Assembly: GCA_036376375.1 (NCBI GenBank)
Contig: DASVAM010000291.1
Span: 1 to 55,811 of the forward strand
DNA length: 55,811 nt
From: Chitinophagaceae bacterium
Lineage (GTDB): Bacteria; Bacteroidota; Bacteroidia; Chitinophagales; Chitinophagaceae
Direction of reading: 5' to 3'
Shown: positions 1 through 55,811 of the stretch, one piece after another
How positions within the stretch are numbered: position 1 is the first letter of the stretch
Layout: each line of letters begins with the position of its first letter
Position numbers and translations under genes: made by a program
The notes under the pieces: generated by a model
What the model was told of the DNA's origin: nothing
Database searches by the model: none
The model's input: the letters and a program-made list of their open reading frames with translations, nothing else

Positions 1-1065
1 GCACTACATATAAAAGCTGATGTGATAATTATGGATGAGCCAACCTCTGCTATCAGCGATAAAGAGATTGATAATTTATTTTCTATCATAGCACAGTTAA
101 AGTCAGAAGGAAAAACGATTGCATATATATCGCATAAACTAAAAGAGTTATTTGCTCTTGCTGATAACTATGTAATATTAAGAGACGGACAAACAGTTGA
201 TTCCGGCGAAATGAAAAATGTATCACAGGATGAATTGATACAAAAAATGACAGGCCGTCAATTGGGTTTTGAAAAATCTGGCAAGACAATCAAAGATGCC
301 CCAGTACTATTATCTGTTAAAGATCTAAACCTTCGTCATCCATTGTTTAGGTTCAATAATATACTTGAGGATATTTCTTTTGATCTTCACAAAGGGGAAA
401 TATTGGGGGTGTATGGTTTAATGGGTGCGGGCAGAACAGAAATGCTGGAAACGATCTTTGGGCTCCATCCGAAGACTGGAAGCGGTACAATTCATATAAT
501 TAATAAGGAAGTAAAAATAAAATCACCGGCACAGGCAATTGATGCAGGAATAGCATTAGTACCCGAAGACAGGAAACTACATGGATTAATATTGAACCAA
601 ACCGTAAGATCAAACATCAGCATCACAGTTTTAAAACAATTGGAACGATGGGGGATATTATTAAGTAGCAGTAAAGAAAAGGAATTGTCTCAAAACTATA
701 TCAGGCAGCTCAATATTAAAACAGCATCAGATACTGCAGCGGCAAAAAGTCTCAGTGGAGGTAATCAGCAAAAAATTGTGTTAGCAAAATGGCTGGTAAC
801 CAAACCACAAATATTATTGTTAGATGAGCCCACCAGAGGAATTGATATTAATGCGAAGGCAGAAATATACAAGTTGATGAAATCGCTGGCAGCGCAGGGT
901 ATGGGAATAGTCATGGTGTCATCGGAGTTACCTGAGATATTAACGGTGTCTGACAGGGTATTGGTATTGTGTGAAGGACAACTCACCGCAAACATGGCTA
1001 TCGATGAAGCTACAGAAGCAGGAATATTAAAATATGCATTACACAAAAACGAAAATGCCGCATGA
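1..1065 (+). CDS. Sugar ABC transporter ATP-binding protein (ribose/xylose-type, two nucleotide-binding domains); 5' end cut by window edge
   Basis: Frame 1 is open from nt 1. Motifs: 'IIMDEPTSAISD' (Walker B of NBD1), 'GLMGAGRTE' (Walker A of NBD2), 'LSGGNQQK' (ABC signature), 'LLLDEPTRGID' (Walker B). ATGA stop/start overlap with the downstream permease. Confidence 0.85.
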   Translation, partial: ALHIKADVIIMDEPTSAISDKEIDNLFSIIAQLKSEGKTIAYISHKLKELFALADNYVILRDGQTVDSGEMKNVSQDELIQKMTGRQLGFEKSGKTIKDAPVLLSVKDLNLRHPLFRFNNILEDISFDLHKGEILGVYGLMGAGRTEMLETIFGLHPKTGSGTIHIINKEVKIKSPAQAIDAGIALVPEDRKLHGLILNQTVRSNISITVLKQLERWGILLSSSKEKELSQNYIRQLNIKTASDTAAAKSLSGGNQQKIVLAKWLVTKPQILLLDEPTRGIDINAKAEIYKLMKSLAAQGMGIVMVSSELPEILTVSDRVLVLCEGQLTANMAIDEATEAGILKYALHKNENAA

Positions 1066-2042
1066 GTCAAGCCATCAGCATCGCAGCTCCTAATATTAAA
1101 AAGTTTCAATCACTGATTGCGCTGTTTTTATTGTGTGTCATTCTCAGTATCCTTACCGATAAATTCTTTACAGCAGATAATGGACTGAATGTACTACGCC
1201 AGGTAGCCGTAAATATTTGTATCGCAACAGGTATGACGCTGGTTGTTCTTACTGCCGGAATTGATCTGTCAGTTGGTTCAGTGTTGGCCCTATGTGGCGC
1301 TGTTACTGCAGGATTCTTTAAATATGGTTTGCAGTTTCCTGGTGCAGATTTGTTTGTGGGCTTTACGATGCTCGGCGCTGTTCTTGCAGGGTTGTTGCTC
1401 GGAGCATTGTTAGGATGGTTCAATGGTTTCACTGTTACAAAATTTAATGTACCGCCTTTTGTGGCAACGTTAGCGATGCTCACCATTGCCAGAGGTTTTA
1501 CTATGCTCTACACAAAAGGTCATCCCATCAGCAATCTTGGTAGCAATTTTGCCTTCATTGGTTCCGACTCATTGTTGGGTATTCCCGTACCGGTGTGGCT
1601 TGCAATTATAGTTGTGCTCATCGCAGTGTTTATTACGCAAAAAACAAGGTTGGGCAGATACATCTATGCGATTGGTGGTAATGAGCAAGCTGCAAAACTT
1701 TCCGGAATTAATATCAGGAAGGTAAAATTGATCGTGTACGCAATCGCCGGTGCGTTGGCGGCATTGGGTGGTATCATTGTTACGGCACGACTTGATTCTG
1801 CACAACCCAATGCCGGCATGAGCTACGAACTCGATGCAATTGCGGCGGTTGTTATTGGCGGCACATCGCTGAGTGGGGGCAAGGGTAGCGTGTGGGGCAC
1901 GGTGATGGGTGCGATCATTATTGGCGTGTTGAACAATGGGTTGGTGTTGCTCAATGTTTCGCCGTTCTGGCAACAGGTGGTGAAGGGAGGAGTGATATTG
2001 CTGGCAGTAATTATTGATAAGATAGGAGAGAAAAAAGAATAG
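1062..2042 (+). CDS. Monosaccharide ABC transporter permease (RbsC/AraH-type)
   Basis: 326 aa, strongly hydrophobic with multiple TM segments. 'TRLGRYIYAIGGNEQAAKLSGI' loop and 'AAVVIGGTSLSGGKGS' are typical of ribose-type permeases. Translationally coupled to the ATPase. Confidence 0.85.
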   Translation: MSQAISIAAPNIKKFQSLIALFLLCVILSILTDKFFTADNGLNVLRQVAVNICIATGMTLVVLTAGIDLSVGSVLALCGAVTAGFFKYGLQFPGADLFVGFTMLGAVLAGLLLGALLGWFNGFTVTKFNVPPFVATLAMLTIARGFTMLYTKGHPISNLGSNFAFIGSDSLLGIPVPVWLAIIVVLIAVFITQKTRLGRYIYAIGGNEQAAKLSGINIRKVKLIVYAIAGALAALGGIIVTARLDSAQPNAGMSYELDAIAAVVIGGTSLSGGKGSVWGTVMGAIIIGVLNNGLVLLNVSPFWQQVVKGGVILLAVIIDKIGEKKE

Positions 2043-2088
2043 ATTCTTTTTGACTTACCTGGCCTCCAGAACCTAAGTAAAAATAGAA

Positions 2089-3588
2089 GTGATTAATAAG
2101 AAATACATATTAGCGATCGACCAGGGCACCAGCTCAACAAAGTCCTTGATCTTTGATGAGGCAGGTATTGCAATATGCAAAGGATCTGAACCATTGCAAA
2201 CATCTTATCTTACCAATGGTTTTGTTGAACAGGATCCGGAAGAGATCTATCAGAATGTTTTATTATCAGTAAAAAAATGTTTAGATCAATTCAAAGAAAA
2301 AGGGCTTAACAATAATGATATTGCTGCGATCGGAGTATCAAATCAGCGGGAAACATTTGTGGTGTGGGATAAAAGGGGCAAACCCCTGCACAATTCTGTG
2401 GTCTGGCAATGTAAGCGTTCCGTTCAAATATGCGACGGCCTAAAACAAAAAGGATTATCTGACACTGTAAGTGCAAGAACAGGCCTCGTCATTGACCCTT
2501 ATTTTTCAGCCACCAAGCTTATCTGGCTTTTTCAGAATAATAGCCAGGTGAAAGAAGCCATTCAGAACGACAATGCATTTTTCGGGACAATAGACACCTG
2601 GTTGTTGTATAAGTTCACCAACGGGAAAGAATACGCCACGGATTATACCAATGCCTCCAGGACATTATTCTTCAATTTGCACACGTTGAAATGGGATGAT
2701 GAGTTGATCGATATATTTGGTTTAACCGGTATTCATCTTCCGGAGCTAAAAGCATCTTCATCCTTTTTTGGTGAGACGACACTAAATAATGTTTTGCCCA
2801 AACCAATCCCTGTTACGGCATTGATCGGTGATTCACATGCCGCAGCATTCGGAGAAGGTTGTTTTGAGAAGGGAACAGCCAAAGCAACGCTCGGTACGGG
2901 CTGCAGCATTTTAATGAATATAGGCAGCAAGCCTGTTCGATCGGATATGGGAATGGTGACAACGATTTGCTGGAGCACCGAACAAAGAATTGACTTTGCA
3001 TTGGAAGGAGTAATTGTTTCCTGTGGTGCTACACTTGAATGGCTGAAGAATGAATTGAAATTATTTAGTGATAGTAAAGAAACTGAAGCAATGGCAAATG
3101 CCGTGGCTGATAATGGGAATGTTTATTTGGTTCCGGCTTTTAGCGGATTAGGCTCTCCGCATTGGCAAATGGAAAGAAAAGCTTCTATATCGGGAGTGAC
3201 TTTTGGTACTACCAGCGATCATATTGTAAGAGCAGCATTGGAATCCATTCCTTATCAGATTGCCGACATTATTTCTGCCATGGAAAAAGATGCAAGCCAG
3301 GAATTAAAAGAATTGATGGCAGATGGCGGTATTACTTCCAATGAATTTGTAATAAAGTTCCTGGCTGATCTGCTTAACAGGCCAGTCGTCACGATTGGTA
3401 TGCCTGATGTTTCAGCTTTAGGTGCAGCTTATCTTGCCGGATTGAAAATTGGAGTATATAAGAGTGTTAATGATTTAAAAGTTCTGAATATTGAAAGGAG
3501 AGTCTATCAGCCAACCAGTGCAAATGATGCGATAAGAAAAAACTACCAGGGTTGGCAGAAAGCCATTAAAAACGGAACTAGCAATTGA
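2089..3588 (+). CDS. FGGY-family carbohydrate kinase (glycerol-kinase-like fold; substrate not assignable)
   Basis: GTG start. 'YILAIDQGTSSTK' phosphate-1 motif, 'NQRETFVVWDK', 'GDSHAAAFG', 'ADGGITSN'. Differs from canonical GlpK around 'VVWQCKRS'. Confidence 0.8.
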   Translation: MINKKYILAIDQGTSSTKSLIFDEAGIAICKGSEPLQTSYLTNGFVEQDPEEIYQNVLLSVKKCLDQFKEKGLNNNDIAAIGVSNQRETFVVWDKRGKPLHNSVVWQCKRSVQICDGLKQKGLSDTVSARTGLVIDPYFSATKLIWLFQNNSQVKEAIQNDNAFFGTIDTWLLYKFTNGKEYATDYTNASRTLFFNLHTLKWDDELIDIFGLTGIHLPELKASSSFFGETTLNNVLPKPIPVTALIGDSHAAAFGEGCFEKGTAKATLGTGCSILMNIGSKPVRSDMGMVTTICWSTEQRIDFALEGVIVSCGATLEWLKNELKLFSDSKETEAMANAVADNGNVYLVPAFSGLGSPHWQMERKASISGVTFGTTSDHIVRAALESIPYQIADIISAMEKDASQELKELMADGGITSNEFVIKFLADLLNRPVVTIGMPDVSALGAAYLAGLKIGVYKSVNDLKVLNIERRVYQPTSANDAIRKNYQGWQKAIKNGTSN

Positions 3589-5123
3589 GAAAGGTCATAC
3601 ACATATTATTTGTTGTGCTGTGCACTGCTGAAAGTTTTTCACAGGCGAATAGCAAACCGGTTATCCTCAAAGCTGATAACTTCAAACATTATGTCGGCTA
3701 CTTCAATAAAATGGAAGATGAGAATATCAAACAAGCAATACCAAACGACAGCGCATGGGCATGGATGAAAAAGAATATACCACTGTTTGAATGTCCCCAG
3801 CAAAATTTTGAGGAAATGTTCTACTTCCGTTGGTGGACTTTAAGAAAACACATAAAAAAAACAGAACAGGGATATGTTTTCACCGAGTTTTTAGTACAGC
3901 GGAGCTATGCAGATAAATACAATCTTATCAGCAGCGCATTAGGACATCACATTTATGAAAGTCGCTGGTTACATGACAAAAAATATATGGACAATAATCT
4001 GCGCATTTGGTATAGAGGGAATAACGGAAAACCAATGACCAGGTTACGCTTTTACAGTGGATGGGATGCAGATGCTGTTTATAATCGGTACTTAGTTAAT
4101 AAGGATAAACAATTTGTTGTTGACTTGCTACCTGATTTGGAAGCCAACTATGCTGCATGGGAAATCGAAAAAAAAAGAGATGATGGCTTGTTTTGGCAAT
4201 ATGATGTCAGAGATGCTATGGAGGAGACTATTAGTGGTGGTCGAAGAGAAAAGAACCCGAGACCCAGCATCAATGGTTATATGTATGGAAATGCAAAGGC
4301 ATTAGAACGAATGAACATCATGACGGGCAACGGAAGAAAAGGTTTCTATTATAAACAAAAAGCTGACTCGATAAAGTTTCTGTTACAATCGAAACTCTGG
4401 AACAGCAACCATGATTTTTTTGAAGTAAGGAAGGAGCAAGGTGATACACTGGCGAATGTGAGAGAAGAAATTGGTTTTATTCCCTGGTATTTTAATATTC
4501 CTGACAGCACTTACAATATTACATGGAAATGGCTGATGGATAAGAAAACGTTTTGTGCACCTTTTGGCATAACTACTGCGGACAGAAGTCATCCTCAATT
4601 CCGTACACACGGCTGCTGCAATTGTGAGTGGGATGGTGCTGTGTGGCCTTTTGCCACTTCACAAACATTAACTGCAATGGCGAACCTGCTGAATAATTAT
4701 AAACAGAATTATGTAGCCGATAGCAATTATTTTGATTTGCTTGAAACTTATGTCGAATCGCAATACTACCGTGGTCGTCCTTATATTGGCGAGTATCTCG
4801 ATGAAAAGACAGGTTATTGGTTGAAGGGAGATGAAGAAAGAAGCCGGTATTATAATCATTCGACGTTCAACGACCTTATCATAACTGGTTTGGTAGGGTT
4901 ACGTCCCAGGGCAGATGATATAATTGAGGTGGATCCTTTGTTACCGGACAATAAGTGGGATTGGTTTTGTTTGGATAATATTTTATATCATGGAAAAATT
5001 GTAACGATCATTTGGGATAAAACCGGATTGAAATATAAAAAAGGCAAAGGACTGCAGGTTTTTGTGAATGGAAAGAAAGTGGCTTCGTCAATGGAATTAA
5101 CAAAAGTGAAGGGTAAATTATGA
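3585..5123 (+). CDS. Secreted (alpha/alpha)6-barrel glycoside hydrolase-like protein (GH63/GH37 'MGH1-like' type); family uncertain
   Basis: TTG start overlapping the upstream stop. Signal peptide 'MRKVIHILFVVLCTAESFSQA'. 'FYFRWWTLRKH' and 'EWDGAVWPFATSQT' resemble six-hairpin glycosidases. No search was run. Confidence 0.5.
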   Translation: MRKVIHILFVVLCTAESFSQANSKPVILKADNFKHYVGYFNKMEDENIKQAIPNDSAWAWMKKNIPLFECPQQNFEEMFYFRWWTLRKHIKKTEQGYVFTEFLVQRSYADKYNLISSALGHHIYESRWLHDKKYMDNNLRIWYRGNNGKPMTRLRFYSGWDADAVYNRYLVNKDKQFVVDLLPDLEANYAAWEIEKKRDDGLFWQYDVRDAMEETISGGRREKNPRPSINGYMYGNAKALERMNIMTGNGRKGFYYKQKADSIKFLLQSKLWNSNHDFFEVRKEQGDTLANVREEIGFIPWYFNIPDSTYNITWKWLMDKKTFCAPFGITTADRSHPQFRTHGCCNCEWDGAVWPFATSQTLTAMANLLNNYKQNYVADSNYFDLLETYVESQYYRGRPYIGEYLDEKTGYWLKGDEERSRYYNHSTFNDLIITGLVGLRPRADDIIEVDPLLPDNKWDWFCLDNILYHGKIVTIIWDKTGLKYKKGKGLQVFVNGKKVASSMELTKVKGKL

Positions 5124-7933
5124 TTTGGAATACAAAGAACACAAAGTATTACATGAAGGACACGACGTTGTGTGCTTTGTGGTTCTTTGTGTCCTTCGTG
5201 TTCCTTATTCCGGGAAGAATGTTCTCACAACAAACGGAAAAAGTCTATCTCTCAGGTACAGGAAGCGACAATACCAAGCATTGGGAATTCATGTGTACCG
5301 GAGGAATGAATGCCAATAAATGGACAACCATTTCAGTTCCTTCATGCTGGGAGTTGGAGGGTTTTGGAAAATATGATTATGGTTTTGCAAAAGATAGTGT
5401 AAGGGGAAAGGAGAAAGGCTTATATAAATATTCCTTCAACGCTCCTCAAAAATGGAAAGGCAAGGTGATCAATATAGTCTTTGAAGGTGTGATGACAGAT
5501 GCTGAAGTAAAGATCAATGGACAATCGGCAGGAGAGGTTCACCAGGGAGCTTTTTATGCATTTAAGTATGATATAACTAAGTTGTTGAAATATGGTGAAC
5601 AGAATTTGTTGGAAGTAACGGCAGCCAAGCATTCGGCGAATGAAAGTGTAAACAATGCCGAGCGCAGAGCAGACTTTTGGATCTTCGGCGGGATATTCAG
5701 ACCTGTATGGCTGGAAATTTTGCCGGTAGTACACATCCAGGGAGTTTCTATCGATGCAAAAGCAGATGGTTCTTTTAATGCAATTATTTCAACTGTCGGT
5801 ACTCCGCAGTCCGTATCACTTCAACTTTATAGCCCAACCGGTGCAGTATTTGGTAAGCCTGTAACTGTTAACTGGGGAGAATCACCAAACGGTGCCATGA
5901 TAAAAACCAGGTTCTCTTCGCAGAAACTATGGACGTCTGAGACACCGAACATATATAAAGCTGTTTTTACCATTTATAGAAATGGCAAAATTTTACATAT
6001 CATAAGCCAAAAATTCGGCTTCAGGACCGTAGAATTAAAACAACGTGACGGGATCTATGTAAATGGAGTAAAAATGAAATTCAAAGGTGTCAATCGTCAT
6101 TCATTTCGACCTGAAACGGGAAGGGCAATGAATAAACAAAACAGTATTGAAGATGTGCTGCTGATGAAGGACATGAATATGAATGCAGTTCGCATGTCAC
6201 ATTACCCACCTGATGATCATTTTTTAGATGTGTGTGATTCACTCGGATTGTTTGTGATGGACGAATTAGCTGGCTGGCACGGCCATTATGATACACCAAC
6301 AGGAACCAAATTGCTGCAAGAAATGATGGCTCATGATGTTAATCATCCTTCGGTCATCTTGTGGGCAAATGGAAATGAAGGCGGACATAATTTTGAATTG
6401 GATAGTTTGTTTACACAATACGATATTCAACAACGACCTGTTATTCATCCCTGGCAATTGTTTAATGGGGTCGAAACGCAACATTACCGTGAATATAATT
6501 ATGGTATTGGCAACTATGAATATGGAAAGGAGATCTTAATGCCTACAGAATTTTTACATGGACAATTTGATGGCGGCCATGGTGCCGGTTTAGAGGATTA
6601 TTGGGAAAAGATGTGGCATAATCCTTTAAGCGCCGGTGGCTTTCTCTGGGACTTTGCAGATAATGCGGTTGTCAGAAAAGATCTGCAAGATTCATTAGAT
6701 ACCGATAAGCACCGGGCTGCAGATGGAATTCTTGGTCCGCATCTTGAAAAAGAAGGAAGCTATTACGCCATTAAGGAGATTTGGAGCCCTGTTTATTTTG
6801 AAAGAAGAGAAATTACAACCGCATTTGATGGTAAACTAAATATTGAAAACCGCTATCATTTTACGAATCTCAATCAATGCGATTTCAGTTATAGATTGGC
6901 TATTTCAACAGTAGGTGATCGCGACAAAAAAGGAATGATCATTGCCCCGGACATTAAACCCGGAAGCAAAGGAGTGTTGAAGATCAATTTGCCAAAAGAC
7001 TGGAAGGATTATTATGTTTTATATATAACAATAAAAGATAAAGCAGGCAGGGAGATACTTACAAAAAGCTTTCCTATCATTCCTCCTGATTACTTTGAAC
7101 CGATGCTAATCGGTGATGAAGATAAAGACGCCGTAGTTCTTTCACAAACAGACAGTTTGTTCATTGTTAATGCAAATGGAATTCAGACCTCTTTTCATAA
7201 AAGGACAGGTTTTTTAACGGAGGTAAAAACGGCAATGGGAATTATACCTTTTAGCAACGGCCCGGTAATACAGGAAGGAGAAAATAATTTTAGTCCTTTT
7301 ACTGCACGACAGGATGGGGCAAATATTGTCATCAGCTCGGTATATGATAAAAAGGAACATTGCAACACATTGGAATGGACCATTTATTCTAATGGCGTTG
7401 TGCGTATGCAGGTCAGCTATTTCCCGGCTGCTTATTTTACTTCTTTTGTCGGTGTCAATTTCTCCTATCCCGAAAAGAGGATAAAAGAAATAACCTATAT
7501 GGGAGCGGGTCCTTATCGTGTCTGGAAGAACAGAATGAAAGGCACTCAGTTTGGAAAATGGACAAAAAAATATAATAACACGGAAACAGGGGAATCGCCA
7601 TGGGTTTATCCTGAGTTCAAAGGCTATTATTCAAATTTATATCGGTGTGAGTTCAAAGGAGACGACCATTCATTCACAGTCACTGCTACAAGTGAAAATG
7701 TTTTTCTCCGTTTGTTTACTCCAGCATGGAAAACCGACCAATGGCATAATTATGAGCCTATATTCCCGTCCGGTGATATTTCGTTTATGAATGGCATCAG
7801 CAGTATTGGTACAAAGACGCAACGAAACGAAACAACCGGACCCATGGGCCTGAAAAATATTTTTTATGACTATGAAAAAGATCCATCGAGAGCTTTGAAT
7901 ATGGTTTTATATTTTGATTTTACCGGAAAATAA
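5120..7933 (+). CDS. Glycoside hydrolase family 2 (secreted)
   Basis: 937 aa. GH2 sugar-binding N-terminus ('WELEGFGKYDYG'), 'KGVNRHSFRPETGRA', 'NAVRMSHYPP' and acid/base region 'ILWANGNEGGHN'. ATGA overlap with the upstream gene. An alternative ATG at 5153 gives 'MKDTTLCALWFFVSFVFL...SQQ'. Confidence 0.8.
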   Translation: MIWNTKNTKYYMKDTTLCALWFFVSFVFLIPGRMFSQQTEKVYLSGTGSDNTKHWEFMCTGGMNANKWTTISVPSCWELEGFGKYDYGFAKDSVRGKEKGLYKYSFNAPQKWKGKVINIVFEGVMTDAEVKINGQSAGEVHQGAFYAFKYDITKLLKYGEQNLLEVTAAKHSANESVNNAERRADFWIFGGIFRPVWLEILPVVHIQGVSIDAKADGSFNAIISTVGTPQSVSLQLYSPTGAVFGKPVTVNWGESPNGAMIKTRFSSQKLWTSETPNIYKAVFTIYRNGKILHIISQKFGFRTVELKQRDGIYVNGVKMKFKGVNRHSFRPETGRAMNKQNSIEDVLLMKDMNMNAVRMSHYPPDDHFLDVCDSLGLFVMDELAGWHGHYDTPTGTKLLQEMMAHDVNHPSVILWANGNEGGHNFELDSLFTQYDIQQRPVIHPWQLFNGVETQHYREYNYGIGNYEYGKEILMPTEFLHGQFDGGHGAGLEDYWEKMWHNPLSAGGFLWDFADNAVVRKDLQDSLDTDKHRAADGILGPHLEKEGSYYAIKEIWSPVYFERREITTAFDGKLNIENRYHFTNLNQCDFSYRLAISTVGDRDKKGMIIAPDIKPGSKGVLKINLPKDWKDYYVLYITIKDKAGREILTKSFPIIPPDYFEPMLIGDEDKDAVVLSQTDSLFIVNANGIQTSFHKRTGFLTEVKTAMGIIPFSNGPVIQEGENNFSPFTARQDGANIVISSVYDKKEHCNTLEWTIYSNGVVRMQVSYFPAAYFTSFVGVNFSYPEKRIKEITYMGAGPYRVWKNRMKGTQFGKWTKKYNNTETGESPWVYPEFKGYYSNLYRCEFKGDDHSFTVTATSENVFLRLFTPAWKTDQWHNYEPIFPSGDISFMNGISSIGTKTQRNETTGPMGLKNIFYDYEKDPSRALNMVLYFDFTGK
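5127..5204. repeat. Imperfect palindrome of the 'acaaag / cttcgtg' repeat family, spanning the GH2 start region
   Basis: Left arm 'ggaatacaaagaacacaaag...gaaggacacgacg' against right arm 'ctttgtggttctttgtgtccttcgtgttcc' (complementary units). Related copies at 21304-21360, 28719-28745, 29903-29938, 40821-40870 and 44389-44460. Confidence 0.6.
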
Positions 7934-7934
7934 A

Positions 7935-10709
7935 ATGATGAAGAGAAGACAATCAATATTGATTTTAATTCTGCTGATCTCAAAGTTGATTCCAGCGCAA
8001 GTGAATATCGGCAGCCTACGCTGTGAAATGCTCGTGAACCCACTGGGCATTGATATAAGAGAACCACGGCTTAGCTGGCAATTAAATTCTTCCGTAAGAA
8101 ATGTCCAGCAAATAGCTTATGAGATCATTGTTGCATCAAGCAAAGAGAAATTATCAAACGACGAAGCTGATGTATGGAATTCGGGCAAGATCAACAGTTC
8201 GCAGACTGTGCATATAAAATATGCTGGCAAAGAACTCCAAAGCGGAAAGGCATATTTCTGGCAAGTGAGATCATTCACCAACAAAGGCGAAACTGCATGG
8301 AGTGAGCCTGCATTATGGTCGATGGGATTATTAAATCAGAATGACTGGAAGGCCAAATGGGTAGGCTATGATAAAGCATCGCCATGGGATAGCATTACAC
8401 AATGGTCAAGGTTAAGTGCCAGGTATCTGAGAAAAGAGTTTCAGAGTGCACCAACAGTTAACAGAGCAACAGTTTATATCTCGGGGCTTGGTTTATATGA
8501 GCTATATATAAATGGAAAAAAGATCGGTGACCAGGTATTGGCGCCAAATCCAACTGACTACCGTAAATCTTTTTTATATAATACGCATGATGTAACCGCG
8601 CAAATAAAAAATGGCAACAATGCGATCGCAACAGTCTTGGGTAATGGTCGCTTTTTTACGATGCGACAAAATTATAAACCGCAAAAGCATAACACATTTG
8701 GTTATCCAAAACTGTTACTTCAATTGGAGATCGAATACGCTGATGGTACTAAGAAAATAATTGTGAGTGATGATAGCTGGAAGTTGAGTGTTGATGGCCC
8801 TATAAGAACAAACAATGAATATGACGGTGAAGAGTATGATGCCAACAAAGAATTTCCGGGGTGGGATAATGCAGGATTCAACGATAGCAAATGGATAAAA
8901 CCTGACATAGTATCTCCGCCTCCGGGGAAAATCGTTGCACAGATGAGTGAATCGATGAAAGAAATGCAGTCAATCAAACCAGTTTCAATCAAACCTGTTA
9001 GCAACGGCAAGTACATTCTCGATATGGGACAAAACTTTGCTGGTTGGTTGCAAATAAAAGTACAAGGCAAAAAAGGGCAGAAAGTACAATTGCGTTTTGC
9101 AGAGAGTCTGAAACCTGATGGTGAAATATTTACGGCAAATCTTCGTGATGCAAAGGTGACAGATATATATACGTTAAAAGGAACAGGCATGGAGACATGG
9201 CAACCTTTATTTGTTTATCATGGTTTCCGTTATGTTGAAGTAACCGGGTTTCCGGGAACACCCGCTATCGACAACTTCGAAGGCAAACTTATTTATGATG
9301 CTTTTGAAACGACGGGTTCATTTACCACCTCCAATTCAGTCATTAACGGCATCTATAAAAATGCATGGTGGGGGATCGCATCTAATTATAAAGGCATGCC
9401 AGTTGATTGTCCGCAACGAAATGAACGGCAGCCATGGCTCGGTGACAGGGTAATTGGTGCGATGGGTGAAAGCTATCTTTTTGACAATGCAAAGCTTTAT
9501 GCGAAATGGATGCAGGATATTGAAGAATCACAGACAGAAGAAGGCGCCATACCTGACGTAGCTCCGGCATTCTGGAATTATTATTCAGATGATGTGACAT
9601 GGCCTGCTGCCTTTATTACGATCTCTAATCATTTATACAACCAGTTTGGTGATATTACACCGGTCCAAAAACATTATCCCGCGATGAAGAAATGGATGGA
9701 GTACATGAAGAGCCGGTACATGAAGAATTATATTGTCACCCGTGACAAATATGGTGATTGGTGCATGCCGCCTGAAAGCCCCACATTGATTCATGCAAAA
9801 GATCCTGCAAGACTTACTGATGGGAAACTGATCGCAACGGCATACTATTATAAGATGCTTTCATATATGCACCGTTTTGCGGGACTGCTGAACAAAAAAG
9901 AAGATGCCGTGTCGTTTGGGTTACTAATGGACAACATCAAAACGGCTTTCAATAAGACATTCTACAACGAACACACGAAATATTATTCTAATAATACTGT
10001 AACAGCCAACCTGCTGCCCTTATATTTTGGAATCGTCCCTGATTCTTTAAAACATTCTCTTTTTGAAAAGATCAGGGAAAAGATTGTTGTGGAGAATCGC
10101 GGACATACAAGCACGGGCTTGATAGGCAGTCAATGGGTGATGCGGACATTGAGTGATTATGGGAATACGGACCTGGCTTATCAATTGACCACAAATACAA
10201 CCTATCCGAGCTGGGGTTATATGGTTGCCAATGGAGCAACTACGATCTGGGAATTGTGGAATGGAAATACAGCAGACCCCGGCATGAACAGTCAAAATCA
10301 TGTGATGTTGCTGGGTGATCTGCTGACCTGGTATTATGAGAACCTTGCAGGCATTCGCAGTGATAAAACAGATGTGGCATTTAAGAAGATCATCATGAAA
10401 CCAAACCTTCCGGCAGGTCTTGATTTTGTCAATGCTTCCTATAATAGCATGCATGGTCTGATCAAAAGTCATTGGACCAAAAACATTTCTCAACTTGAAT
10501 GGAACGTTTTGGTCCCAGCAAATACTTCAGCGGTCATTCATATTCCTGCAGGATCATTAAATGACCTGGAGGAATCTGGAATGGAAATTTCTAAAGCGGA
10601 GGGCGTTCAATCAGTAAAATTTGTCGAAAAGGACTCCTATGGAGAAAATGGAGTAGCGATTGTGACGGTTGGTAGTGGTGAATACAAATTTGTTTCAAAG
10701 TCAAAATAG
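7935..10709 (+). CDS. Alpha-L-rhamnosidase, GH78 (secreted)
   Basis: ATG at 7935 follows the upstream stop (7931-7933). Signal peptide 'MMKRRQSILILILLISKLIPAQ'. 'LRCEMLVNPLGID...PRLSW' N-domain, 'VDCPQRNERQPWLGD' catalytic-domain motif, 'TIWELWNG'. Confidence 0.85.
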   Translation: MMKRRQSILILILLISKLIPAQVNIGSLRCEMLVNPLGIDIREPRLSWQLNSSVRNVQQIAYEIIVASSKEKLSNDEADVWNSGKINSSQTVHIKYAGKELQSGKAYFWQVRSFTNKGETAWSEPALWSMGLLNQNDWKAKWVGYDKASPWDSITQWSRLSARYLRKEFQSAPTVNRATVYISGLGLYELYINGKKIGDQVLAPNPTDYRKSFLYNTHDVTAQIKNGNNAIATVLGNGRFFTMRQNYKPQKHNTFGYPKLLLQLEIEYADGTKKIIVSDDSWKLSVDGPIRTNNEYDGEEYDANKEFPGWDNAGFNDSKWIKPDIVSPPPGKIVAQMSESMKEMQSIKPVSIKPVSNGKYILDMGQNFAGWLQIKVQGKKGQKVQLRFAESLKPDGEIFTANLRDAKVTDIYTLKGTGMETWQPLFVYHGFRYVEVTGFPGTPAIDNFEGKLIYDAFETTGSFTTSNSVINGIYKNAWWGIASNYKGMPVDCPQRNERQPWLGDRVIGAMGESYLFDNAKLYAKWMQDIEESQTEEGAIPDVAPAFWNYYSDDVTWPAAFITISNHLYNQFGDITPVQKHYPAMKKWMEYMKSRYMKNYIVTRDKYGDWCMPPESPTLIHAKDPARLTDGKLIATAYYYKMLSYMHRFAGLLNKKEDAVSFGLLMDNIKTAFNKTFYNEHTKYYSNNTVTANLLPLYFGIVPDSLKHSLFEKIREKIVVENRGHTSTGLIGSQWVMRTLSDYGNTDLAYQLTTNTTYPSWGYMVANGATTIWELWNGNTADPGMNSQNHVMLLGDLLTWYYENLAGIRSDKTDVAFKKIIMKPNLPAGLDFVNASYNSMHGLIKSHWTKNISQLEWNVLVPANTSAVIHIPAGSLNDLEESGMEISKAEGVQSVKFVEKDSYGENGVAIVTVGSGEYKFVSKSK

Positions 10710-10715
10710 TGTGGT

Positions 10716-11366
10716 ATGAACAGATTTAAAAAATTAATTAGTGTGGCTACTTTACTTATAATGCAACCTATGGTTGCTCAACAACAGACTATTGATACTG
10801 CTCTTGAAAATAAAGCTGCAGACTGGGTGAGTTCATTGAAATTAAATAATAATGCAAAAGTACAGAGAGTGAGAACCGCGATCGCCACCCATCTTACAGA
10901 AGTAAAGGAATGGCATAACAGTCATCCATACACAATGATACCGGAAGGGATAAATCCAACAACCGGGGGCAAGCTTTCAGAAATGGACAGGCAAATAATA
11001 ATTTGTTCTGCCAAGCCACGATCTATTCATGACAACCTGATGAATGTCTTGAAAACTGAGCTGGACTCAACGCAGGTCGAAGCAATTCTTGATAAGTACA
11101 CAATCGGCAAAGTTGATTTCACGCTAAAAGGGTATAAGGCGATTGTGCCCGACCTTACCGCAAAAGAAGAAACAGAGATCCTGAAGAACTTAAAACAAGC
11201 AAGGGAACAGGCAATAGATTACAAGAACATGAAAGAGATATCCGCCATATTTGAGATCTATAAGACCAAATGCGAGCAGTACCTGAATAACAATGGCCGT
11301 AACTGGCGTCAACTATACAAAGCTTATGTTGATCAAGTAAATGCAGAAAAGAAAGCTCAAAAATAA
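10716..11366 (+). CDS. DUF3826-like secreted protein (accessory protein common in rhamnose/pectin loci)
   Basis: 216 aa. Signal peptide '...MQPMVAQQ'. Helical Lys/Glu-rich protein resembling DUF3826. Sits between the GH78 and the sialidase-fold gene. Confidence 0.55.
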   Translation: MNRFKKLISVATLLIMQPMVAQQQTIDTALENKAADWVSSLKLNNNAKVQRVRTAIATHLTEVKEWHNSHPYTMIPEGINPTTGGKLSEMDRQIIICSAKPRSIHDNLMNVLKTELDSTQVEAILDKYTIGKVDFTLKGYKAIVPDLTAKEETEILKNLKQAREQAIDYKNMKEISAIFEIYKTKCEQYLNNNGRNWRQLYKAYVDQVNAEKKAQK

Positions 11367-11379
11367 AACTAGTCAGACA

Positions 11380-12501
11380 ATGAAGACCAGGAACGCACTA
11401 CTTATAGCTTTAATTTTTTTATCGGGTGGTGATCTGTTGGCTCAGAAAAATAAATGGAAGAAAGGAATCCTTGTTGATGATTTCATCTATACGGAAGCTT
11501 CCTTTCCGGAGGCTCATGCTGCAACCATAGCTGAAACGCCTGACGGATTGATCGCTGCATGGTTTGGTGGTACCAAAGAAGGGAATAAAGATGTGTGCAT
11601 CTGGATAAGTAAACTTGTAGATAAAAAATGGACGGCTCCCGAAAAAATTGCTGAAGGGAATATCAATGACACATTACGATTTGCCTGTTATAATCCTGTT
11701 TTGTTTTATGCGCCCAATAAGGAATTGTTATTGTTTTATAAGATCGGTCCAAACGTCGCAGGTTGGACAGGCTGGATGATGCGAAGCAAAGACAATGGAA
11801 AAACCTGGAGCAAAAGAGAAGCATTACCTGGCGGTTTTTTAGGACCGATCAAAAACAAGCCTGTAATGTTGAATGGAGTATTACTTTGTCCCAGCAGTAC
11901 GGAGAAAGACGGATGGAAAGCGCATATTGAATATACAAGTGACTATGGAAAAACATGGACAAAAACTGAAGCGATCAATGATCCTAAGATCATCCAGGCA
12001 ATTCAGCCGAGCATTTTGCAATACAACGATGGTAGCCTCCAGATCTTATGCAGGAGTCGTAACACAACTCTCAATGAAAGTTGGAGTAACGATGGCGGTA
12101 AAACATGGAGCGAAATGAAAGCATCTGCTTTGCCCAATAACAATTCAGGAACAGACGCGGTGACTTTGAAAGACGGCCGTCAACTCCTGGTGTATAACCA
12201 TCTGTTGCCAGATTCCACATGGGTAAATGGTAAAGGCCCCCGAACACCATTAAATGTAGCGGTAAGCAGGGATGGAAAAAACTGGGATGCTGTTTTAGTA
12301 GTGGAAGATTCACCAATCAGTCAATATTCTTATCCTTCAGTGATTCAGTCAGCGGACGGCATGGTGCATATTGTTTATACATGGAGAAGACAAAGAATCA
12401 AATATGTAAAGATCGATCCAAAAAAATTGAAAGGTGAACGGATCATTAATAAACAATGGCCGGGAGGACAACGGAAAGGAGGAAAAACTACCGATGACTA
12501 A
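11380..12501 (+). CDS. Asp-box (BNR) sialidase-fold glycosidase, secreted; candidate keto-deoxy-acid (Kdo/Dha-type) hydrolase
   Basis: Four Asp-boxes: 'SKDNGKTWS', 'SDYGKTWT', 'SNDGGKTWS', 'SRDGKNWD'. Signal peptide 'MKTRNALLIALIFLSGGDLLAQ'. No obvious 'RIP' motif. The ATG at 11380 is preferred over 11341, which overlaps the upstream gene. Confidence 0.8.
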   Translation: MKTRNALLIALIFLSGGDLLAQKNKWKKGILVDDFIYTEASFPEAHAATIAETPDGLIAAWFGGTKEGNKDVCIWISKLVDKKWTAPEKIAEGNINDTLRFACYNPVLFYAPNKELLLFYKIGPNVAGWTGWMMRSKDNGKTWSKREALPGGFLGPIKNKPVMLNGVLLCPSSTEKDGWKAHIEYTSDYGKTWTKTEAINDPKIIQAIQPSILQYNDGSLQILCRSRNTTLNESWSNDGGKTWSEMKASALPNNNSGTDAVTLKDGRQLLVYNHLLPDSTWVNGKGPRTPLNVAVSRDGKNWDAVLVVEDSPISQYSYPSVIQSADGMVHIVYTWRRQRIKYVKIDPKKLKGERIINKQWPGGQRKGGKTTDD

Positions 12502-12528
12502 GAATGATGAGTGATGAATAATGACGTG

Positions 12529-12548
12529 CTCCGGGCTATAGCCCGGAG
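12529..12548 (+). terminator. Perfect 8-bp GC-rich hairpin 28 nt after the sialidase-fold gene stop (possible terminator/processing site)
   Basis: 'ctccgggc tata gcccggag'. No U-tract follows, so function is uncertain. Confidence 0.3.
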
Positions 12549-12560
12549 AGAAAGATCAAT

Positions 12561-12678
12561 CATCCTTCGTTTCCTTCAGGATAACAAAAGGTCAGGGTTA
12601 AAAGTTGAATAGCGAACAGAAAGTACAAGAGTGCGACGCAACGGACGATTATGGTAGAACCAAAGCCGGGTACATAAG
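12561..12678 (+). repeat. Intergenic repeat module, copy A (short form lacking a 41-nt internal segment)
   Basis: '...ccttcaggataacaaaag...gaatagcgaacagaaagtacaagagtgcgac|gcaacggacgattatggtag...gggtacataag' aligns with 38616-38768 (+) and the reverse complement of 21130-21239. Confidence 0.7.
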
Positions 12679-12695
12679 AAATATTTATTGCATCA

Positions 12696-14189
12696 ATGAA
12701 GAATTTGCCGTTATTTGATATTGCCATTATAATTGTTTACCTGCTGGCAATGTTGGCTGTTGGTTTCTATTTTGCAAAACGAAATAAGAACAGCGTTCAA
12801 TTCACAAGCGCATCAGGAAAAATTCCCGGATGGGCGATAGGCTTATCGATCTACGCAACTTTTTTAAGCAGCAATACTTTTTTAGGTGTGCCCGGCAAAG
12901 CATTCGGCGGCAACTGGAATGCATTTGTATTTTCTATTTCCATGCCACTGGCAGCATGGGTCGCCTCAAAATATTTTGTGCCATTTTACAGGAGCACAGG
13001 AGAGATATCAGCGTACACACATTTGGAGAAAAGATTTGGTACATGGGCAAGAACCTATGCGGTGATCTGTTTTTTATTGACACAGTTTGCAAGAATGGGC
13101 ACCATCTTCTTCGGAATTGCATTAAGTCTGCAGGCATTGACAGGTTTTTCAATGGCATCCATCATGATCGTGATGGGAATTTGTATCATTATCTATACTG
13201 TTCTTGGAGGAATGGAAGCTGTGATCTGGACAGAAGTCGCACAAGGGGTGATCAAGACATTGGGTGCCTTGTTGATCTTATTCTTAGTGATCAAGGAGAT
13301 CCCGGGAGGTTTTTCTAAAGTGATCGATCTAGCAATGGCTAATGATAAATTAAGCCTCGGAAGTTATTCATTGGATTTTACTGAATCAACTTTCTGGGTG
13401 ATCCTGTTGTATGGTTTCTTTATTAACCTGAATAATTTCGGAATGGATCAGAATTATATTCAACGTTATCATACGGCGTCATCACCAAAACAGGCAAGTA
13501 AATCTGTTTGGTTATGCGTGGCAATGTATGTTCCGGCGTCATTATTGTTTTTTATTATCGGAACTTCTTTGTATGCATTTTATAATGTACACCCGGAATG
13601 GATCGATCCTGCAATATTAAAAGCCCCTGACCAGGTGCTGCCGCATTTCATGGTTACAAAAGTTCCGACTGGCCTGGTTGGTTTGATCGTGTCAGCTTTA
13701 TTATCCGCCGCAATGAGTACGATCAGTTCAAATATGAATGCCTCGGCGACTGTTTTTACAATGGATATTTATAAAAAATATTTCAAACCGGGGATTAATG
13801 ACAAACAACAACTATACATTCTTCATGCAGCAACCGTTGTATTCGGTTTGATCGGGCTCGGAACAGGTCTTGCAATGATCGGTGCAAAAAGCTTACTGGA
13901 TATTTGGTGGGAGCTATCGGGAATCTTTGCAGGAGGTATGCTTGGACTTTTCCTCCTTGGGTTAATAAGTCGTCAAACCAAAAACGCGGAGGCATTGACG
14001 GCAACGATCATCGGCGTCATCGTTATTTTATGGATGACTTTTTCTGATCGTTTAAGTGGTGAATATGCATTTTTGAAAAGCCCGCTACATAAGAATATGA
14101 TCATTGTAGTTGGGACATTGTCGATCTTCCTGGCAGGAGTGGCTCTGACAAAACTCAAGACAAGAAAACCCGTGCCGTTAGAGGTCTGA
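12696..14189 (+). CDS. Sodium:solute symporter (SSS family), paralogue 1
   Basis: 497 aa with about 13 TM segments. 'GWAIGLSIYATFLSSNTFLGVPG' and 'YTHLEKRFG' are typical SSS motifs. Clear paralogue of 19563-21113. Confidence 0.85.
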   Translation: MKNLPLFDIAIIIVYLLAMLAVGFYFAKRNKNSVQFTSASGKIPGWAIGLSIYATFLSSNTFLGVPGKAFGGNWNAFVFSISMPLAAWVASKYFVPFYRSTGEISAYTHLEKRFGTWARTYAVICFLLTQFARMGTIFFGIALSLQALTGFSMASIMIVMGICIIIYTVLGGMEAVIWTEVAQGVIKTLGALLILFLVIKEIPGGFSKVIDLAMANDKLSLGSYSLDFTESTFWVILLYGFFINLNNFGMDQNYIQRYHTASSPKQASKSVWLCVAMYVPASLLFFIIGTSLYAFYNVHPEWIDPAILKAPDQVLPHFMVTKVPTGLVGLIVSALLSAAMSTISSNMNASATVFTMDIYKKYFKPGINDKQQLYILHAATVVFGLIGLGTGLAMIGAKSLLDIWWELSGIFAGGMLGLFLLGLISRQTKNAEALTATIIGVIVILWMTFSDRLSGEYAFLKSPLHKNMIIVVGTLSIFLAGVALTKLKTRKPVPLEV

Positions 14190-14281
14190 AACAGTAAAAT
14201 TGTACAGGATTACAGGCAAAACCTGCATTGTTGACCCTATGTAAAAACCTGAAATTTATACCTTCAAATTAGTCTGTTTTT

Positions 14282-15259
14282 ATGTCCGATAAGAAGTTTG
14301 TGCCGGTTATGATCACTCCTTTCAATCTTAAAGCAAAGGTTGACCTGGATGTGGTGAGTTTGCTTGTTGATTTTTACCTGGCAGCAGGTGTCAAAGGTTT
14401 CTTTGCAAACTGTCTTAGCAGTGAGATGTTCAGCATTACAGAAGATGAGCGGCTGGAACTGACTCAGCACATTGTTCAATATGTAAATGGTCGTGTGCCG
14501 ATCGTTGCAACAGGATCATTTGGGTTAACGATTGAGGATAAAGCCGAGTTCACAAAAAAAATTTATGATACAGGCATTGATGCGGCGATCATGATCACCG
14601 GGCATTTTGCCAAAGTGGACGAGAGGGATGATGTATTGATCGACAATTTTGATAAAATGTTTGGCTTGACGGGTCGTATTCCACTTGGGATGTATGAGTG
14701 TCCTGCGCCATATAAAAGAATTATTTCAGAAGATGTATTCAGGGAATTGCTTTCCGCAAATAGAATGGTCTATCATAAAGACACATCAATCGATCCCCAA
14801 AAAGTAAAAGCCAAGCTTGAAATCCTTAAAGAAACTGGTAATGAACTTGAATTTTATGATGCGCATACTCCTAATGCACATTTCAGTTTATTGAACGGAG
14901 CAAAAGGCATGTCATCTATTTCAGGAAATTTTTATCCGGAAATTATGGTTTGGATGACAGAAAATGCAACTGATCCGGCAAAGCAGGAGGAGGTTGCTTG
15001 GCTGCAGGCTGAGTTAACGAAGGTTGATCCGCTGATCCATATCGCTTACCCGATGAGCGCAAAGTATTTTTTACAGAAAAGGGGGTTGCCTGTAAGGACT
15101 ATCAGCCGTGCAACTGCATTTCAACTGACCCCTGAACAGAGAGAAACGCTGGACAGAATTCATGACAGTTTTTTAGGATGGTGTGAACGCCTCGATATTA
15201 AACCAGTGACAGTTGAAAAACTTACCTCCCACAATAAAGATTATTACCTGGTGAAATGA
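14282..15259 (+). CDS. DapA/NanA-family class I (pyruvate-dependent) aldolase, divergent member
   Basis: 325 aa. 'PVMITPF', 'GMYECPAPY' (equivalent of the YNxP motif) and 'MVYHKDTS' (Schiff-base Lys context). The usual GTTGE motif is replaced by 'NCLSSEMF'. Confidence 0.7.
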   Translation: MSDKKFVPVMITPFNLKAKVDLDVVSLLVDFYLAAGVKGFFANCLSSEMFSITEDERLELTQHIVQYVNGRVPIVATGSFGLTIEDKAEFTKKIYDTGIDAAIMITGHFAKVDERDDVLIDNFDKMFGLTGRIPLGMYECPAPYKRIISEDVFRELLSANRMVYHKDTSIDPQKVKAKLEILKETGNELEFYDAHTPNAHFSLLNGAKGMSSISGNFYPEIMVWMTENATDPAKQEEVAWLQAELTKVDPLIHIAYPMSAKYFLQKRGLPVRTISRATAFQLTPEQRETLDRIHDSFLGWCERLDIKPVTVEKLTSHNKDYYLVK

Positions 15260-15277
15260 ACTTAATGAAGAACAACG

Positions 15278-16429
15278 ATGCCTGACAATCCACTCAAAAT
15301 ATTTTTCCCGGGTAAGCTCGTGTTTGGTAATGGGACCCTGGCTCAATTACCGGATGATATCCTCCAATTAGAACCTAAAAGAGTCTTTATTGCCACGATT
15401 GAGCCGTTAAGATCAGCGATTAGTGAATTTGTAAGTACACTTGAAAGAAACTCGATTGAAGTTTTACTAGATACTTCTATTGTTGCCGAGCCGTCATTTA
15501 GAGATTTTGAAAAATTGATGAAGAAGGTAACTCCATTCGATCCCGATATTATAATTGGCATTGGTGGCGGAAGTGTGCTGGATATTTCAAAGCTTGTGGC
15601 TGCTCAACTGGATAATCAACAAGAGTTAAAAGATTATGTCGGGATTGCTCTATTAAAAAACAGAAAGAAAAAGCTGATCTGTGTTCCGGCAACTTCAGGA
15701 ACTGGAAGCGAAGTTTCTCCCAATGCAATTCTTGTTGACGATTCCGATAACCAGAAGAAGGGTATCATCAGTTCATGGCTCGTTCCCGACATTGTTTACG
15801 TTGACCCTTTACTCACTATATCCGTTCCTCCATTAATTACTGCAACAACAGGATTGGACGCTTTGACCCATTGTCTTGAAGCATATACAAACAAATTTTC
15901 CCAACCATTGATTGATGTCTATGCGTTGGAAGGAATGCGGTTGATCGCTGCCAATATCGTTACGGCAGTGATTGATGGAAGCAATAGGGGGGCACGGGAA
16001 AAAGTTGCAATGGGAAGTTTGCTTGGTGGCTTTTGTTTGGGACCTGTAAATACAGCAGGTGTGCATGCACTTTCATATCCATTGGGCAGCATGTTTCATT
16101 TGGCACATGGATTATCAAATGCTTTATTGTTGCCTAATGTAATGGAATATAATATTCCTGCAGCAACGAAAAAATATGCCGACGTCGCTATAGCCTTAGG
16201 ATGTGAAAGACAAACAGATGATAAAGCAACGGCCTGTGCCGGAGTAAAAAAGTTAAAAGAGTTGATAGGGGCATGTGGTATTCCTGCAACATTGAAAGAA
16301 GTGAATGTGCCCGAATCGGCTATTCCGCAAATAGCCGCCGATGCAATGAAGATCCAACGACTTTTGAAGAATAACCCAAGAGAAATAACAGAAAAAGACG
16401 CGATCGAAATTTATAAAGCTGCCTATTGA
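15278..16429 (+). CDS. Iron-containing (group III) alcohol dehydrogenase, lactaldehyde-reductase-like
   Basis: 383 aa. 'IIGIGGGSVLDISK' NAD-binding motif. Metal-ligand His contexts 'LDALTHCLEAY' and 'GVHALSYPLG...HLAHG'. Confidence 0.85.
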   Translation: MPDNPLKIFFPGKLVFGNGTLAQLPDDILQLEPKRVFIATIEPLRSAISEFVSTLERNSIEVLLDTSIVAEPSFRDFEKLMKKVTPFDPDIIIGIGGGSVLDISKLVAAQLDNQQELKDYVGIALLKNRKKKLICVPATSGTGSEVSPNAILVDDSDNQKKGIISSWLVPDIVYVDPLLTISVPPLITATTGLDALTHCLEAYTNKFSQPLIDVYALEGMRLIAANIVTAVIDGSNRGAREKVAMGSLLGGFCLGPVNTAGVHALSYPLGSMFHLAHGLSNALLLPNVMEYNIPAATKKYADVAIALGCERQTDDKATACAGVKKLKELIGACGIPATLKEVNVPESAIPQIAADAMKIQRLLKNNPREITEKDAIEIYKAAY

Positions 16430-17271
16430 TGAGTGCAAAGAAAAAATATGTTGGGGTGATTGTTCCTGCCGTAACACCACTTACGGAAAAACTCAGGCTG
16501 GATGAGAAGGCTGTACAAAGATTATTTTCCTCATTTTACAAATACAATATTGCACCATTCATTTTAGGCACGACCGGTGAAGCACCCTCTTTGCCCATAC
16601 AGGTGAAAAAAGAGTATGTGCTGGCGGCTGAGAAGAATAAGAAAATGGGCACAAAACTTTATGCAGGCATCAGCTCAAATGTATTGGCAGAAAGTGTTGA
16701 GTTTGCTGCTTTTTGCGCACTCCACGCAGTGGATGTAGTTGTGGCGACAGTGCCATCCTATTATGCGCTTTCTGAAAAGCAGATGTTCAATTATTTTCTT
16801 GCGCTGGCAAATAACATTTCATTGCCATTGTTTATTTATAATATCCCTGCCACCACGCATATGAGTATTCCGTTGCCCGTGATCGATGAGCTGAGTAAGC
16901 ACAAAAACATTGTGGGAATAAAAGACAGTGAACGAAGTGAAGAAAGAATGCTTGAATCGCTCCGGCTATGGAAAGAAAGGAAAGACTTTCATTATGTACT
17001 TGGCTGGGCGGCGAAAAGCGCCGATGCATTATTAAATGGTGCCGATGGGTTGGTGCCAAGTACGGGTAACCTTTTTCCCGGGGTTTATGCCAACATGATA
17101 AGTGCATTTGAGAAGAATGATAAAGAAAAGATGTACCAAATGCAGCAATTGAGTGACGATTACGGTGCATTATACCAGGCTAACCGAACCCTGGGCGAAA
17201 GCCTGCATGCGTTAAAGCTATTAATGAAAGAAAAAGAAATATGCGAAGAGTTTGTAATGCCGCCATTATAA
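16429..17271 (+). CDS. DapA/NanA-family class I aldolase, short form
   Basis: 'GTTGEAPSL', 'LFIYNIPATT', 'IVGIKDSERS' (catalytic Lys). The ATG at 16429 overlaps the ADH stop (TGATG). A TTG at 16426 is also possible. Confidence 0.8.
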   Translation: MSAKKKYVGVIVPAVTPLTEKLRLDEKAVQRLFSSFYKYNIAPFILGTTGEAPSLPIQVKKEYVLAAEKNKKMGTKLYAGISSNVLAESVEFAAFCALHAVDVVVATVPSYYALSEKQMFNYFLALANNISLPLFIYNIPATTHMSIPLPVIDELSKHKNIVGIKDSERSEERMLESLRLWKERKDFHYVLGWAAKSADALLNGADGLVPSTGNLFPGVYANMISAFEKNDKEKMYQMQQLSDDYGALYQANRTLGESLHALKLLMKEKEICEEFVMPPL

Positions 17272-17287
17272 TGATGAATGATAACTC

Positions 17288-18319
17288 ATGAGTGAAAAGA
17301 AACCGATCATAGCGATAACAATGGGCGATCCGGCTGGTATCGGGCCGGAAATTGCGGTAAAAGCGCTGTTGCAAAATAATATTCATGATATATGCAGACC
17401 ATTGATCGTCGGCGACGCAATTGTCTTCGAACAGATCATTGGTCTTTTAAAATTACCTGCGAAAGTCAATTCCATCAATTCAATTGCAGATGCAAAATTT
17501 GAGTGGGGAACAATTGATGTGTTTGATCTGAACATAACTGACATTAAAAAATTGCAATTCGGAGAGATCGATGCCATGTGCGGGGAAGCAAGTTTCCAGG
17601 CAGTGAAGAAGGCGATCGAATTCGCAATGACCAACGAGGTGGATGGAACGGTAACCGGCCCGATCAATAAAAAATCGATCAACGAGGCAGGACATCATTT
17701 TGCGGGGCACACAGAGATATATGCTCACTATACCGGCACAAAAAAATATGCTATGCTGTTGGTAGAAGATAAGATCAATGTCATTCATGTAAGTACACAT
17801 GTATCCTTACGACAAGCAGTCGATTTAGTAAAAAAGGGAAGAATTGTGCAAGTGATCGAATTGATGGTTGATGGATTGAAACGATTAGGTAAAACAAATT
17901 TGAAAATAGGAGTAGCAGGATTAAATCCACATGCCGGTGATAGTGGATTATTTGGAACAGAAGATGATCAGGAAATTTTACCTGCTGTGCAGGAAGCATT
18001 GAAAATGGGATATGATGTTGAAGGCCCTGTTCCACCTGACACCATGTTCGCTAAAGCAGCAATGGGTGCTTATGGCGGAGTCGTCGCAATGTATCATGAC
18101 CAGGGACATATTCCTTTTAAACTTGCCGGCTTTAAATGGAATGCACAGAAACAACAAATGGATAGTGTGAAAGGAGTGAACATCACTATGGGTTTACCGA
18201 TCATCCGTACATCAGTTGATCATGGAACTGCATTTGAAATTGCAGGCAAAGGGGTTGCAAGTGCCGATGCGATGGTGTTGGCGATTGAAAGCGCAGTTCA
18301 ATTAAGCAAAAATCAATAA
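17288..18319 (+). CDS. PdxA-family NAD-dependent decarboxylating dehydrogenase (PdxA2-like, 4-phospho-tetronate dehydrogenase type)
   Basis: 'IAITMGDPAGIGPEI', 'NPHAGDSGLFG', 'YHDQGHIPFK', 'IRTSVDHGTAF'. Adjacent to a DUF1537 kinase, the known PdxA2 context. Confidence 0.85.
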   Translation: MSEKKPIIAITMGDPAGIGPEIAVKALLQNNIHDICRPLIVGDAIVFEQIIGLLKLPAKVNSINSIADAKFEWGTIDVFDLNITDIKKLQFGEIDAMCGEASFQAVKKAIEFAMTNEVDGTVTGPINKKSINEAGHHFAGHTEIYAHYTGTKKYAMLLVEDKINVIHVSTHVSLRQAVDLVKKGRIVQVIELMVDGLKRLGKTNLKIGVAGLNPHAGDSGLFGTEDDQEILPAVQEALKMGYDVEGPVPPDTMFAKAAMGAYGGVVAMYHDQGHIPFKLAGFKWNAQKQQMDSVKGVNITMGLPIIRTSVDHGTAFEIAGKGVASADAMVLAIESAVQLSKNQ

Positions 18320-18376
18320 TGAGTAATGAATGATGAGTAAAAGGCAGAACTCATCACTCATTACTGATCACTCATT
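18318..18376. repeat. Intercistronic long hairpin ('aatgagt/actcatt' repeat family) filling the gap between the pdxA-like gene and the kinase
   Basis: Left arm 'aatgagtaatgaatgatgagt', loop 'aaaaggcaga', right arm 'actcatcactcattactgatcactcatt'. Single-arm relatives at 12502-12527 and 17268-17295. Confidence 0.6.
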
Positions 18377-18379
18377 TTT

Positions 18380-19477
18380 ATGATCGCAGTAATAGCAGAC
18401 GACTTTACAGGAGCAGCAGAGTTGGCAGGCATCAGCCTGCGATATGGCTTGACCGTAACTGTCTGCCTGCACGATGAAATAACTACAGATACGGATGTGC
18501 TGATCATTTCAACAGACAGCAGGTCTTTGAAAAAAAAGGAAGCTTTAAAAGTTACGGCCAATGCGGTTCGCAAAGCAGTGGAGTTAAAACCGGATCTTAT
18601 TTATAAAAAAATTGATTCGGTTCTGCGTGGCTATGTGATCGATGAGCTGAAAGTTCAAATGGAGTTATGCGGCCTTCAGCGAGCATTTATCATGCCGGCT
18701 AATCCATCATTGGGAAGGACGATTATTGCCGGTAAGTATTTTGTCGATGGCAAACAAGTCAATGAAACAGGATTCGTGGCCGACCCTGAATTCCCGGTTG
18801 TTAACTCTTCTGTCAAAAAGATATTGAATGACGATTCAGTGAAAGTACTGAAGCATACGGAATTCTTACCTGCAAATGGTACTGCGGTTGGTGAAGCAAA
18901 AGATGAAAACGATATCAATGAATGGGCCAGGAAATTGGACGCCGGCTGGGTATTGGCAGGCGCCGGTGATTTTTATAATGCGTTGCTGAGTAGAAGGTAC
19001 AAGCAACAAATGGCACACGGGGTTCACCTGTTGAAACCGCATTTGTATGTATCCGGCACCTCATTCAGGGAACGAAAAGAATTTATAAAAGAGATCGCTA
19101 AAGAATTGAATTGTGTTTCGTATATGGAGGGAGAAGTTGATCGTGCATGGATAGACAAAACTGCAGCCATGATCAAAAAAAATGAGAAAGCTGTTATTGC
19201 CATCACCGAATCGGCGACTTCCGCTTTATCACTAAGAACTGTTATGGCCAAAGCTGTACGAGAGATCCTGCAAAGAAAAACTGTCAAAGAATTATTTATT
19301 GAAGGAGGCTCAACAGCAGCGGCTATTTTACGTGAATTGGATATAAAAAAACTTTCGCCGGTAGATGAATTGCAAAGAGGAGTGGTAAGAATGAAAGTGA
19401 ATGATCTGTTTATAACAGTAAAACCCGGTAGCTATAAGGTACCGGAATTGATACGGGAATTGTATTTATCAGAATAA
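18380..19477 (+). CDS. Four-carbon acid-sugar kinase (DUF1537 family), copy 1
   Basis: N-terminal 'MIAVIADDFTGAAE' motif, 365 aa with two domains. Immediately downstream of the PdxA2-like gene. Confidence 0.8.
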   Translation: MIAVIADDFTGAAELAGISLRYGLTVTVCLHDEITTDTDVLIISTDSRSLKKKEALKVTANAVRKAVELKPDLIYKKIDSVLRGYVIDELKVQMELCGLQRAFIMPANPSLGRTIIAGKYFVDGKQVNETGFVADPEFPVVNSSVKKILNDDSVKVLKHTEFLPANGTAVGEAKDENDINEWARKLDAGWVLAGAGDFYNALLSRRYKQQMAHGVHLLKPHLYVSGTSFRERKEFIKEIAKELNCVSYMEGEVDRAWIDKTAAMIKKNEKAVIAITESATSALSLRTVMAKAVREILQRKTVKELFIEGGSTAAAILRELDIKKLSPVDELQRGVVRMKVNDLFITVKPGSYKVPELIRELYLSE

Positions 19478-19508
19478 TTTAACCGATCCTCTGAGCCGCT
19501 GCGAATCA

Positions 19509-19553
19509 AGGGGCTTAAGCCCCTCTTCTTTGGAGAGGGGTGGGAGGTGAGGT
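19509..19553 (+). repeat. 'GGAGAGGGG..GGGAGGTGAGGT' G-rich element, copy a, ending 9 nt before the ATG
   Basis: 'ggggcttaagcccc' is a perfect palindrome (19510-19523) overlapping the hairpin 'cccctct..agagggg', followed by 'tgggaggtgaggt'. Homologous elements at 35879-35911 and 39467-39497. Confidence 0.7.
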
Positions 19554-19562
19554 TTATAAATT

Positions 19563-21113
19563 ATGAACAGCTTACACTTCATAGATTATCTCATCATCCT
19601 GATCGTATTGGGCATTACTTTGTGGCTCGGCTTTCGTTTCGCTAAAAGACAAAAGACAACAGAGAATTTCTTTCTTTCAAAAGGAAATTTTCCGGCATGG
19701 GCACTCGGTTTGTCATTGCTATCAACACTTATCAGTAGCGTAACATTCTTAGGTTATCCGGCGCAGGGCTACACGAGCAACTGGATATTACTGGTTCAGG
19801 GCCTGATGGTTCCAATCGTTTTATTAGGCGCTATCTGGTTCATCGTTCCGCTGTATAGAAAAGTCATTGGCCTCAGCACTTATGAATATTTTGAAAAACG
19901 ATTTGGCAGATTTGCCCGTTATTATAGTTCATTTTCCTTTGTCATAAGACAGTTTGCAGGAATGGGTACTGTGTTGTTTCTGATAGCAGTTGCCATTCAT
20001 AAAATGACAACCATCGATCCATACATCATCTTAGCGATTGTAGGTGCTGTATTGGTAATCGTGAATTTGAAAGGAGGTATGCAGGCCGTCATCTGGCTCG
20101 ATGTGTTCCAGGGTTTCATGTTATTCGCCAGCGGTATCATTTGCCTTGGCGTCTTATTAATTTCAATTAAAGGTGGTGTACCGGAAGCAATAAAAATTGC
20201 CACGGAAAATAACCGCACAGGATTTGGCCCCTATGATATCGATTTCACACGGCTCACCCTGATCGTGATGATCATCAACGGTGCTTTTTATGCTATTCAG
20301 AAATACGGAACGGACCAAACCGTTGTGCAACGTTATCTCACAGCTAAATCAGATAAGGCAGCAGAGAAAGCATCCTTGCTTGGTATCTCGCTTACCGTTC
20401 CCATCTGGACGATCTTTATGTTCATTGGTACAGTGCTGTTTGTGTTTTATACACAGAATAAATTACCCGAAGGCACAAAAGCCGAAGCGGTGTTTCCTTA
20501 TTTTATCATGACTGAATTACCAACAGGTATTGTTGGGTTTATTGTTGCTGCACTGATCAGTGCGGCGATCTGTAGTCTCAGCGCCGATCTTAATTCACTG
20601 GCTGCAGTCGGCGTGCAGGATTATTACAAAAAGATATTTCCAAACAAAACGGATAAACAATATCTCAAAGCAAGCAAAACAATGGTTGTAATATCTGGTC
20701 TTATCGCTATCGGTATCGGCGCCTTATACCTGCTGACCGGAAATGAAGGCGTGCTCGGTGTCATCTTTACCATCTATGCAATTTTTTCCGGCGGCATTGT
20801 GGGAATTTTCTTGCTCGGACTTTTCAGCGCAAGAGCCAATCGCCAGGGAGTGAACATCGGTATCATTGTTTGCATTTTGTTCACCGCTTATGCGTTTCTT
20901 ACCAGCACACCGATAGGTCTCAAAAATCCAAAACTCTTACTCGATCTTGGAAGCTTTAATTTTACGCATCATAAGCTGATGCTCGGCGTTTATAGCCACC
21001 TCATCGTGATAGTCGTCGGTTATACCGCCAGCTTATTTTATCCAAAACCAGTGCTGGAAGAAAATTTATTATTTAGTAGTTGGAAAAAAAATCGAGATAA
21101 TGAGAACATGTAA
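19563..21113 (+). CDS. Sodium:solute symporter (SSS family), paralogue 2
   Basis: 516 aa, multi-TM. 'AWALGLSLLSTLISSVTFLGYPA' and 'YEYFEKRFG'. Paralogous to 12696-14189. Confidence 0.85.
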   Translation: MNSLHFIDYLIILIVLGITLWLGFRFAKRQKTTENFFLSKGNFPAWALGLSLLSTLISSVTFLGYPAQGYTSNWILLVQGLMVPIVLLGAIWFIVPLYRKVIGLSTYEYFEKRFGRFARYYSSFSFVIRQFAGMGTVLFLIAVAIHKMTTIDPYIILAIVGAVLVIVNLKGGMQAVIWLDVFQGFMLFASGIICLGVLLISIKGGVPEAIKIATENNRTGFGPYDIDFTRLTLIVMIINGAFYAIQKYGTDQTVVQRYLTAKSDKAAEKASLLGISLTVPIWTIFMFIGTVLFVFYTQNKLPEGTKAEAVFPYFIMTELPTGIVGFIVAALISAAICSLSADLNSLAAVGVQDYYKKIFPNKTDKQYLKASKTMVVISGLIAIGIGALYLLTGNEGVLGVIFTIYAIFSGGIVGIFLLGLFSARANRQGVNIGIIVCILFTAYAFLTSTPIGLKNPKLLLDLGSFNFTHHKLMLGVYSHLIVIVVGYTASLFYPKPVLEENLLFSSWKKNRDNENM

Positions 21114-21129
21114 TGATAGAAATGACCAA

Positions 21130-21239
21130 TGTGTACCCAGCGACAATGCTATTATTAAGCATCCGTTGGGCCTGCCCCGACGAGCCAACGAAGTTGCCGG
21201 AACTCGGGGTCGCACTCTTGTACACCTTGTTCGCTATTC
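21130..21239 (-). repeat. Intergenic repeat module, copy C (long form, inverted orientation)
   Basis: The reverse complement 'gaatagcgaacaaggtgtacaagagtgcgaccccgagttccggcaacttcgttggctcgtcggggcaggcccaacggatg...gggtacaca' aligns along its length with 38660-38768. Confidence 0.75.
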
Positions 21240-21318
21240 AGCAATTTTCTCGCAGCGTTCGCAGGGATGTAGCGACCGCAGCGATTTATCAGACTTCTTA
21301 ATACTTTGCGTCCGCTGC

Positions 21319-23520
21319 GTGAAATCCATTGTGCTCCTTTGTGTCCTGGTGAGTCCGTGGTTCAATTCGACGCAGGCCCAGCTTAATTCGGAAAACAACT
21401 ACCGCAAGCCACTCAAAGAGGTATTGAATGAAATCCAAAAGAGATACGGGGTGGAACTGAAATACGATGAAAAGCTGGTTGCTGGTAAATTTGTGAACTA
21501 TGCCGAATGGCGATACAGAACAGATGTAGAAGTGACTTTAGATAAAGTTCTCTCACCGCTCGATATGGTAGCGAAAAAAGAAAAGGACAAAGTTTACAAG
21601 CTGGGCAGCTATGAATACTACCGCTGGAAAGTTGAAGATGGCTGGGCGGAATTAGATCGAATTGCCGCACAATATAAAAATGTGGAAGAATGGGAGAAGA
21701 GAAAGACAGAACTAAGAAATTGCTTTTTAAAAACCGCACAGCTTGACCATCCGCCTTCGTCACCGGGAACAGCACCGATCAGAGCCAACTTGAGAAAGAT
21801 GAAAGGTTATACGATCGAGAATCTTGCCATAGAAATATTGCCCGGTGTTTGGGTAAATGGTTCACTGTACAAGCCTGAGAAATATAAAGGGAAAATTCCT
21901 GTTGTCTTGCATCCACAGGGACATTGGGATAAACATCGTTACCGTCCCGATTGCCAATACACATCAGCGGCAATTGCAAAGATGGGAGCGATGATATTTA
22001 ATTTCGACATGTTTGCATGGGGTGAATCCATTTTACAATTCAACTATGAAACTCATCGCACGAGTCTTGCATTGACAATGCAGTTGCTTGCGGGTAAGAG
22101 AATTTTGGATTATTTGCTTTCGTTAAAAGATGCCGACACAAATCGTGTGGCGATCGTTGGCGGGAGCGGTGGTGGCACACAAACTGTTTATATGACGGCA
22201 ATCGATGATCGAATAAAAGTTTCTGCACCCGTAGTAAATCTTTCTTCGTATTTCTATGGCGGTTGTCCCTGTGAAAGTGGCGCGAATGTACATGGTTGTA
22301 TAGGGCGAACAGACAACATGGAATTAGCAGCAATGGCTGCACCTCAACCGCAACTGGTAGTGAGTGACGGCGGCGACTGGACAGATCGTATGCCTGAACA
22401 TGATTTTCTTTATCTGAAAAAAATGTATAGCTGGTACGGTAAGCCGGATAATGTGATCAATGTGCATTTGCCCACTGAAAAGCATGATTTTGGTTTTAAC
22501 AAACGCAAAGCAGTGTATGAGTTTTTTGCGAAATATCTTGGACTAAATTTAAAACCGTTACAGGCTTCCGATGGAAGCATTGTTGATACAACGATCAATC
22601 TGGAACCAGAGAAATCATTTTATGTATTTGGCGATAATGGTGAAAAACTACCGGCACATGCTGTAAAAGGTTTTGAAACCCTGGAAAGATTATTTTCAGA
22701 TGAAATTCAAAAGGCAAGGAATAATCAACGTTATAAGATCGGATTAATAGACCTTATGTTGCTGAAAAGACAGAAGTTAGGGGCCATTACTTTAACAAGT
22801 CAGTTAAACGCAGACGGGGTGGAAGTGGATATGGGTGGCCTTGGAAACAGACCCACATTCGATAATCAATTATTGATCGACTCGGTACGCAACCAGTTCC
22901 TAAAAACCGCGAAGGAAAACGATGTCGAAATATTTTCTTTAGCAATGACGGGTTACTACGCCCAATCTTTTTGCGGACGGGAAGAATACAAACGAAGCAT
23001 AGAAGATTGTATAAAAACAATGAAGCTAATGAATGTGAAGACTGCTTTTCTCCCGCTGGGCGTCCAATGTGATTTGAGAAAAAAACCGGAAGTAAGAGAT
23101 TCGGTAGTGGCAAGATTAAAGGTTGCTGGCAAGATGGCTGAAGCTGCTAATGTGTTGATTGGCATAGAAACAGCATTATCTGCTAAAGAAGAAGTGCAAC
23201 TCTTAAAAGATATTGGTTCACCCGCGATAAAGGTCTATTTCAATTTCTCCAATCCATTGAAGGAGGGCAGAGACCTGATAAGTGAATTAAAAGTATTGGG
23301 AAAGGATCGTATTTGTATGATACACGCAACTAACAAAGACAGTGTGTGGCTGGAGAACGACCCGCAGATAGATATGTACAAAGTGAAAAGGACGCTGGAT
23401 GAAATGGGTTGGAGCGGTTGGTTGGTGATCGAACGCAGTCGCGATGCCAAAAAGTCTTCTGATACAAAATATAATTATGGCGCCAATACGGCTTACTTGA
23501 AAAAAGTTTTTCAGGAATGA
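21319..23520 (+). CDS. Secreted two-domain fusion: alpha/beta-hydrolase (acetyl-xylan-esterase/dienelactone-hydrolase-like) + xylose-isomerase-like TIM-barrel (sugar phosphate isomerase/epimerase family)
   Basis: Proposed GTG start at 21319 gives signal peptide 'MKSIVLLCVLVSPWFNSTQAQ'. Esterase part has 'VAIVGGSGGGTQTV' (GxSxG nucleophile elbow) and 'HDFGF'. C-terminal ~270 aa ('YKIGLIDLMLLK...GADGVEVDMGG...IGIETA...GWLVIE') resemble AP-endonuclease-2/xylose-isomerase TIM barrels. The 21100-21318 part of the tracked ORF is repeat DNA. Confidence 0.6.
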   Translation: MKSIVLLCVLVSPWFNSTQAQLNSENNYRKPLKEVLNEIQKRYGVELKYDEKLVAGKFVNYAEWRYRTDVEVTLDKVLSPLDMVAKKEKDKVYKLGSYEYYRWKVEDGWAELDRIAAQYKNVEEWEKRKTELRNCFLKTAQLDHPPSSPGTAPIRANLRKMKGYTIENLAIEILPGVWVNGSLYKPEKYKGKIPVVLHPQGHWDKHRYRPDCQYTSAAIAKMGAMIFNFDMFAWGESILQFNYETHRTSLALTMQLLAGKRILDYLLSLKDADTNRVAIVGGSGGGTQTVYMTAIDDRIKVSAPVVNLSSYFYGGCPCESGANVHGCIGRTDNMELAAMAAPQPQLVVSDGGDWTDRMPEHDFLYLKKMYSWYGKPDNVINVHLPTEKHDFGFNKRKAVYEFFAKYLGLNLKPLQASDGSIVDTTINLEPEKSFYVFGDNGEKLPAHAVKGFETLERLFSDEIQKARNNQRYKIGLIDLMLLKRQKLGAITLTSQLNADGVEVDMGGLGNRPTFDNQLLIDSVRNQFLKTAKENDVEIFSLAMTGYYAQSFCGREEYKRSIEDCIKTMKLMNVKTAFLPLGVQCDLRKKPEVRDSVVARLKVAGKMAEAANVLIGIETALSAKEEVQLLKDIGSPAIKVYFNFSNPLKEGRDLISELKVLGKDRICMIHATNKDSVWLENDPQIDMYKVKRTLDEMGWSGWLVIERSRDAKKSSDTKYNYGANTAYLKKVFQE

Positions 23521-23570
23521 TCTTTTATTGAGTTCACCCCAATTTGAAAATTGCTTATTGTTGAAGTACT

Positions 23571-23652
23571 TCCCCCGCCAGCGGCTATCGTGTGGACACA
23601 ACTGGTAAGAAAGGGAACACGGATAACACGGATTTAAGGGATTTACATGGAT
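23571..23652. repeat. Left terminal inverted repeat of the GxxExxY cassette
   Basis: 'tcccccgccagcggctatcgtgtggaca' followed by 'ggaacacggataacacggatttaagggatttacatggat'. Both sub-blocks recur inverted at 24139-24214. Confidence 0.75.
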
Positions 23653-23722
23653 AATGCTTATTTTTCTATCAAGTTCTTTATGTCAACTAAAGAATGATTC
23701 ATGTTCAGAAAAAATACTTCAG

Positions 23723-24057
23723 ATGAAATATGAAGAATTAACGAGTAAAATTATCCAGTATTTTTCAAAGTGTATAATACGTTGGGTTATGGATTCCTGG
23801 AAAAAGTATATCGCAATGCCCTGTACTTTGAGCTGATTGAAATGGGCCTTAAGGCAGCAATGGAAAAAAGGATTCTTGTTTATTATAAAACCCATATTGT
23901 TGGCGATTACTCGTCCGATCTAACGGTTGAAGACGTTATAATATGTGAACTAAAAACCGCTGAAAGCTTAGAGGCCGATGAGAATCAGCTTATCAATTAT
24001 TTAAAAGCCACCAATTTTGAAATAGGATTGCTCTTTAACTTTGGCAAAAAGCCATAA
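23723..24057 (+). pseudogene. GxxExxY protein (PD-(D/E)XK-related) gene carrying a frameshift and a premature stop
   Basis: Frame 2 gives 'MKYEELTSKIIQYF'. The frame then switches in a T5 run (~23763-23767) to 'FFKVYNTLGYGFLEKVYRNAL...DLTVEDVIICELK...NYLKATNFEIGLLFNFGKKP*'. After the TAA the same frame continues 'VRRKVYDNE', which matches the usual family C-terminus. Confidence 0.7.
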
Positions 24058-24138
24058 GTGAGAAGAAAAGTGTATGATAACGAGAGGAAGTTCTGGCGTA
24101 CAACTAGAATAGGTCAAATTGAATAAATTAATTTCAAA

Positions 24139-24214
24139 ATCTGTGCTGATCCATACAATTTGTGGTCATCCGTGTTCCAAAAAATATGTCCACACGATAG
24201 CCTCCAGCGGGGGA
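24139..24214. repeat. Right terminal inverted repeat of the GxxExxY cassette
   Basis: The reverse complement reads 'tcccccgctggaggctatcgtgtggaca...ggaacacggatgaccacaaattgtatggatcagcacagat'. The outer 28-mer has 3 mismatches to the left arm. Confidence 0.75.
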
Positions 24215-24305
24215 TAACATGGCAGTCTTATATTTGATCATTTTTCTTATTCAATTTTAAATTTCTCTTTATTGAGAAATTAGGGTATTCATTATCCCCC
24301 GCTGG
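24204..24305. repeat. Perfect 14-bp inverted repeat with a 74-nt loop containing a nested 8-bp hairpin
   Basis: 'ccagcgggggataa' (24204-24217) pairs with 'ttatcccccgctgg' (24292-24305). Nested hairpin 'aatttctc tttatt gagaaatt' at 24260-24281. The left arm overlaps the cassette's right IR. Confidence 0.7.
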
Positions 24306-24401
24306 CGGGCGTCGGCTATACAAATAAAATGACGGTTCAAAGGGGGGTGCATAAAGACGCTTCGCTAAACCTCAGCAACGGCTATTAAGGTTGATGATCT
24401 T

Positions 24402-24409
24402 TATTTTTG
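24402..24409 (+). promoter_or_regulatory. Candidate Bacteroidota -7 promoter box (TAnnTTTG)
   Basis: 'TATTTTTG' lies 6 nt upstream of the ATG at 24416, which would imply a near-leaderless transcript. Confidence 0.3.
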
Positions 24410-24415
24410 TAAACA

Positions 24416-24676
24416 ATGGATCGCAAACTATTTCCCGAAAAGGAAGAGCAATTCAGCTTTGAATCGCATGGTGTAACTATCACTTGCCAAAAGCTGGATG
24501 TTTCGAAAGGTCTTGTCTATCATGTAACTTTCAGCAGTAACAGGAAACCGATCGTGATTGCAAGAGCCAGATTTGAAGAAAGCGAGGCAAGATGGACCTC
24601 AATTCCTGAAGGAAGACAAAAGGAGGCGGAAGGTGTGGGAGCTCTTATTGAACAATACTTATCAACCAAAAAGTAA
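24416..24676 (+). CDS. Small hypothetical protein (86 aa), 2 nt upstream of the SRAP gene
   Basis: ORF with ATG start, no recognisable motif. Tight spacing suggests co-transcription with 24679-25542. Confidence 0.45.
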   Translation: MDRKLFPEKEEQFSFESHGVTITCQKLDVSKGLVYHVTFSSNRKPIVIARARFEESEARWTSIPEGRQKEAEGVGALIEQYLSTKK

Positions 24677-24678
24677 TT

Positions 24679-25542
24679 ATGTGTTATTATAATGCGCAAA
24701 AAGTAACTCATTCGGAGTTTATACGACTCAAGAAGATTGAAAAGAAATTGAAAGAACACGATTTCTTTACACGTATTGTCATCGTGGGCTTTGATTTTGG
24801 CAAAACAGCCGTATTAAAACCGATCGAAGGCAAGGAAGATTTTGAGATCGTAGAGATGGAATGGGGCTTTATTCCTGATCCGTTGCGATGGCCCTTCATT
24901 GAAACCAGGGAAGATGCCTTTAAGGTACGTAGAGGCTTTACCGACCAAAGAGGAAAATATCAACAGCCGCTTAATTTTCTAAATGCAGTTTCCGAAGAAT
25001 TGTTACAAACCAATAAAGTCTACCGTAATGCAGCCATCCACCGGAGATGTATCATTCCCTCCAGCGGGTTCTATGACTGGCGGCATATTTTTCCTTTGAA
25101 TAAAAGAACAGGACAGCCATTAAAAACAGCAGTAAAATATCCTTATCGTGTTATGGTGAAGGATAAAGAACTTTTTTGGATGGCGGGTATCTGGAATCAA
25201 TGGACAGATGCTGAGACTGGAGAAACGGTTGATACCTGTGCGATCGTGACAACTGAAGCCAATTTGGTAATGTCGCAGATCCATAACAGCAAGAAAAGAA
25301 TGCCGACGATGCTGAGTGATGATCTTGCCTGGGAGTGGATGTTTGGCAAGCTGGATGAAAAAAGAATATCCGAAATAGCCACATGGCAAATAGCCTGGCA
25401 AGATTTGCGCTACTATACCCTGGCAAAAGACTTTTTGAGTTCAGGCGATCCGTTAAAAGAGGTTGTCTATTCTGATCTGCCACCCATTGATGTGCCGGGT
25501 GGCGAAGCAACAACTCCGAAGGGGCAAATGGAATTATTTTAG
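24679..25542 (+). CDS. SOS-response-associated peptidase (SRAP; YedK/HMCES-like abasic-site processing protein), long form
   Basis: Starts 'MC' (catalytic Cys2). 'NAVSEEL' (NARSE-like), 'RCIIPSSGFYDW', 'MAGIWNQW', 'TCAIVTTEAN', 'IHNSKKRMPTML'. 287 aa, longer than my recollection of canonical members (~220 aa). Confidence 0.8.
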   Translation: MCYYNAQKVTHSEFIRLKKIEKKLKEHDFFTRIVIVGFDFGKTAVLKPIEGKEDFEIVEMEWGFIPDPLRWPFIETREDAFKVRRGFTDQRGKYQQPLNFLNAVSEELLQTNKVYRNAAIHRRCIIPSSGFYDWRHIFPLNKRTGQPLKTAVKYPYRVMVKDKELFWMAGIWNQWTDAETGETVDTCAIVTTEANLVMSQIHNSKKRMPTMLSDDLAWEWMFGKLDEKRISEIATWQIAWQDLRYYTLAKDFLSSGDPLKEVVYSDLPPIDVPGGEATTPKGQMELF

Positions 25543-25573
25543 TAATTATGAATATCCAGAATACAATTCCTTT

Positions 25574-26035
25574 TCAATTCTGAGATGGATCGGCGATTGA
25601 AATATCAACAACATTTTTCCAGCCACCATCAGCCTGTTTGCGCCATATGGTCACTGCCTTGTTTTTTATGGTGATCTTCTTTCCGGTGGAATCATCAAAT
25701 GACACCTGGGCATTCTCTATCATGTATGCCAGATCACCGTTGTCAGAAACTTCAACACTTTCAGGCTGCCAGCTAATATTAAAGCCCGGCATTTTAAAAC
25801 TTTCTTCTACCATTTTACGGATCGCCTCTTTGCCTTTTAAGGGAGCTTGTCCTTGCTGCATCAAAAAAGCATCATCAGCCCAATACCTTACCATCTTTTC
25901 AACATCTTTTGTAGCCACAGTCTGCGACCATTCCTTGCTCAACAGCATGAGCTTATCACCTTCGGCTTTCTTATCAACTTTTGTTTGAGTGCAACTTGTG
26001 AATGCAATCGTAACAATTATTAATATTCTTTTCAT
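25574..26035 (-). CDS. NTF2-like (SnoaL/DUF4440-type) lipoprotein
   Basis: ATG at 26035 gives 'MKRILIIVTIAFTSC' (lipobox). '...VRYWADDAFLMQQGQAPLKGKEAI...DLAYMIENAQVSF...VTIWRKQADGGWK' matches the DUF4440/SnoaL pattern. Confidence 0.65.
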   Translation of the reverse strand: MKRILIIVTIAFTSCTQTKVDKKAEGDKLMLLSKEWSQTVATKDVEKMVRYWADDAFLMQQGQAPLKGKEAIRKMVEESFKMPGFNISWQPESVEVSDNGDLAYMIENAQVSFDDSTGKKITIKNKAVTIWRKQADGGWKNVVDISIADPSQN

Positions 26036-26205
26036 AACAGGTGCTGGTTTTATCAACTAAATATACTATACAATTAGATGACGGCAGAATATCGTTGTTT
26101 CTGCCAAATAGGAAAATCCTCCATCATTATAATAAATACTCACATTTTTGAGGGTAAATAGTGGGGGTACATTTATTGCATAATTCCCTGATTGGCTTCA
26201 CGTAA

Positions 26206-28716
26206 ATGATACGATTGCATATTTGGCTTACATATTTTTTTTTGTTGCTCGCTCTTGCCGGCAATGGCGCCGATATCTATGTCTCGCCAAAAGGTTCCGA
26301 TGCAAATGATGGATCAAAAGAAAAACCGCTTGCCACGGTGTCGGCAGCATTGCGCAAAGCAAGAGAGATGCGCCGGCTAAATGATTCAACTATCAAAAAC
26401 GGGATCCACATCATTTTGCGGGGTGGTGTATATGTATTGAAGGAGACGATCATGATCCGTGCAGAAGATGCGGGCACGGCCGGTAGCCCGACATTCATTG
26501 AAGCGGCCACCGGCGAACAACCGGTGCTGAGCGGTGGTGTGATGATCAGTGGCTGGAAGAAATTATTGTCGCAAAAAACGGGTTTGCCTGCTGCAGCAAG
26601 CGGAAATGTGTGGGTGGCCGATGTGCCGGTGATAAATGGTGAGTTGTTTGAGTTCCGCCAATTGTGGGTGAATGATGTGAAAGCAGTCAGAGCAAAGAGT
26701 GTGAATGGCGACCGGATGTTACGCATATTGAACTGGAGCAAGAAAGATGAAAGCTGCTGGATACCGACTCCGAAATTTCCTGTGTTGGCCAATGCGACGG
26801 GTGTTGAGCTCTTCATTCATCAATGGTGGGCTATTGCGATGCTGCGCATTAAAAAAATGGAAATGCAGGGCGACAGCACTCAATTATTTTTTCATCAGCC
26901 GGAGAGCCGCATACAAAACGAACATCCCTGGCCGGCGCCCTGGCTATCGAAAGAAACAGGTAACTCGGCTTTTTACCTGGTGAATGCATTACAGTTTTTG
27001 GATGAGCCCGGCGAATGGTATTTGGATATTGCTGCACGTAAAATTTATTATTGGCCACGTCGCGGGGAGGATTTGCAAACAGCTTCAGTTGTTGCGCCTT
27101 ATTTGGAAACATTGTTGAAAATAGAAGGAACGATCGATAGACCTGTTCGATTCACTTCATTTGGAGGAATTTCATTTCAGCATACCGGCTGGTTGCGTCC
27201 TTCACATTTTGGGCATGTGCCACACCAGGCAGGAATGTATATGACAGAAGCATACAGGTTGCGTCCGGCAGGCACAAAAGAAAAACCTGGGTTGGATAAC
27301 CAGGCATGGATCGGGAGACCTGCGGCTGCTGTTGAACTAAATTTTGCTGATAATACTGAGTTTGAAAATTGCCGATTTGAACATTTAGCATCAACAGGAT
27401 TAGATTATCATAAAGCTGTTCACAATAATGTGGTGAAAGGATCTTTATTTAAAGACATTGGGGGCAGTGGATTGCTTGCAGGAGTTTATTCTGATCCCGG
27501 GCATGAAATTCATTTGCCCTGCAATCCAACAGATGAAAGAGAGATTTGTGATGGAATGGTAATCGCTAAGAACTTAATTACGGATGCAACAAATGAGGAT
27601 TGGAGTTGCGTCGGAATTGGTTTGGGTTACACCCGCAATAGCCGGGTAGAGCATAATGAGGTAGAGAATGTTTCTTATACCGGCATCAGCATGGGTTGGG
27701 GTTGGACGACTGCTCCGAATGCAATGAAGAATAATAAAATTATTGGCAACAAGATCCATCATTATGGTAAGCATAATTATGATTGCAGTGGGATTTATAC
27801 ATTGAGCGCACAACCGGGTTCTGTTATCAGTGAAAATTATATTGACAGCATTTATAAAGCGCCGTATGCACATCTGCCTTCGCATTGGTTTTATATCTAT
27901 GCTGATGAGGGGTCGTCAGGTTTTACGGTAAAAGATAACTGGACACCTTCAACAAAATATCTCCAAAATGCAAATGGCCCGGGCAATGAATGGAGCAATA
28001 ATGGACCTGGTGCGGCCGAAACCATAAAACTGAGTGCTGGGTTGCAGACTTCTTATCAGTGGTTGTTGGGGGAACGAGCTGCTTCAAAGTTGAATTTGCC
28101 GATCAATGAAGAACATAATGAAGTGATCGGGATGGTAGTGAAAGATGGAAAGCAGATTGATCTTACTAAGCTAAAGGAATTACTTACTCAAAACAATATT
28201 GATGGCGATGCGATCTATCAATGGCAAAATCATTATGTGATCTTTGCTAAAATTGCTGACGTAGGAGTGATGCAGGGAAGAATACAGAATAATTTTCCTG
28301 ACACTGAAGTAAAAGTGTATCACGATCTGTTTTATGAGTATAACAAAAAGAAGCATTGTCCGGATAAATCAGTTGCAAAAGAATGGGAGTATGTCTTATT
28401 GACGGCAAATTTGGTTGCTGATAAAAAATTGCAAAATGAATATTTAGATTACCACGCCACTCAATTTCAGAAATGGCCGGATATAGCAAAAGGATTTTGC
28501 AATGCAGATTTTCAGCAGTTGCTGATTTTTAGAAACGGAAGGCGGTTGGTGTTGGTGATCAGTATTCCAAAGGGGAAGACCCTGGATGAACTGAATCCAA
28601 AGACAACTGAAAATAACCCAAAGATGGTGGAATGGAATAAAATTATGGGAAAATATCAGGAAGGAATACCTGGCACAAAACCTGGCGAAACCTGGGTATT
28701 CTTAAACCCCCTGTAA
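26206..28716 (+). CDS. Secreted right-handed beta-helix enzyme (GH141-/pectate-lyase-fold-like) fused to a C-terminal L-rhamnose-mutarotase (RhaM-like) domain
   Basis: Signal peptide then 'ADIYVSPKGSDANDGSKEKPLATVSAAL', a typical beta-helix N-cap. Repeated 'N..V.N..' coils around residues 400-560. The last ~110 aa ('EYLDYHATQFQKWPDIAKGFCNADFQQLLIFRNGRRLVLVISIP...MVEWNKIMGKYQEG...WVFL') resemble RhaM/mutarotase ferredoxin-like domains. Confidence 0.65.
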   Translation: MIRLHIWLTYFFLLLALAGNGADIYVSPKGSDANDGSKEKPLATVSAALRKAREMRRLNDSTIKNGIHIILRGGVYVLKETIMIRAEDAGTAGSPTFIEAATGEQPVLSGGVMISGWKKLLSQKTGLPAAASGNVWVADVPVINGELFEFRQLWVNDVKAVRAKSVNGDRMLRILNWSKKDESCWIPTPKFPVLANATGVELFIHQWWAIAMLRIKKMEMQGDSTQLFFHQPESRIQNEHPWPAPWLSKETGNSAFYLVNALQFLDEPGEWYLDIAARKIYYWPRRGEDLQTASVVAPYLETLLKIEGTIDRPVRFTSFGGISFQHTGWLRPSHFGHVPHQAGMYMTEAYRLRPAGTKEKPGLDNQAWIGRPAAAVELNFADNTEFENCRFEHLASTGLDYHKAVHNNVVKGSLFKDIGGSGLLAGVYSDPGHEIHLPCNPTDEREICDGMVIAKNLITDATNEDWSCVGIGLGYTRNSRVEHNEVENVSYTGISMGWGWTTAPNAMKNNKIIGNKIHHYGKHNYDCSGIYTLSAQPGSVISENYIDSIYKAPYAHLPSHWFYIYADEGSSGFTVKDNWTPSTKYLQNANGPGNEWSNNGPGAAETIKLSAGLQTSYQWLLGERAASKLNLPINEEHNEVIGMVVKDGKQIDLTKLKELLTQNNIDGDAIYQWQNHYVIFAKIADVGVMQGRIQNNFPDTEVKVYHDLFYEYNKKKHCPDKSVAKEWEYVLLTANLVADKKLQNEYLDYHATQFQKWPDIAKGFCNADFQQLLIFRNGRRLVLVISIPKGKTLDELNPKTTENNPKMVEWNKIMGKYQEGIPGTKPGETWVFLNPL

Positions 28717-28803
28717 AGCTTGGTGTCTTTGTGTATTCTATGGTTTAAAGAAAACCAGGGGAGGCGCGGCGGACATAAGAAACATAGAGAATAAAAAAGA
28801 GAA

Positions 28804-29883
28804 ATGCAAACAATCGGCATACTAGGATTAGGAGAAGGCAGAAGCACCATGTCAGCAGCATTGCAAAGTAAGAAGCTTACGCTGAAAATTATTTGTGATG
28901 CAAATGAAGAGTTATGCAAACAACGATGTAAAGAATTTGATTTTAAAAATTATACGACGAAATACGATGACATGCTGAAGGATGCTGAGATCGATATCGT
29001 CGCCATTTACACTCCGGATCATTTGCATGCTGAACATATTGCGATGGCCCTGAATGCAGGAAAACATGTCGTTTGCACCAAGCCTTTTATCGATGATCTG
29101 CGCAAGGCAAAAGAATTAATAGCATTGCGAAAGCAAACAGGTAAGAAAGTTTTTGTCGGACAGAGCTCAAGATTTTTTGAACCCTATAAAAGACAGCGTA
29201 AGGATTTCGAAGCTGGGTCGATCGGCGAACTGATCACTGTAGAAAGCCATTATAATGCCGATCACCGCTGGTTCCTTGAAAAAAAATGGGCATTGGAAAA
29301 GACATTTAAATGGCTGTACGGCGGCTTAAGCCACCCTGTTGATTTTATAAGATGGTATATGCCAGACATCGAAGAAGTGATGGGTTATGGGATGATCAGT
29401 GCAAATGGAAAGAAAGCAGGATTAAAAAATGAAGACACGATGCATTTTATTTTAAGGTCCACGGATGGAAGAGTAGCACGGGTTAGCGGAAGTTATACAG
29501 GACCGACACCACCGGTAAAAAGAGATAGTGGCATGACTTGTATATTGAGAGGAACTGAAGGGGCATCGCAGGCCGATTATCATGAACTGCGTTATGCGAT
29601 CACAGACAAAACAGGTGAGGAAAAAATTATTACGTGGGGTGATTCAACGTTGAAATATTATTTCCGGTTTGAAGGACAGAGTCATCATGCCGGAGAGTAT
29701 CAGAATTACCTTGAATATTTTGTTGATTCAATCGAACAGGGCTTTACTGCTTATCCGGATATGAAAGAAGGAATCGGAACAGTGGCTTTGTTGCAGGCTA
29801 TGGATAGAAGCTTACAAACTGGTAAGCCCGTAAATGTTTCTGAAATATTAAATGAATATGGACTTGAACCACTAAGTCACTAA
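28804..29883 (+). CDS. Gfo/Idh/MocA-family NAD(P)-dependent oxidoreductase
   Basis: 'IGILGLGEGRS' Rossmann start. 'DIVAIYTPDHLHAEHIAMALNAGKHVVCTKP' is the canonical family core (EKP-like motif). Confidence 0.85.
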   Translation: MQTIGILGLGEGRSTMSAALQSKKLTLKIICDANEELCKQRCKEFDFKNYTTKYDDMLKDAEIDIVAIYTPDHLHAEHIAMALNAGKHVVCTKPFIDDLRKAKELIALRKQTGKKVFVGQSSRFFEPYKRQRKDFEAGSIGELITVESHYNADHRWFLEKKWALEKTFKWLYGGLSHPVDFIRWYMPDIEEVMGYGMISANGKKAGLKNEDTMHFILRSTDGRVARVSGSYTGPTPPVKRDSGMTCILRGTEGASQADYHELRYAITDKTGEEKIITWGDSTLKYYFRFEGQSHHAGEYQNYLEYFVDSIEQGFTAYPDMKEGIGTVALLQAMDRSLQTGKPVNVSEILNEYGLEPLSH

Positions 29884-29949
29884 GACGCCGGGTGATACAA
29901 AGCCTTCGTGAATCTTTGTGCTTTTGTGTCGTCGTGACGTAAAAAATAA

Positions 29950-31539
29950 ATGAATAAGATCTACGATAAATTAACCGTTCTTGACTTTGCCATTGTTGCA
30001 TTGTACCTGGTTATTTTATTGGTGATTGGGTATATAGCAAGCGTTAAGCAACAAAAGAAAGACGAAACACTATTTCTTGCACAAAACTCACTCAACTGGT
30101 ATAATATCGGCTTCAATATGTGGGGAACGAATGTTGGGCCTTCCTCTTTATTAGCATTTGCAAGTATTGGTTTTACCGCCGGAATTGTTGGCGCCAACTT
30201 TGAATGGTATGCTTTTGTTTTTTTATTGTTGTTGGCAATGGTTTTTGCACCACGATACATGGCAAGTAAAGTCAGCACCATGCCGGAGTATATGGGTCAA
30301 CGATATGGAAAAAGCACACAGGATATTTTAGCAGGGTATGCACTCATAAAGATCCTGATCAGCTGGCTTTCATTGGGCTTGTTTAGCGGTGGCATCCTGG
30401 TCAGGCAAATACTGGGGATCCCGATGTGGCAATCGACCATTGCATTGGTTACTTTTTCAGGCTTGTTCACTTATATGGGCGGACTGAAAGCGATTGCAAA
30501 GGTGAATGTCTTTCAAATGATATTGCTGATCATTGTATCACTCACGTTAACCTATCTGGGGTTAAAAGAACTTGGAGGCATAAAAACCTTAGCCGCTAAA
30601 ACACCTTCAGATTTTTGGAATCTCATCAGGCCGGCATCTGATCCTGGTTATCCATGGCATGCTCTTTTATTAGGTTACCCCGTTTCCGCAGTTGCATTTT
30701 TTTGTACTGACCAAAGTATGGTGCAGTCTGTATTAGGTGCCCGCAATTTAAAACAAGGTCAGCTCGGAGTTAATTTTATCGGCTGGTTAAAAGTATTGGC
30801 ATTACCGATGTTTATTTTGCCGGGTATTATTTGTTATGTGTTATATCCGGACCTTGGCGACGATAAATTAGCCTACATGACCATGGTGACCAGTTTGTTT
30901 CCTTCAGGATTAAATGGTTTGGTGATCTGTGTATTGATTGCTGTGCTGGTCGCCACGATCGGTTCATCTTTAAATGCATTGAGTACCGTTTTCACAAAAG
31001 ATATTTATGTAAATAACATAAACAAAAATGCTACAGTAAAGCAGCAGATCAATGTAGGACGTGTGGTGGTAATTACAGGTTGTGTATTGGCTGTGTTAAT
31101 GGCAATCGCATTGGATAATGTAAAAGGAAAAACATTGTTCGATATCTTTCAATCCATTCTCGGTTATTTGGCCCCACCACTTGCCGTCACTTTTTTGTTG
31201 AGTGTGTTTTGGAAAGGCACTACCAGGCTTGCCGTCAATTTAATATTGTCAGCAGGTTCAGCAGTCAGCCTTTTTGTGGGCATGCTAAACCTGTGGATCC
31301 TGCCACCCGAAAATGAAACGGGTAGGAATACGTGGTGGCCGCATTACTTTTTAGTTTCTTTTTACTTGTTTGTATTTCTGTTTGTCTCCGCCATCACAAT
31401 TTCTTTGCTTGATAAAAATAAAGTGAAGGCAACTATTGAAGAAAATGAATTGCCAAAAACAGATAAGCCGGTGAAAATCCTGTTTGCACTATTGGGACTG
31501 GTCATACTTTCATTATACATCATTTTTAATGGACACTAA
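29950..31539 (+). CDS. Sodium:solute symporter (SSS family, SGLT-like), paralogue 3
   Basis: 529 aa, multi-TM. 'TMPEYMGQRYG' and 'GGLKAIAKVNVFQMI' are typical SSS motifs. Confidence 0.85.
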   Translation: MNKIYDKLTVLDFAIVALYLVILLVIGYIASVKQQKKDETLFLAQNSLNWYNIGFNMWGTNVGPSSLLAFASIGFTAGIVGANFEWYAFVFLLLLAMVFAPRYMASKVSTMPEYMGQRYGKSTQDILAGYALIKILISWLSLGLFSGGILVRQILGIPMWQSTIALVTFSGLFTYMGGLKAIAKVNVFQMILLIIVSLTLTYLGLKELGGIKTLAAKTPSDFWNLIRPASDPGYPWHALLLGYPVSAVAFFCTDQSMVQSVLGARNLKQGQLGVNFIGWLKVLALPMFILPGIICYVLYPDLGDDKLAYMTMVTSLFPSGLNGLVICVLIAVLVATIGSSLNALSTVFTKDIYVNNINKNATVKQQINVGRVVVITGCVLAVLMAIALDNVKGKTLFDIFQSILGYLAPPLAVTFLLSVFWKGTTRLAVNLILSAGSAVSLFVGMLNLWILPPENETGRNTWWPHYFLVSFYLFVFLFVSAITISLLDKNKVKATIEENELPKTDKPVKILFALLGLVILSLYIIFNGH

Positions 31540-31541
31540 TT

Positions 31542-33749
31542 ATGAAGCGGAAAAGAACTTATGAAGTTGTCAGGCGTCAAACGTCAAACGTGAAAAGAAT
31601 TCTTTTCATCGTTTCACTTTTCACCTTTCACATTTCACTGCTTTCGCAAAACGCCACCTGGATCTGGTATCCCGGAGATTATGAAATATGGCTGAGCAAC
31701 CAAATGCAAAACAGGAGAACAGACAGGGAAACGTTTTTTCCAGTATTCTGGAAAATGGATAATCATTATGTCCTGATGGATTTTCATAAAGTGTTTGATC
31801 TGAAAGAACCGGAAGAGGTTTCGATCTATACCGAAGGACAATACAATGTAAAGCTTGATGGAAAACCGTTTGAAGGAACGCCTGCTAAAATAAAGGTACC
31901 TGCCGGTAAACATAAGATCAATATCAAAGTATTTTGCCAGGAAGCCGTGCCATCAATTTACGTTAAAGGAAAAACGATCGTAAGCGATGGAACATGGCTT
32001 ACCACATTTGAAGACAAGGAATGGATCGATGAAACAGGAAAGACATCAGACATTTCAGCTACCAAATGGCTAAATGCAGGTTATTGGAATTTCAGCGATC
32101 CGCTGGCGCCACCATCCAACTTCAAATTACCGGTCACTCCCTTACAAGCAGCCAGCAAACAAGTGAACGATAATTCGATATTGGTTGATTTTGGAAAAGA
32201 GACTTTTGGATTCATCAAACTTCATGGATTGAGGGGTAATGGCAGTCTCACGATTTACTACGGTGAAAGCAGGGAGGAAGCATTGAGTAAAGAGGGCGCG
32301 GTCACAGTGGATAAACTGATCATCGAGAATTCAACTGCCAAAGATTCTATTATGCCATTATCAAAAGCGTTTCGTTATGTGAATATTGTGAGAGAAGGCA
32401 ATGTGCATTTTGAAGATGTATCCATGTTGTATGAGTATGCGGATATTCCGGACAACGGAAGTTTTATTTGTAACGATGAAGAGATAAATAAGATCTATGA
32501 TGTCGCGAAATACACGTTGCATTTAAGTACAAGAGAATTTTTCATTGATGGTATCAAGAGAGATCGCTGGGTGTGGAGCGGTGATGCCTACCAAAGTTAT
32601 TTGATGAATTATTACCTGATGAATGATAATCGCACGGTAACAAGCACGATGTATGCATTGCGCGGTAAAGATCCCGTTACAGGACATATCAATACGATCA
32701 TGGATTATACATTTTACTGGTTCCTGGGCATCTATGATTATTATTTATACAGCGGTGATAAAACGTTTATCCAGCAGAACTATGACCGCATGAAAAGCCT
32801 GATGGATTATGTGCTGGGAAGAAGAAATAAGAATGGATTGCTGGAAGGATTACCTGGTGATTGGATATTCATTGACTGGGCTGCCGGACTAAGCAAGAAA
32901 GGTGAGGTAAGTTTTGAACAATTACTGTTTGCAAGAAGTTTGGAAACAATGGCGCTCTGCGCCGGTATTGTAAATGATAAACAGGCTGCCTCACAATACA
33001 CAGCATTAGCTGCCGATCTGAGGAAAAAGTTATTTACTATTTACTGGAATCAGAAGAAGCAGGCATTGGTGCATAGTCGTGTTGATGGTAAACAAACAGA
33101 TAATGTAACCCGCTACTCAAACATGTTTGCTATTTTCTTTGATTATTTTAATGCACAGCAAAAACAAGCAGTAAAGAAGTCTGTGCTGCTCAACGATAAT
33201 ATTCAGAAGATCACCACCCCCTATATGAGATTTTATGAATTAGAGGCTTTGTGTGCACTGGGTGAACAGAACTATGTGTTGAAAGAAATGAAAGATTACT
33301 GGGGTGGTATGCTGAAATTGGGCGCCACGAGTTTTTGGGAAGAATATAATCCCACAAAGAAAGGAGCGGAGCACTATGCCATGTATGGAAGAGAATTTGG
33401 AAAAAGTCTATGTCATGCATGGGGAGCCAGCCCGATCTATTTGTTAGGTAAATACTATCTTGGCGTAAAGCCAACATCTGCTGGTTACAACACCTATCTT
33501 GTTGAACCAAACCTGGGCGGCCTGCAATGGATGGAAGGGAAAGTGCCCACTCCTGGTGGAAATATTGAATTAAGCATTAGTACTAAGGAAATAAAGATAA
33601 CGGGAGCAGCGGGAACAGGAACTCTTCGTTTCAAAAGCAAAACAAAACCTGAAATCAGTGCCGGCACCATGATTAGCAAAGGCAATAATCTTCATGAATT
33701 GAAAATTGAAAAAGGGAAATCTTATACAATTAAGTATGAATTGAATTAG
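31542..33749 (+). CDS. GH78-related alpha-L-rhamnosidase-like six-hairpin glycosidase
   Basis: 'ATWIWYPGDYEIW' N-terminal motif, 'IKRDRWVWSGDAYQS' (counterpart of the GH78 'RERLGWTGD' region) and 'FWEEYNP'. The hydrophobic N-terminus is encoded by a repeat. Confidence 0.65.
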   Translation: MKRKRTYEVVRRQTSNVKRILFIVSLFTFHISLLSQNATWIWYPGDYEIWLSNQMQNRRTDRETFFPVFWKMDNHYVLMDFHKVFDLKEPEEVSIYTEGQYNVKLDGKPFEGTPAKIKVPAGKHKINIKVFCQEAVPSIYVKGKTIVSDGTWLTTFEDKEWIDETGKTSDISATKWLNAGYWNFSDPLAPPSNFKLPVTPLQAASKQVNDNSILVDFGKETFGFIKLHGLRGNGSLTIYYGESREEALSKEGAVTVDKLIIENSTAKDSIMPLSKAFRYVNIVREGNVHFEDVSMLYEYADIPDNGSFICNDEEINKIYDVAKYTLHLSTREFFIDGIKRDRWVWSGDAYQSYLMNYYLMNDNRTVTSTMYALRGKDPVTGHINTIMDYTFYWFLGIYDYYLYSGDKTFIQQNYDRMKSLMDYVLGRRNKNGLLEGLPGDWIFIDWAAGLSKKGEVSFEQLLFARSLETMALCAGIVNDKQAASQYTALAADLRKKLFTIYWNQKKQALVHSRVDGKQTDNVTRYSNMFAIFFDYFNAQQKQAVKKSVLLNDNIQKITTPYMRFYELEALCALGEQNYVLKEMKDYWGGMLKLGATSFWEEYNPTKKGAEHYAMYGREFGKSLCHAWGASPIYLLGKYYLGVKPTSAGYNTYLVEPNLGGLQWMEGKVPTPGGNIELSISTKEIKITGAAGTGTLRFKSKTKPEISAGTMISKGNNLHELKIEKGKSYTIKYELN
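31584..31638 (+). repeat. 'gtgaaaag/cttttcac' repeat element inside the 5' end of the GH78-like gene
   Basis: 'gtcaaacgtgaaaagaattcttttcatcgtttcacttttcacctttcacatttcac' contains the palindrome 'gtgaaaagaattcttttcat'. A 33-nt stretch matches 33813-33845 with 2 mismatches. Confidence 0.75.
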
Positions 33750-33754
33750 TGTGT

Positions 33755-35809
33755 ATGAAAAAAAAGAATATCCAACCTGAAGAGTCAAATGTGAAATTGA
33801 ACACAGTTCTTGTCATCGTTTCACTTTTCACTTTTCACTTTTCACTTATTGCGCAGAATGGTTTGGTAAATACGCATGCGAGCCCACATGCCAGGCTGAA
33901 TAGCGTTGGCATCGGCGATGTTCAATGGACAAAAGGATTCTGGGCAGAACGGTTTGCAGTTTGTCGTGATGCCATGGTACCGGCGTTGTGGAAGATCTAC
34001 ACAAGCAAGGATATGTGCTATTCATTTCAAAATTTCAGGATCGCGGCGGGATTGGATACGGGCAGGTTTCGTGGCCCATCATTTCATGACGGAGATTTCT
34101 ATAAAACACTGGAAGCAGTAGCGGCGATGTATGCTTCCACAAAGGATAAAAAGCTTGAAGCATGGATGGATGAAGCAATTGATGTGATCGGTAAGGCGCA
34201 AAAAAGCGATGGATATATCTACACAAAGAATATCATTGAACAAAAGAAAACCGGTAAAGAAAAAATGTTCGATGACCAGTTGAGTTTTGAAGCCTACAAT
34301 TTTGGGCACCTGATGACGGCTGCTTGTGTTCATTACCGTGCAACCGGTAAAACAAGCTTGCTGGAAATTGCAAAGAAAGCCGCTGATTTCTTAATTGGTT
34401 TTTATAATACCGCCACACCTGAACAGGCGCGAAATGCAATTTGTCCATCACATTATATGGGACTGATCGAATTGTACAGAACAACAAATGAAAAAAAGTA
34501 TTTAACACTCGTAAACAAACTGATCGATATAAGAGGAACAGTAGAAGGAACAGATGATAACAGCGACCGGGAACCATTCCGCGATATGGATAAAGTGGTA
34601 GGTCATGCGGTAAGAGCAAATTATTTATTTGCCGGTGTTGCTGATGTGTATGCAGAAACCGGCGATGTGACGTTGCTGAATACATTGAATAAACTCTGGG
34701 ATAATGTGATCAATACAAAAATGTATGTGACAGGAGGGTGCGGTGCGTTGTATGATGGCGTTTCTGTAGATGGTACTTCTTACAAGCCGGACACGGTTCA
34801 GAAGGTTCATCAGTCTTATGGAAGAGATTTTCAATTACCCAATTTCAGTGCCCATAATGAAACCTGCGCCAATATTGGCAATGTACTTTGGAACTGGAGG
34901 ATGTTATTGTTGACGGGCGATACAAAGTATGCAGATATTGTTGAGCTGGCCTTATATAATAGTGTCCTGAGCGGAATAGATATGAAGGGAACAAAATTCT
35001 TCTATACAAACCCACTTGCTGCGTCTGCAGATTATCCTTATCATTTGCGCTGGGAAGGGGGAAGGACGGAATATATCAGTAAGTCAAATTGTTGCCCACC
35101 GAATACGGTACGCACCATCGCTGAAGTCAATAATTATTTCTACAGCATCGGAGAAAAAGGATTGTATATTAACATGTATGGTGGCAATTCGCTTAATACA
35201 GAATTGCATGATGGATCTGACATAAAATTAGAGCAAACGACTAACTATCCCTGGGATGGGAAAATTGTTATTACGATAAATGAGAACACGACATCACCCA
35301 CTTCTATTTTTTTAAGAATTCCGGGATGGTGTAAGAATGCAGACATTAGAATAAATGGCAGAAATGTCTCCGAGGCGGTTCGGTTACACACCTACAATGA
35401 ATTAAAACGCTCATGGAAAAAGGGTGACAGAATTGAATTGATCCTGGATATGCCGGCGACTTTAATTGAAAGCAACCCACTGGTGGAAGAAACAAAAAAT
35501 CGAGTCACTGTAAAGAAAGGGCCAATAGTGTATTGCCTGGAGAGTGCTGATTTGCCGGGTCAAAACGTTTTTGATGTGATAGTTCCGGCATCGATCAAGC
35601 TGCAAGCTGTATCAATGAAAATCGCTGATGGTAAGGTGATAGCATTAACAGGACAGGCAAAATTGTTGCAAAGCATCAACTGGAAAAATAGTTTATACAA
35701 GGAATTAAATACAAATACCAAACCTGTAACATTAAAACTCATTCCGTATTACGCCTGGGCAAACCGGGGTAAAACTGATATGACAGTTTGGTTAAATGTG
35801 CAGAGGTAA
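33755..35809 (+). CDS. Glycoside hydrolase family 127 (beta-L-arabinofuranosidase / aceric-acid-hydrolase family, DUF1680)
   Basis: 'GHAVRANYLFAGVADVY', 'HNETCANIGNVLW' and 'SNCCPPNTVRTIA' (Cys-rich Zn/catalytic motifs of GH127). The ATG at 33755 is preferred over the GTG at 33749. Confidence 0.85.
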   Translation: MKKKNIQPEESNVKLNTVLVIVSLFTFHFSLIAQNGLVNTHASPHARLNSVGIGDVQWTKGFWAERFAVCRDAMVPALWKIYTSKDMCYSFQNFRIAAGLDTGRFRGPSFHDGDFYKTLEAVAAMYASTKDKKLEAWMDEAIDVIGKAQKSDGYIYTKNIIEQKKTGKEKMFDDQLSFEAYNFGHLMTAACVHYRATGKTSLLEIAKKAADFLIGFYNTATPEQARNAICPSHYMGLIELYRTTNEKKYLTLVNKLIDIRGTVEGTDDNSDREPFRDMDKVVGHAVRANYLFAGVADVYAETGDVTLLNTLNKLWDNVINTKMYVTGGCGALYDGVSVDGTSYKPDTVQKVHQSYGRDFQLPNFSAHNETCANIGNVLWNWRMLLLTGDTKYADIVELALYNSVLSGIDMKGTKFFYTNPLAASADYPYHLRWEGGRTEYISKSNCCPPNTVRTIAEVNNYFYSIGEKGLYINMYGGNSLNTELHDGSDIKLEQTTNYPWDGKIVITINENTTSPTSIFLRIPGWCKNADIRINGRNVSEAVRLHTYNELKRSWKKGDRIELILDMPATLIESNPLVEETKNRVTVKKGPIVYCLESADLPGQNVFDVIVPASIKLQAVSMKIADGKVIALTGQAKLLQSINWKNSLYKELNTNTKPVTLKLIPYYAWANRGKTDMTVWLNVQR
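33785..33845 (+). repeat. Second copy of the 'gtgaaa...tttcacttttcac' element inside the 5' end of the GH127 gene
   Basis: 'gtcaaatgtgaaattg...tcatcgtttcacttttcacttttcacttttcac'. Encodes 'SNVK...VIVSLFTFHFSL', compared with 'SNVK...FIVSLFTFHISL' in the upstream gene. Confidence 0.75.
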
Positions 35810-35878
35810 ACTCACTGAATCGAAGTACAATGAGAACTGGTAATGAAGAAACTTTAAAAAATAAGGACTCTAAAAGTC

Positions 35879-35911
35879 GCTCTCCTTTGGAGAGGGGTTT
35901 GGGGTGAGGTC
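35879..35911 (+). repeat. 'GGAGAGGGG..GGGGTGAGGT' element, copy b, ending 1 nt before the ATG
   Basis: 'gctctcctttggagaggggtttggggtgaggtc' with hairpin 'ctctcc ttt ggagag'. Confidence 0.7.
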
Positions 35912-37207
35912 ATGGAAAGGATTACAGCAACATATTTTATTGAAACACCTTTTGCTCCAGAAAAAGCAGCGGCAGTTCTTTCGGGTGAACAATCATCGGG
36001 CACTTTTGTTGCTGTGCCGGGAGAAACTTTGGAATTAAAAGAACGCTTTGCGGCACGGGTTGAGTCTGTTGAGCATTTAGAAACGGTCAATGAACCAGCG
36101 ATTCCGGGAGCAAATAGTAATGATGACAAATATTGCCGGGCCATTGTAAAGGTTTCATGGAGTATTGAAAATTTTGGACACAATCTTCCTGTTTTGATCT
36201 CGACATTACAGGGAAACCTTTATGAGATCGCCCAGTTCACGGGATTGAAGTTGATGGACATTGATTTACCTGGTTCGTTTGGCAAAGCGTATAAAGGACC
36301 TGCATTTGGCATTGACGGTTGCAGAAAACTAACAGGGGTCTATGACCGGCCGTTGATAGGGACGATCATTAAACCATCAATTGGTTTATCGCCGGAACAA
36401 ACTGCTGATATTGTAAAAACACTGGCTGAAGCAGGAATTGATTTTGTAAAAGATGATGAACTTCTTTCCTCATCTGCTAATTCAAATTTCAATGACCGCG
36501 TCGATGCGGTCATGAAGGTGATAAATGCTCATGCTGATAAAACCGGAAAAAAAGTGATGTATGCATTTAATATCAGCGGCGAGATAGATGAAATGTTGCA
36601 ACGCTATGAAAAGATCAAAAAAAGCGGTGCTACCTGTGCCATGGTTAGCATTAACAGTGTCGGATTATCCGGGGTAAAAAAGATAGCTGACCAACGACAA
36701 TTGGCAATTCATGGACACCGTAATGGTTGGGGAATGCTGACCAGGCATCCGTTGTTGGGAATTGATTTCAAAGCCTATCAAAAAATATGGCGGTTAGCTG
36801 GTGTTGATCAACTGCATGTAAATGGCATTCAAAATAAATTCTGGGAGAGCGATGACAGTGTAGTGGCTTCCATTGAAGCATGCCTGGCAAAAATGTATGA
36901 TCATAAAACAGTAATGCCGGTTATTTCATCCGGTCAATGGGGAGGACAGGCTTTTGAAACCTGGAGAAGAACAAAAACTGTTGATCTATTATATATGGCA
37001 GGCGGTGGAATTATGGCGCACCCAATGGGAGCAGCGGCGGGAGTAACGGCCTTGCAGCAGGCATGGGCGGCAGCCGTAGCCGGATTGAGTCTGGAAGAAG
37101 CGGCAAAGCAGTATAAAGAGTTTGGTAAATCAGTTGAAAACTTCAGCCCCCTAAATCCCCCGAAGGGGGACTTGGGGAAGATTCAAGCAAATCGCAATGA
37201 TAATTGA
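35912..37207 (+). CDS. RuBisCO-like protein (form IV RLP), not a carboxylase
   Basis: 'GTIIKPSIGLSP' (the K175 equivalent is kept, the K177 position is Ser), 'GIDFVKDDE' (KDDE active-site motif), 'IHGHRNG', 'AGGGIMAHPMG'. No small subunit or CBB genes are present. Followed by a DUF1537 kinase. Confidence 0.85.
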   Translation: MERITATYFIETPFAPEKAAAVLSGEQSSGTFVAVPGETLELKERFAARVESVEHLETVNEPAIPGANSNDDKYCRAIVKVSWSIENFGHNLPVLISTLQGNLYEIAQFTGLKLMDIDLPGSFGKAYKGPAFGIDGCRKLTGVYDRPLIGTIIKPSIGLSPEQTADIVKTLAEAGIDFVKDDELLSSSANSNFNDRVDAVMKVINAHADKTGKKVMYAFNISGEIDEMLQRYEKIKKSGATCAMVSINSVGLSGVKKIADQRQLAIHGHRNGWGMLTRHPLLGIDFKAYQKIWRLAGVDQLHVNGIQNKFWESDDSVVASIEACLAKMYDHKTVMPVISSGQWGGQAFETWRRTKTVDLLYMAGGGIMAHPMGAAAGVTALQQAWAAAVAGLSLEEAAKQYKEFGKSVENFSPLNPPKGDLGKIQANRNDN

Positions 37208-38526
37208 GCAAGCATAAAAAAATATTACTCGCATTTTATGGTGATGATTTCACCGGTAGCACTGACGCACTGGAATTTATCAGTAAGGCCGGTGCAAGTA
37301 CTTTATTGTTCACTGAAACACCAACAAAAGAGCAATTGGACACTTTTCCTAAGCTGGATGCATTTGGAGTAGCTGGTAAAACAAGGTCATTGTCATCGGT
37401 TGAAATGGAAAAGATATTAATACCTGCTCTTAAAGAGATGAAATCAACAGGGGCAAGACATGTTCATTATAAGATTTGTTCAACATTTGATTCATCGCCA
37501 GTTGTTGGAAGTATTGGTAAGGCTATCGATTGTGGAGCTGAAATTTTTAATAATGATGTAATTCCGGTGATTGGGGGTATGCCCTCATTGGGTCGTTATT
37601 GCCTGTTTGGGAATTTGTACGCAAGAATGGGGATAGGAAGCAATGGACATATTTACCGGTTGGACAGGCATCCATCCATGAGTAAACATCCTGTGACACC
37701 GATGAATGAAGCGGACCTGAGAATTCACCTGGGCAAACAGACCAGTAGAAGAATTGGATTAATTGACAATGTACAGCAGAGAAAAAGAAAAAAGGAATGG
37801 CTTGATAATATTACTGATGAGAAGGTAGTATTGCTTGATACTATGAACGAAAATGAGTTGCTGAAAATTGGTGAATGGTTAAATACACAACAGAAAAAGC
37901 AAGGCCAATTATTCTCAGTTGGTGGTTCAGGAATTGAGATGGCTTTGGGCAAGTGTTGGAACAGGATTGAAGTATTGAAACCCCGAACTAAATGGAAGAA
38001 AATTCATAAAGCAACGCCATTATTAGTCATATCAGGCAGTTGTTCGCCTGTTACAAAAAATCAAATTGGCTATGCGGTTGCGGAAGGATTTATTGAAGTC
38101 CCATTAGAAATGGAGATATTTCAAGGAGACTCAGGAGATGGATTTTCAGTTGGAGCCGACCTCAACAAGATTTTATCGGCTCTCAGACAAAACAAAAGTG
38201 TTATTATACATACAGGCAATATTCGTGATATAGAACAACCAGGGTCATCTCGTATCCTGGGGAAAGCATTAGGATCAATTGCAAAAAAAGTTTGTGAAGA
38301 GACCAAATTAAAAAGAGTAGTAATTGCAGGTGGTGATACGAGTAGCTATGCTGCAAGAGCCATGGAAATTGAGGCAGTGGAAATGATTGCGCCATTAGTA
38401 AGTGGTGCTCCATTATGCAAAGCTTATTCAAAAAATAAATCGATCGATGGATTAGAAGTGAATTTCAAAGGAGGGCAGGTGGGAGGTGAGGATTATTTTG
38501 GGGTGATGATGCGTGGAGCATTATAA
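37204..38526 (+). CDS. Four-carbon/branched acid-sugar kinase (DUF1537 family), copy 2
   Basis: TTG start overlapping the RLP stop. 'ILLAFYGDDFTGSTD' N-terminal motif, 440 aa. Pairing with an RLP matches the 3-oxo-isoapionate kinase context. Confidence 0.8.
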   Translation: MSKHKKILLAFYGDDFTGSTDALEFISKAGASTLLFTETPTKEQLDTFPKLDAFGVAGKTRSLSSVEMEKILIPALKEMKSTGARHVHYKICSTFDSSPVVGSIGKAIDCGAEIFNNDVIPVIGGMPSLGRYCLFGNLYARMGIGSNGHIYRLDRHPSMSKHPVTPMNEADLRIHLGKQTSRRIGLIDNVQQRKRKKEWLDNITDEKVVLLDTMNENELLKIGEWLNTQQKKQGQLFSVGGSGIEMALGKCWNRIEVLKPRTKWKKIHKATPLLVISGSCSPVTKNQIGYAVAEGFIEVPLEMEIFQGDSGDGFSVGADLNKILSALRQNKSVIIHTGNIRDIEQPGSSRILGKALGSIAKKVCEETKLKRVVIAGGDTSSYAARAMEIEAVEMIAPLVSGAPLCKAYSKNKSIDGLEVNFKGGQVGGEDYFGVMMRGAL

Positions 38527-38536
38527 GAAATAAAAA

Positions 38537-38599
38537 TCTCACAGATTTCACAGATGTTCACTGAAATCTAATCTGTATAGATCCGTGTAATCTGTGAGA
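38537..38599. repeat. Palindromic 'cacagat/atctgtg' element directly after the kinase stop
   Basis: 'tctcacagat' (38537-38546) pairs perfectly with 'atctgtgaga' (38590-38599). Internal 'cacagat/atccgtg' units match the units in the GxxExxY cassette arms. Confidence 0.65.
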
Positions 38600-38615
38600 G
38601 TAAAATTTGAACAGT

Positions 38616-38768
38616 CTTTCCTTTCGCTCAGGATGACAAAAGAAATATAAGGAATAGGTAAATAGCGAACCAAAGCACAATAGTGCGACCCCGGGTTCCG
38701 CAAACTTCGTCGGCTCGTCGGGGCAGGCACAAGGGACGATGATAGTAGCGCAAAAGCTGGTAACATAA
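38616..38768 (+). repeat. Intergenic repeat module, copy B (long form)
   Basis: 'ctttcctttcgctcaggatgacaaaag...aatagcgaaccaaagcacaatagtgcgaccccgggttccgcaaacttcgtcggctcgtcggggcaggcacaagggacgatgatagtagcg...ggtaacataaaa'. Confidence 0.75.
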
Positions 38769-38793
38769 AAACTAAAAACATTCAATATAAAAC

Positions 38794-39456
38794 ATGTCAC
38801 AAAAAACTTTAGGCTTAGTTCATACATCGGCGACATTGGTGCCCGTATTTGCAGAGCTGTGCAATAAGTACCTGCCAAATGTAAAAACTTTCAACATCGT
38901 TGACGATAGTTTGATCAGGAACACTATTGCATCCGGGCAATTGACAGCTGACACATCCAGAAGAGTGGTGAACTATGCCGGGTCGGCACAGGATGCAGGC
39001 GCCGACTATATTCTATTTACCTGTTCATCGATCGGACCGGCAGTGGAAGCGGCCGCGGGAATGACAAAAGTGCCGGTGTTGAGAGTGGATCAGCCAATGG
39101 CAGACAAAGCTGTGCAAATAGGAAAACGCATCGGCGTGATCGCAACATTGCCGACAACCTTAGATCCTACAAGTGACCTGGTGAAACGACGTGCGGCGGC
39201 GGCAGGAAAAGAAATTGTGCTGGTCTCAAAACTATGCGAAGGAGCATTTGATGCATTAATGACCGGTGATGCGGCAACACACGATAAGAAAGTTGGCGAT
39301 GCATTGAAAGAATTGTCTAAAGAAGTTGATGTGATCGTTTTGGCACAGGCATCCATGGCAAGAGTGGTGGATACATTCAGCGAAGCTGATAAGAAAGTAC
39401 CGATACTCGCAAGCCCACCGATCGCCATGGAGTATTTGTCAACCATTTTAAAGTAA
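38794..39456 (+). CDS. Asp/Glu/hydantoin-racemase-superfamily protein, apparently single-Cys (arylmalonate-decarboxylase/isomerase-like)
   Basis: 220 aa. 'GLVHTSATLVP' start and 'ILFTCSSIGP' (first catalytic Cys context). The second-Cys position reads 'VLAQASMA', with no Cys. Confidence 0.55.
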   Translation: MSQKTLGLVHTSATLVPVFAELCNKYLPNVKTFNIVDDSLIRNTIASGQLTADTSRRVVNYAGSAQDAGADYILFTCSSIGPAVEAAAGMTKVPVLRVDQPMADKAVQIGKRIGVIATLPTTLDPTSDLVKRRAAAAGKEIVLVSKLCEGAFDALMTGDAATHDKKVGDALKELSKEVDVIVLAQASMARVVDTFSEADKKVPILASPPIAMEYLSTILK

Positions 39457-39466
39457 CCCGACCATC

Positions 39467-39497
39467 TTTCCCATGGAGAGGGGCAGGGGTGAGGTCT
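39467..39497 (+). repeat. 'GGAGAGGGG..GGGGTGAGGT' element, copy c, ending 2 nt before the ATG
   Basis: 'ctttcccatggagaggggcaggggtgaggtct'. The GTG at 39489 inside the element is in frame with the downstream ORF. Confidence 0.7.
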
Positions 39498-40814
39498 ATG
39501 ATCAAACTAAGTAAAATATCCTTAATTGTAAGCGGCATAGCAGTAATCCTGTTAATTATTGGACTCGGTATGCAACAGCAAATCTTATGGAAACCGGCTG
39601 CACTGATAACAGCTGTCAGTTTAGCGATTGGTTTGCGTGCAGTGCCTCCATTAAAAGGATATCAATACACCGCATGGATCATTAGCGCAGTCGTGGCAGG
39701 CATGATCTTTCCCGATGCATTTAAAAATTGGGGTGGATTAAACCTGCGGGATAAGACATTAATACTTGTCATCATACAGTTAGTGATGTTTGGCATGGGC
39801 ACACACATGAGCTTAAAAGACTTTAGTGGCATTGCAACAACCGGTAAAGGCGTTATGGTCGGCTTGTTTTGTCATTTCAGCATAATGCCATTGATGGGAT
39901 TGCTGTTGACAAAGGTTTTTCATTTTGAACCGGAAATTGCAGCCGGTATAATTTTAATTGGCAGTTGCAGCAGCGGGCTTGCCTCAAATGTTATGGTGTA
40001 CCTCGCAAGAGCAAACCTGGTGTTATCGGTTATCGTCACAGCAATGGCAACATTGATCGCTCCGCTGATGACACCGTTGCTGATGAAGACACTTGCCGGA
40101 ACGTTGATAGAAGTAAAGTTCATCGACATGATGATCGAGATAATTAAAATTGTACTTGTTCCTATTGGCGCTGCCTTGTTGCATGATTATATGAAAAGAG
40201 CAACGGATGCTCAATTAAAGAAAGTTTACCGCGTGTCTGGAATCGCTGTCATATGGTTATTTGTTGTTGTTTTCTGGCAGGGAATTATTACGGATAAGGC
40301 GTTACAACAATCCGTTACTCTTTCGGGTTTCTTTGCCGGTGCCGTGATCGCCGGTGTCGTCTATCATTATTTATATGATCGTTTTCCAAAGCTTGATAAC
40401 ATCATGCCGCTGATATCCATGTTCGGCATTATCTATTTTACAACAGTGACTACGGCTGCAGGGCGGGAGAACCTGGTGAAGGTTGGCGTATTATTATTTA
40501 TTGCATCGGTTATTCATAACGCTGCTGGCTATTTTTTTGGTTATTCGCTCAGTCGCTTGTTTGGTATCGATAAGAATTCGAGTCGCACCATTGCCTTTGA
40601 GGTCGGATTGCAGAATGGAGGCATGGCATCGGGTATTGCGGGTAGTATGGGCAAGCTGGGCACGGTTGGTTTGGCTGCGGCAGTGTTCAGTCCCTGGATG
40701 AATATAAGCGGAAGTATTCTGGCGAATTACTGGAGTAGGAGAGCTGTGGCCCCCAGCCCCCCGAAGGGAGAACTTAGAGTTGAAGAGACTGAAAGCGTTC
40801 AGGCATCGGCTTAA
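39498..40814 (+). CDS. Bile acid:sodium symporter (BASS/SBF) family organic-anion carrier
   Basis: 'MFGMGTHMSLKDF', 'IMPLMGLLL' and 'GSCSSGLASNVMVYLARAN' are typical BASS motifs. The C-terminal tail 'APSPPKGELRVEE...' is repeat-derived. Confidence 0.8.
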   Translation: MIKLSKISLIVSGIAVILLIIGLGMQQQILWKPAALITAVSLAIGLRAVPPLKGYQYTAWIISAVVAGMIFPDAFKNWGGLNLRDKTLILVIIQLVMFGMGTHMSLKDFSGIATTGKGVMVGLFCHFSIMPLMGLLLTKVFHFEPEIAAGIILIGSCSSGLASNVMVYLARANLVLSVIVTAMATLIAPLMTPLLMKTLAGTLIEVKFIDMMIEIIKIVLVPIGAALLHDYMKRATDAQLKKVYRVSGIAVIWLFVVVFWQGIITDKALQQSVTLSGFFAGAVIAGVVYHYLYDRFPKLDNIMPLISMFGIIYFTTVTTAAGRENLVKVGVLLFIASVIHNAAGYFFGYSLSRLFGIDKNSSRTIAFEVGLQNGGMASGIAGSMGKLGTVGLAAAVFSPWMNISGSILANYWSRRAVAPSPPKGELRVEETESVQASA

Positions 40815-40862
40815 TTTATGTTCACCACGAAGATTACTTTGTGTTACTTCGTGACTTTGTGA

Positions 40863-44375
<3,513 letters not shown>

Positions 44376-44388
44376 GTTTTTGAACCAT

Positions 44389-44460
44389 GGAGACACGAAG
44401 ACACGAAGATGCACAATGATTCTCTCCGTGTTGCTCTGTGTTCTATGTGCCTCTGTGATC
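44389..44460. repeat. 'cacgaag / ctctgtg' palindromic repeat spanning the start of the next gene
   Basis: 'ggagacacgaagacacgaagatgcac...ctctccgtgttgctctgtgttctatgtgcctctgtgatc'. The right arm encodes the signal-peptide core 'ILSVLLCVLCASVI'. Confidence 0.6.
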
Positions 44461-45537
44461 CAATCAAATGCTCAGAAAGAAGTCCCACGATCTGTAATGC
44501 AAAAAATTTATGATGAAGTGAAGACGCCCTATAAATATGGCCTGGTTGTAGTGCCGGAAAACGATTCAAAGAAGATCGACTGTCCTTCTGTTTTCAGAAA
44601 AGGCAAAGTTTGGTACATGACATATATATTATTCGATGGAAGAGGTTATGAAACATGGCTGGCTAAAAGTAAAAACCTTCTGGAATGGAAACCACTTGGC
44701 AGAATTATGAGTTTTGGAGATACAACTATTGATGGAAATATTTTGGGTCTAAAGGATATGGAATGGGATGCCAATCAGCGAGCAGGTTATACAGCTTTGG
44801 AAGATCATCAGTGGGGCGGTTCTTATCAATTGCAGAAATTCAATAAGAAATATTGGATGAGTTATATAGGTGGCAGGGAGAAAGGGTATGAAACCGGTAA
44901 ATTGAGTATTGGTATTGCACACACAGAGAAAGACCCGGCCAAACCGCATGAATGGAACAGGGTAGGTGATCCCATTTTATCTGCCTCGGATAAAGATGTT
45001 CGCTGGTGGGAGAATAAAAAATTATACAAGAGTTCGATCATTTGGGACAAGAACAAAACGTTGGGTCATCCATTTGTGATGTACTATAATGCAAACGGCG
45101 ATACAAGCAATAACACACCCAAGTGGCGTTGGTTTGAAAGGATTGGAATGGCTGTTTCGGATGATATGATCAACTGGCAGCGTTATCAAACCGATCCTGT
45201 CGTTCATCATAAAATTGGGATCACAGGTGATGGCGTTATCCAAAAGATAGGTGATATATGGGTGATGTTTTATTTTGGTGCATTCTGGGAAGACCGGCCT
45301 AAGGAGGCCTTCAATCGATTTGCCTGCAGTTATGATCTTGTGAACTGGACAGATTGGAACGGTGATGATCTTGTGAAGTCGACCGAAGATTATGATGCGA
45401 AGTATGCCCATAAAAGTTTTGTGGTGAAATGGAAGGGTATTGTGTACCATTTTTATTGCGCGGTGGATATTGACGATCATCGTGGGATTGCGGTTGCCAC
45501 ATCCGTTGATAAGGGAACGAGTAAATTAAAATTTTAA
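44416..45537 (+). CDS. Secreted five-bladed beta-propeller glycosidase-like protein (GH43/GH32/GH130 clan); family uncertain
   Basis: ATG at 44416 gives 'MILSVLLCVLCASVIQSNAQ'. 'DCPSVFRKGKVWYMTY', 'IGIAHT', 'IGMAVSDDMINW' and 'YAHKSFVVKWKGIVYHFY' show blade-like periodicity. Confidence 0.5.
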   Translation: MILSVLLCVLCASVIQSNAQKEVPRSVMQKIYDEVKTPYKYGLVVVPENDSKKIDCPSVFRKGKVWYMTYILFDGRGYETWLAKSKNLLEWKPLGRIMSFGDTTIDGNILGLKDMEWDANQRAGYTALEDHQWGGSYQLQKFNKKYWMSYIGGREKGYETGKLSIGIAHTEKDPAKPHEWNRVGDPILSASDKDVRWWENKKLYKSSIIWDKNKTLGHPFVMYYNANGDTSNNTPKWRWFERIGMAVSDDMINWQRYQTDPVVHHKIGITGDGVIQKIGDIWVMFYFGAFWEDRPKEAFNRFACSYDLVNWTDWNGDDLVKSTEDYDAKYAHKSFVVKWKGIVYHFYCAVDIDDHRGIAVATSVDKGTSKLKF

Positions 45538-45576
45538 AAACCTGTCTCCGATGCCCCGGAGAACGTAGACTGAAAA

Positions 45577-48500
45577 ATGTTAAGCGTTAAAAAACATTTT
45601 CTTATTTCGATTTGCCTGCTTGTGACATCTTTGCCGGTTTTTGCACAGCAACCTAAGACTGTCGATCTAATTGAAAAAACTTTCCTTATCCCACCGGAAT
45701 CGGCCAAGCCATGGGTGTTCTGGTATTGGTTACATGGCGCGGTTTCGAAAAAGGGTATTACCGCAGACTTAGAAGCAATGAAACAGGTTGGTATCGGGGG
45801 CGCCTACCTCATGCCAATTAAGGATACTTCATCTGCAATACCATTTCAACCGCAGGTGAGGCAATTGACTCCTGAATGGTGGGCCATGGTAAAATTTGCT
45901 ATGCAGGAAGCAAAAAGACTTAAACTGCAGCTGGGAATTCATGTTAGTGATGGTTTTGCATTAGCAGGTGGACCATGGATCACTCCGGAGTTGTCGATGC
46001 AGAAATTAGTTTGGACAAAAACATATATCAGCAAGGGGTTCACAGGAAAAATCAATTTGGAACAGCCGGAATCATATAACGGGTTTTATAAAGATGTTGC
46101 CGTGTTTGCCTATCCGGCAAATTCATCCTCTCCATTCAACGATGTTGTACTGGTACCCACCGTAACAGCAAGTAATGGAACAAAGCCTCAATTCCTTTCT
46201 TTCCATGACCCCGACAATAAAGAAACTTTCAGAAGTGACACGAACTGTTGGATACAATATAAATACCCGGAACCATTCACTTGCCGTTCGATCCGCATTC
46301 ATGAGGGAACCAATAACTACCAGGCACAGCGATTTATTATTCAAAAAAGTGATGATGGAGTAAATTTTATTTCCGTTGATACATTGCATCCACCACGTCA
46401 TGGATGGCAGGATTGGGAACTGCCCTATACGCACGCTATAAAGACTTTTACGGCAAAATATATTCGCCTTGAATGGAAGAAGGAAGGTACAGAACCCGGC
46501 AGCGAAGATCTTGATGCGGCAAAATGGCGACCTGTATTAAGAGTTCGTGGTATATATCTCAGCGATGAACCGGTCATAAATAATTATGAAGCTAAAAATG
46601 GAAGTGTATGGCGTATTGCTGCAAAAACAACAACGGATGAAGTGTCTGAATCAGATGCCGTGGCTCAGAATAAAATAATTAACCTTACCGGCAAATTGTC
46701 TGCAACTGGATCACTAAACTGGACACCGGCTGCAGGTAACTGGGTGATTGCACGAATTGGTCATACTTCAACCGGCGCTGTTAACAGCACAGCCGGTGGA
46801 GGTAAGGGATTGGAATGTGATAAGTTCAGCATTGAAGCAACGTCTTTGCAATTCAATGATTGGTTTGGAAAATTTTATACCAAAACCGATCCGGCATTAG
46901 CGAAACAGGTTATTAAAATTTTTCATGTTGACAGCTGGGAATGTGGCAGCCAGAACTGGAGTAAAAATTTTGCCGCAGAATTTAAGAGAAAAAGAGGCTA
47001 TGACCTGCTTCCGTATTTATTGGTGATGACTGGCACCCCCATCGACAACGCGGAAACTTCCGAGAAAGTATTGCACGATGTCAGGCAAACCATTGCTGAA
47101 CTGGTGAATGATAAATTTTATGCAACGCTAAAGAATCTCGCTCATACAAAAGGAGTATTATTCAGCGCTGAAAGTATGGCACCCACATTTGTAAGCGACG
47201 GACTGATGCATTACAAGCATGTTGATATACCCATGGGAGAGTTCTGGCTTAATAGTCCAACGCATGATAAGCCCAACGATATGTTCGATGCGATAAGTGG
47301 TGCACATATTTATGGAAAGAATATTGTACAGGCGGAGGCGTTTACTACATTACGCAGCGATTGGGGCGAACATCCCGGTAATCTAAAGGCATTGGGTGAT
47401 CGTGCCTTTGCTTCTGGCATCAATAAGCTTTCATTGCATGTCTTCATGCATAATCCCTGGATGGATAAAAAACCGGGAATGACACTGGATGGAATTGGTT
47501 TGTTTTATCAACGTGATCAAACATGGTTCAAACAAAGCAAAGCCTGGATCGAATACTTAACAAGATGCCAGGCATTGTTACAATTGGGAAAACCTGTTGT
47601 TGATATTGCTGTATTTACAAGTGAAGAAACGCCACGACGGTCCATATTACCTGACCGATTAGTAAACACATTGCCCGGAATTTTTGGAAAGGAAATAGTG
47701 GAAGCAGAAAGAAAACGGTTACAAAATGAAGGACAACCGATGCGAACTATTCCTGATGGGGTAACACATTCGGCAAATATGGCGAACCCGGAAAATTATA
47801 TTGATGCATTGCAGGGTTATAGCTATGATTGTTTTAATCCTGATGTTTTAATGCAAATGAAAGTGCTGAATGGGAGAGTAATAACGCCGGGGGGTGCGAG
47901 CTATGCAGTACTGATTATACCGGGGAAACACCCAATGAATCCGAATGGAACAATGAGTGCAGCTATACTAAATAAATTGAAACAGTTGGCAAATGCAGGC
48001 GTAAAGATCATCATCGGCCAAGAACATATTAAATCATTTAACGGTAATAAAAACATTGTGGTAACATCTTATCGAGATACGTCATTTCTAAAGTTTGGAG
48101 TACAAAAAGATCTGGCAGTAAGAAAAGGTAACATAGCATGGACACATAGAAAGAGCGGCGATTCAGAGATTTATTTTATTTCGAATCAGTCAGATTCCCT
48201 TCAGCCTGTGGAATTATCTTTTCGCATAACAGGAAAGAGGCCGGAGATATTTGATCCTGTAACGGGGCTAATTAGTGGATGTATCACCCTGCCTCTTGAA
48301 AAAGGAAGAAGAAATGTTTTTTTATCATTAGAAGCCAGACAAGCAATTTTTATTGTATTCAGCAGAAAAGAGGAGACGTTTGAATCTGGCGGTTGGACTG
48401 TTCATTCAAGCGGTGGTATACCTTTCAACGAAGATTGGAAAATATCTTTCAAAAAAAATAATGGAGCACCTTTATTATCTGTTTCGCCGGATGCCCTAAA

Positions 48501-48888
48501 GAGTTGGACCCTGCAAACTGATTCGGCGGTAAAATATTATTCGGGGACCGCTACGTACCAGAACAGTTTTGTTATTGACTACGAAAAATGGAATTCAGTA
48601 TCACTTGTGATCGATTCAATTTATAATATTGCAACGATCAAAGTAAATGGAATTAATTGTGGTACTCTTTGGACCCGACCTTATGAACTGGACATTACTA
48701 ACGCAATAAAAAAAGGAGAAAACAAAATTGAAATTGAAGTCACCAACACCTGGCGAAATTGGCTAATATTGGATGAACAATTATCACCGGAGAAAAGAAT
48801 GACGTATTTTAACTCACCGTATAAATTAAAAGATAAACCGTTGTTGCCTGCCGGGCTTGCTGGAAACGTAAGAATGTATATAAGATGA
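45577..48888 (+). CDS. GH106-like alpha-L-rhamnosidase (large secreted glycosidase with C-terminal galactose-binding-like domain)
   Basis: 1103 aa. Signal peptide '...SLPVFAQQ'. 'PPESAKPWVFWYWLHGAVSKKGITADLEAMKQVGIGGAYLMPI' is the N-terminal signature I associate with GH106. C-terminal 'YYSGTATYQNSF...IKVNGINCGTLW...NKIEIEVTNTWRN'. Confidence 0.65.
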   Translation: MLSVKKHFLISICLLVTSLPVFAQQPKTVDLIEKTFLIPPESAKPWVFWYWLHGAVSKKGITADLEAMKQVGIGGAYLMPIKDTSSAIPFQPQVRQLTPEWWAMVKFAMQEAKRLKLQLGIHVSDGFALAGGPWITPELSMQKLVWTKTYISKGFTGKINLEQPESYNGFYKDVAVFAYPANSSSPFNDVVLVPTVTASNGTKPQFLSFHDPDNKETFRSDTNCWIQYKYPEPFTCRSIRIHEGTNNYQAQRFIIQKSDDGVNFISVDTLHPPRHGWQDWELPYTHAIKTFTAKYIRLEWKKEGTEPGSEDLDAAKWRPVLRVRGIYLSDEPVINNYEAKNGSVWRIAAKTTTDEVSESDAVAQNKIINLTGKLSATGSLNWTPAAGNWVIARIGHTSTGAVNSTAGGGKGLECDKFSIEATSLQFNDWFGKFYTKTDPALAKQVIKIFHVDSWECGSQNWSKNFAAEFKRKRGYDLLPYLLVMTGTPIDNAETSEKVLHDVRQTIAELVNDKFYATLKNLAHTKGVLFSAESMAPTFVSDGLMHYKHVDIPMGEFWLNSPTHDKPNDMFDAISGAHIYGKNIVQAEAFTTLRSDWGEHPGNLKALGDRAFASGINKLSLHVFMHNPWMDKKPGMTLDGIGLFYQRDQTWFKQSKAWIEYLTRCQALLQLGKPVVDIAVFTSEETPRRSILPDRLVNTLPGIFGKEIVEAERKRLQNEGQPMRTIPDGVTHSANMANPENYIDALQGYSYDCFNPDVLMQMKVLNGRVITPGGASYAVLIIPGKHPMNPNGTMSAAILNKLKQLANAGVKIIIGQEHIKSFNGNKNIVVTSYRDTSFLKFGVQKDLAVRKGNIAWTHRKSGDSEIYFISNQSDSLQPVELSFRITGKRPEIFDPVTGLISGCITLPLEKGRRNVFLSLEARQAIFIVFSRKEETFESGGWTVHSSGGIPFNEDWKISFKKNNGAPLLSVSPDALKSWTLQTDSAVKYYSGTATYQNSFVIDYEKWNSVSLVIDSIYNIATIKVNGINCGTLWTRPYELDITNAIKKGENKIEIEVTNTWRNWLILDEQLSPEKRMTYFNSPYKLKDKPLLPAGLAGNVRMYIR

Positions 48889-51182
48889 AATGTGGATTGC
48901 TGATATTACTTTATTCATTTATTAATATCTCATCAAAAGGGCAGGTCCCGAACTATGATATTGTCTGGACCACGCAAAGTAAAGATGCATCTGAATCAAT
49001 GCCCTGTGGCGGTGGAGACATTGGATTGAACGTGTGGATTGAAAATGGCGATCTGCTGGTGTATGCAGCACGCAGCGGCAGTTTTAATGAAGACAACAAC
49101 CTGATGAAGGCTGGAAGAGTTCGGATAAAACTTTCACCAAATCCTTTTAATGGAAAAATTTTTAAGCAGGAATTACATCTGCAGGAAGGTTATATAACAA
49201 TTAATGGAGAAAATAATGGCGTGAAAGCGACAGCAAGGATCTGGGTAGATGTATTCAATCCTGTCGCGCATTTCGATATAGCTGCTAATAAAAAGATTAG
49301 TGCAGAAGCTATTTATGAAAGCTGGCGATATAAAGACAGGCTGATCACAAATCGGGAAAACTTCTCCAATTCATGGAAATGGGCGCCACCTAAAAACAAA
49401 ATGTATGCTAAGGATGAGATAAGTTTTAGTAGCGGCGGAGTATTATTTTATCATAATAACGGAGAAAGAACAAATTTTGACACTACCGTTTCGCAGCAGG
49501 GAATGGATGAGGTAAAAGATCAGTTATACAACCCTCTTAAGAACCTTGCCTTTGGTGGATTGTTCCGTGGAGAAAATTTTATCGATGCAGGAACTTATGA
49601 TGGTGTATATGAGCAAACCGATTTCAGGGGATGGAAATTGAAAAGCAAGAAAGCCGCAAAGTCACATTCACTTATTCTTGCATTGCATACTGCACAGTCA
49701 AAGGATTTTGGACAATGGCATCAGTCGCTAAAATCTATTTTGATTGAATCAGCTAATAAAAATGTATTTTCAAAAACACAACAATGGTGGAAGGAATTCT
49801 GGGGCAGAAGCTTTATCCAAATAAACAAAGCCGATACTTCATCCCTCGCATGGAAGATTGGCAGAAATTTTCAGTTGTTCCGTTATATGCTGGGTTGCAA
49901 TTCTAACGATCGATGGCCAACAAAATTTAACGGTGGTCTGTTTACAGTTGATCCTAATCACACTGATACTGCCAATAAAGGTTTAACGCCGGATTACCGC
50001 AACTGGGGTGGTGGTGTTCACACAGCACAAAATCAGCGACTGGTTTATTTCCCGATGATCAAAAATGGGGACTGGGACCTGCTGCAGCCACAATTAAATT
50101 TTTACCTGCGCATTTTAAAAAATGCCGAATTGCGAAGCCAGGTTTATTGGAATCATGGCGGAGCCTGTTTTTCTGAGCAAATAGAAAACTACGGCTTACC
50201 GAATTATGCCGAATATGGAACAAAGCGCCCGGATAATTTTGATAGAGGAGTTGAATACAATGCATGGCTGGAATATGAATGGGATACCGTATTAGAGTTT
50301 TGTCTGATGATGCTGGAAGAAGAACAATATACAGGCCGTGATATCAGCGACCGTATTCCCTTTATTGAAAGCTGTGTTCGGTTTTTTTATGAGCATTATT
50401 ATTATGAAAGCAAAAAAAGAACCGCCAGGCCGTTTGACAATGCAGGCAAATTAACTTTCTATCCCGGAAGTGGTGCTGAAACTTATAAATTGGCGACCAA
50501 CTCAACTTCCACGATTGCTGCCTTACGAACTGTTATTGATCGTTTACGGGCTTTGCCGGAAAAATATATCTCTGCCGGCAGCCGGAATGATTATGACAGT
50601 CTATTAAAAAGAACACCTGCCATCAGTTTTACAAGCTTTAAAGGGTATCCAACTATTGCACCTGCCAAATCATGGGAGAGAATAAACAATACGGAATCTC
50701 CCCAGTTGTATCCCGTTTATCCATGGGGATTATATGGAGTTGGTAAACCCGGATTAAATACCGCGATCAATACATGGAGATATGATACGAATGTTGTAAA
50801 ATTTAAAAGTCATGTTGGCTGGAAACAGGATAATATCTGGGCGGCAAGATTGGGATTGACAGATGAAGCATGGAAACTTACTCAATTAAAATTTGCAGAT
50901 GCACAAAGACGGTTTCCCGCGTTCTGGGGACCGGGTTTTGATTGGGTACCGGATCATAATTGGGGTGGGAGCGCCATGATCGGTTTGCAGGAAATGCTGC
51001 TGCAGGTCGATGATAAAAAAATATTCTTACTCCCTGCATGGCCAAAAAATATTGATGTGCATTTTAAATTGCATGCTCCCTTTAAGACCACTGTAGAAGC
51101 CGAATGGAAAGACGGGAAACTGGTATTGCTAAAAGTTCTCCCCGAACAAAGAAAGGCCGATGTGGAGGTGATGATGAAGTAA
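48885..51182 (+). CDS. DUF5703-type putative glycoside hydrolase (secreted)
   Basis: ATGA overlap with the upstream gene. 'YDIVWTTQSKDASESMPCGGGDIGLNVWIENGDLLVY' resembles the DUF5703 N-domain seen in glycan loci. Function is unassigned. Confidence 0.5.
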   Translation: MKCGLLILLYSFINISSKGQVPNYDIVWTTQSKDASESMPCGGGDIGLNVWIENGDLLVYAARSGSFNEDNNLMKAGRVRIKLSPNPFNGKIFKQELHLQEGYITINGENNGVKATARIWVDVFNPVAHFDIAANKKISAEAIYESWRYKDRLITNRENFSNSWKWAPPKNKMYAKDEISFSSGGVLFYHNNGERTNFDTTVSQQGMDEVKDQLYNPLKNLAFGGLFRGENFIDAGTYDGVYEQTDFRGWKLKSKKAAKSHSLILALHTAQSKDFGQWHQSLKSILIESANKNVFSKTQQWWKEFWGRSFIQINKADTSSLAWKIGRNFQLFRYMLGCNSNDRWPTKFNGGLFTVDPNHTDTANKGLTPDYRNWGGGVHTAQNQRLVYFPMIKNGDWDLLQPQLNFYLRILKNAELRSQVYWNHGGACFSEQIENYGLPNYAEYGTKRPDNFDRGVEYNAWLEYEWDTVLEFCLMMLEEEQYTGRDISDRIPFIESCVRFFYEHYYYESKKRTARPFDNAGKLTFYPGSGAETYKLATNSTSTIAALRTVIDRLRALPEKYISAGSRNDYDSLLKRTPAISFTSFKGYPTIAPAKSWERINNTESPQLYPVYPWGLYGVGKPGLNTAINTWRYDTNVVKFKSHVGWKQDNIWAARLGLTDEAWKLTQLKFADAQRRFPAFWGPGFDWVPDHNWGGSAMIGLQEMLLQVDDKKIFLLPAWPKNIDVHFKLHAPFKTTVEAEWKDGKLVLLKVLPEQRKADVEVMMK

Positions 51183-51371
51183 TGTGTTTAAAGTCTTTCG
51201 CCTGCGTCTCAATTGAAATTTATCAGAAATTTCCTCCGATGCTGTCCTTTCACAGACCATATTCCCCCACGAATGATGGCAAAACAATCACTCGTCTGTC
51301 CCGCCCCTGACTGTTTGTTATCTTAGTTTAAAACTTTTCTGTAATTTACCTTTTTGTATTGCTTGTATCAT

Positions 51372-52292
51372 ATGATAAAAGATAAAGATCATAAAGAAGG
51401 CTCCTATAAAAACGTATGGTATGGATTGGGAAGACAACGGATCGAGATCCCGAAAAAGATACTTAAATCCCGGGTGCAGGGTAATTTGCTTTTAAAACAC
51501 CTTCATATTTGTTCCATCGGCTATTATCCAAAAGCAAAAGATCACTATACGTATAGAAAAAAAGGCTTGCCTGAAAATTTCCTTTTTTACTGTGTGGACG
51601 GACATGGGTGGTATAAGATAGGTTCGCAACGCTACGAGGTGGGCCCAAATGAATTTTTCATATTGCCACAGAACACGGAGCATGCTTACGGCAGCGACCT
51701 TGATCACCCCTGGAGTATTTACTGGATACATTTTGGCGGAGATTCATTACCGGAATTAAACAAGATGCAGGTTGTACAGAATCATTTCAAACCACATTAC
51801 GTAAAAAACAATGGCGACATTATTTCCCTTTTTGCTAAAATTTATAAAACACTCGAGTTGGGTTATAGTATCGATAATCTATTATTTGCAAATATGTGCC
51901 TTTCAGAATTTCTTACGCTCTTTATTTATAATTCACGGCACTATGAACCGGCCGCAACTGATAAGATTGACTGTGTCGACAGTGCAATTATATATATGCA
52001 GGAGCATATCAATGACAATATTTCATTAAGTGATCTCAGCAGCCAGTATAATTATTCCGTTTCCAGGTTCTCCAACCTTTTTAAACAAAAAACAGGTTAT
52101 GCCCCGATCGATTATTTTGTGCAAATGAAAATGCAAAAGGCATGTCAGCAATTGAATTTTACGAACCGCTCAGTAAAAGATATTGCATTTAGTATGGGAT
52201 TTGACGATCCCTATTATTTCTCCAAAAGATTCAGAACGGTAATCGGTATGTCGCCCAAGAAATACAGGGCGATGAACACTTGGAACCAGTAA
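51372..52292 (+). CDS. AraC-family transcriptional regulator (cupin sensor + HTH), candidate regulator of the island
   Basis: N-terminal cupin-like 'FFILPQNTEHAYGSD...WSIYWIHFGG'. C-terminal AraC HTH 'SLSDLSSQYNYSVSRFSNLFKQKTGYAPIDYFVQMKMQKA...IAFSMGFDDPYYFSKRFRTVIGMSPKKYR'. The ATG at 51372 is preferred over the TTG at 51354. Confidence 0.85.
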   Translation: MIKDKDHKEGSYKNVWYGLGRQRIEIPKKILKSRVQGNLLLKHLHICSIGYYPKAKDHYTYRKKGLPENFLFYCVDGHGWYKIGSQRYEVGPNEFFILPQNTEHAYGSDLDHPWSIYWIHFGGDSLPELNKMQVVQNHFKPHYVKNNGDIISLFAKIYKTLELGYSIDNLLFANMCLSEFLTLFIYNSRHYEPAATDKIDCVDSAIIYMQEHINDNISLSDLSSQYNYSVSRFSNLFKQKTGYAPIDYFVQMKMQKACQQLNFTNRSVKDIAFSMGFDDPYYFSKRFRTVIGMSPKKYRAMNTWNQ

Positions 52293-52381
52293 TTGAAAAC
52301 ATCGATTGTTCGATTTCTTATTCCTTTGATTTCAAAAGAAACAAAGAAACCTTGTTTGCATCATTGTGCCTGACGATACGA

Positions 52382-53023
52382 TCACATCGGTTGAACAGCA
52401 AGTGATGTTTTTTGGTGTGATAAAACAGCACGCTTAGTCATCTCATTCACGATCAGCTTTCCATATTCGTTTGCAAGCGATTCAGCCGACGAAGCATCAA
52501 ATGACTGAGTTTGTGCGGAATAAAGCAATTCTTTTGAATTAAGATCATAAAAGTTGCTTTCCCAAAAATATTTGGTGCTTTCCTCAAAATAGCCTGGTTC
52601 ATAGATCCGTTCATACATCGTGGAATAGTATTCCCACCACTGGGGGGGATACTTATCTCTGCCCAAAAAATAATTTCTTTCCCTTGTCTTGTTGAGCAGA
52701 ATAATGGTCAATACCGCATCAATATCGCCTCCGCTCAATTTTTGTAATGCCTCAGCCTCTTTCATATTTTCAAAGGCTTTGGGGTCATATTCTTCGCAGG
52801 AGCAGATGGCATCATAACCCAGGTTCTTCAGATCCCTTACGATATGAGTTTCAATTTTTTCCCTGAGTGCACCGCTTCTTTCATGAAGAAGACCTAAGAC
52901 CAATATCTTTTTATGTTTTTTTTGTTGAACATCGGGAGCTGTCCACATGCTTGTGACCCGGCTGGTTGTGCAGCTGTTTAGAATGAACAAAATAGCAAGT
53001 AAGATCTTACTTAGCTGTTTCAT
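52382..53023 (-). CDS. Lipoprotein of unknown function, paralogue A
   Basis: 'MKQLSKILLAILFILNSC' lipobox. Shares most of its length with 54290-54949, e.g. 'GYDAICSCEEYDPKAFENMKEAEALQKLSGG' against 'GYDAICSCDEYGPKAFENIKEAEALQKLSGG'. Confidence 0.6.
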   Translation of the reverse strand: MKQLSKILLAILFILNSCTTSRVTSMWTAPDVQQKKHKKILVLGLLHERSGALREKIETHIVRDLKNLGYDAICSCEEYDPKAFENMKEAEALQKLSGGDIDAVLTIILLNKTRERNYFLGRDKYPPQWWEYYSTMYERIYEPGYFEESTKYFWESNFYDLNSKELLYSAQTQSFDASSAESLANEYGKLIVNEMTKRAVLSHQKTSLAVQPM

Positions 53024-53071
53024 AAAATAGGGTTTGATCACTCTAAATTAGAATGGATCTGGCGGGAAAGT

Positions 53072-53087
53072 CTTGACATGAGTCAAG
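53072..53087. promoter_or_regulatory. Palindrome cTTGAC-N4-GTCAAg in the divergent lipoprotein/USP promoter region (candidate Crp/Fnr-family operator)
   Basis: 'cttgacatgagtcaag' is a perfect 6+6 inverted repeat. It resembles the TTGAT-N4-ATCAA class of sites. Confidence 0.3.
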
Positions 53088-53229
53088 GCAAACATGGATT
53101 CTCGTCAATGGTTATCAAACAGGCATTTTTATTGCGCCATGGAAGATACGCCAACCCGATAATGGTGCTTCCTGAGAGCTATCACCGCTCAGTTTGAGAT
53201 TTATCACTTCATCTTAATTGAAGCAACAG

Positions 53230-53237
53230 TAAGTTTG
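53230..53237 (+). promoter_or_regulatory. Candidate Bacteroidota -7 promoter box (TAnnTTTG) for the USP gene
   Basis: 'TAAGTTTG' lies 14 nt upstream of the ATG at 53252. Confidence 0.4.
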
Positions 53238-53251
53238 ATAAAACAATTATC

Positions 53252-54088
53252 ATGAAAAAGATCATTGCAGCGTTTGATGGTCTGAAATATTCTGAGAGCA
53301 CAAGCACCTATGCGGTGCAAATTGCAAAAGGAGTCGATGCGCACCTTGTTGGTGTATTCCTGGATGATCCGTTGTATACAAGTTATAAGATATATGACCT
53401 GGTAGCAAATGGAGGTGTCTCGGAGAAGAAATTGAAACGATTTGATCGGATCGATGCCAATAAAAGAAAGAAAGCAGCTGAACTTTTTGAGTCAGTTTGC
53501 GATGATGCCGGGATAAATTTTTCAGTTCATCATGACCGCGGTTTTGCATTACAGGATCTTATTCACGAGAGCGCCTACGCCGATCTTCTGATAATTGACG
53601 CTGATGAAACTTTTGGTCATCATGATGAGAAACAGCCGACGAGATTTATCCGGGATGTGCTTGCCGATAGTCATTGTCCTGTAATGTTGGTGCCACATAA
53701 ATATACTGACATCGAAAAGGTGGTCTTGCTTTATGATGGCGAGCCCTCAGCGGTCTATGCGATCAAAATGTTCAGTTATTTGCTGCCGCAGTTCAAAAAT
53801 CTGAAACCACACCTTCTCTCCATTAAGATGATGAACCAAAGTTCCAAATTGCCGGATAATGCGTTAATGAAAGAATTCATGTCCAGACATTTTCCGAAAG
53901 TGGATTATAAGGTTATTAAAGGTTTTGCTGACACTGAGATTCTGAAAACTCTTAAAAGTTTTGGTCCAAACGTATTGGTGGTTTTGGGAGCCTACCAGAG
54001 GAGTGGAGTTTCCCGATGGTTTCATGAAAGCATGGCGGATACATTACTCAGAGAGACGAAATTGGCCTTGTTCATAGCACATCAATGA
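53252..54088 (+). CDS. Universal stress protein, tandem-domain (UspA family)
   Basis: 278 aa in two ~135-aa halves. 'KKIIAAFDG...YAVQIA' starts domain 1, 'CPVMLVP' closes it, and 'VLVVLGAYQRSGVSRWFHESMADTLL' is a USP ATP-loop-like end. Confidence 0.75.
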   Translation: MKKIIAAFDGLKYSESTSTYAVQIAKGVDAHLVGVFLDDPLYTSYKIYDLVANGGVSEKKLKRFDRIDANKRKKAAELFESVCDDAGINFSVHHDRGFALQDLIHESAYADLLIIDADETFGHHDEKQPTRFIRDVLADSHCPVMLVPHKYTDIEKVVLLYDGEPSAVYAIKMFSYLLPQFKNLKPHLLSIKMMNQSSKLPDNALMKEFMSRHFPKVDYKVIKGFADTEILKTLKSFGPNVLVVLGAYQRSGVSRWFHESMADTLLRETKLALFIAHQ

Positions 54089-54289
54089 TCCCCATAGCGT
54101 AAAGTGGAGCGTGACAAATCGGTAACTGAGCTAATAAGAAATACCGTCGGAAATTCTACATAAAAATTCAGTGTCCTGTCGAAGGTATAATGGCTGCCAT
54201 GCAAAACTCAAAGTCATTACCAGCCACTATCTTCCTGATTTGGACTACCGCTTCTTTCTTTTATAAATCCTTTTTCAAAAGCGAGACCC

Positions 54290-54949
54290 TCACATTGGTG
54301 GTGCCATTACAGCTGAACTTTGAATTGATAACACAGTTTTGTTTTTCATATCATTTACGATCAGTTTGCCGTATTCATGTGCCAAAGATTCAGCAGAAGA
54401 AGGATCGAATGACTGAGTTTGTGCAGAATAAATCAATTTTTTAGTATCAAGATCATAAAAATTACTTTCCCAGAAATATTTTGTATCTACAGCATAGTAA
54501 CCGGGTTGATAAATTCTGTCATACATGGTCGAATAATAGCCCCACCAGTGATTATGATAAACGCTGTACGGAGAATAATAAACATGGTTTGGAACATAAT
54601 ATCGTTCTTTTGTTTTGTCAAGAAGTACCACCGTCAACACCGCATCAATCCCCCCTCCGCTAAGTTTTTGTAAAGCTTCAGCCTCCTTGATATTTTCAAA
54701 AGCTTTCGGACCATATTCATCACAGGAACAAATCGCATCATACCCGAGAGCTTTAAGATCGCTCACTATATGGGCTTCCATCTTTTCTTTAAGAGCCCGG
54801 TCTTTTTCAAGGAAAAGACCAAGCACCAATACCTTCTTGTATTGCTTCTGCTGAACGTCAGCTGCTTTCCAGGAACTGGTAATCCGGCTGGATGTGCAAC
54901 TGGAAAAGATAAATGCGACAGCAAGAAATATTTTTAGTAGCTGTTTCAT
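54290..54949 (-). CDS. Lipoprotein of unknown function, paralogue B
   Basis: 'MKQLLKIFLAVAFIFSSC' lipobox, 219 aa. Collinear with paralogue A, including 'KYFWESNFYDL' and 'YSAQTQSFD.SSAESLA.EYGKLIVN'. Confidence 0.6.
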   Translation of the reverse strand: MKQLLKIFLAVAFIFSSCTSSRITSSWKAADVQQKQYKKVLVLGLFLEKDRALKEKMEAHIVSDLKALGYDAICSCDEYGPKAFENIKEAEALQKLSGGGIDAVLTVVLLDKTKERYYVPNHVYYSPYSVYHNHWWGYYSTMYDRIYQPGYYAVDTKYFWESNFYDLDTKKLIYSAQTQSFDPSSAESLAHEYGKLIVNDMKNKTVLSIQSSAVMAPPM

Positions 54950-55136
54950 AAAAATGGTTTAGATAACCTAAATTAGAATTTACCGCAGAGGTGGAGGATG
55001 ATGGGGGTCAACGTGGTCGAAGACTATTATCACTTATTTCAGCTTCCATTTTCCCGTTTCCTCTGCTGGTGTTTACTATGCCGCCTGGTTCAGTTAAAAC
55101 GAAATTTTTATCTATCCGATTTTTTCTTACAAAAGA

Positions 55137-55287
55137 TACGGGATGTCTCAAGACTATTTTCTCGCAGCGATCGCAGCGAAAGCAACGACGTAAGGATTTG
55201 AAAGTAAGTTGCTTTCGTTGCGCGGTTTTTCACGTTGTCCCGCCTGAGGCGGGATGAAAATAAATTAGGTTTTTAAGACATCCCGTA
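55137..55287. repeat. Nested palindromic element (12-bp perfect outer stem enclosing two inner hairpins)
   Basis: Outer stem 'tacgggatgtct' (55137-55148) pairs with 'agacatcccgta' (55276-55287). Inner hairpins: 'cgaaagcaac' (55177-55186) with 'gttgctttcg' (55208-55217), and 'tcccgcc tga ggcggga' (55238-55254). 'ttttctcgcagcgatcgcag' also occurs as 'ttttctcgcagcgttcgcag' at ~21245. Confidence 0.65.
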
Positions 55288-55357
55288 GCCGGCTTATTTA
55301 CAGGGATCTTTAAGATCGCTATAGCGTAAAATCGGATCAGTCAAAGAGCAACGCTGC

Positions 55358-55609
55358 CTATACTTTATTCATAAGTTTACGCACAAGCAGGGTGGCGGCA
55401 AATGAGAGAGTTTTCTTTAATATACTTTCATCTTTGCTCCGTTGCCCGCAGGATTTACCATTCCATAGCCGTTCTCCAAATAAACCCGGGAATGATAACT
55501 CATGTTTTAGATGTTGCCAATCTGAGCTGATTTGACCTGTCAATTCTTTTTCCCGCTGTTTCAGTCGTCGCTTTGTCTTTTGTAAATGCTTTATGTTTTT
55601 AATCTTCAT
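55358..55609 (-). CDS. Small hypothetical protein (coiled-coil/basic N-terminus)
   Basis: ORF 'MKIKNIKHLQKTKRRLKQREKELTGQISSDW...'. Overlaps the stop of the upstream (minus-strand) membrane-protein gene. No family recognised. Confidence 0.35.
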   Translation of the reverse strand: MKIKNIKHLQKTKRRLKQREKELTGQISSDWQHLKHELSFPGLFGERLWNGKSCGQRSKDESILKKTLSFAATLLVRKLMNKV

Positions 55610-55811
55610 CATCGTCATCATCATCTTTAGCCATTTGTGATAGTATAGAATTCATGATCGGCATCCTGACCATTTTTTCTTTCAAAGCCAGGATGACCAA
55701 AGCCGCCAATAAATAAATACCACTTACAATAAGAAAGCCAGCCCAGGTGCTTCCAACAAAACCAGCAAGAAAATAAGCCAGTGCAATACCAAAAAAAATA
55801 ACAACTAAGAT
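55599..55811 (-). CDS. Small membrane protein, 3' part only (N-terminus outside the window); holin-X/YqjE-like by appearance
   Basis: Reverse frame is open to the window edge: '...ILVVIFFGIALAYFLAGFVGSTWAGFLIVSGIYLLAALVILALKEKMVRMPIMNSILSQMAKDDDDDDED*'. Two TM helices and an acidic tail. Confidence 0.45.
   Translation of the reverse strand: MLVVIFFGIALAYFLAGFVGSTWAGFLIVSGIYLLAALVILALKEKMVRMPIMNSILSQMAKDDDDDDED

Follow-up and report, generated by a model that had tools for sequence, protein, structure and literature searches.

The window analyzed here, a 55,811-nt (55.8-kb) stretch of DNA from a Chitinophagaceae bacterium, is a locus for degradation of the pectin rhamnogalacturonan-II (RG-II). 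It encodes an aceric-acid hydrolase equivalog (1166 bits, above the 950-bit cut-off), a GH137 protein of the BT0996 N-terminal type (E = 4e-160), and GH141, GH106, 2 GH78, and 2 GH2 genes. Eight co-directional genes occupy positions 11380–21113 of the + strand, based on ORF calls and Pfam/NCBIfam scans, with gaps in gene order of 194, 92, 18, −4, 16, 60, and 85 nt; the −4 nt gap between the Fe-ADH and aldolase 2 genes becomes −1 if the ATG at 16429 is the start of aldolase 2. A preliminary description, made from the sequence alone, had listed the same 8 genes, coordinates, and families, with gaps from a 1-nt overlap to ~190 nt, and all of these hold. The block and its neighbors are as follows:

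7914..10709, + strand, GH78 alpha-L-rhamnosidase (all five GH78 Pfam domains; rhamnosidase NCBIfam matches)
10716..11366, + strand, DUF3826 protein, between GH78 and BNR (PF12875, E = 1e-70)
11380..12501, + strand, secreted sialidase-fold (GH33-like) hydrolase (BNR_2, E = 2.5e-91)
12696..14189, + strand, SSS symporter 1, accessory module (SSF, E = 5e-49)
14282..15259, + strand, aldolase 1, divergent class I aldolase of the DHDPS/NAL family, accessory module (DHDPS, 95 bits)
15278..16429, + strand, Fe-dependent alcohol dehydrogenase, core cassette (Fe-ADH and ADH_Fe_C)
16426 (or 16429)..17271, + strand, aldolase 2, NAL-like class I pyruvate aldolase, core cassette (DHDPS, 112 bits)
17288..18319, + strand, PdxA2-like dehydrogenase, core cassette (PdxA, E = 4e-101)
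18380..19477, + strand, short-form DUF1537 kinase, 365 aa, core cassette (SBD_N and partial NBD_C)
19563..21113, + strand, SSS symporter 2, core cassette (SSF symporter)
21319..23520, + strand, secreted esterase-like domain fused to a xylose-isomerase-like TIM barrel (AP_endonuc_2, weak AXE1)

The ORF of the sialidase-fold (BNR) protein is called from 11341, with the signal-peptide start (MKTRNALL...) at 11380, and a probable GTG start at 21319 also yields a signal peptide for the last gene, which lies downstream of the cassette in 23/23 full-flank clade A loci.

The preliminary description had treated the 8 genes as a single unit and proposed a neighborhood analysis. Synteny among 167 related loci (80 genome and 80 metagenome loci make up the 160 in the figures below) corrects this to 2 modules. 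The core cassette, consisting of the Fe-ADH, aldolase 2, the PdxA2-like dehydrogenase, the short DUF1537 kinase, and a SiaT-like symporter, is conserved in essentially all 167 loci and is common to several bacterial phyla; its order is kept in the 160 loci wherever the contig reaches, and also in 5 loci found independently via a GH143 protein. The Fe-ADH is the first cassette gene in every case, all full-flank loci carry aldolase 2, and in distant clades the cassette is a stand-alone, LacI-regulated unit. Only Chitinophagaceae-type loci carry the accessory module, made up of the sialidase-fold hydrolase, symporter 1, and aldolase 1. With its order recurring in both related and independently reached loci, the gene arrangement is no chance juxtaposition.

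All functions given here for members of the core cassette are inferred. Among the best curated relatives of the Fe-ADH are lactaldehyde, sulfoacetaldehyde, and 4-hydroxybutyrate (succinic semialdehyde) reductases, none of which it matches above the cut-off (e.g. 234 bits against 523 for lactaldehyde reductase); by analogy with relatives that reduce aldehydo-acids such as succinic semialdehyde, we propose that it reduces D-threuronate, a C4 aldehydo-acid. Aldolase 2 shows only about 30%-level relatedness to solved DapA and NAL structures. Its Lys, Tyr, and GTTGE motifs come with extra invariant basic residues; GTTGE, Y138-N-x-P, and K166-D-S-E-R170 are family-invariant, and K/R197 is found in 62/75 sequences. 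It is the proposed Dha aldolase, a specificity that cannot be read from sequence. The PdxA homologue matches Salmonella PdxA2 (2hi1) at E = 6e-85, with an identity of about 50% estimated visually in the alignment, and D-threonate 4-phosphate dehydrogenase (6e85) at E = 9e-83; its match to E. coli PdxA is much weaker (1.5e-50). It keeps the GHTE, STH, NPHAG, YHDQGH, VNIT, and IRTSVDHGTA motifs, which we take to be PdxA/PdxA2 catalytic, substrate-binding, and phosphate-binding positions. A role as decarboxylating 4-phospho-D-threonate dehydrogenase is inferred; its score against the NCBIfam D-threonate-4-phosphate dehydrogenase equivalog (324 bits) falls below the 583-bit cut-off. The kinase belongs to an unusual, conserved short-form subfamily of about 360–390 aa, and its best match among the curated NCBIfam models, D-threonate kinase, reaches 138 bits where the cut-off is 450; it is a putative D-threonate kinase, and for neither this enzyme nor the PdxA homologue can a choice between threonate and erythronate or another acid sugar be made from sequence. 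The kinase shares only 22% identity with the OiaK-like paralogue at 37204. Symporter 2 has as its best solved relative 5nv9 (E = 4.4e-72; next match 1.6e-42), which we take to be the Proteus mirabilis sialic-acid symporter SiaT, and is the putative Dha importer. A GntP-family acid-sugar permease replaces it in a KSB1 locus (L162).

The sialidase-fold protein had been left as either GH33 or GH143, and is resolved here as GH33-like. It carries a signal peptide and 3 Asp-boxes (2 strict and 1 loose). The top Foldseek matches of its AF2 model (pLDDT 82.8) are all GH33 sialidases, with TM about 0.7 and about 15% identity, and it matches neither PF24067 nor BT1020 (5mqr) and is not GH143. On this model-based prediction, it is a candidate Kdo hydrolase of the BT1013 C-terminal type; the RG-II Kdo hydrolase is named GH33 in PMC11214529. 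In 22/45 related loci, the BNR domain and a GH78 rhamnosidase homologue form a single in-frame fusion, an architecture shared with BT1013, the Rha/Kdo enzyme of B. thetaiotaomicron (GH78 plus Kdo hydrolase). The DUF3826 gene is seen only in loci that encode GH78 and BNR separately. The GH78 at 7914..10709 is thus a likely, though inferred, partner of the BNR protein on RG-II chain C (Rha-alpha1,5-Kdo).

Symporter 1, which is 37% identical to symporter 2, sits between the BNR and aldolase 1 genes, is found almost only in Chitinophagaceae-type loci, and may be a Kdo importer. The family-invariant residues of aldolase 1 include YHK166DTS and Y138ECP, and its CLSSE motif is atypical. BNR is present in 38/44 loci with aldolase 1 vs 15/44 without it. 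Aldolase 2 always occurs with the Fe-ADH, PdxA, and kinase; therefore, aldolase 1, accompanied by symporter 1 and BNR, is the better Kdo-aldolase candidate of the two, again by inference and with a specificity that remains unreadable. This reverses the tentative assignment in the preliminary description, which had given Kdo to the second aldolase; based on synteny, aldolase 2 is assigned to Dha and aldolase 1 to Kdo. In the resulting in silico model for 11380–15259, the GH33-like hydrolase would act after the adjacent GH78 rhamnosidase to free Kdo from chain C, symporter 1 would take it up, and aldolase 1 would cleave it to pyruvate and D-arabinose. This is the weaker part of our reading, and we consider it slightly more doubtful than probable.

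Evidence tying the core cassette to Dha comes from GH143. To our knowledge, BT1020, whose N-terminus is a Dha hydrolase (PMC13501991), is the only characterized member of that family and the only characterized Dha hydrolase. A protein at L048:2701-4551 carries PF24067 (BT_1020-like propeller) and matches residues 24–612 of BT1020 (5mqr) at E = 1.7e-231. Such BT1020 orthologues adjoin the core cassette in Cytophagales, Bacteroidales, Flavobacteriaceae, Ignavibacteriota, and KSB1, i.e. in at least 3 phyla. Overall, GH143 lies <10 kb from the cassette in 15/160 loci, 8 of which are distant loci without a BNR homologue. Starting from GH143 proteins, 5/7 sampled contigs show sulfatase, Fe-ADH, DHDPS, PdxA, DUF1537, SSF or GntP, and GH143 on one strand, including operons from Melioribacteraceae, KSB1, and Flavobacteriaceae; this figure is biased upward because the search profile was built from cassette-linked GH143 proteins. 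The 55.8-kb window lacks a GH143 gene, and in the 43 closest loci (clade A) none lies <10 kb from the cassette; the sole ulosonic-acid hydrolase adjoining the cassette in this window is of the Kdo type. Outside RG-II loci, GH143-linked operons carry sulfatases; the glycan on which they naturally act cannot be named, and neither, therefore, can the precise sugar released there, a point against the Dha reading.

We propose that a GH143 enzyme whose gene lies elsewhere in the genome would free Dha (3-deoxy-D-lyxo-hept-2-ulosaric acid), which would enter through symporter 2. Aldolase 2 would then cut it between C3 and C4 by a Schiff-base retro-aldol reaction, yielding pyruvate and D-threuronate, which the Fe-ADH would reduce with NAD(P)H to D-threonate. 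The short kinase would form 4-phospho-D-threonate, and the PdxA2-like enzyme would oxidize C3 and decarboxylate the product to DHAP and CO2. The predicted net conversion, Dha + ATP to pyruvate + DHAP + CO2, is redox-neutral. The preliminary description had advanced the same central sequence of class I aldolase, Fe-ADH, tetronate kinase, and PdxA2, which comparative genomics supports in silico, and had derived D-threonate from the D-lyxo configuration; re-deriving the C5/C6 stereochemistry by hand confirms this. GH143 adjacency, redox-neutral chemistry, and D-threo stereochemistry thus support the Dha route. On balance we modestly favor the view that 15278–21113 imports and degrades Dha in this way beside a Kdo module in an RG-II locus, each step being an inference based on enzyme family, chemistry, and genomic context.

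Other substrates for the core cassette remain conceivable. It could break down Kdo, either with the kinase forming Kdo-8-phosphate and aldolase 2 releasing pyruvate and arabinose-5-phosphate, or through a promiscuous aldolase 2 that accepts both Kdo and Dha. In favor of this, the hydrolase directly upstream is GH33/BT1013-type and Kdo-hydrolase-like in the window, as it is in loci of clades A and B, BNR abuts the Fe-ADH gene without a second aldolase in Niastella-, Larkinella-, and Spirosoma-type loci, and Melioribacteraceae and KSB1 operons also hold BNR_2 proteins. However, a Kdo route has no chemically sensible use for an Fe-ADH together with a decarboxylating beta-hydroxy-acid dehydrogenase of the PdxA2 type, its cleavage product D-arabinose is neutral, and many cassettes have GH143 without a BNR homologue. 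The BNR_2 proteins of the latter operons (L161 and L162) are not closely related to that in the window, and in BNR-bearing lineages a second, dedicated aldolase has often been acquired next to BNR. We find this alternative unlikely, and the same applies to another acidic sugar freed by GH143-family or neighboring enzymes, i.e. aceric acid or an unknown algal ulosaric acid. For aceric acid, which is not known to have a catabolic route, reduction, phosphorylation, and oxidative decarboxylation would give a 5-deoxypentulose phosphate for aldol cleavage. The aceric-acid hydrolase in the window and GH127 after the cassette in Larkinella loci fit this reading, GH143 has a single characterized member, and sulfatase-containing loci from marine and other environmental samples suggest non-RG-II substrates. 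Yet DHDPS/NAL-family enzymes take pyruvate-type 2-keto acids rather than DHAP-type donors, the SiaT-like relative of symporter 2 suits a 2-keto-3-deoxy acid, cassettes exist without GH127 nearby, and a C7 keto-deoxy diacid is the substrate suggested by a C4-specific kinase/dehydrogenase pair alongside a pyruvate aldolase.

Two further readings are very unlikely. One, raised in part by the preliminary description, combines unrelated functions: one aldolase and the Fe-ADH as 2-keto-3-deoxy-L-rhamnonate (or fuconate) aldolase and lactaldehyde reductase, and kinase/PdxA2 in D-threonate/D-erythronate or 4-hydroxythreonine salvage. The Fe-ADH does score against lactaldehyde reductase, the window has many rhamnosidases, and a salvage role for DUF1537/PdxA2 pairs is cited in PMC9997740. 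The rhamnonate alternative is nonetheless unsupported because the cassette also occurs in loci with no rhamnosidase detected; four enzymes and a transporter keep their order across several phyla, the cassette lacks rhamnose dehydrogenase, lactonase, and rhamnonate dehydratase, and that Fe-ADH score is far under the cut-off. The other makes the PdxA at 17288 a D-apionate oxidoisomerase (ApnO), with the adjacent kinase acting on an apiose-derived acid, serving downstream OiaK/OiaX-like genes. ApnO reportedly belongs to the PdxA family (Carter et al. 2018), and ApnO-OiaK-OiaX clusters are mentioned in PMC12994016. The window has an OiaX-like RuBisCO-like protein (510 bits) and an OiaK-like kinase (394 bits), and in L050 and L101 a RuBisCO-like module lies directly upstream of the cassette. 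Against this, a RuBisCO-like gene lies <10 kb away in only 2/160 loci and is missing from the cross-phylum operons, the PdxA homologue keeps the putative phosphate-binding positions and its closeness to PdxA2, and aldolase 2 and the Fe-ADH are left without a role. The OiaK/OiaX-like genes at 35912–38526 would normally require a PdxA-family apionate oxidoisomerase; among the scanned + strand ORFs of ≥150 aa, no PdxA-family gene other than that at 17288 is found.

The preliminary description had stated that no Dha pathway was known, and we found no published one in the literature searched. If the Dha reading is true, the core cassette would represent a previously undescribed route of Dha catabolism.

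The window holds eight genes on the + strand between 11380 and 21113, as identified by the ORF listing and by Pfam and NCBIfam scans, with intergenic distances that range from -4/-1 nt up to 194 nt. The genes, families and spacing given in the preliminary description are all borne out by these analyses. The genes are as follows:

11380-12501, + strand: BNR_2 sialidase-fold protein with a signal peptide (BNR protein)
12696-14189, + strand: SSS symporter 1
14282-15259, + strand: aldolase 1, DHDPS family, divergent
15278-16429, + strand: Fe-ADH
16426/16429-17271, + strand: aldolase 2, DHDPS family
17288-18319, + strand: PdxA-family dehydrogenase
18380-19477, + strand: DUF1537 kinase, 365 aa
19563-21113, + strand: SSS symporter 2

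The window is a rhamnogalacturonan-II (RG-II) locus. An aceric-acid hydrolase at 33749-35809 scores above its curated equivalog cut-off (1166 vs 950 bits), the product of 44347-45537 resembles the GH137 half of BT0996 (E 4e-160), and GH141, GH106, two GH78, two GH2, and DUF3826 genes are also encoded. GC content is even (~41%), and the nearest homologues are from Chitinophagaceae, e.g. Ferruginibacter. At 40872-45537, a LacZ-type GH2 (909 bits) and a stand-alone GH137 domain downstream of it overlap by 29 nt; in BT0996 of B. thetaiotaomicron, by contrast, GH137 is fused to a GH2 glucuronidase, so that the two domains of the window are separate, in reverse order, and involve another GH2 type.

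The eight genes form two modules, and their earlier reading as a single unit thus holds only in part: they are co-directional, but synteny separates them. All window proteins were placed by tblastn on 160 loci, i.e. 80 genome loci found via the kinase and 80 metagenome loci found via distant kinases. The order Fe-ADH, aldolase 2, PdxA, kinase, and symporter 2 (the core cassette, 15278-21113) is present in essentially every sampled locus with sufficient flank, including distant Bacteroidales and Catalimonadaceae where it is found stand-alone, behind a LacI-type regulator, and beside SusC/SusD genes. Carriers that can be cultivated include Ferruginibacter sp. SUN106, Niastella soli, Larkinella, and Niabella. 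The BNR protein, symporter 1, and aldolase 1 (the accessory module, 11380-15259) co-occur for the most part in loci of the Chitinophagaceae type, and their insertion point is always between GH78/BNR and the Fe-ADH gene. Specifically, BNR is present in 38 of 44 loci with aldolase 1 vs 15 of 44 without it. The synteny across loci therefore assigns the Fe-ADH, kinase, and PdxA to aldolase 2, not to aldolase 1.

Sigma-70 promoter and terminator scans gave counts no higher than in shuffled sequence and did not locate operon boundaries. Within this background-level signal, a GC-rich hairpin, AGGGGCTTAAGCCCCT, lies at 19509-19524, within the 85 nt that separate the kinase and symporter 2 genes, and could conceivably be an internal attenuator or RNA-processing site. 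Downstream, 21319-23520 encodes what is probably a secreted protein in which an esterase-like alpha/beta-hydrolase region is fused to a xylose-isomerase-like TIM barrel; its listed start at 21100 is probably wrong, because a GTG at 21319 yields a signal peptide. This gene lies 3' of the cassette in 23/23 full-flank loci of clade A, the 43 loci closest to the window.

We lean, without great confidence, toward the core cassette being a route from Dha (3-deoxy-D-lyxo-hept-2-ulosaric acid) to pyruvate, DHAP, and CO2 via D-threuronate and D-threonate, a reading made in silico in which all enzyme activities are inferred. Aldolase 2 would cleave Dha between C3 and C4 to give pyruvate and a C4 aldehydo-acid, which the Fe-ADH would reduce to D-threonate, and the kinase followed by the PdxA2-like enzyme would yield DHAP and CO2. 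D-threonate would thus be formed intracellularly from a larger sugar acid rather than imported, and the route would be redox-neutral, with the reducing equivalent used by the Fe-ADH regenerated by PdxA2, at the cost of one ATP. The stereochemistry, derived by hand, is consistent with the book-keeping first put forward: D-lyxo places the hydroxyls of C4 left, C5 left, and C6 right, and cleavage plus reduction leaves OH-2 left and OH-3 right in the C4 acid, which is D-threonate.

The families of the core cassette are compatible with these steps, and no curated NCBIfam equivalog is reached by aldolase 1, aldolase 2, the Fe-ADH, or the kinase. Aldolase 2 has an invariant Schiff-base lysine (K166), Y138, and GTTGE, and reads YNIPATT (NAL-like YNIPA) at what we take to be the site of the aspartate-semialdehyde-binding Arg of DapA; because of this difference it is not a DapA. 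Its extra invariant basic residues R170 and K/R197 might suit a dicarboxylate substrate, which is suggestive only. Aldolase 1 also has invariant K166 and Y138, with CLSSE replacing the G-x-T-G-E carboxylate-binding motif. Two other identities of aldolase 2 were considered and rejected: a housekeeping DapA, given its distance from B. thetaiotaomicron DapA (4xky, E 1e-32), the missing DapA-type Arg, and its being locked in the cassette; and a truncated pseudogene of 281 aa, given that homologues are both short (~280 aa) and long (~300–310 aa). Some relatives of the Fe-ADH are reductases of anionic aldehydes. The best solved relative of symporter 2, by 30 orders of magnitude, is 5nv9, which we take to be the sialic-acid symporter SiaT; symporters 1 and 2 share 37% identity.

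The 365-aa kinase matches SBD_N (E 7e-35, profile 1–161 of 230) and NBD_C (E 1e-7, 80–161 of 168), and an N-terminal ADDFTGA and a C-terminal EGGSTA are invariant in its subfamily. It does not reach the cut-off of the D-threonate kinase family NF047819 (138 vs 450 bits), which is still its top family, with 3-oxo-tetronate kinase next at 75 bits; identity with the OiaK-like paralogue in the window is 22%. The adjacent PdxA homologue is of the PdxA2 type by sequence, and DHAP formation from 4-phospho-D-threonate is inferred on this basis. It is closest to Salmonella PdxA2 (2hi1, E 6e-85) and to the D-threonate-4-phosphate dehydrogenase 6e85 (9e-83), compared with 1.5e-50 for E. coli PdxA. Alignment with PdxA2 shows that GHTE, three His, K, N (VNIT), and R (IRTS) are kept; we take the His to be metal ligands and GHTE/K/N/R to be substrate positions. 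The NF002891 cut-off is not reached (324 vs 583 bits). Relative to all solved PdxA/PdxA2 structures, an 11-residue insertion, WNAQKQQMDSV, is present at residues ~284–294, between the substrate-binding Lys and the VNIT motif.

A link of the core cassette to Dha comes from GH143, as the N-terminal GH143 domain of BT1020 is the sole characterised Dha hydrolase. In Larkinella/Spirosoma loci, a 616-aa protein encoded two genes upstream of BNR carries PF24067, a BT_1020-like propeller (E 8e-127), and aligns to BT1020 residues 24–612 (E 1.7e-231). Of the 160 loci, 15 have a GH143 gene no more than 10 kb from the cassette; eight of these loci are distant and devoid of any BNR-gene homologue, among them a TARA ocean contig and one with a SusC-SusD-GH143-LacI-cassette unit. 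In the reverse approach, a GH143 profile search was followed by inspection of seven taxonomically spread matches, and in five the GH143 gene comes directly after the genes of the four cassette enzymes with no change of strand, the full order being sulfatase, Fe-ADH, DHDPS, PdxA, DUF1537, SSF, GH143. These five are from Melioribacteraceae, KSB1, and Flavobacteriaceae genomes and two other contigs, with a GntP-family acid-sugar permease in place of the SSS carrier in KSB1, and the proteins of the GH143-linked operons are 33–61% identical to those of the window. The 5/7 fraction is inflated, because the profile was built from cassette-linked proteins; despite this bias, the conservation across phyla is real. 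Of the eight genes initially proposed to act together, it is the Fe-ADH, DHDPS, PdxA, DUF1537, and carrier genes that recur as a group across phyla, in part with GH143, while this does not hold for all eight.

GH143 was not found in the window itself by tblastn with a true GH143 orthologue, nor near any of the 43 closest loci, and no Chitinophagaceae is named among the best 120 matches of the profile search. For the window organism, we assume that Dha is released by an enzyme encoded elsewhere in the genome.

Several observations concern the wider surroundings of GH143. Genomes and metagenomes from marine and other environments, spanning Bacteroidota, Ignavibacteriota, and KSB1, share a conserved operon (loci L161, L162, L165, L166, L167, and L135) with a TonB receptor, a sulfatase, the four cassette enzymes, an SSF or GntP carrier, and GH143, together with a metallophosphoesterase, an FAA-hydrolase-family protein, and Laminin_G_3 proteins. 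This operon might point to an unidentified sulfated glycan with a Dha-like sugar, and the presence of sulfatases in such operons implies that, in those lineages, RG-II is not the natural substrate. On a Planctomycetota contig (L164, 7994–21998), six tandem GH143-like paralogues, some with PA14, are found where the cassette is absent. Large DUF6298 proteins lie beside GH143 or the LacI-cassette unit in three related loci (L048, 59–2704; L078, 2375–5560; L094, 14370–17546), and may be an uncharacterised glycosidase for the same side chain. For those beside GH143, the idea that they represent the GH142 part of BT1020 was rejected, as they have no PDB match, 5mqr included.

The BNR protein of the accessory module has only remote sequence similarity to solved sialidases (E about 1e-6). 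Its AF2 model (pLDDT 82.8), a Foldseek search in which nearly all of the top 50 are GH33 sialidases (TM about 0.65–0.72), and a motif scan with Asp-boxes at residues 136 and 236 and a looser one at 186 together reveal a six-bladed beta-propeller sialidase fold. An approximate NanB profile alignment places the invariant R225 at the second Arg and the invariant Q209 at another catalytic position, which we take to be that of the catalytic Glu of sialidases; by eye and without superposition, R288 corresponds to the third Arg, Y316/Y318 to the Tyr, and H46 to the expected first Arg. As such, the arginine triad is possibly non-canonical (H46, Q209), within the limits of this alignment.

In the window, a DUF3826 gene separates BNR from the GH78 gene upstream of it. 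In-frame fusion of GH78 and BNR is seen in 22 of 45 loci, with the frame extending 460–930 codons upstream into GH78; for example, a 1265-aa fusion in the related locus L044 (3025–6822) is covered by rhamnosidase models over residues 16–918, and fused homologues are also among the protein-search matches. BT1013, which acts on RG-II chain C, likewise has an N-terminal GH78 rhamnosidase and a C-terminal Kdo hydrolase (PMC13501991), and the Kdo hydrolase of RG-II is termed GH33 (PMC11214529). Because a GH33-type fold and a GH78 fusion match the BT1013 architecture, the BNR protein is best read as a Kdo hydrolase, an activity inferred from fold and gene fusion without direct alignment to BT1013, which lacks a solved structure. 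Whether 11380-12501 is GH33 or GH143 had been left undecided, and the answer is GH33-like: a GH143 Dha hydrolase was rejected on the absence of a PF24067 match and of 5mqr similarity and on the GH33-type fold, with 5mqr (BT1020) missing from both the Foldseek top 50 and the sequence-search matches. A Neu5Ac sialidase with nan genes nearby, which would have refuted the initial proposal, is not matched either, as none of NanK, NanE, or NagA/NagB is among the window ORFs scanned.

We considered other substrates for the core cassette. That it handles Kdo is unlikely, as the Fe-ADH and PdxA2 would be left without roles, and cassettes with GH143 but no BNR homologue would be unexplained. Aceric acid or an unknown ulosaric acid cannot be excluded but is improbable, each being a poorer fit to a pyruvate-type aldolase and a sialic-acid-like carrier. 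The pairing of a keto-deoxy-rhamnonate aldolase with a lactaldehyde reductase, the alternative offered in the preliminary description, fails because the cassette is conserved in loci where no rhamnosidase is detected.

A further possibility is that the PdxA at 17288 is an apionate oxidoisomerase (ApnO). The D-apionate pathway reportedly consists of ApnO (PdxA family), OiaK (DUF1537), and OiaC/OiaX (RuBisCO-like; Carter et al. 2018), and the window resembles it in having a PdxA-family enzyme beside a DUF1537 kinase in an RG-II-sugar locus, as well as an OiaX-like RuBisCO-like protein and an OiaK-like kinase of apiose catabolism at 35912-38526, which, oddly, lack a PdxA-family partner of their own. 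We nevertheless find this unlikely: only 2 of 160 loci have a RuBisCO-like gene no more than 10 kb from the cassette, and no cross-phylum operon has one, so that nearly all cassette loci lack this partner; that of the window is 16 kb away with its own OiaK-like kinase; and the PdxA resembles the phosphate-ester-using PdxA2. The region 35912-40814 encodes four genes, i.e. the OiaX-like protein (510 bits), the OiaK-like DUF1537 kinase (394 bits), an Asp/Glu-racemase-family protein, and a PanS/SBF-type carrier, with no PdxA-family apionate oxidoisomerase beside them. ApnO may be encoded elsewhere, the PdxA at 17288 may be shared, or the module may serve another branched acid, each a mere possibility. 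These four genes also lie immediately upstream of the cassette in two related loci (L050 and L101).

The proposed Dha route shares its parts with several known systems. DtnK (a DUF1537 kinase) and PdxA2 (a decarboxylating 4-phospho-D-threonate dehydrogenase) are reported to form the D-threonate pathway (Zhang et al. PNAS 2016), and the cassette likewise has a DUF1537 kinase beside a PdxA2-like dehydrogenase, with identical proposed final two steps and DHAP + CO2 as products. By contrast, its kinase is short (~365 aa), divergent, and below the curated cut-off, and the pair always follows an Fe-ADH and a NAL-like aldolase and precedes a SiaT-like symporter. With sialic-acid nan systems, the window shares a GH33-fold hydrolase, an SSS symporter nearest 5nv9, and a NAL/DHDPS class I lyase on a 2-keto-3-deoxy acid, i.e. 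the same first three steps; however, the aldehyde would be handled by the Fe-ADH, kinase, and PdxA2 rather than by NanK/NanE/NagA/NagB, and the genomic setting is one of pectin or algal glycans rather than glycans of a host. The logic of GarL/GarR/GarK (glucarate/galactarate) is also the same, in that a keto-deoxy aldarate yields pyruvate and an aldehydo-acid that is reduced and phosphorylated, but the proposed substrate is a C7 acid, one carbon longer, giving a tetronate that needs an extra oxidative decarboxylation, and no enzyme family is shared (class II aldolase for GarL, beta-hydroxyacid dehydrogenase for GarR, and glycerate kinase family for GarK). As such, the finding would be a new upstream branch into a known pathway, assembled from known families.

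The RG-II comparisons are similar. Clear orthologues of the N-terminal domain of BT1020 (GH143 Dha hydrolase + GH142) flank the cassette in other lineages, though the window itself has no GH143, and the GH78–sialidase-fold arrangement of BT1013 is present here as separate genes. Unlike B. thetaiotaomicron, which is reported to secrete Kdo and not consume it (2026 preprint), window-type loci carry additional genes for catabolism further along the pathway. A sugar-type ABC transporter (ATPase, permease) and a GlpK-like FGGY kinase (585 bits, GlpK subfamily) are encoded at 22-3588, the window beginning within this unit, and similar genes lie directly downstream of the cassette in the related locus L150; the unit could be a sink for a neutral product, e.g. 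D-arabinose or a derived polyol.

RG-II is often named the most complex plant polysaccharide, and its depolymerisation by Bacteroides has been mapped enzyme by enzyme. What becomes of Dha and Kdo, the acids characteristic of RG-II, is by contrast not mapped. Across about 8.3 million full texts searched, we found no work that relevantly connects Dha to an aldolase, to catabolism, or to threonate, and Kdo aldolase (EC 4.1.2.23) is known there only as an activity; according to the 2026 RG-II preprint, no pathway for the secreted Kdo has been confirmed in other gut microbes. A bolder reading, on which we find the case no stronger for than against, is that the operon shared by Bacteroidota, Ignavibacteriota, and KSB1 is the first Dha catabolic pathway, via D-threuronate and D-threonate.

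The cassette offers a concrete pathway of four enzymes that would lead from a sugar released from pectin into central metabolism and that lends itself to assay. If true, it would provide a physiological source of D-threonate for the known DtnK/PdxA2 pathway, and explain why D-threonate kinase and PdxA2 occur in organisms without an obvious source of this acid. It would also assign a role to a large subfamily of short-form DUF1537 proteins and to a new family of NAL-like aldolases, name thousands of genes now called "four-carbon acid sugar kinase", "dihydrodipicolinate synthase family" or "PdxA", and make aldolase 1 of Chitinophagaceae the first gene for the orphan Kdo aldolase activity. The sulfatase link of marine and environmental loci would then imply an unrecognised Dha-containing sulfated glycan, e.g. 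in green-algal cell coverings, as a bacterial carbon source, and soil, gut, and marine bacteria would have cross-feeding niches on the sugars secreted by B. thetaiotaomicron.

Follow-up and report, generated by a model that had tools for sequence, protein, structure and literature searches.

The question raised by this locus is what a gene for a form-IV RuBisCO-like protein (RLP), followed directly by a gene for a DUF1537 acid-sugar kinase, does among glycosidase genes in a Chitinophagaceae-like bacterium. The first-pass annotation of the window (the whole 55,811-nucleotide stretch of DNA that was analyzed) offered two answers: the apionate branch of D-apiose catabolism in a new transporter context, or a route for L-aceric acid, which is 3-C-carboxy-5-deoxy-L-xylose. 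The eight open reading frames it described, from the Gfo/Idh/MocA gene to the BASS gene and all on the plus strand, were recovered at their coordinates by an ORF check, and Pfam and NCBIfam profile scores agree with the families it had named upstream and downstream of the RLP. They are listed here with their neighbors.

26206..28716, +, GH141-like enzyme with a fused L-rhamnose mutarotase domain (GH141_M 238 bits, rhaM 41 bits)
28804..29883, +, cytoplasmic Gfo/Idh/MocA oxidoreductase (by Pfam; best NCBIfam match iolG, 110 bits, cut-off 355)
29950..31539, +, SSS sodium:solute symporter, partner of the Gfo/Idh/MocA gene (PF00474, 166 bits)
31542..33749, +, GH78-like alpha-L-rhamnosidase (Bac_rhamnosid-like_N 274.8 bits, 6-hairpin domain 105.5 bits)
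33749..35809, +, GH127 aceric acid hydrolase, BT1003-type (NF049879, 1166 bits, cut-off 950)
35912..37207, +, form-IV RLP (PF00016 226 bits, PF02788 29.6 bits)
37204..38526, +, DUF1537 acid-sugar kinase (SBD_N 178 bits, NBD_C 96 bits)
38794..39456, +, divergent Asp/Glu racemase superfamily protein (PF01177, 88 bits)
39489..40814, +, BASS-family (bile acid:Na+ symporter family) carrier (PF01758, BASS/SBF, 111.6 bits)
40872..51182, +, downstream RG-II-type glycosidase block, comprising the next four genes
40872-44375, +, GH2, RG-II-type glycosidase
44347-45537, +, GH137-like, aligning to residues 3-358 of NF049877, the model for beta-D-glucuronidase/beta-L-arabinofuranosidase
45577-48888, +, GH106, RG-II-type glycosidase
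48885-51182, +, DUF5703 protein
51354..52292, +, AraC-family protein at the island end (HTH_AraC and AraC_binding domains), a possible regulator

The flanking glycosidase matches bear out the glycan context suggested earlier, and the eight genes sit inside a rhamnogalacturonan-II (RG-II) degradation island. The GH141-like/L-rhamnose mutarotase fusion is part of the same RG-II context. The kinase gene is, as annotated, the second DUF1537 gene of the window, the first (18380-19477) belonging to a separate DtnK/PdxA-type module upstream. The annotation was also right that the window has no GH140-type apiosidase gene.

A set of 80 genome loci was retrieved with the RLP, of which 76 were testable for the kinase, 70 for GH127, and 65 for the racemase-like and BASS genes and for all partners. 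The conserved unit in this set is not the eight-gene block but the four genes RLP–DUF1537 kinase–racemase-like–BASS (35912-40814), found together in 61 of the 65 loci where this could be judged. Of these 65, 64 have the racemase-like gene as well as the BASS gene. The kinase gene lies directly 3' of the RLP gene in 69 of 76 loci; in the Flectobacillus loci no kinase gene was found within 10 kb, and other genes sit between the RLP gene and the racemase-like/BASS pair. Carriers span three Bacteroidota orders (Chitinophagales, Cytophagales, and Sphingobacteriales). Dozens of genomes have this arrangement, so chance does not account for it. At least ten metagenomic islands have the synteny GH141-GFO-SSS-GH78-GH127-GH2-GH137, where GFO is the Gfo/Idh/MocA gene, and lack exactly these four genes. 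The best explanation is that the four form a self-contained, mobile cassette, gained or lost as a whole where the rest of the island keeps its synteny. The RLP-kinase and racemase-like/transporter pairs of Dyadobacter and Croceibacterium are either inverted or separated by about 33 kb, and the BASS gene is always beside the racemase-like gene, even with the pair inverted (Dyadobacter).

The genes 5' of GH127 fall outside this unit. GFO occurs in 30 of 80 loci, leaving 50 without it, while the SSS gene occurs in 34, always alongside GFO; both persist in the cassette-less islands and are therefore placed outside the cassette. The GH78-like gene (37 of 80 loci), likewise kept in those islands, is outside as well, and its context is RG-II side-chain degradation. 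The Gfo/Idh/MocA protein, for which no signal peptide was found, had been tied to the module as a counterpart of D-apionate oxidoisomerase (ApnO). We reject it as ApnO equivalent or unit member, given its distribution independent of RLP and kinase and its 23% identity to the Gfo protein of the genuine Rhizobium etli OiaX cluster. The view that ApnO is itself a Gfo/Idh/MocA member is probably wrong, since the gene repeatedly found next to RLP and kinase genes in apionate clusters, genuine or probable, encodes a different protein, annotated with a 6-phosphogluconate dehydrogenase C-terminal domain. No homologue of it is present here, and the ApnO-like, TIM-like, and RpiB-like genes of the genuine OiaX cluster have none in the window or the 80 loci. 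Annotation of the window ORFs and of the annotated recurrent neighbors revealed no apiose dehydrogenase or lactonase.

The named proteins closest to the RLP and the kinase are OiaX and OiaK of the D-apionate pathway, and both window proteins score under the cut-offs. The RLP reaches 509.5 bits against the OiaX model (cut-off 700) and only 149-188 bits against the MtnW models, and is about 50% identical to genuine, PGAP-named OiaX. Judged by its sequence, it belongs to a clade confined to Bacteroidota whose relatives are OiaX and probable OiaT-type enzymes; the clade is monophyletic, with 74-88% identity across the three orders and 13 clade-specific invariant residues. Placement thus makes the RLP OiaX-like, yet outside the curated equivalog. 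Both motifs reported earlier, GIDFVKDDE and GGGIMAHP, are present, and by motif alignment the protein retains K175, K201, D203, E204, H294, R295, H327, K334, and N123. Its IIKPSIG lines up with canonical RuBisCO IKPKLG, so that K175 is retained and K177 is Ser, as the annotation had said; this Ser is not diagnostic, however, as all non-OiaX relatives examined have it, while R. etli OiaX has Ala.

The kinase scores 393.9 bits against OiaK (cut-off 700), 167 against OtnK, and 64 against DtnK, which makes OiaK its nearest named relative but leaves it below the equivalog threshold. The reported overlap of the RLP stop (TGA, 37205-37207) with the kinase start (TTG, 37204-37206) is confirmed as a 4-nt TTGA overlap. 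There is no alternative in-frame start ahead of the conserved YGDDFTGS motif. Through the overlap, the kinase is predicted to be translationally coupled to the RLP.

The racemase-like protein had been described as single-Cys, which is true only in a narrow sense. It has three Cys residues; one alone, Cys77 (in TCSS), sits where a catalytic Cys is canonical, and the other such site is taken by Gln185 (in LAQASM). Cys77 is also the only Cys conserved across the wider family. Its AF2 model has a pLDDT of 92, and among the top 30 Foldseek matches are racemases with query-length-normalised TM-scores of 0.66-0.79 at 13-20% identity. The label racemase/decarboxylase-like is not the most apt: homologues adjoin DUF1537 kinase genes in unrelated clusters of Deinococcus, Rhodococcus, and Haladaptatus, for which an isomerase acting before the kinase is the better fit. 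Occurrence of the family near kinases, and near the transporter when split from the RLP-kinase pair, is consistent with an initial reaction in the cytoplasm that readies the substrate of the kinase. The protein is probably an acid-sugar isomerase that makes this substrate, and a single conserved Cys would suit a one-base 1,2-proton shift. Against such a role on aceric acid, no aldose-ketose isomerase is known from the Asp/Glu racemase superfamily, and since the carboxylate-bearing carbon of aceric acid lacks a proton, canonical racemase chemistry is not possible there. The BASS protein has as its nearest named model the ketopantoate/pantoate transporter PanS (201.6 bits, cut-off 400). Membership in an anion-carrier family whose nearest model moves the branched hydroxy acid pantoate fits an acidic sugar rather than neutral apiose, and we propose that the carrier imports an anionic sugar.

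The GH127 protein, in which profile search finds the catalytic, middle, and C-terminal domains, exceeds the 950-bit cut-off of NF049879, the NCBI curated aceric acid hydrolase model, in line with the earlier remark that GH127 includes the aceric-acid-releasing enzyme of RG-II degradation. Its N-terminus, LNTVLVIVSLFTFHFSLIAQ, has a hydrophobic, signal-like segment, and we propose that the enzyme frees L-aceric acid outside the cytoplasm. In 42 of 70 loci the gene immediately 5' of the RLP gene, on the same strand, encodes a GH127; 10 others have a GH127 gene at another place in the locus, and the remaining 18 have none within 10 kb. For all 30 of 30 sampled GH127 neighbors, NF049879 was the sole model matched. 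The link is weaker seen from the hydrolase side: the cassette lies within 6 kb in 22-23 of 67 aceric-acid-hydrolase-like loci, with a gradient by identity (17 of 27 at 70% or more, 4 of 20 at 60-69%, 1 of 20 below 60%). In PLSDB, the sole plasmid with a GH127 of at least 55% identity is also the sole plasmid with a clade RLP and racemase-like gene. The alphaproteobacterium Croceibacterium likewise has a GH127 gene immediately 5' of an RLP-kinase pair, but at 87 bits this GH127 is no orthologue of aceric acid hydrolase.

From adjacency and chemical analogy we infer a substrate, and with it protein roles and products; there is about an even chance that the cassette breaks down L-aceric acid by anion import, isomerisation to the 2-ketose, phosphorylation, and RLP cleavage. 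The secreted GH127 would free L-aceric acid from RG-II side chain B, and the BASS carrier would take it up as the anion. The racemase-fold protein, through its single catalytic Cys, would turn the aldose into the ketose (carbonyl at C2 instead of C1) and give HOCH2-CO-C(OH)(COO-)-CH(OH)-CH3, whose new primary alcohol the DUF1537 kinase would phosphorylate. This 2-ketose is the methyl homologue of 3-oxo-isoapionate, differing by one extra methyl; the substrate of OiaX and OiaK is thus a branched beta-keto acid one methyl away from it. We propose that the RLP cleaves the beta-keto acid phosphate as OiaX or OiaT acts on 3-oxo-isoapionate 4-phosphate. The RLP might decarboxylate it, giving a 5-deoxypentulose 1-phosphate that an aldolase from another locus would cleave to DHAP and acetaldehyde; or it might act by transcarboxylation and hydrolysis, with 3-phosphoglycerate and L-lactate as products. 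The local genes include no aldolase, enolase, or other enzyme for a later step. Since aceric acid would reach the ketose without a redox step, a cassette without a dehydrogenase is as expected.

Clustering of the enzymes for the AceA-Rha-Api trisaccharide would be expected in any case, and adjacency therefore only partly separates aceric acid from apiose. The cassette could instead degrade D-apiose-derived 3-oxo-isoapionate like OiaK with OiaX or OiaT, the apionate being made by enzymes elsewhere or by the Gfo/Idh/MocA protein and the racemase-like protein supplying the ApnO rearrangement. OiaX and OiaK are the top-scoring named models, the two sugars come off the same oligosaccharide, and the genuine OiaX cluster also holds a Gfo/Idh/MocA gene. 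In four Dyadobacter loci, and also in Croceibacterium, a GH140-like (apiosidase-like) gene is the neighbor of the racemase-like gene and its transporter, but only 4 of the 80 RLP-retrieved loci have one. Both proteins fall below their equivalog cut-offs, the RLP in a clade apart from OiaX, and GFO is independent of the cassette. No genes that would form apionate were recognized nearby, the required NAD-dependent oxidation is beyond any racemase-fold protein, and an anion carrier would not suit apiose. Comparative genomics thus favors the aceric acid half of the original alternative, on the conserved post-GH127 cassette and the anion carrier, and we regard the apionate half as quite unlikely.

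A different small acid sugar from pectin or RG-II, such as a tetronate (L-threonate, D-erythronate) or a Dha/Kdo fragment, is a slightly better prospect, though still unlikely. After BASS import, a dehydrogenase from another locus would oxidize the acid, the racemase-like protein would convert the 2-oxo to the 3-oxo form in the role of a non-homologous OtnI, and phosphorylation by the kinase would be followed by decarboxylation to DHAP, with the RLP as a non-homologous OtnC. The racemase fold is naturally suited to abstracting a proton from the carbon alpha to a carboxylate or ketone, a DHAP product would account for the lack of a downstream enzyme, and the racemase-like homologues in Haladaptatus, Deinococcus, and Rhodococcus accompany class II aldolases, one of them OtnC-like, as well as the kinases; the 18 cassette loci without nearby GH127 also fit. 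Against this, the cassette has no dehydrogenase, the kinase scores far better with OiaK than with OtnK or DtnK, the window already has its separate DtnK/PdxA-type module, and insertion directly 3' of the aceric acid hydrolase gene would go unexplained. That the two pairs share no pathway, or that the RLP acts in methionine or 5-deoxyribose salvage, we consider highly improbable. The inverted or distant pairs of Dyadobacter and Croceibacterium and the intervening genes of Flectobacillus speak for independence, but the four genes are kept together across three orders and gained or lost jointly; the MtnW scores are far below that for OiaX, and no methionine-salvage genes lie nearby.

L-aceric acid is thus the substrate we prefer. 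The literature searched yielded no aceric acid catabolic pathway, and the cassette is the best candidate so far for a bacterial route that would consume this rare branched sugar.

The Pfam and NCBIfam profiles used to assign the window ORFs to families bore out all eight ORFs of the first-pass annotation, each a real gene on the plus strand at the coordinates listed here with the other genes of the island.

Genes of the RG-II island around the four-gene cassette
26206-28716: GH141 fused to RhaM
28804-29883, plus strand: GFO, a Gfo/Idh/MocA oxidoreductase; top NCBIfam model iolG, 110 bits against a cut-off of 355
29950-31539, plus strand: SSS, a sodium:solute symporter; PF00474, 166 bits
31542-33749, plus strand: GH78-like rhamnosidase; Bac_rhamnosid-like_N, 274.8 bits
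33749-35809, plus strand: GH127; NF049879 "aceric acid hydrolase", 1166 bits, cut-off 950
35912-37207, plus strand: RLP, a RuBisCO-like protein; PF00016, 226 bits; OiaX model, 509.5 bits, cut-off 700
37204-38526, plus strand: DUF1537 kinase; OiaK 393.9 bits (cut-off 700), OtnK 167, DtnK 64
38794-39456, plus strand: RAC, an Asp/Glu-racemase-family protein; PF01177, 88 bits
39489-40814, plus strand: BASS carrier; PF01758, 111.6 bits; closest named model PanS, 201.6 bits against 400
40872-51182: GH2, GH137-like and GH106 genes and a DUF5703 protein
51354-52292: AraC-family regulator

The cassette is surrounded by GH141, GH2, GH137-like and GH106 genes, with more GH2, GH78 and DUF3826 genes on the upstream side, and the island is an RG-II-type degradation locus. 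The GH127 protein, correctly read in the first pass as a member of the aceric-acid-releasing family, scores 1166.1 bits against the BT1003-type equivalog model NF049879, with model positions 3-656 of 657 aligned. Its N-terminus is hydrophobic and signal-like, and no such segment is found in GFO, RLP, the kinase or RAC. Rfam and tRNA scans of the window gave no matches. In promoter and terminator scans the counts did not exceed those of shuffled controls, and the sigma-70 consensus is in any case unsuited to Bacteroidota.

In the Bacteroides thetaiotaomicron RG-II locus, BT1001 (GH78), BT1002 (GH141) and BT1003 (GH127) reportedly lie together (Ndeh et al., 2017), and that locus is not known to carry RLP, DUF1537, racemase-like or BASS genes. 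The window island is similar in that genes for GH141, a GH78-like enzyme and the GH127 aceric acid hydrolase adjoin and those for GH2, GH137-like and GH106 follow, but differs in having cytoplasmic catabolic modules embedded in it. BT1003 and RG-II side chain B are treated in bioRxiv 10.64898/2026.03.13.711244. A second cytoplasmic module, at 11341-21113, encodes a BNR/GH33-like sialidase-family protein, an SSS, a DHDPS-like aldolase, an Fe-dependent alcohol dehydrogenase, a second DHDPS-like aldolase, a PdxA-like dehydrogenase (TIGR00557, 336 bits), a short DUF1537 kinase (365 aa, with a DtnK match confined to the N-terminal part) and another SSS. It could serve Kdo or Dha catabolism, in which an aldolase would yield pyruvate and a tetruronate, and reduction, the kinase and a PdxA-type decarboxylating dehydrogenase would lead to DHAP. 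At one relative's locus (L064) the stretch from the Fe-dependent alcohol dehydrogenase to the SSS lies directly 3' of the RLP cassette. At 21100-23520 is an 806-aa protein with a weak acetyl-xylan-esterase-like N-terminal region and a xylose-isomerase-like TIM barrel; at three Niastella loci a homologue lies on the 5' side of GH141. The single-strand glycan island is broken at 24679-26056 by an SRAP (SOS-response-associated peptidase) gene and a small ORF on the opposite strand, which divide the upstream module from the GH141-to-DUF5703 block.

A scan with one genome per GTDB species found 489 relatives of the RLP, and the best 80 of these 489 loci (74-88% identity to the window RLP) were searched with every window protein, a locus being counted only where flanking sequence was sufficient. 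The 80 loci come from Chitinophagales, Cytophagales (Arcicella, Flectobacillus, Hymenobacter, Dyadobacter, Runella, Pontibacter, Echinicola) and Sphingobacteriales (Mucilaginibacter, Pedobacter); the closest named relatives, at 84-89% identity, are the Chitinophagaceae Lacibacter, Flavihumibacter and Ferruginibacter. Within this best-80 set, the kinase is immediately 3' of the RLP in 69 of 76 loci. RAC and BASS are both present in 64 of 65, so that their pairing beside RLP and DUF1537, remarked on in the window, recurs in related genomes, and kinase, RAC and BASS are all there in 61 of 65. GH127 is immediately 5' of the RLP on the same strand in 42 of 70 loci, at another place in 10 and missing from 18; the sampled GH127 neighbors match the aceric acid hydrolase model and no other (30/30). 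The remaining genes, wherever placed, are found less often (GH78-like 37/80, SSS 34/80, GFO 30/80), and the conserved unit is not the eight-gene block.

The hydrolase side was approached by a metagenome scan with the GH127 alignment, which returned 80 loci, 67 of them with downstream sequence. The RLP is immediately 3' of GH127 in 21 of the 67 and elsewhere in one; one has kinase-RAC-BASS upstream. Grouped by GH127 identity, the loci with the RLP number 17/27 at 70% or more, 4/20 at 60-69%, and 1/20 below 60%. At least ten metagenome loci keep the order GH141-GFO-SSS-GH78-GH127-GH2-GH137 and are missing exactly RLP-kinase-RAC-BASS. These four genes must therefore be viewed as a discrete, optional cassette, and GFO and SSS, which persist in its absence, as independent of it. 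The favored insertion site of the cassette is immediately 3' of the aceric acid hydrolase gene. Both the cassette and its linkage to GH127 are solid.

Its arrangement varies among genera. In Dyadobacter, RAC and BASS are still paired but inverted relative to RLP-kinase. In three Flectobacillus loci (L044 11348-14131, L045, L047), RLP and RAC are separated by a BT_1020-like beta-propeller/sialidase-like protein and a GH43; a DUF1537 kinase was not found within 10 kb. In PLSDB one plasmid, from Rufibacter tibetensis, carries a clade RLP (75%) and RAC (67%); it is also the only PLSDB plasmid with a GH127 of at least 55% identity (58.9%), about 146 kb from RLP/RAC. Nine Mucilaginibacter and Pedobacter loci (L061 2401-9994; L049, L059, L066, L067, L070, L071, L073, L074) have, upstream of the RLP, two SBP-like proteins, a family III CoA-transferase with an adjoining unannotated ORF of like size, a distant Gfo/Idh/MocA oxidoreductase and an MFS transporter. 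An enolase-superfamily (MR/MLE) gene absent from the window lies 3' of BASS at L026 (14659-15738) and recurs in ten loci in total, mainly Chitinophagaceae plus two Arcicella. On a Croceibacterium plasmid (L083 8175-12528), GH127, RLP and kinase genes overlap or abut; at 87 bits this GH127 was rejected as an orthologue of the aceric acid hydrolase, and the plasmid may represent a second, independent pairing of GH127 with RLP-kinase.

Judged from its sequence, the window RLP is a form IV RuBisCO-like protein. It has PF02788 (29.6 bits) besides PF00016, and contains both motifs cited in the first-pass annotation, GGGIMAHP and GIDFVKDDE, the latter being the K201-D203-E204 carbamylation/metal motif (residue numbers are those of RuBisCO). 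No small-subunit or Calvin-cycle genes were found among annotated window ORFs of at least 150 aa. Motif alignment shows K177 replaced by Ser (in IIKPSIG, which keeps K175), H298 by Trp and G381 by Gln, while the Bacteroidota clade keeps E60, T65, N123, K175, K201, D203, E204, H294, R295, H327, K334, S379 and G403/404. The Ser at K177, noted in the first pass, was rejected as a clade marker, since the whole non-OiaX group shares it with the Bacteroidota clade, the residue in OiaX being Ala. Rhizobium etli OiaX further lacks N123 (Gly) and H327 (Gln). Because the clade keeps these two residues and shares the Ser, its active site is closer to the non-OiaX group than to OiaX. Thirteen residues, among them S84, Q100, N190, Y232, I284 and I321, are invariant in the clade and different from all seven outgroups.

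OiaX is the best named model for the window RLP, but the score of 509.5 bits misses the curated cut-off of 700, and a neighbor-joining tree places the Bacteroidota RLPs in a tight clade apart from OiaX and from a proteobacterial/haloarchaeal group. R. etli OiaX, so named by PGAP, scores 785.5 bits on the same model and is 50% identical to the window RLP. Unnamed RLPs paired with DUF1537 in Cupriavidus, Haloterrigena, Azospirillum, Rhizobium sp. Pop5, Chimaeribacter and Croceibacterium are 50-55% identical to it, and those of Cupriavidus, Haloterrigena, Croceibacterium and Rhizobium sp. Pop5 have similar OiaX-model scores (407-516 bits). In a 50%-identity representative library, the closest representative is only 52% identical. 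Those non-OiaX clusters that also hold genes for an ApnO-like protein, enolase and pyruvate kinase probably represent the transcarboxylase/hydrolase type, and it is from these neighboring genes only that we infer the label OiaT-type for the RLPs of Cupriavidus, Haloterrigena and Azospirillum; no NCBIfam model for OiaT appeared in the profile searches. Many proteobacterial and haloarchaeal RLP-DUF1537 pairs (L084, L085, L086, L087, L088) carry generic names only, and their neighbors vary (SDR dehydrogenases, TRAP/MFS/KDG permeases, LysR regulators, enolase, pyruvate kinase). Several pairs of this type without an ApnO-like gene may act on other substrates.

The RLP stop does overlap the TTG start of the kinase, in the sequence TTGA. 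With SBD_N (178 bits) and NBD_C (96 bits) domains and a YGDDFTGS motif, the kinase belongs to the DUF1537 family. Among OiaK, OtnK and DtnK, the choices raised in the first pass, OiaK (NF042436) is clearly the best match (393.9 bits versus 167 and 64), but below its cut-off of 700. The kinase adjoining R. etli OiaX itself scores only 475.7 bits, so the OiaK model is narrow and the sub-threshold score of the window kinase weighs little. PGAP gives the RLP, kinase and RAC generic names only.

RAC has the Asp/Glu/hydantoin racemase fold. Its predicted model is confident (pLDDT 92), PF01177 matches at 88 bits against a cut-off of 31, and Foldseek gives a probability of 1.0, with TM-scores of 0.66-0.79 (normalized by query length) for the racemases among the top 30 matches; identity to any solved superfamily member is 13-20%. 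RAC shares this fold with the PF01177 superfamily (arylmalonate decarboxylase, maleate isomerase, racemases), and its Cys77, in the conserved TCSS turn, aligns to the catalytic Cys that comes first in aspartate racemase. It differs in having Gln185, part of an invariant LAQASM motif, in place of the second Cys, and so lacks the one catalytic Cys per domain of a two-thiol racemase. Gln185 is invariant in 74 locus orthologues and in more distant aligned homologues. Arylmalonate decarboxylase has the reverse pattern, its two catalytic positions being occupied by Gly and then Cys. An alignment with homologues from Croceibacterium, Rhizobium, Deinococcus, Haladaptatus, Caballeronia and Rhodococcus shows H10-T11, C77-S78, D99, A117-T118, H163-D164, Q185, S187-M188 and S207-P208 as invariant, of which His10-Thr11 and His163-Asp164 are RAC's own within the superfamily. 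Cys148 was considered as a relocated second catalytic thiol and rejected, as it is not conserved across the family; the family therefore has a single conserved thiol. The "single-Cys" description is right in this sense, although the window protein itself also contains Cys148.

RAC genes are also set apart from the superfamily by linkage to acid-sugar kinases rather than amino acid metabolism. Homologues 40-46% identical accompany DUF1537 kinases and class II aldolases on Deinococcus, Rhodococcus and Haladaptatus plasmids.

Gene order around RAC homologues
Deinococcus taeanensis (L091 8992-12055): NAD(P) oxidoreductase, RAC, DUF1537 kinase, class II FBP aldolase
Rhodococcus antarcticus (L094 3584-7859): MR/MLE dehydratase, RAC, DUF1537 kinase, class II FBP aldolase, sugar ABC
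Haladaptatus (L092 4669-7642): DUF1537 kinase/class II aldolase, RAC, Gfo genes
Caballeronia: lactonase, oxidoreductase and sugar ABC, RAC
Croceibacterium: RAC, MFS transporter; about 33 kb from GH127-RLP-kinase on one plasmid

The first three appear to be uncharacterized acid-sugar pathways that pair a racemase-fold protein with a kinase, and the simplest reading is that RAC acts on an imported acid sugar, ahead of the kinase. Literature searches on the RAC family, and on racemase-family proteins with acid-sugar kinases, found no relevant paper. The carrier belongs to the BASS family (PF01758 cut-off 24.3 bits) and scores below the cut-offs of the named models, with 201.6 bits versus 400 for PanS and 185 versus 326 for TIGR00841.

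According to Carter et al. (2018), as cited in PMC6302742 and PMC12994016, the D-apionate branch employs OiaK followed by an RLP, either OiaX, a decarboxylase in Agrobacterium radiobacter K84, or a transcarboxylase/hydrolase in Xanthobacter autotrophicus. The cassette resembles this branch in the translationally coupled DUF1537 kinase immediately after the RLP, in having OiaX and OiaK as top-scoring named models, in plant RG-II as the sugar source, and in the predicted substrate, a branched 2-hydroxy-3-oxo acid that ends in CH2OH. It looks to work in the same manner, yet it falls outside the OiaX model, the OiaK model (a weak test) and the apionate gene context. The R. etli OiaX cluster also holds TIM-like and RpiB-like genes, an ABC transporter, a Gfo/Idh/MocA gene and a 275-aa protein with a 6-phosphogluconate dehydrogenase C-terminal domain; since the last recurs in the R. 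etli, Cupriavidus and Haloterrigena clusters, we infer that it is likely ApnO. By tblastn (E at most 1e-5), the R. etli ApnO-like, TIM and RpiB proteins have no match in the window or the 80 RLP loci, and no apiose dehydrogenase or lactonase was recognized by annotation among the annotated genes. The window GFO, put forward as ApnO in the first pass, was rejected for that role: the apionate-cluster partner is the 6PGDH-C-terminal-domain protein, and GFO is not co-conserved (30/80), persists without the cassette, and is only 23% identical to the R. etli Gfo/Idh/MocA gene.

An apionate route for the cassette is therefore disfavored. The ApnO-like gene is missing, the cassette has no dehydrogenase of its own, its carrier is of an anion-carrier family, and the RLP, 50% identical to OiaX, is in a separate clade. 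The cassette further differs from the apionate clusters in that RLP and kinase each miss their equivalog cut-off, in lacking homologues of the enolase and pyruvate kinase encoded in probable OiaT-type clusters, and in having a racemase-fold protein and a BASS carrier instead of ABC or TRAP systems. It is also physically tied to an aceric acid hydrolase gene. This linkage must be read with some care, because the aceric acid hydrolase, the next rhamnosidase and apiosidase all act on the AceA-Rha-Api fragment, and their genes would cluster whatever monosaccharide the cassette consumes. GH140-like genes (Pfam Apiosidase, DUF5060, DUF5605) adjoin RAC and a transporter at four Dyadobacter loci (L057 8543-10135; L062, L068, L080), beside the inverted BASS-RAC pair, and in Croceibacterium (L089 6166-7752), beside RAC-MFS, the latter 43% identical to the Dyadobacter one.

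L-aceric acid is 3-C-carboxy-5-deoxy-L-xylose, OHC-CH(OH)-C(OH)(COO-)-CH(OH)-CH3. Its aldose-to-ketose isomer is HOCH2-CO-C(OH)(COO-)-CH(OH)-CH3, and the OiaK substrate 3-oxo-isoapionate, HOCH2-CO-C(OH)(COO-)-CH2OH, is one methyl less. A dehydrogenase-free cassette fits aceric acid, as no redox step separates the acid from this ketose. The BASS anion importer would bring in aceric acid, RAC would be a candidate one-base isomerase, and the OiaK-like kinase and then the OiaX/OiaT-like RLP would process the ketose, no redox step being needed. Decarboxylation by the RLP would give CO2 and a 5-deoxypentulose 1-phosphate, which an aldolase encoded elsewhere could split to DHAP and acetaldehyde; transcarboxylation and hydrolysis would give 3-phosphoglycerate and L-lactate. 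The latter option requires no further dedicated enzyme and so fits the window and the 80 RLP loci, where no class II aldolase, FBA, OtnC, enolase or pyruvate kinase gene was found; it also fits retention of N123, H327 and K334 in the RLP.

A tetronate-type route competes with this scheme. L-threonate and D-erythronate are reportedly degraded through LtnD/DenD, OtnI, OtnK and OtnC (Zhang et al., 2016), OtnI being a TIM-barrel protein of the hydroxypyruvate-isomerase family and OtnC a class II aldolase-family protein. The pathway names follow PMC12994016. The likeness lies in the sequence of an isomerase forming a 3-oxo acid, a DUF1537 kinase, and a decarboxylase or lyase, with RAC in the OtnI-type role; the RLP would then be the OtnC analogue and DHAP the product. 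Such a route is chemically attractive and matches the other genomic contexts of RAC. However, it requires a dehydrogenase and leaves the GH127 linkage without explanation, OtnI and OtnC have no homologue here, and the kinase matches OtnK weakly (167 bits versus a cut-off of 350).

Aceric acid as the cassette substrate is a well-motivated hypothesis, to which our analysis gives roughly even chances. It is considerably less probable, and on balance unlikely, that the cassette is at once the first L-aceric acid catabolic pathway, the source of a racemase-fold aldose-ketose isomerase, and home to a third branched-sugar RLP, one that would decarboxylate, recarboxylate and hydrolyze the phosphorylated ketose to 3-phosphoglycerate and L-lactate. 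RAC would then represent a wider family partnering DUF1537 kinases in several phyla. No aceric acid catabolic route was found in the literature open to searching, among it a preprint on RG-II and a review, both of 2026, and searches for RLPs in RG-II contexts gave nothing relevant.

The glycosidic breakdown of RG-II has been mapped, and the fate of its rare monosaccharides is much less clear; a defined cassette would make the fate of aceric acid directly testable. If the assignment is true, aceric acid would be the third branched plant sugar handled by RLPs, after apiose (Carter et al. 2018, as cited in PMC6302742) and hamamelose (Kim et al. 2018, listed in PMC10176493). A defined cassette would also give a first function to a distinct racemase-fold subfamily, one that is found with DUF1537 kinases in Bacteroidota, Deinococcota, Actinomycetota, Pseudomonadota and haloarchaea. 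Because the cassette is present in some and absent from other syntenic RG-II islands, it could account for the division of soil and gut Bacteroidota into consumers and secretors of aceric acid, which bears on cross-feeding.
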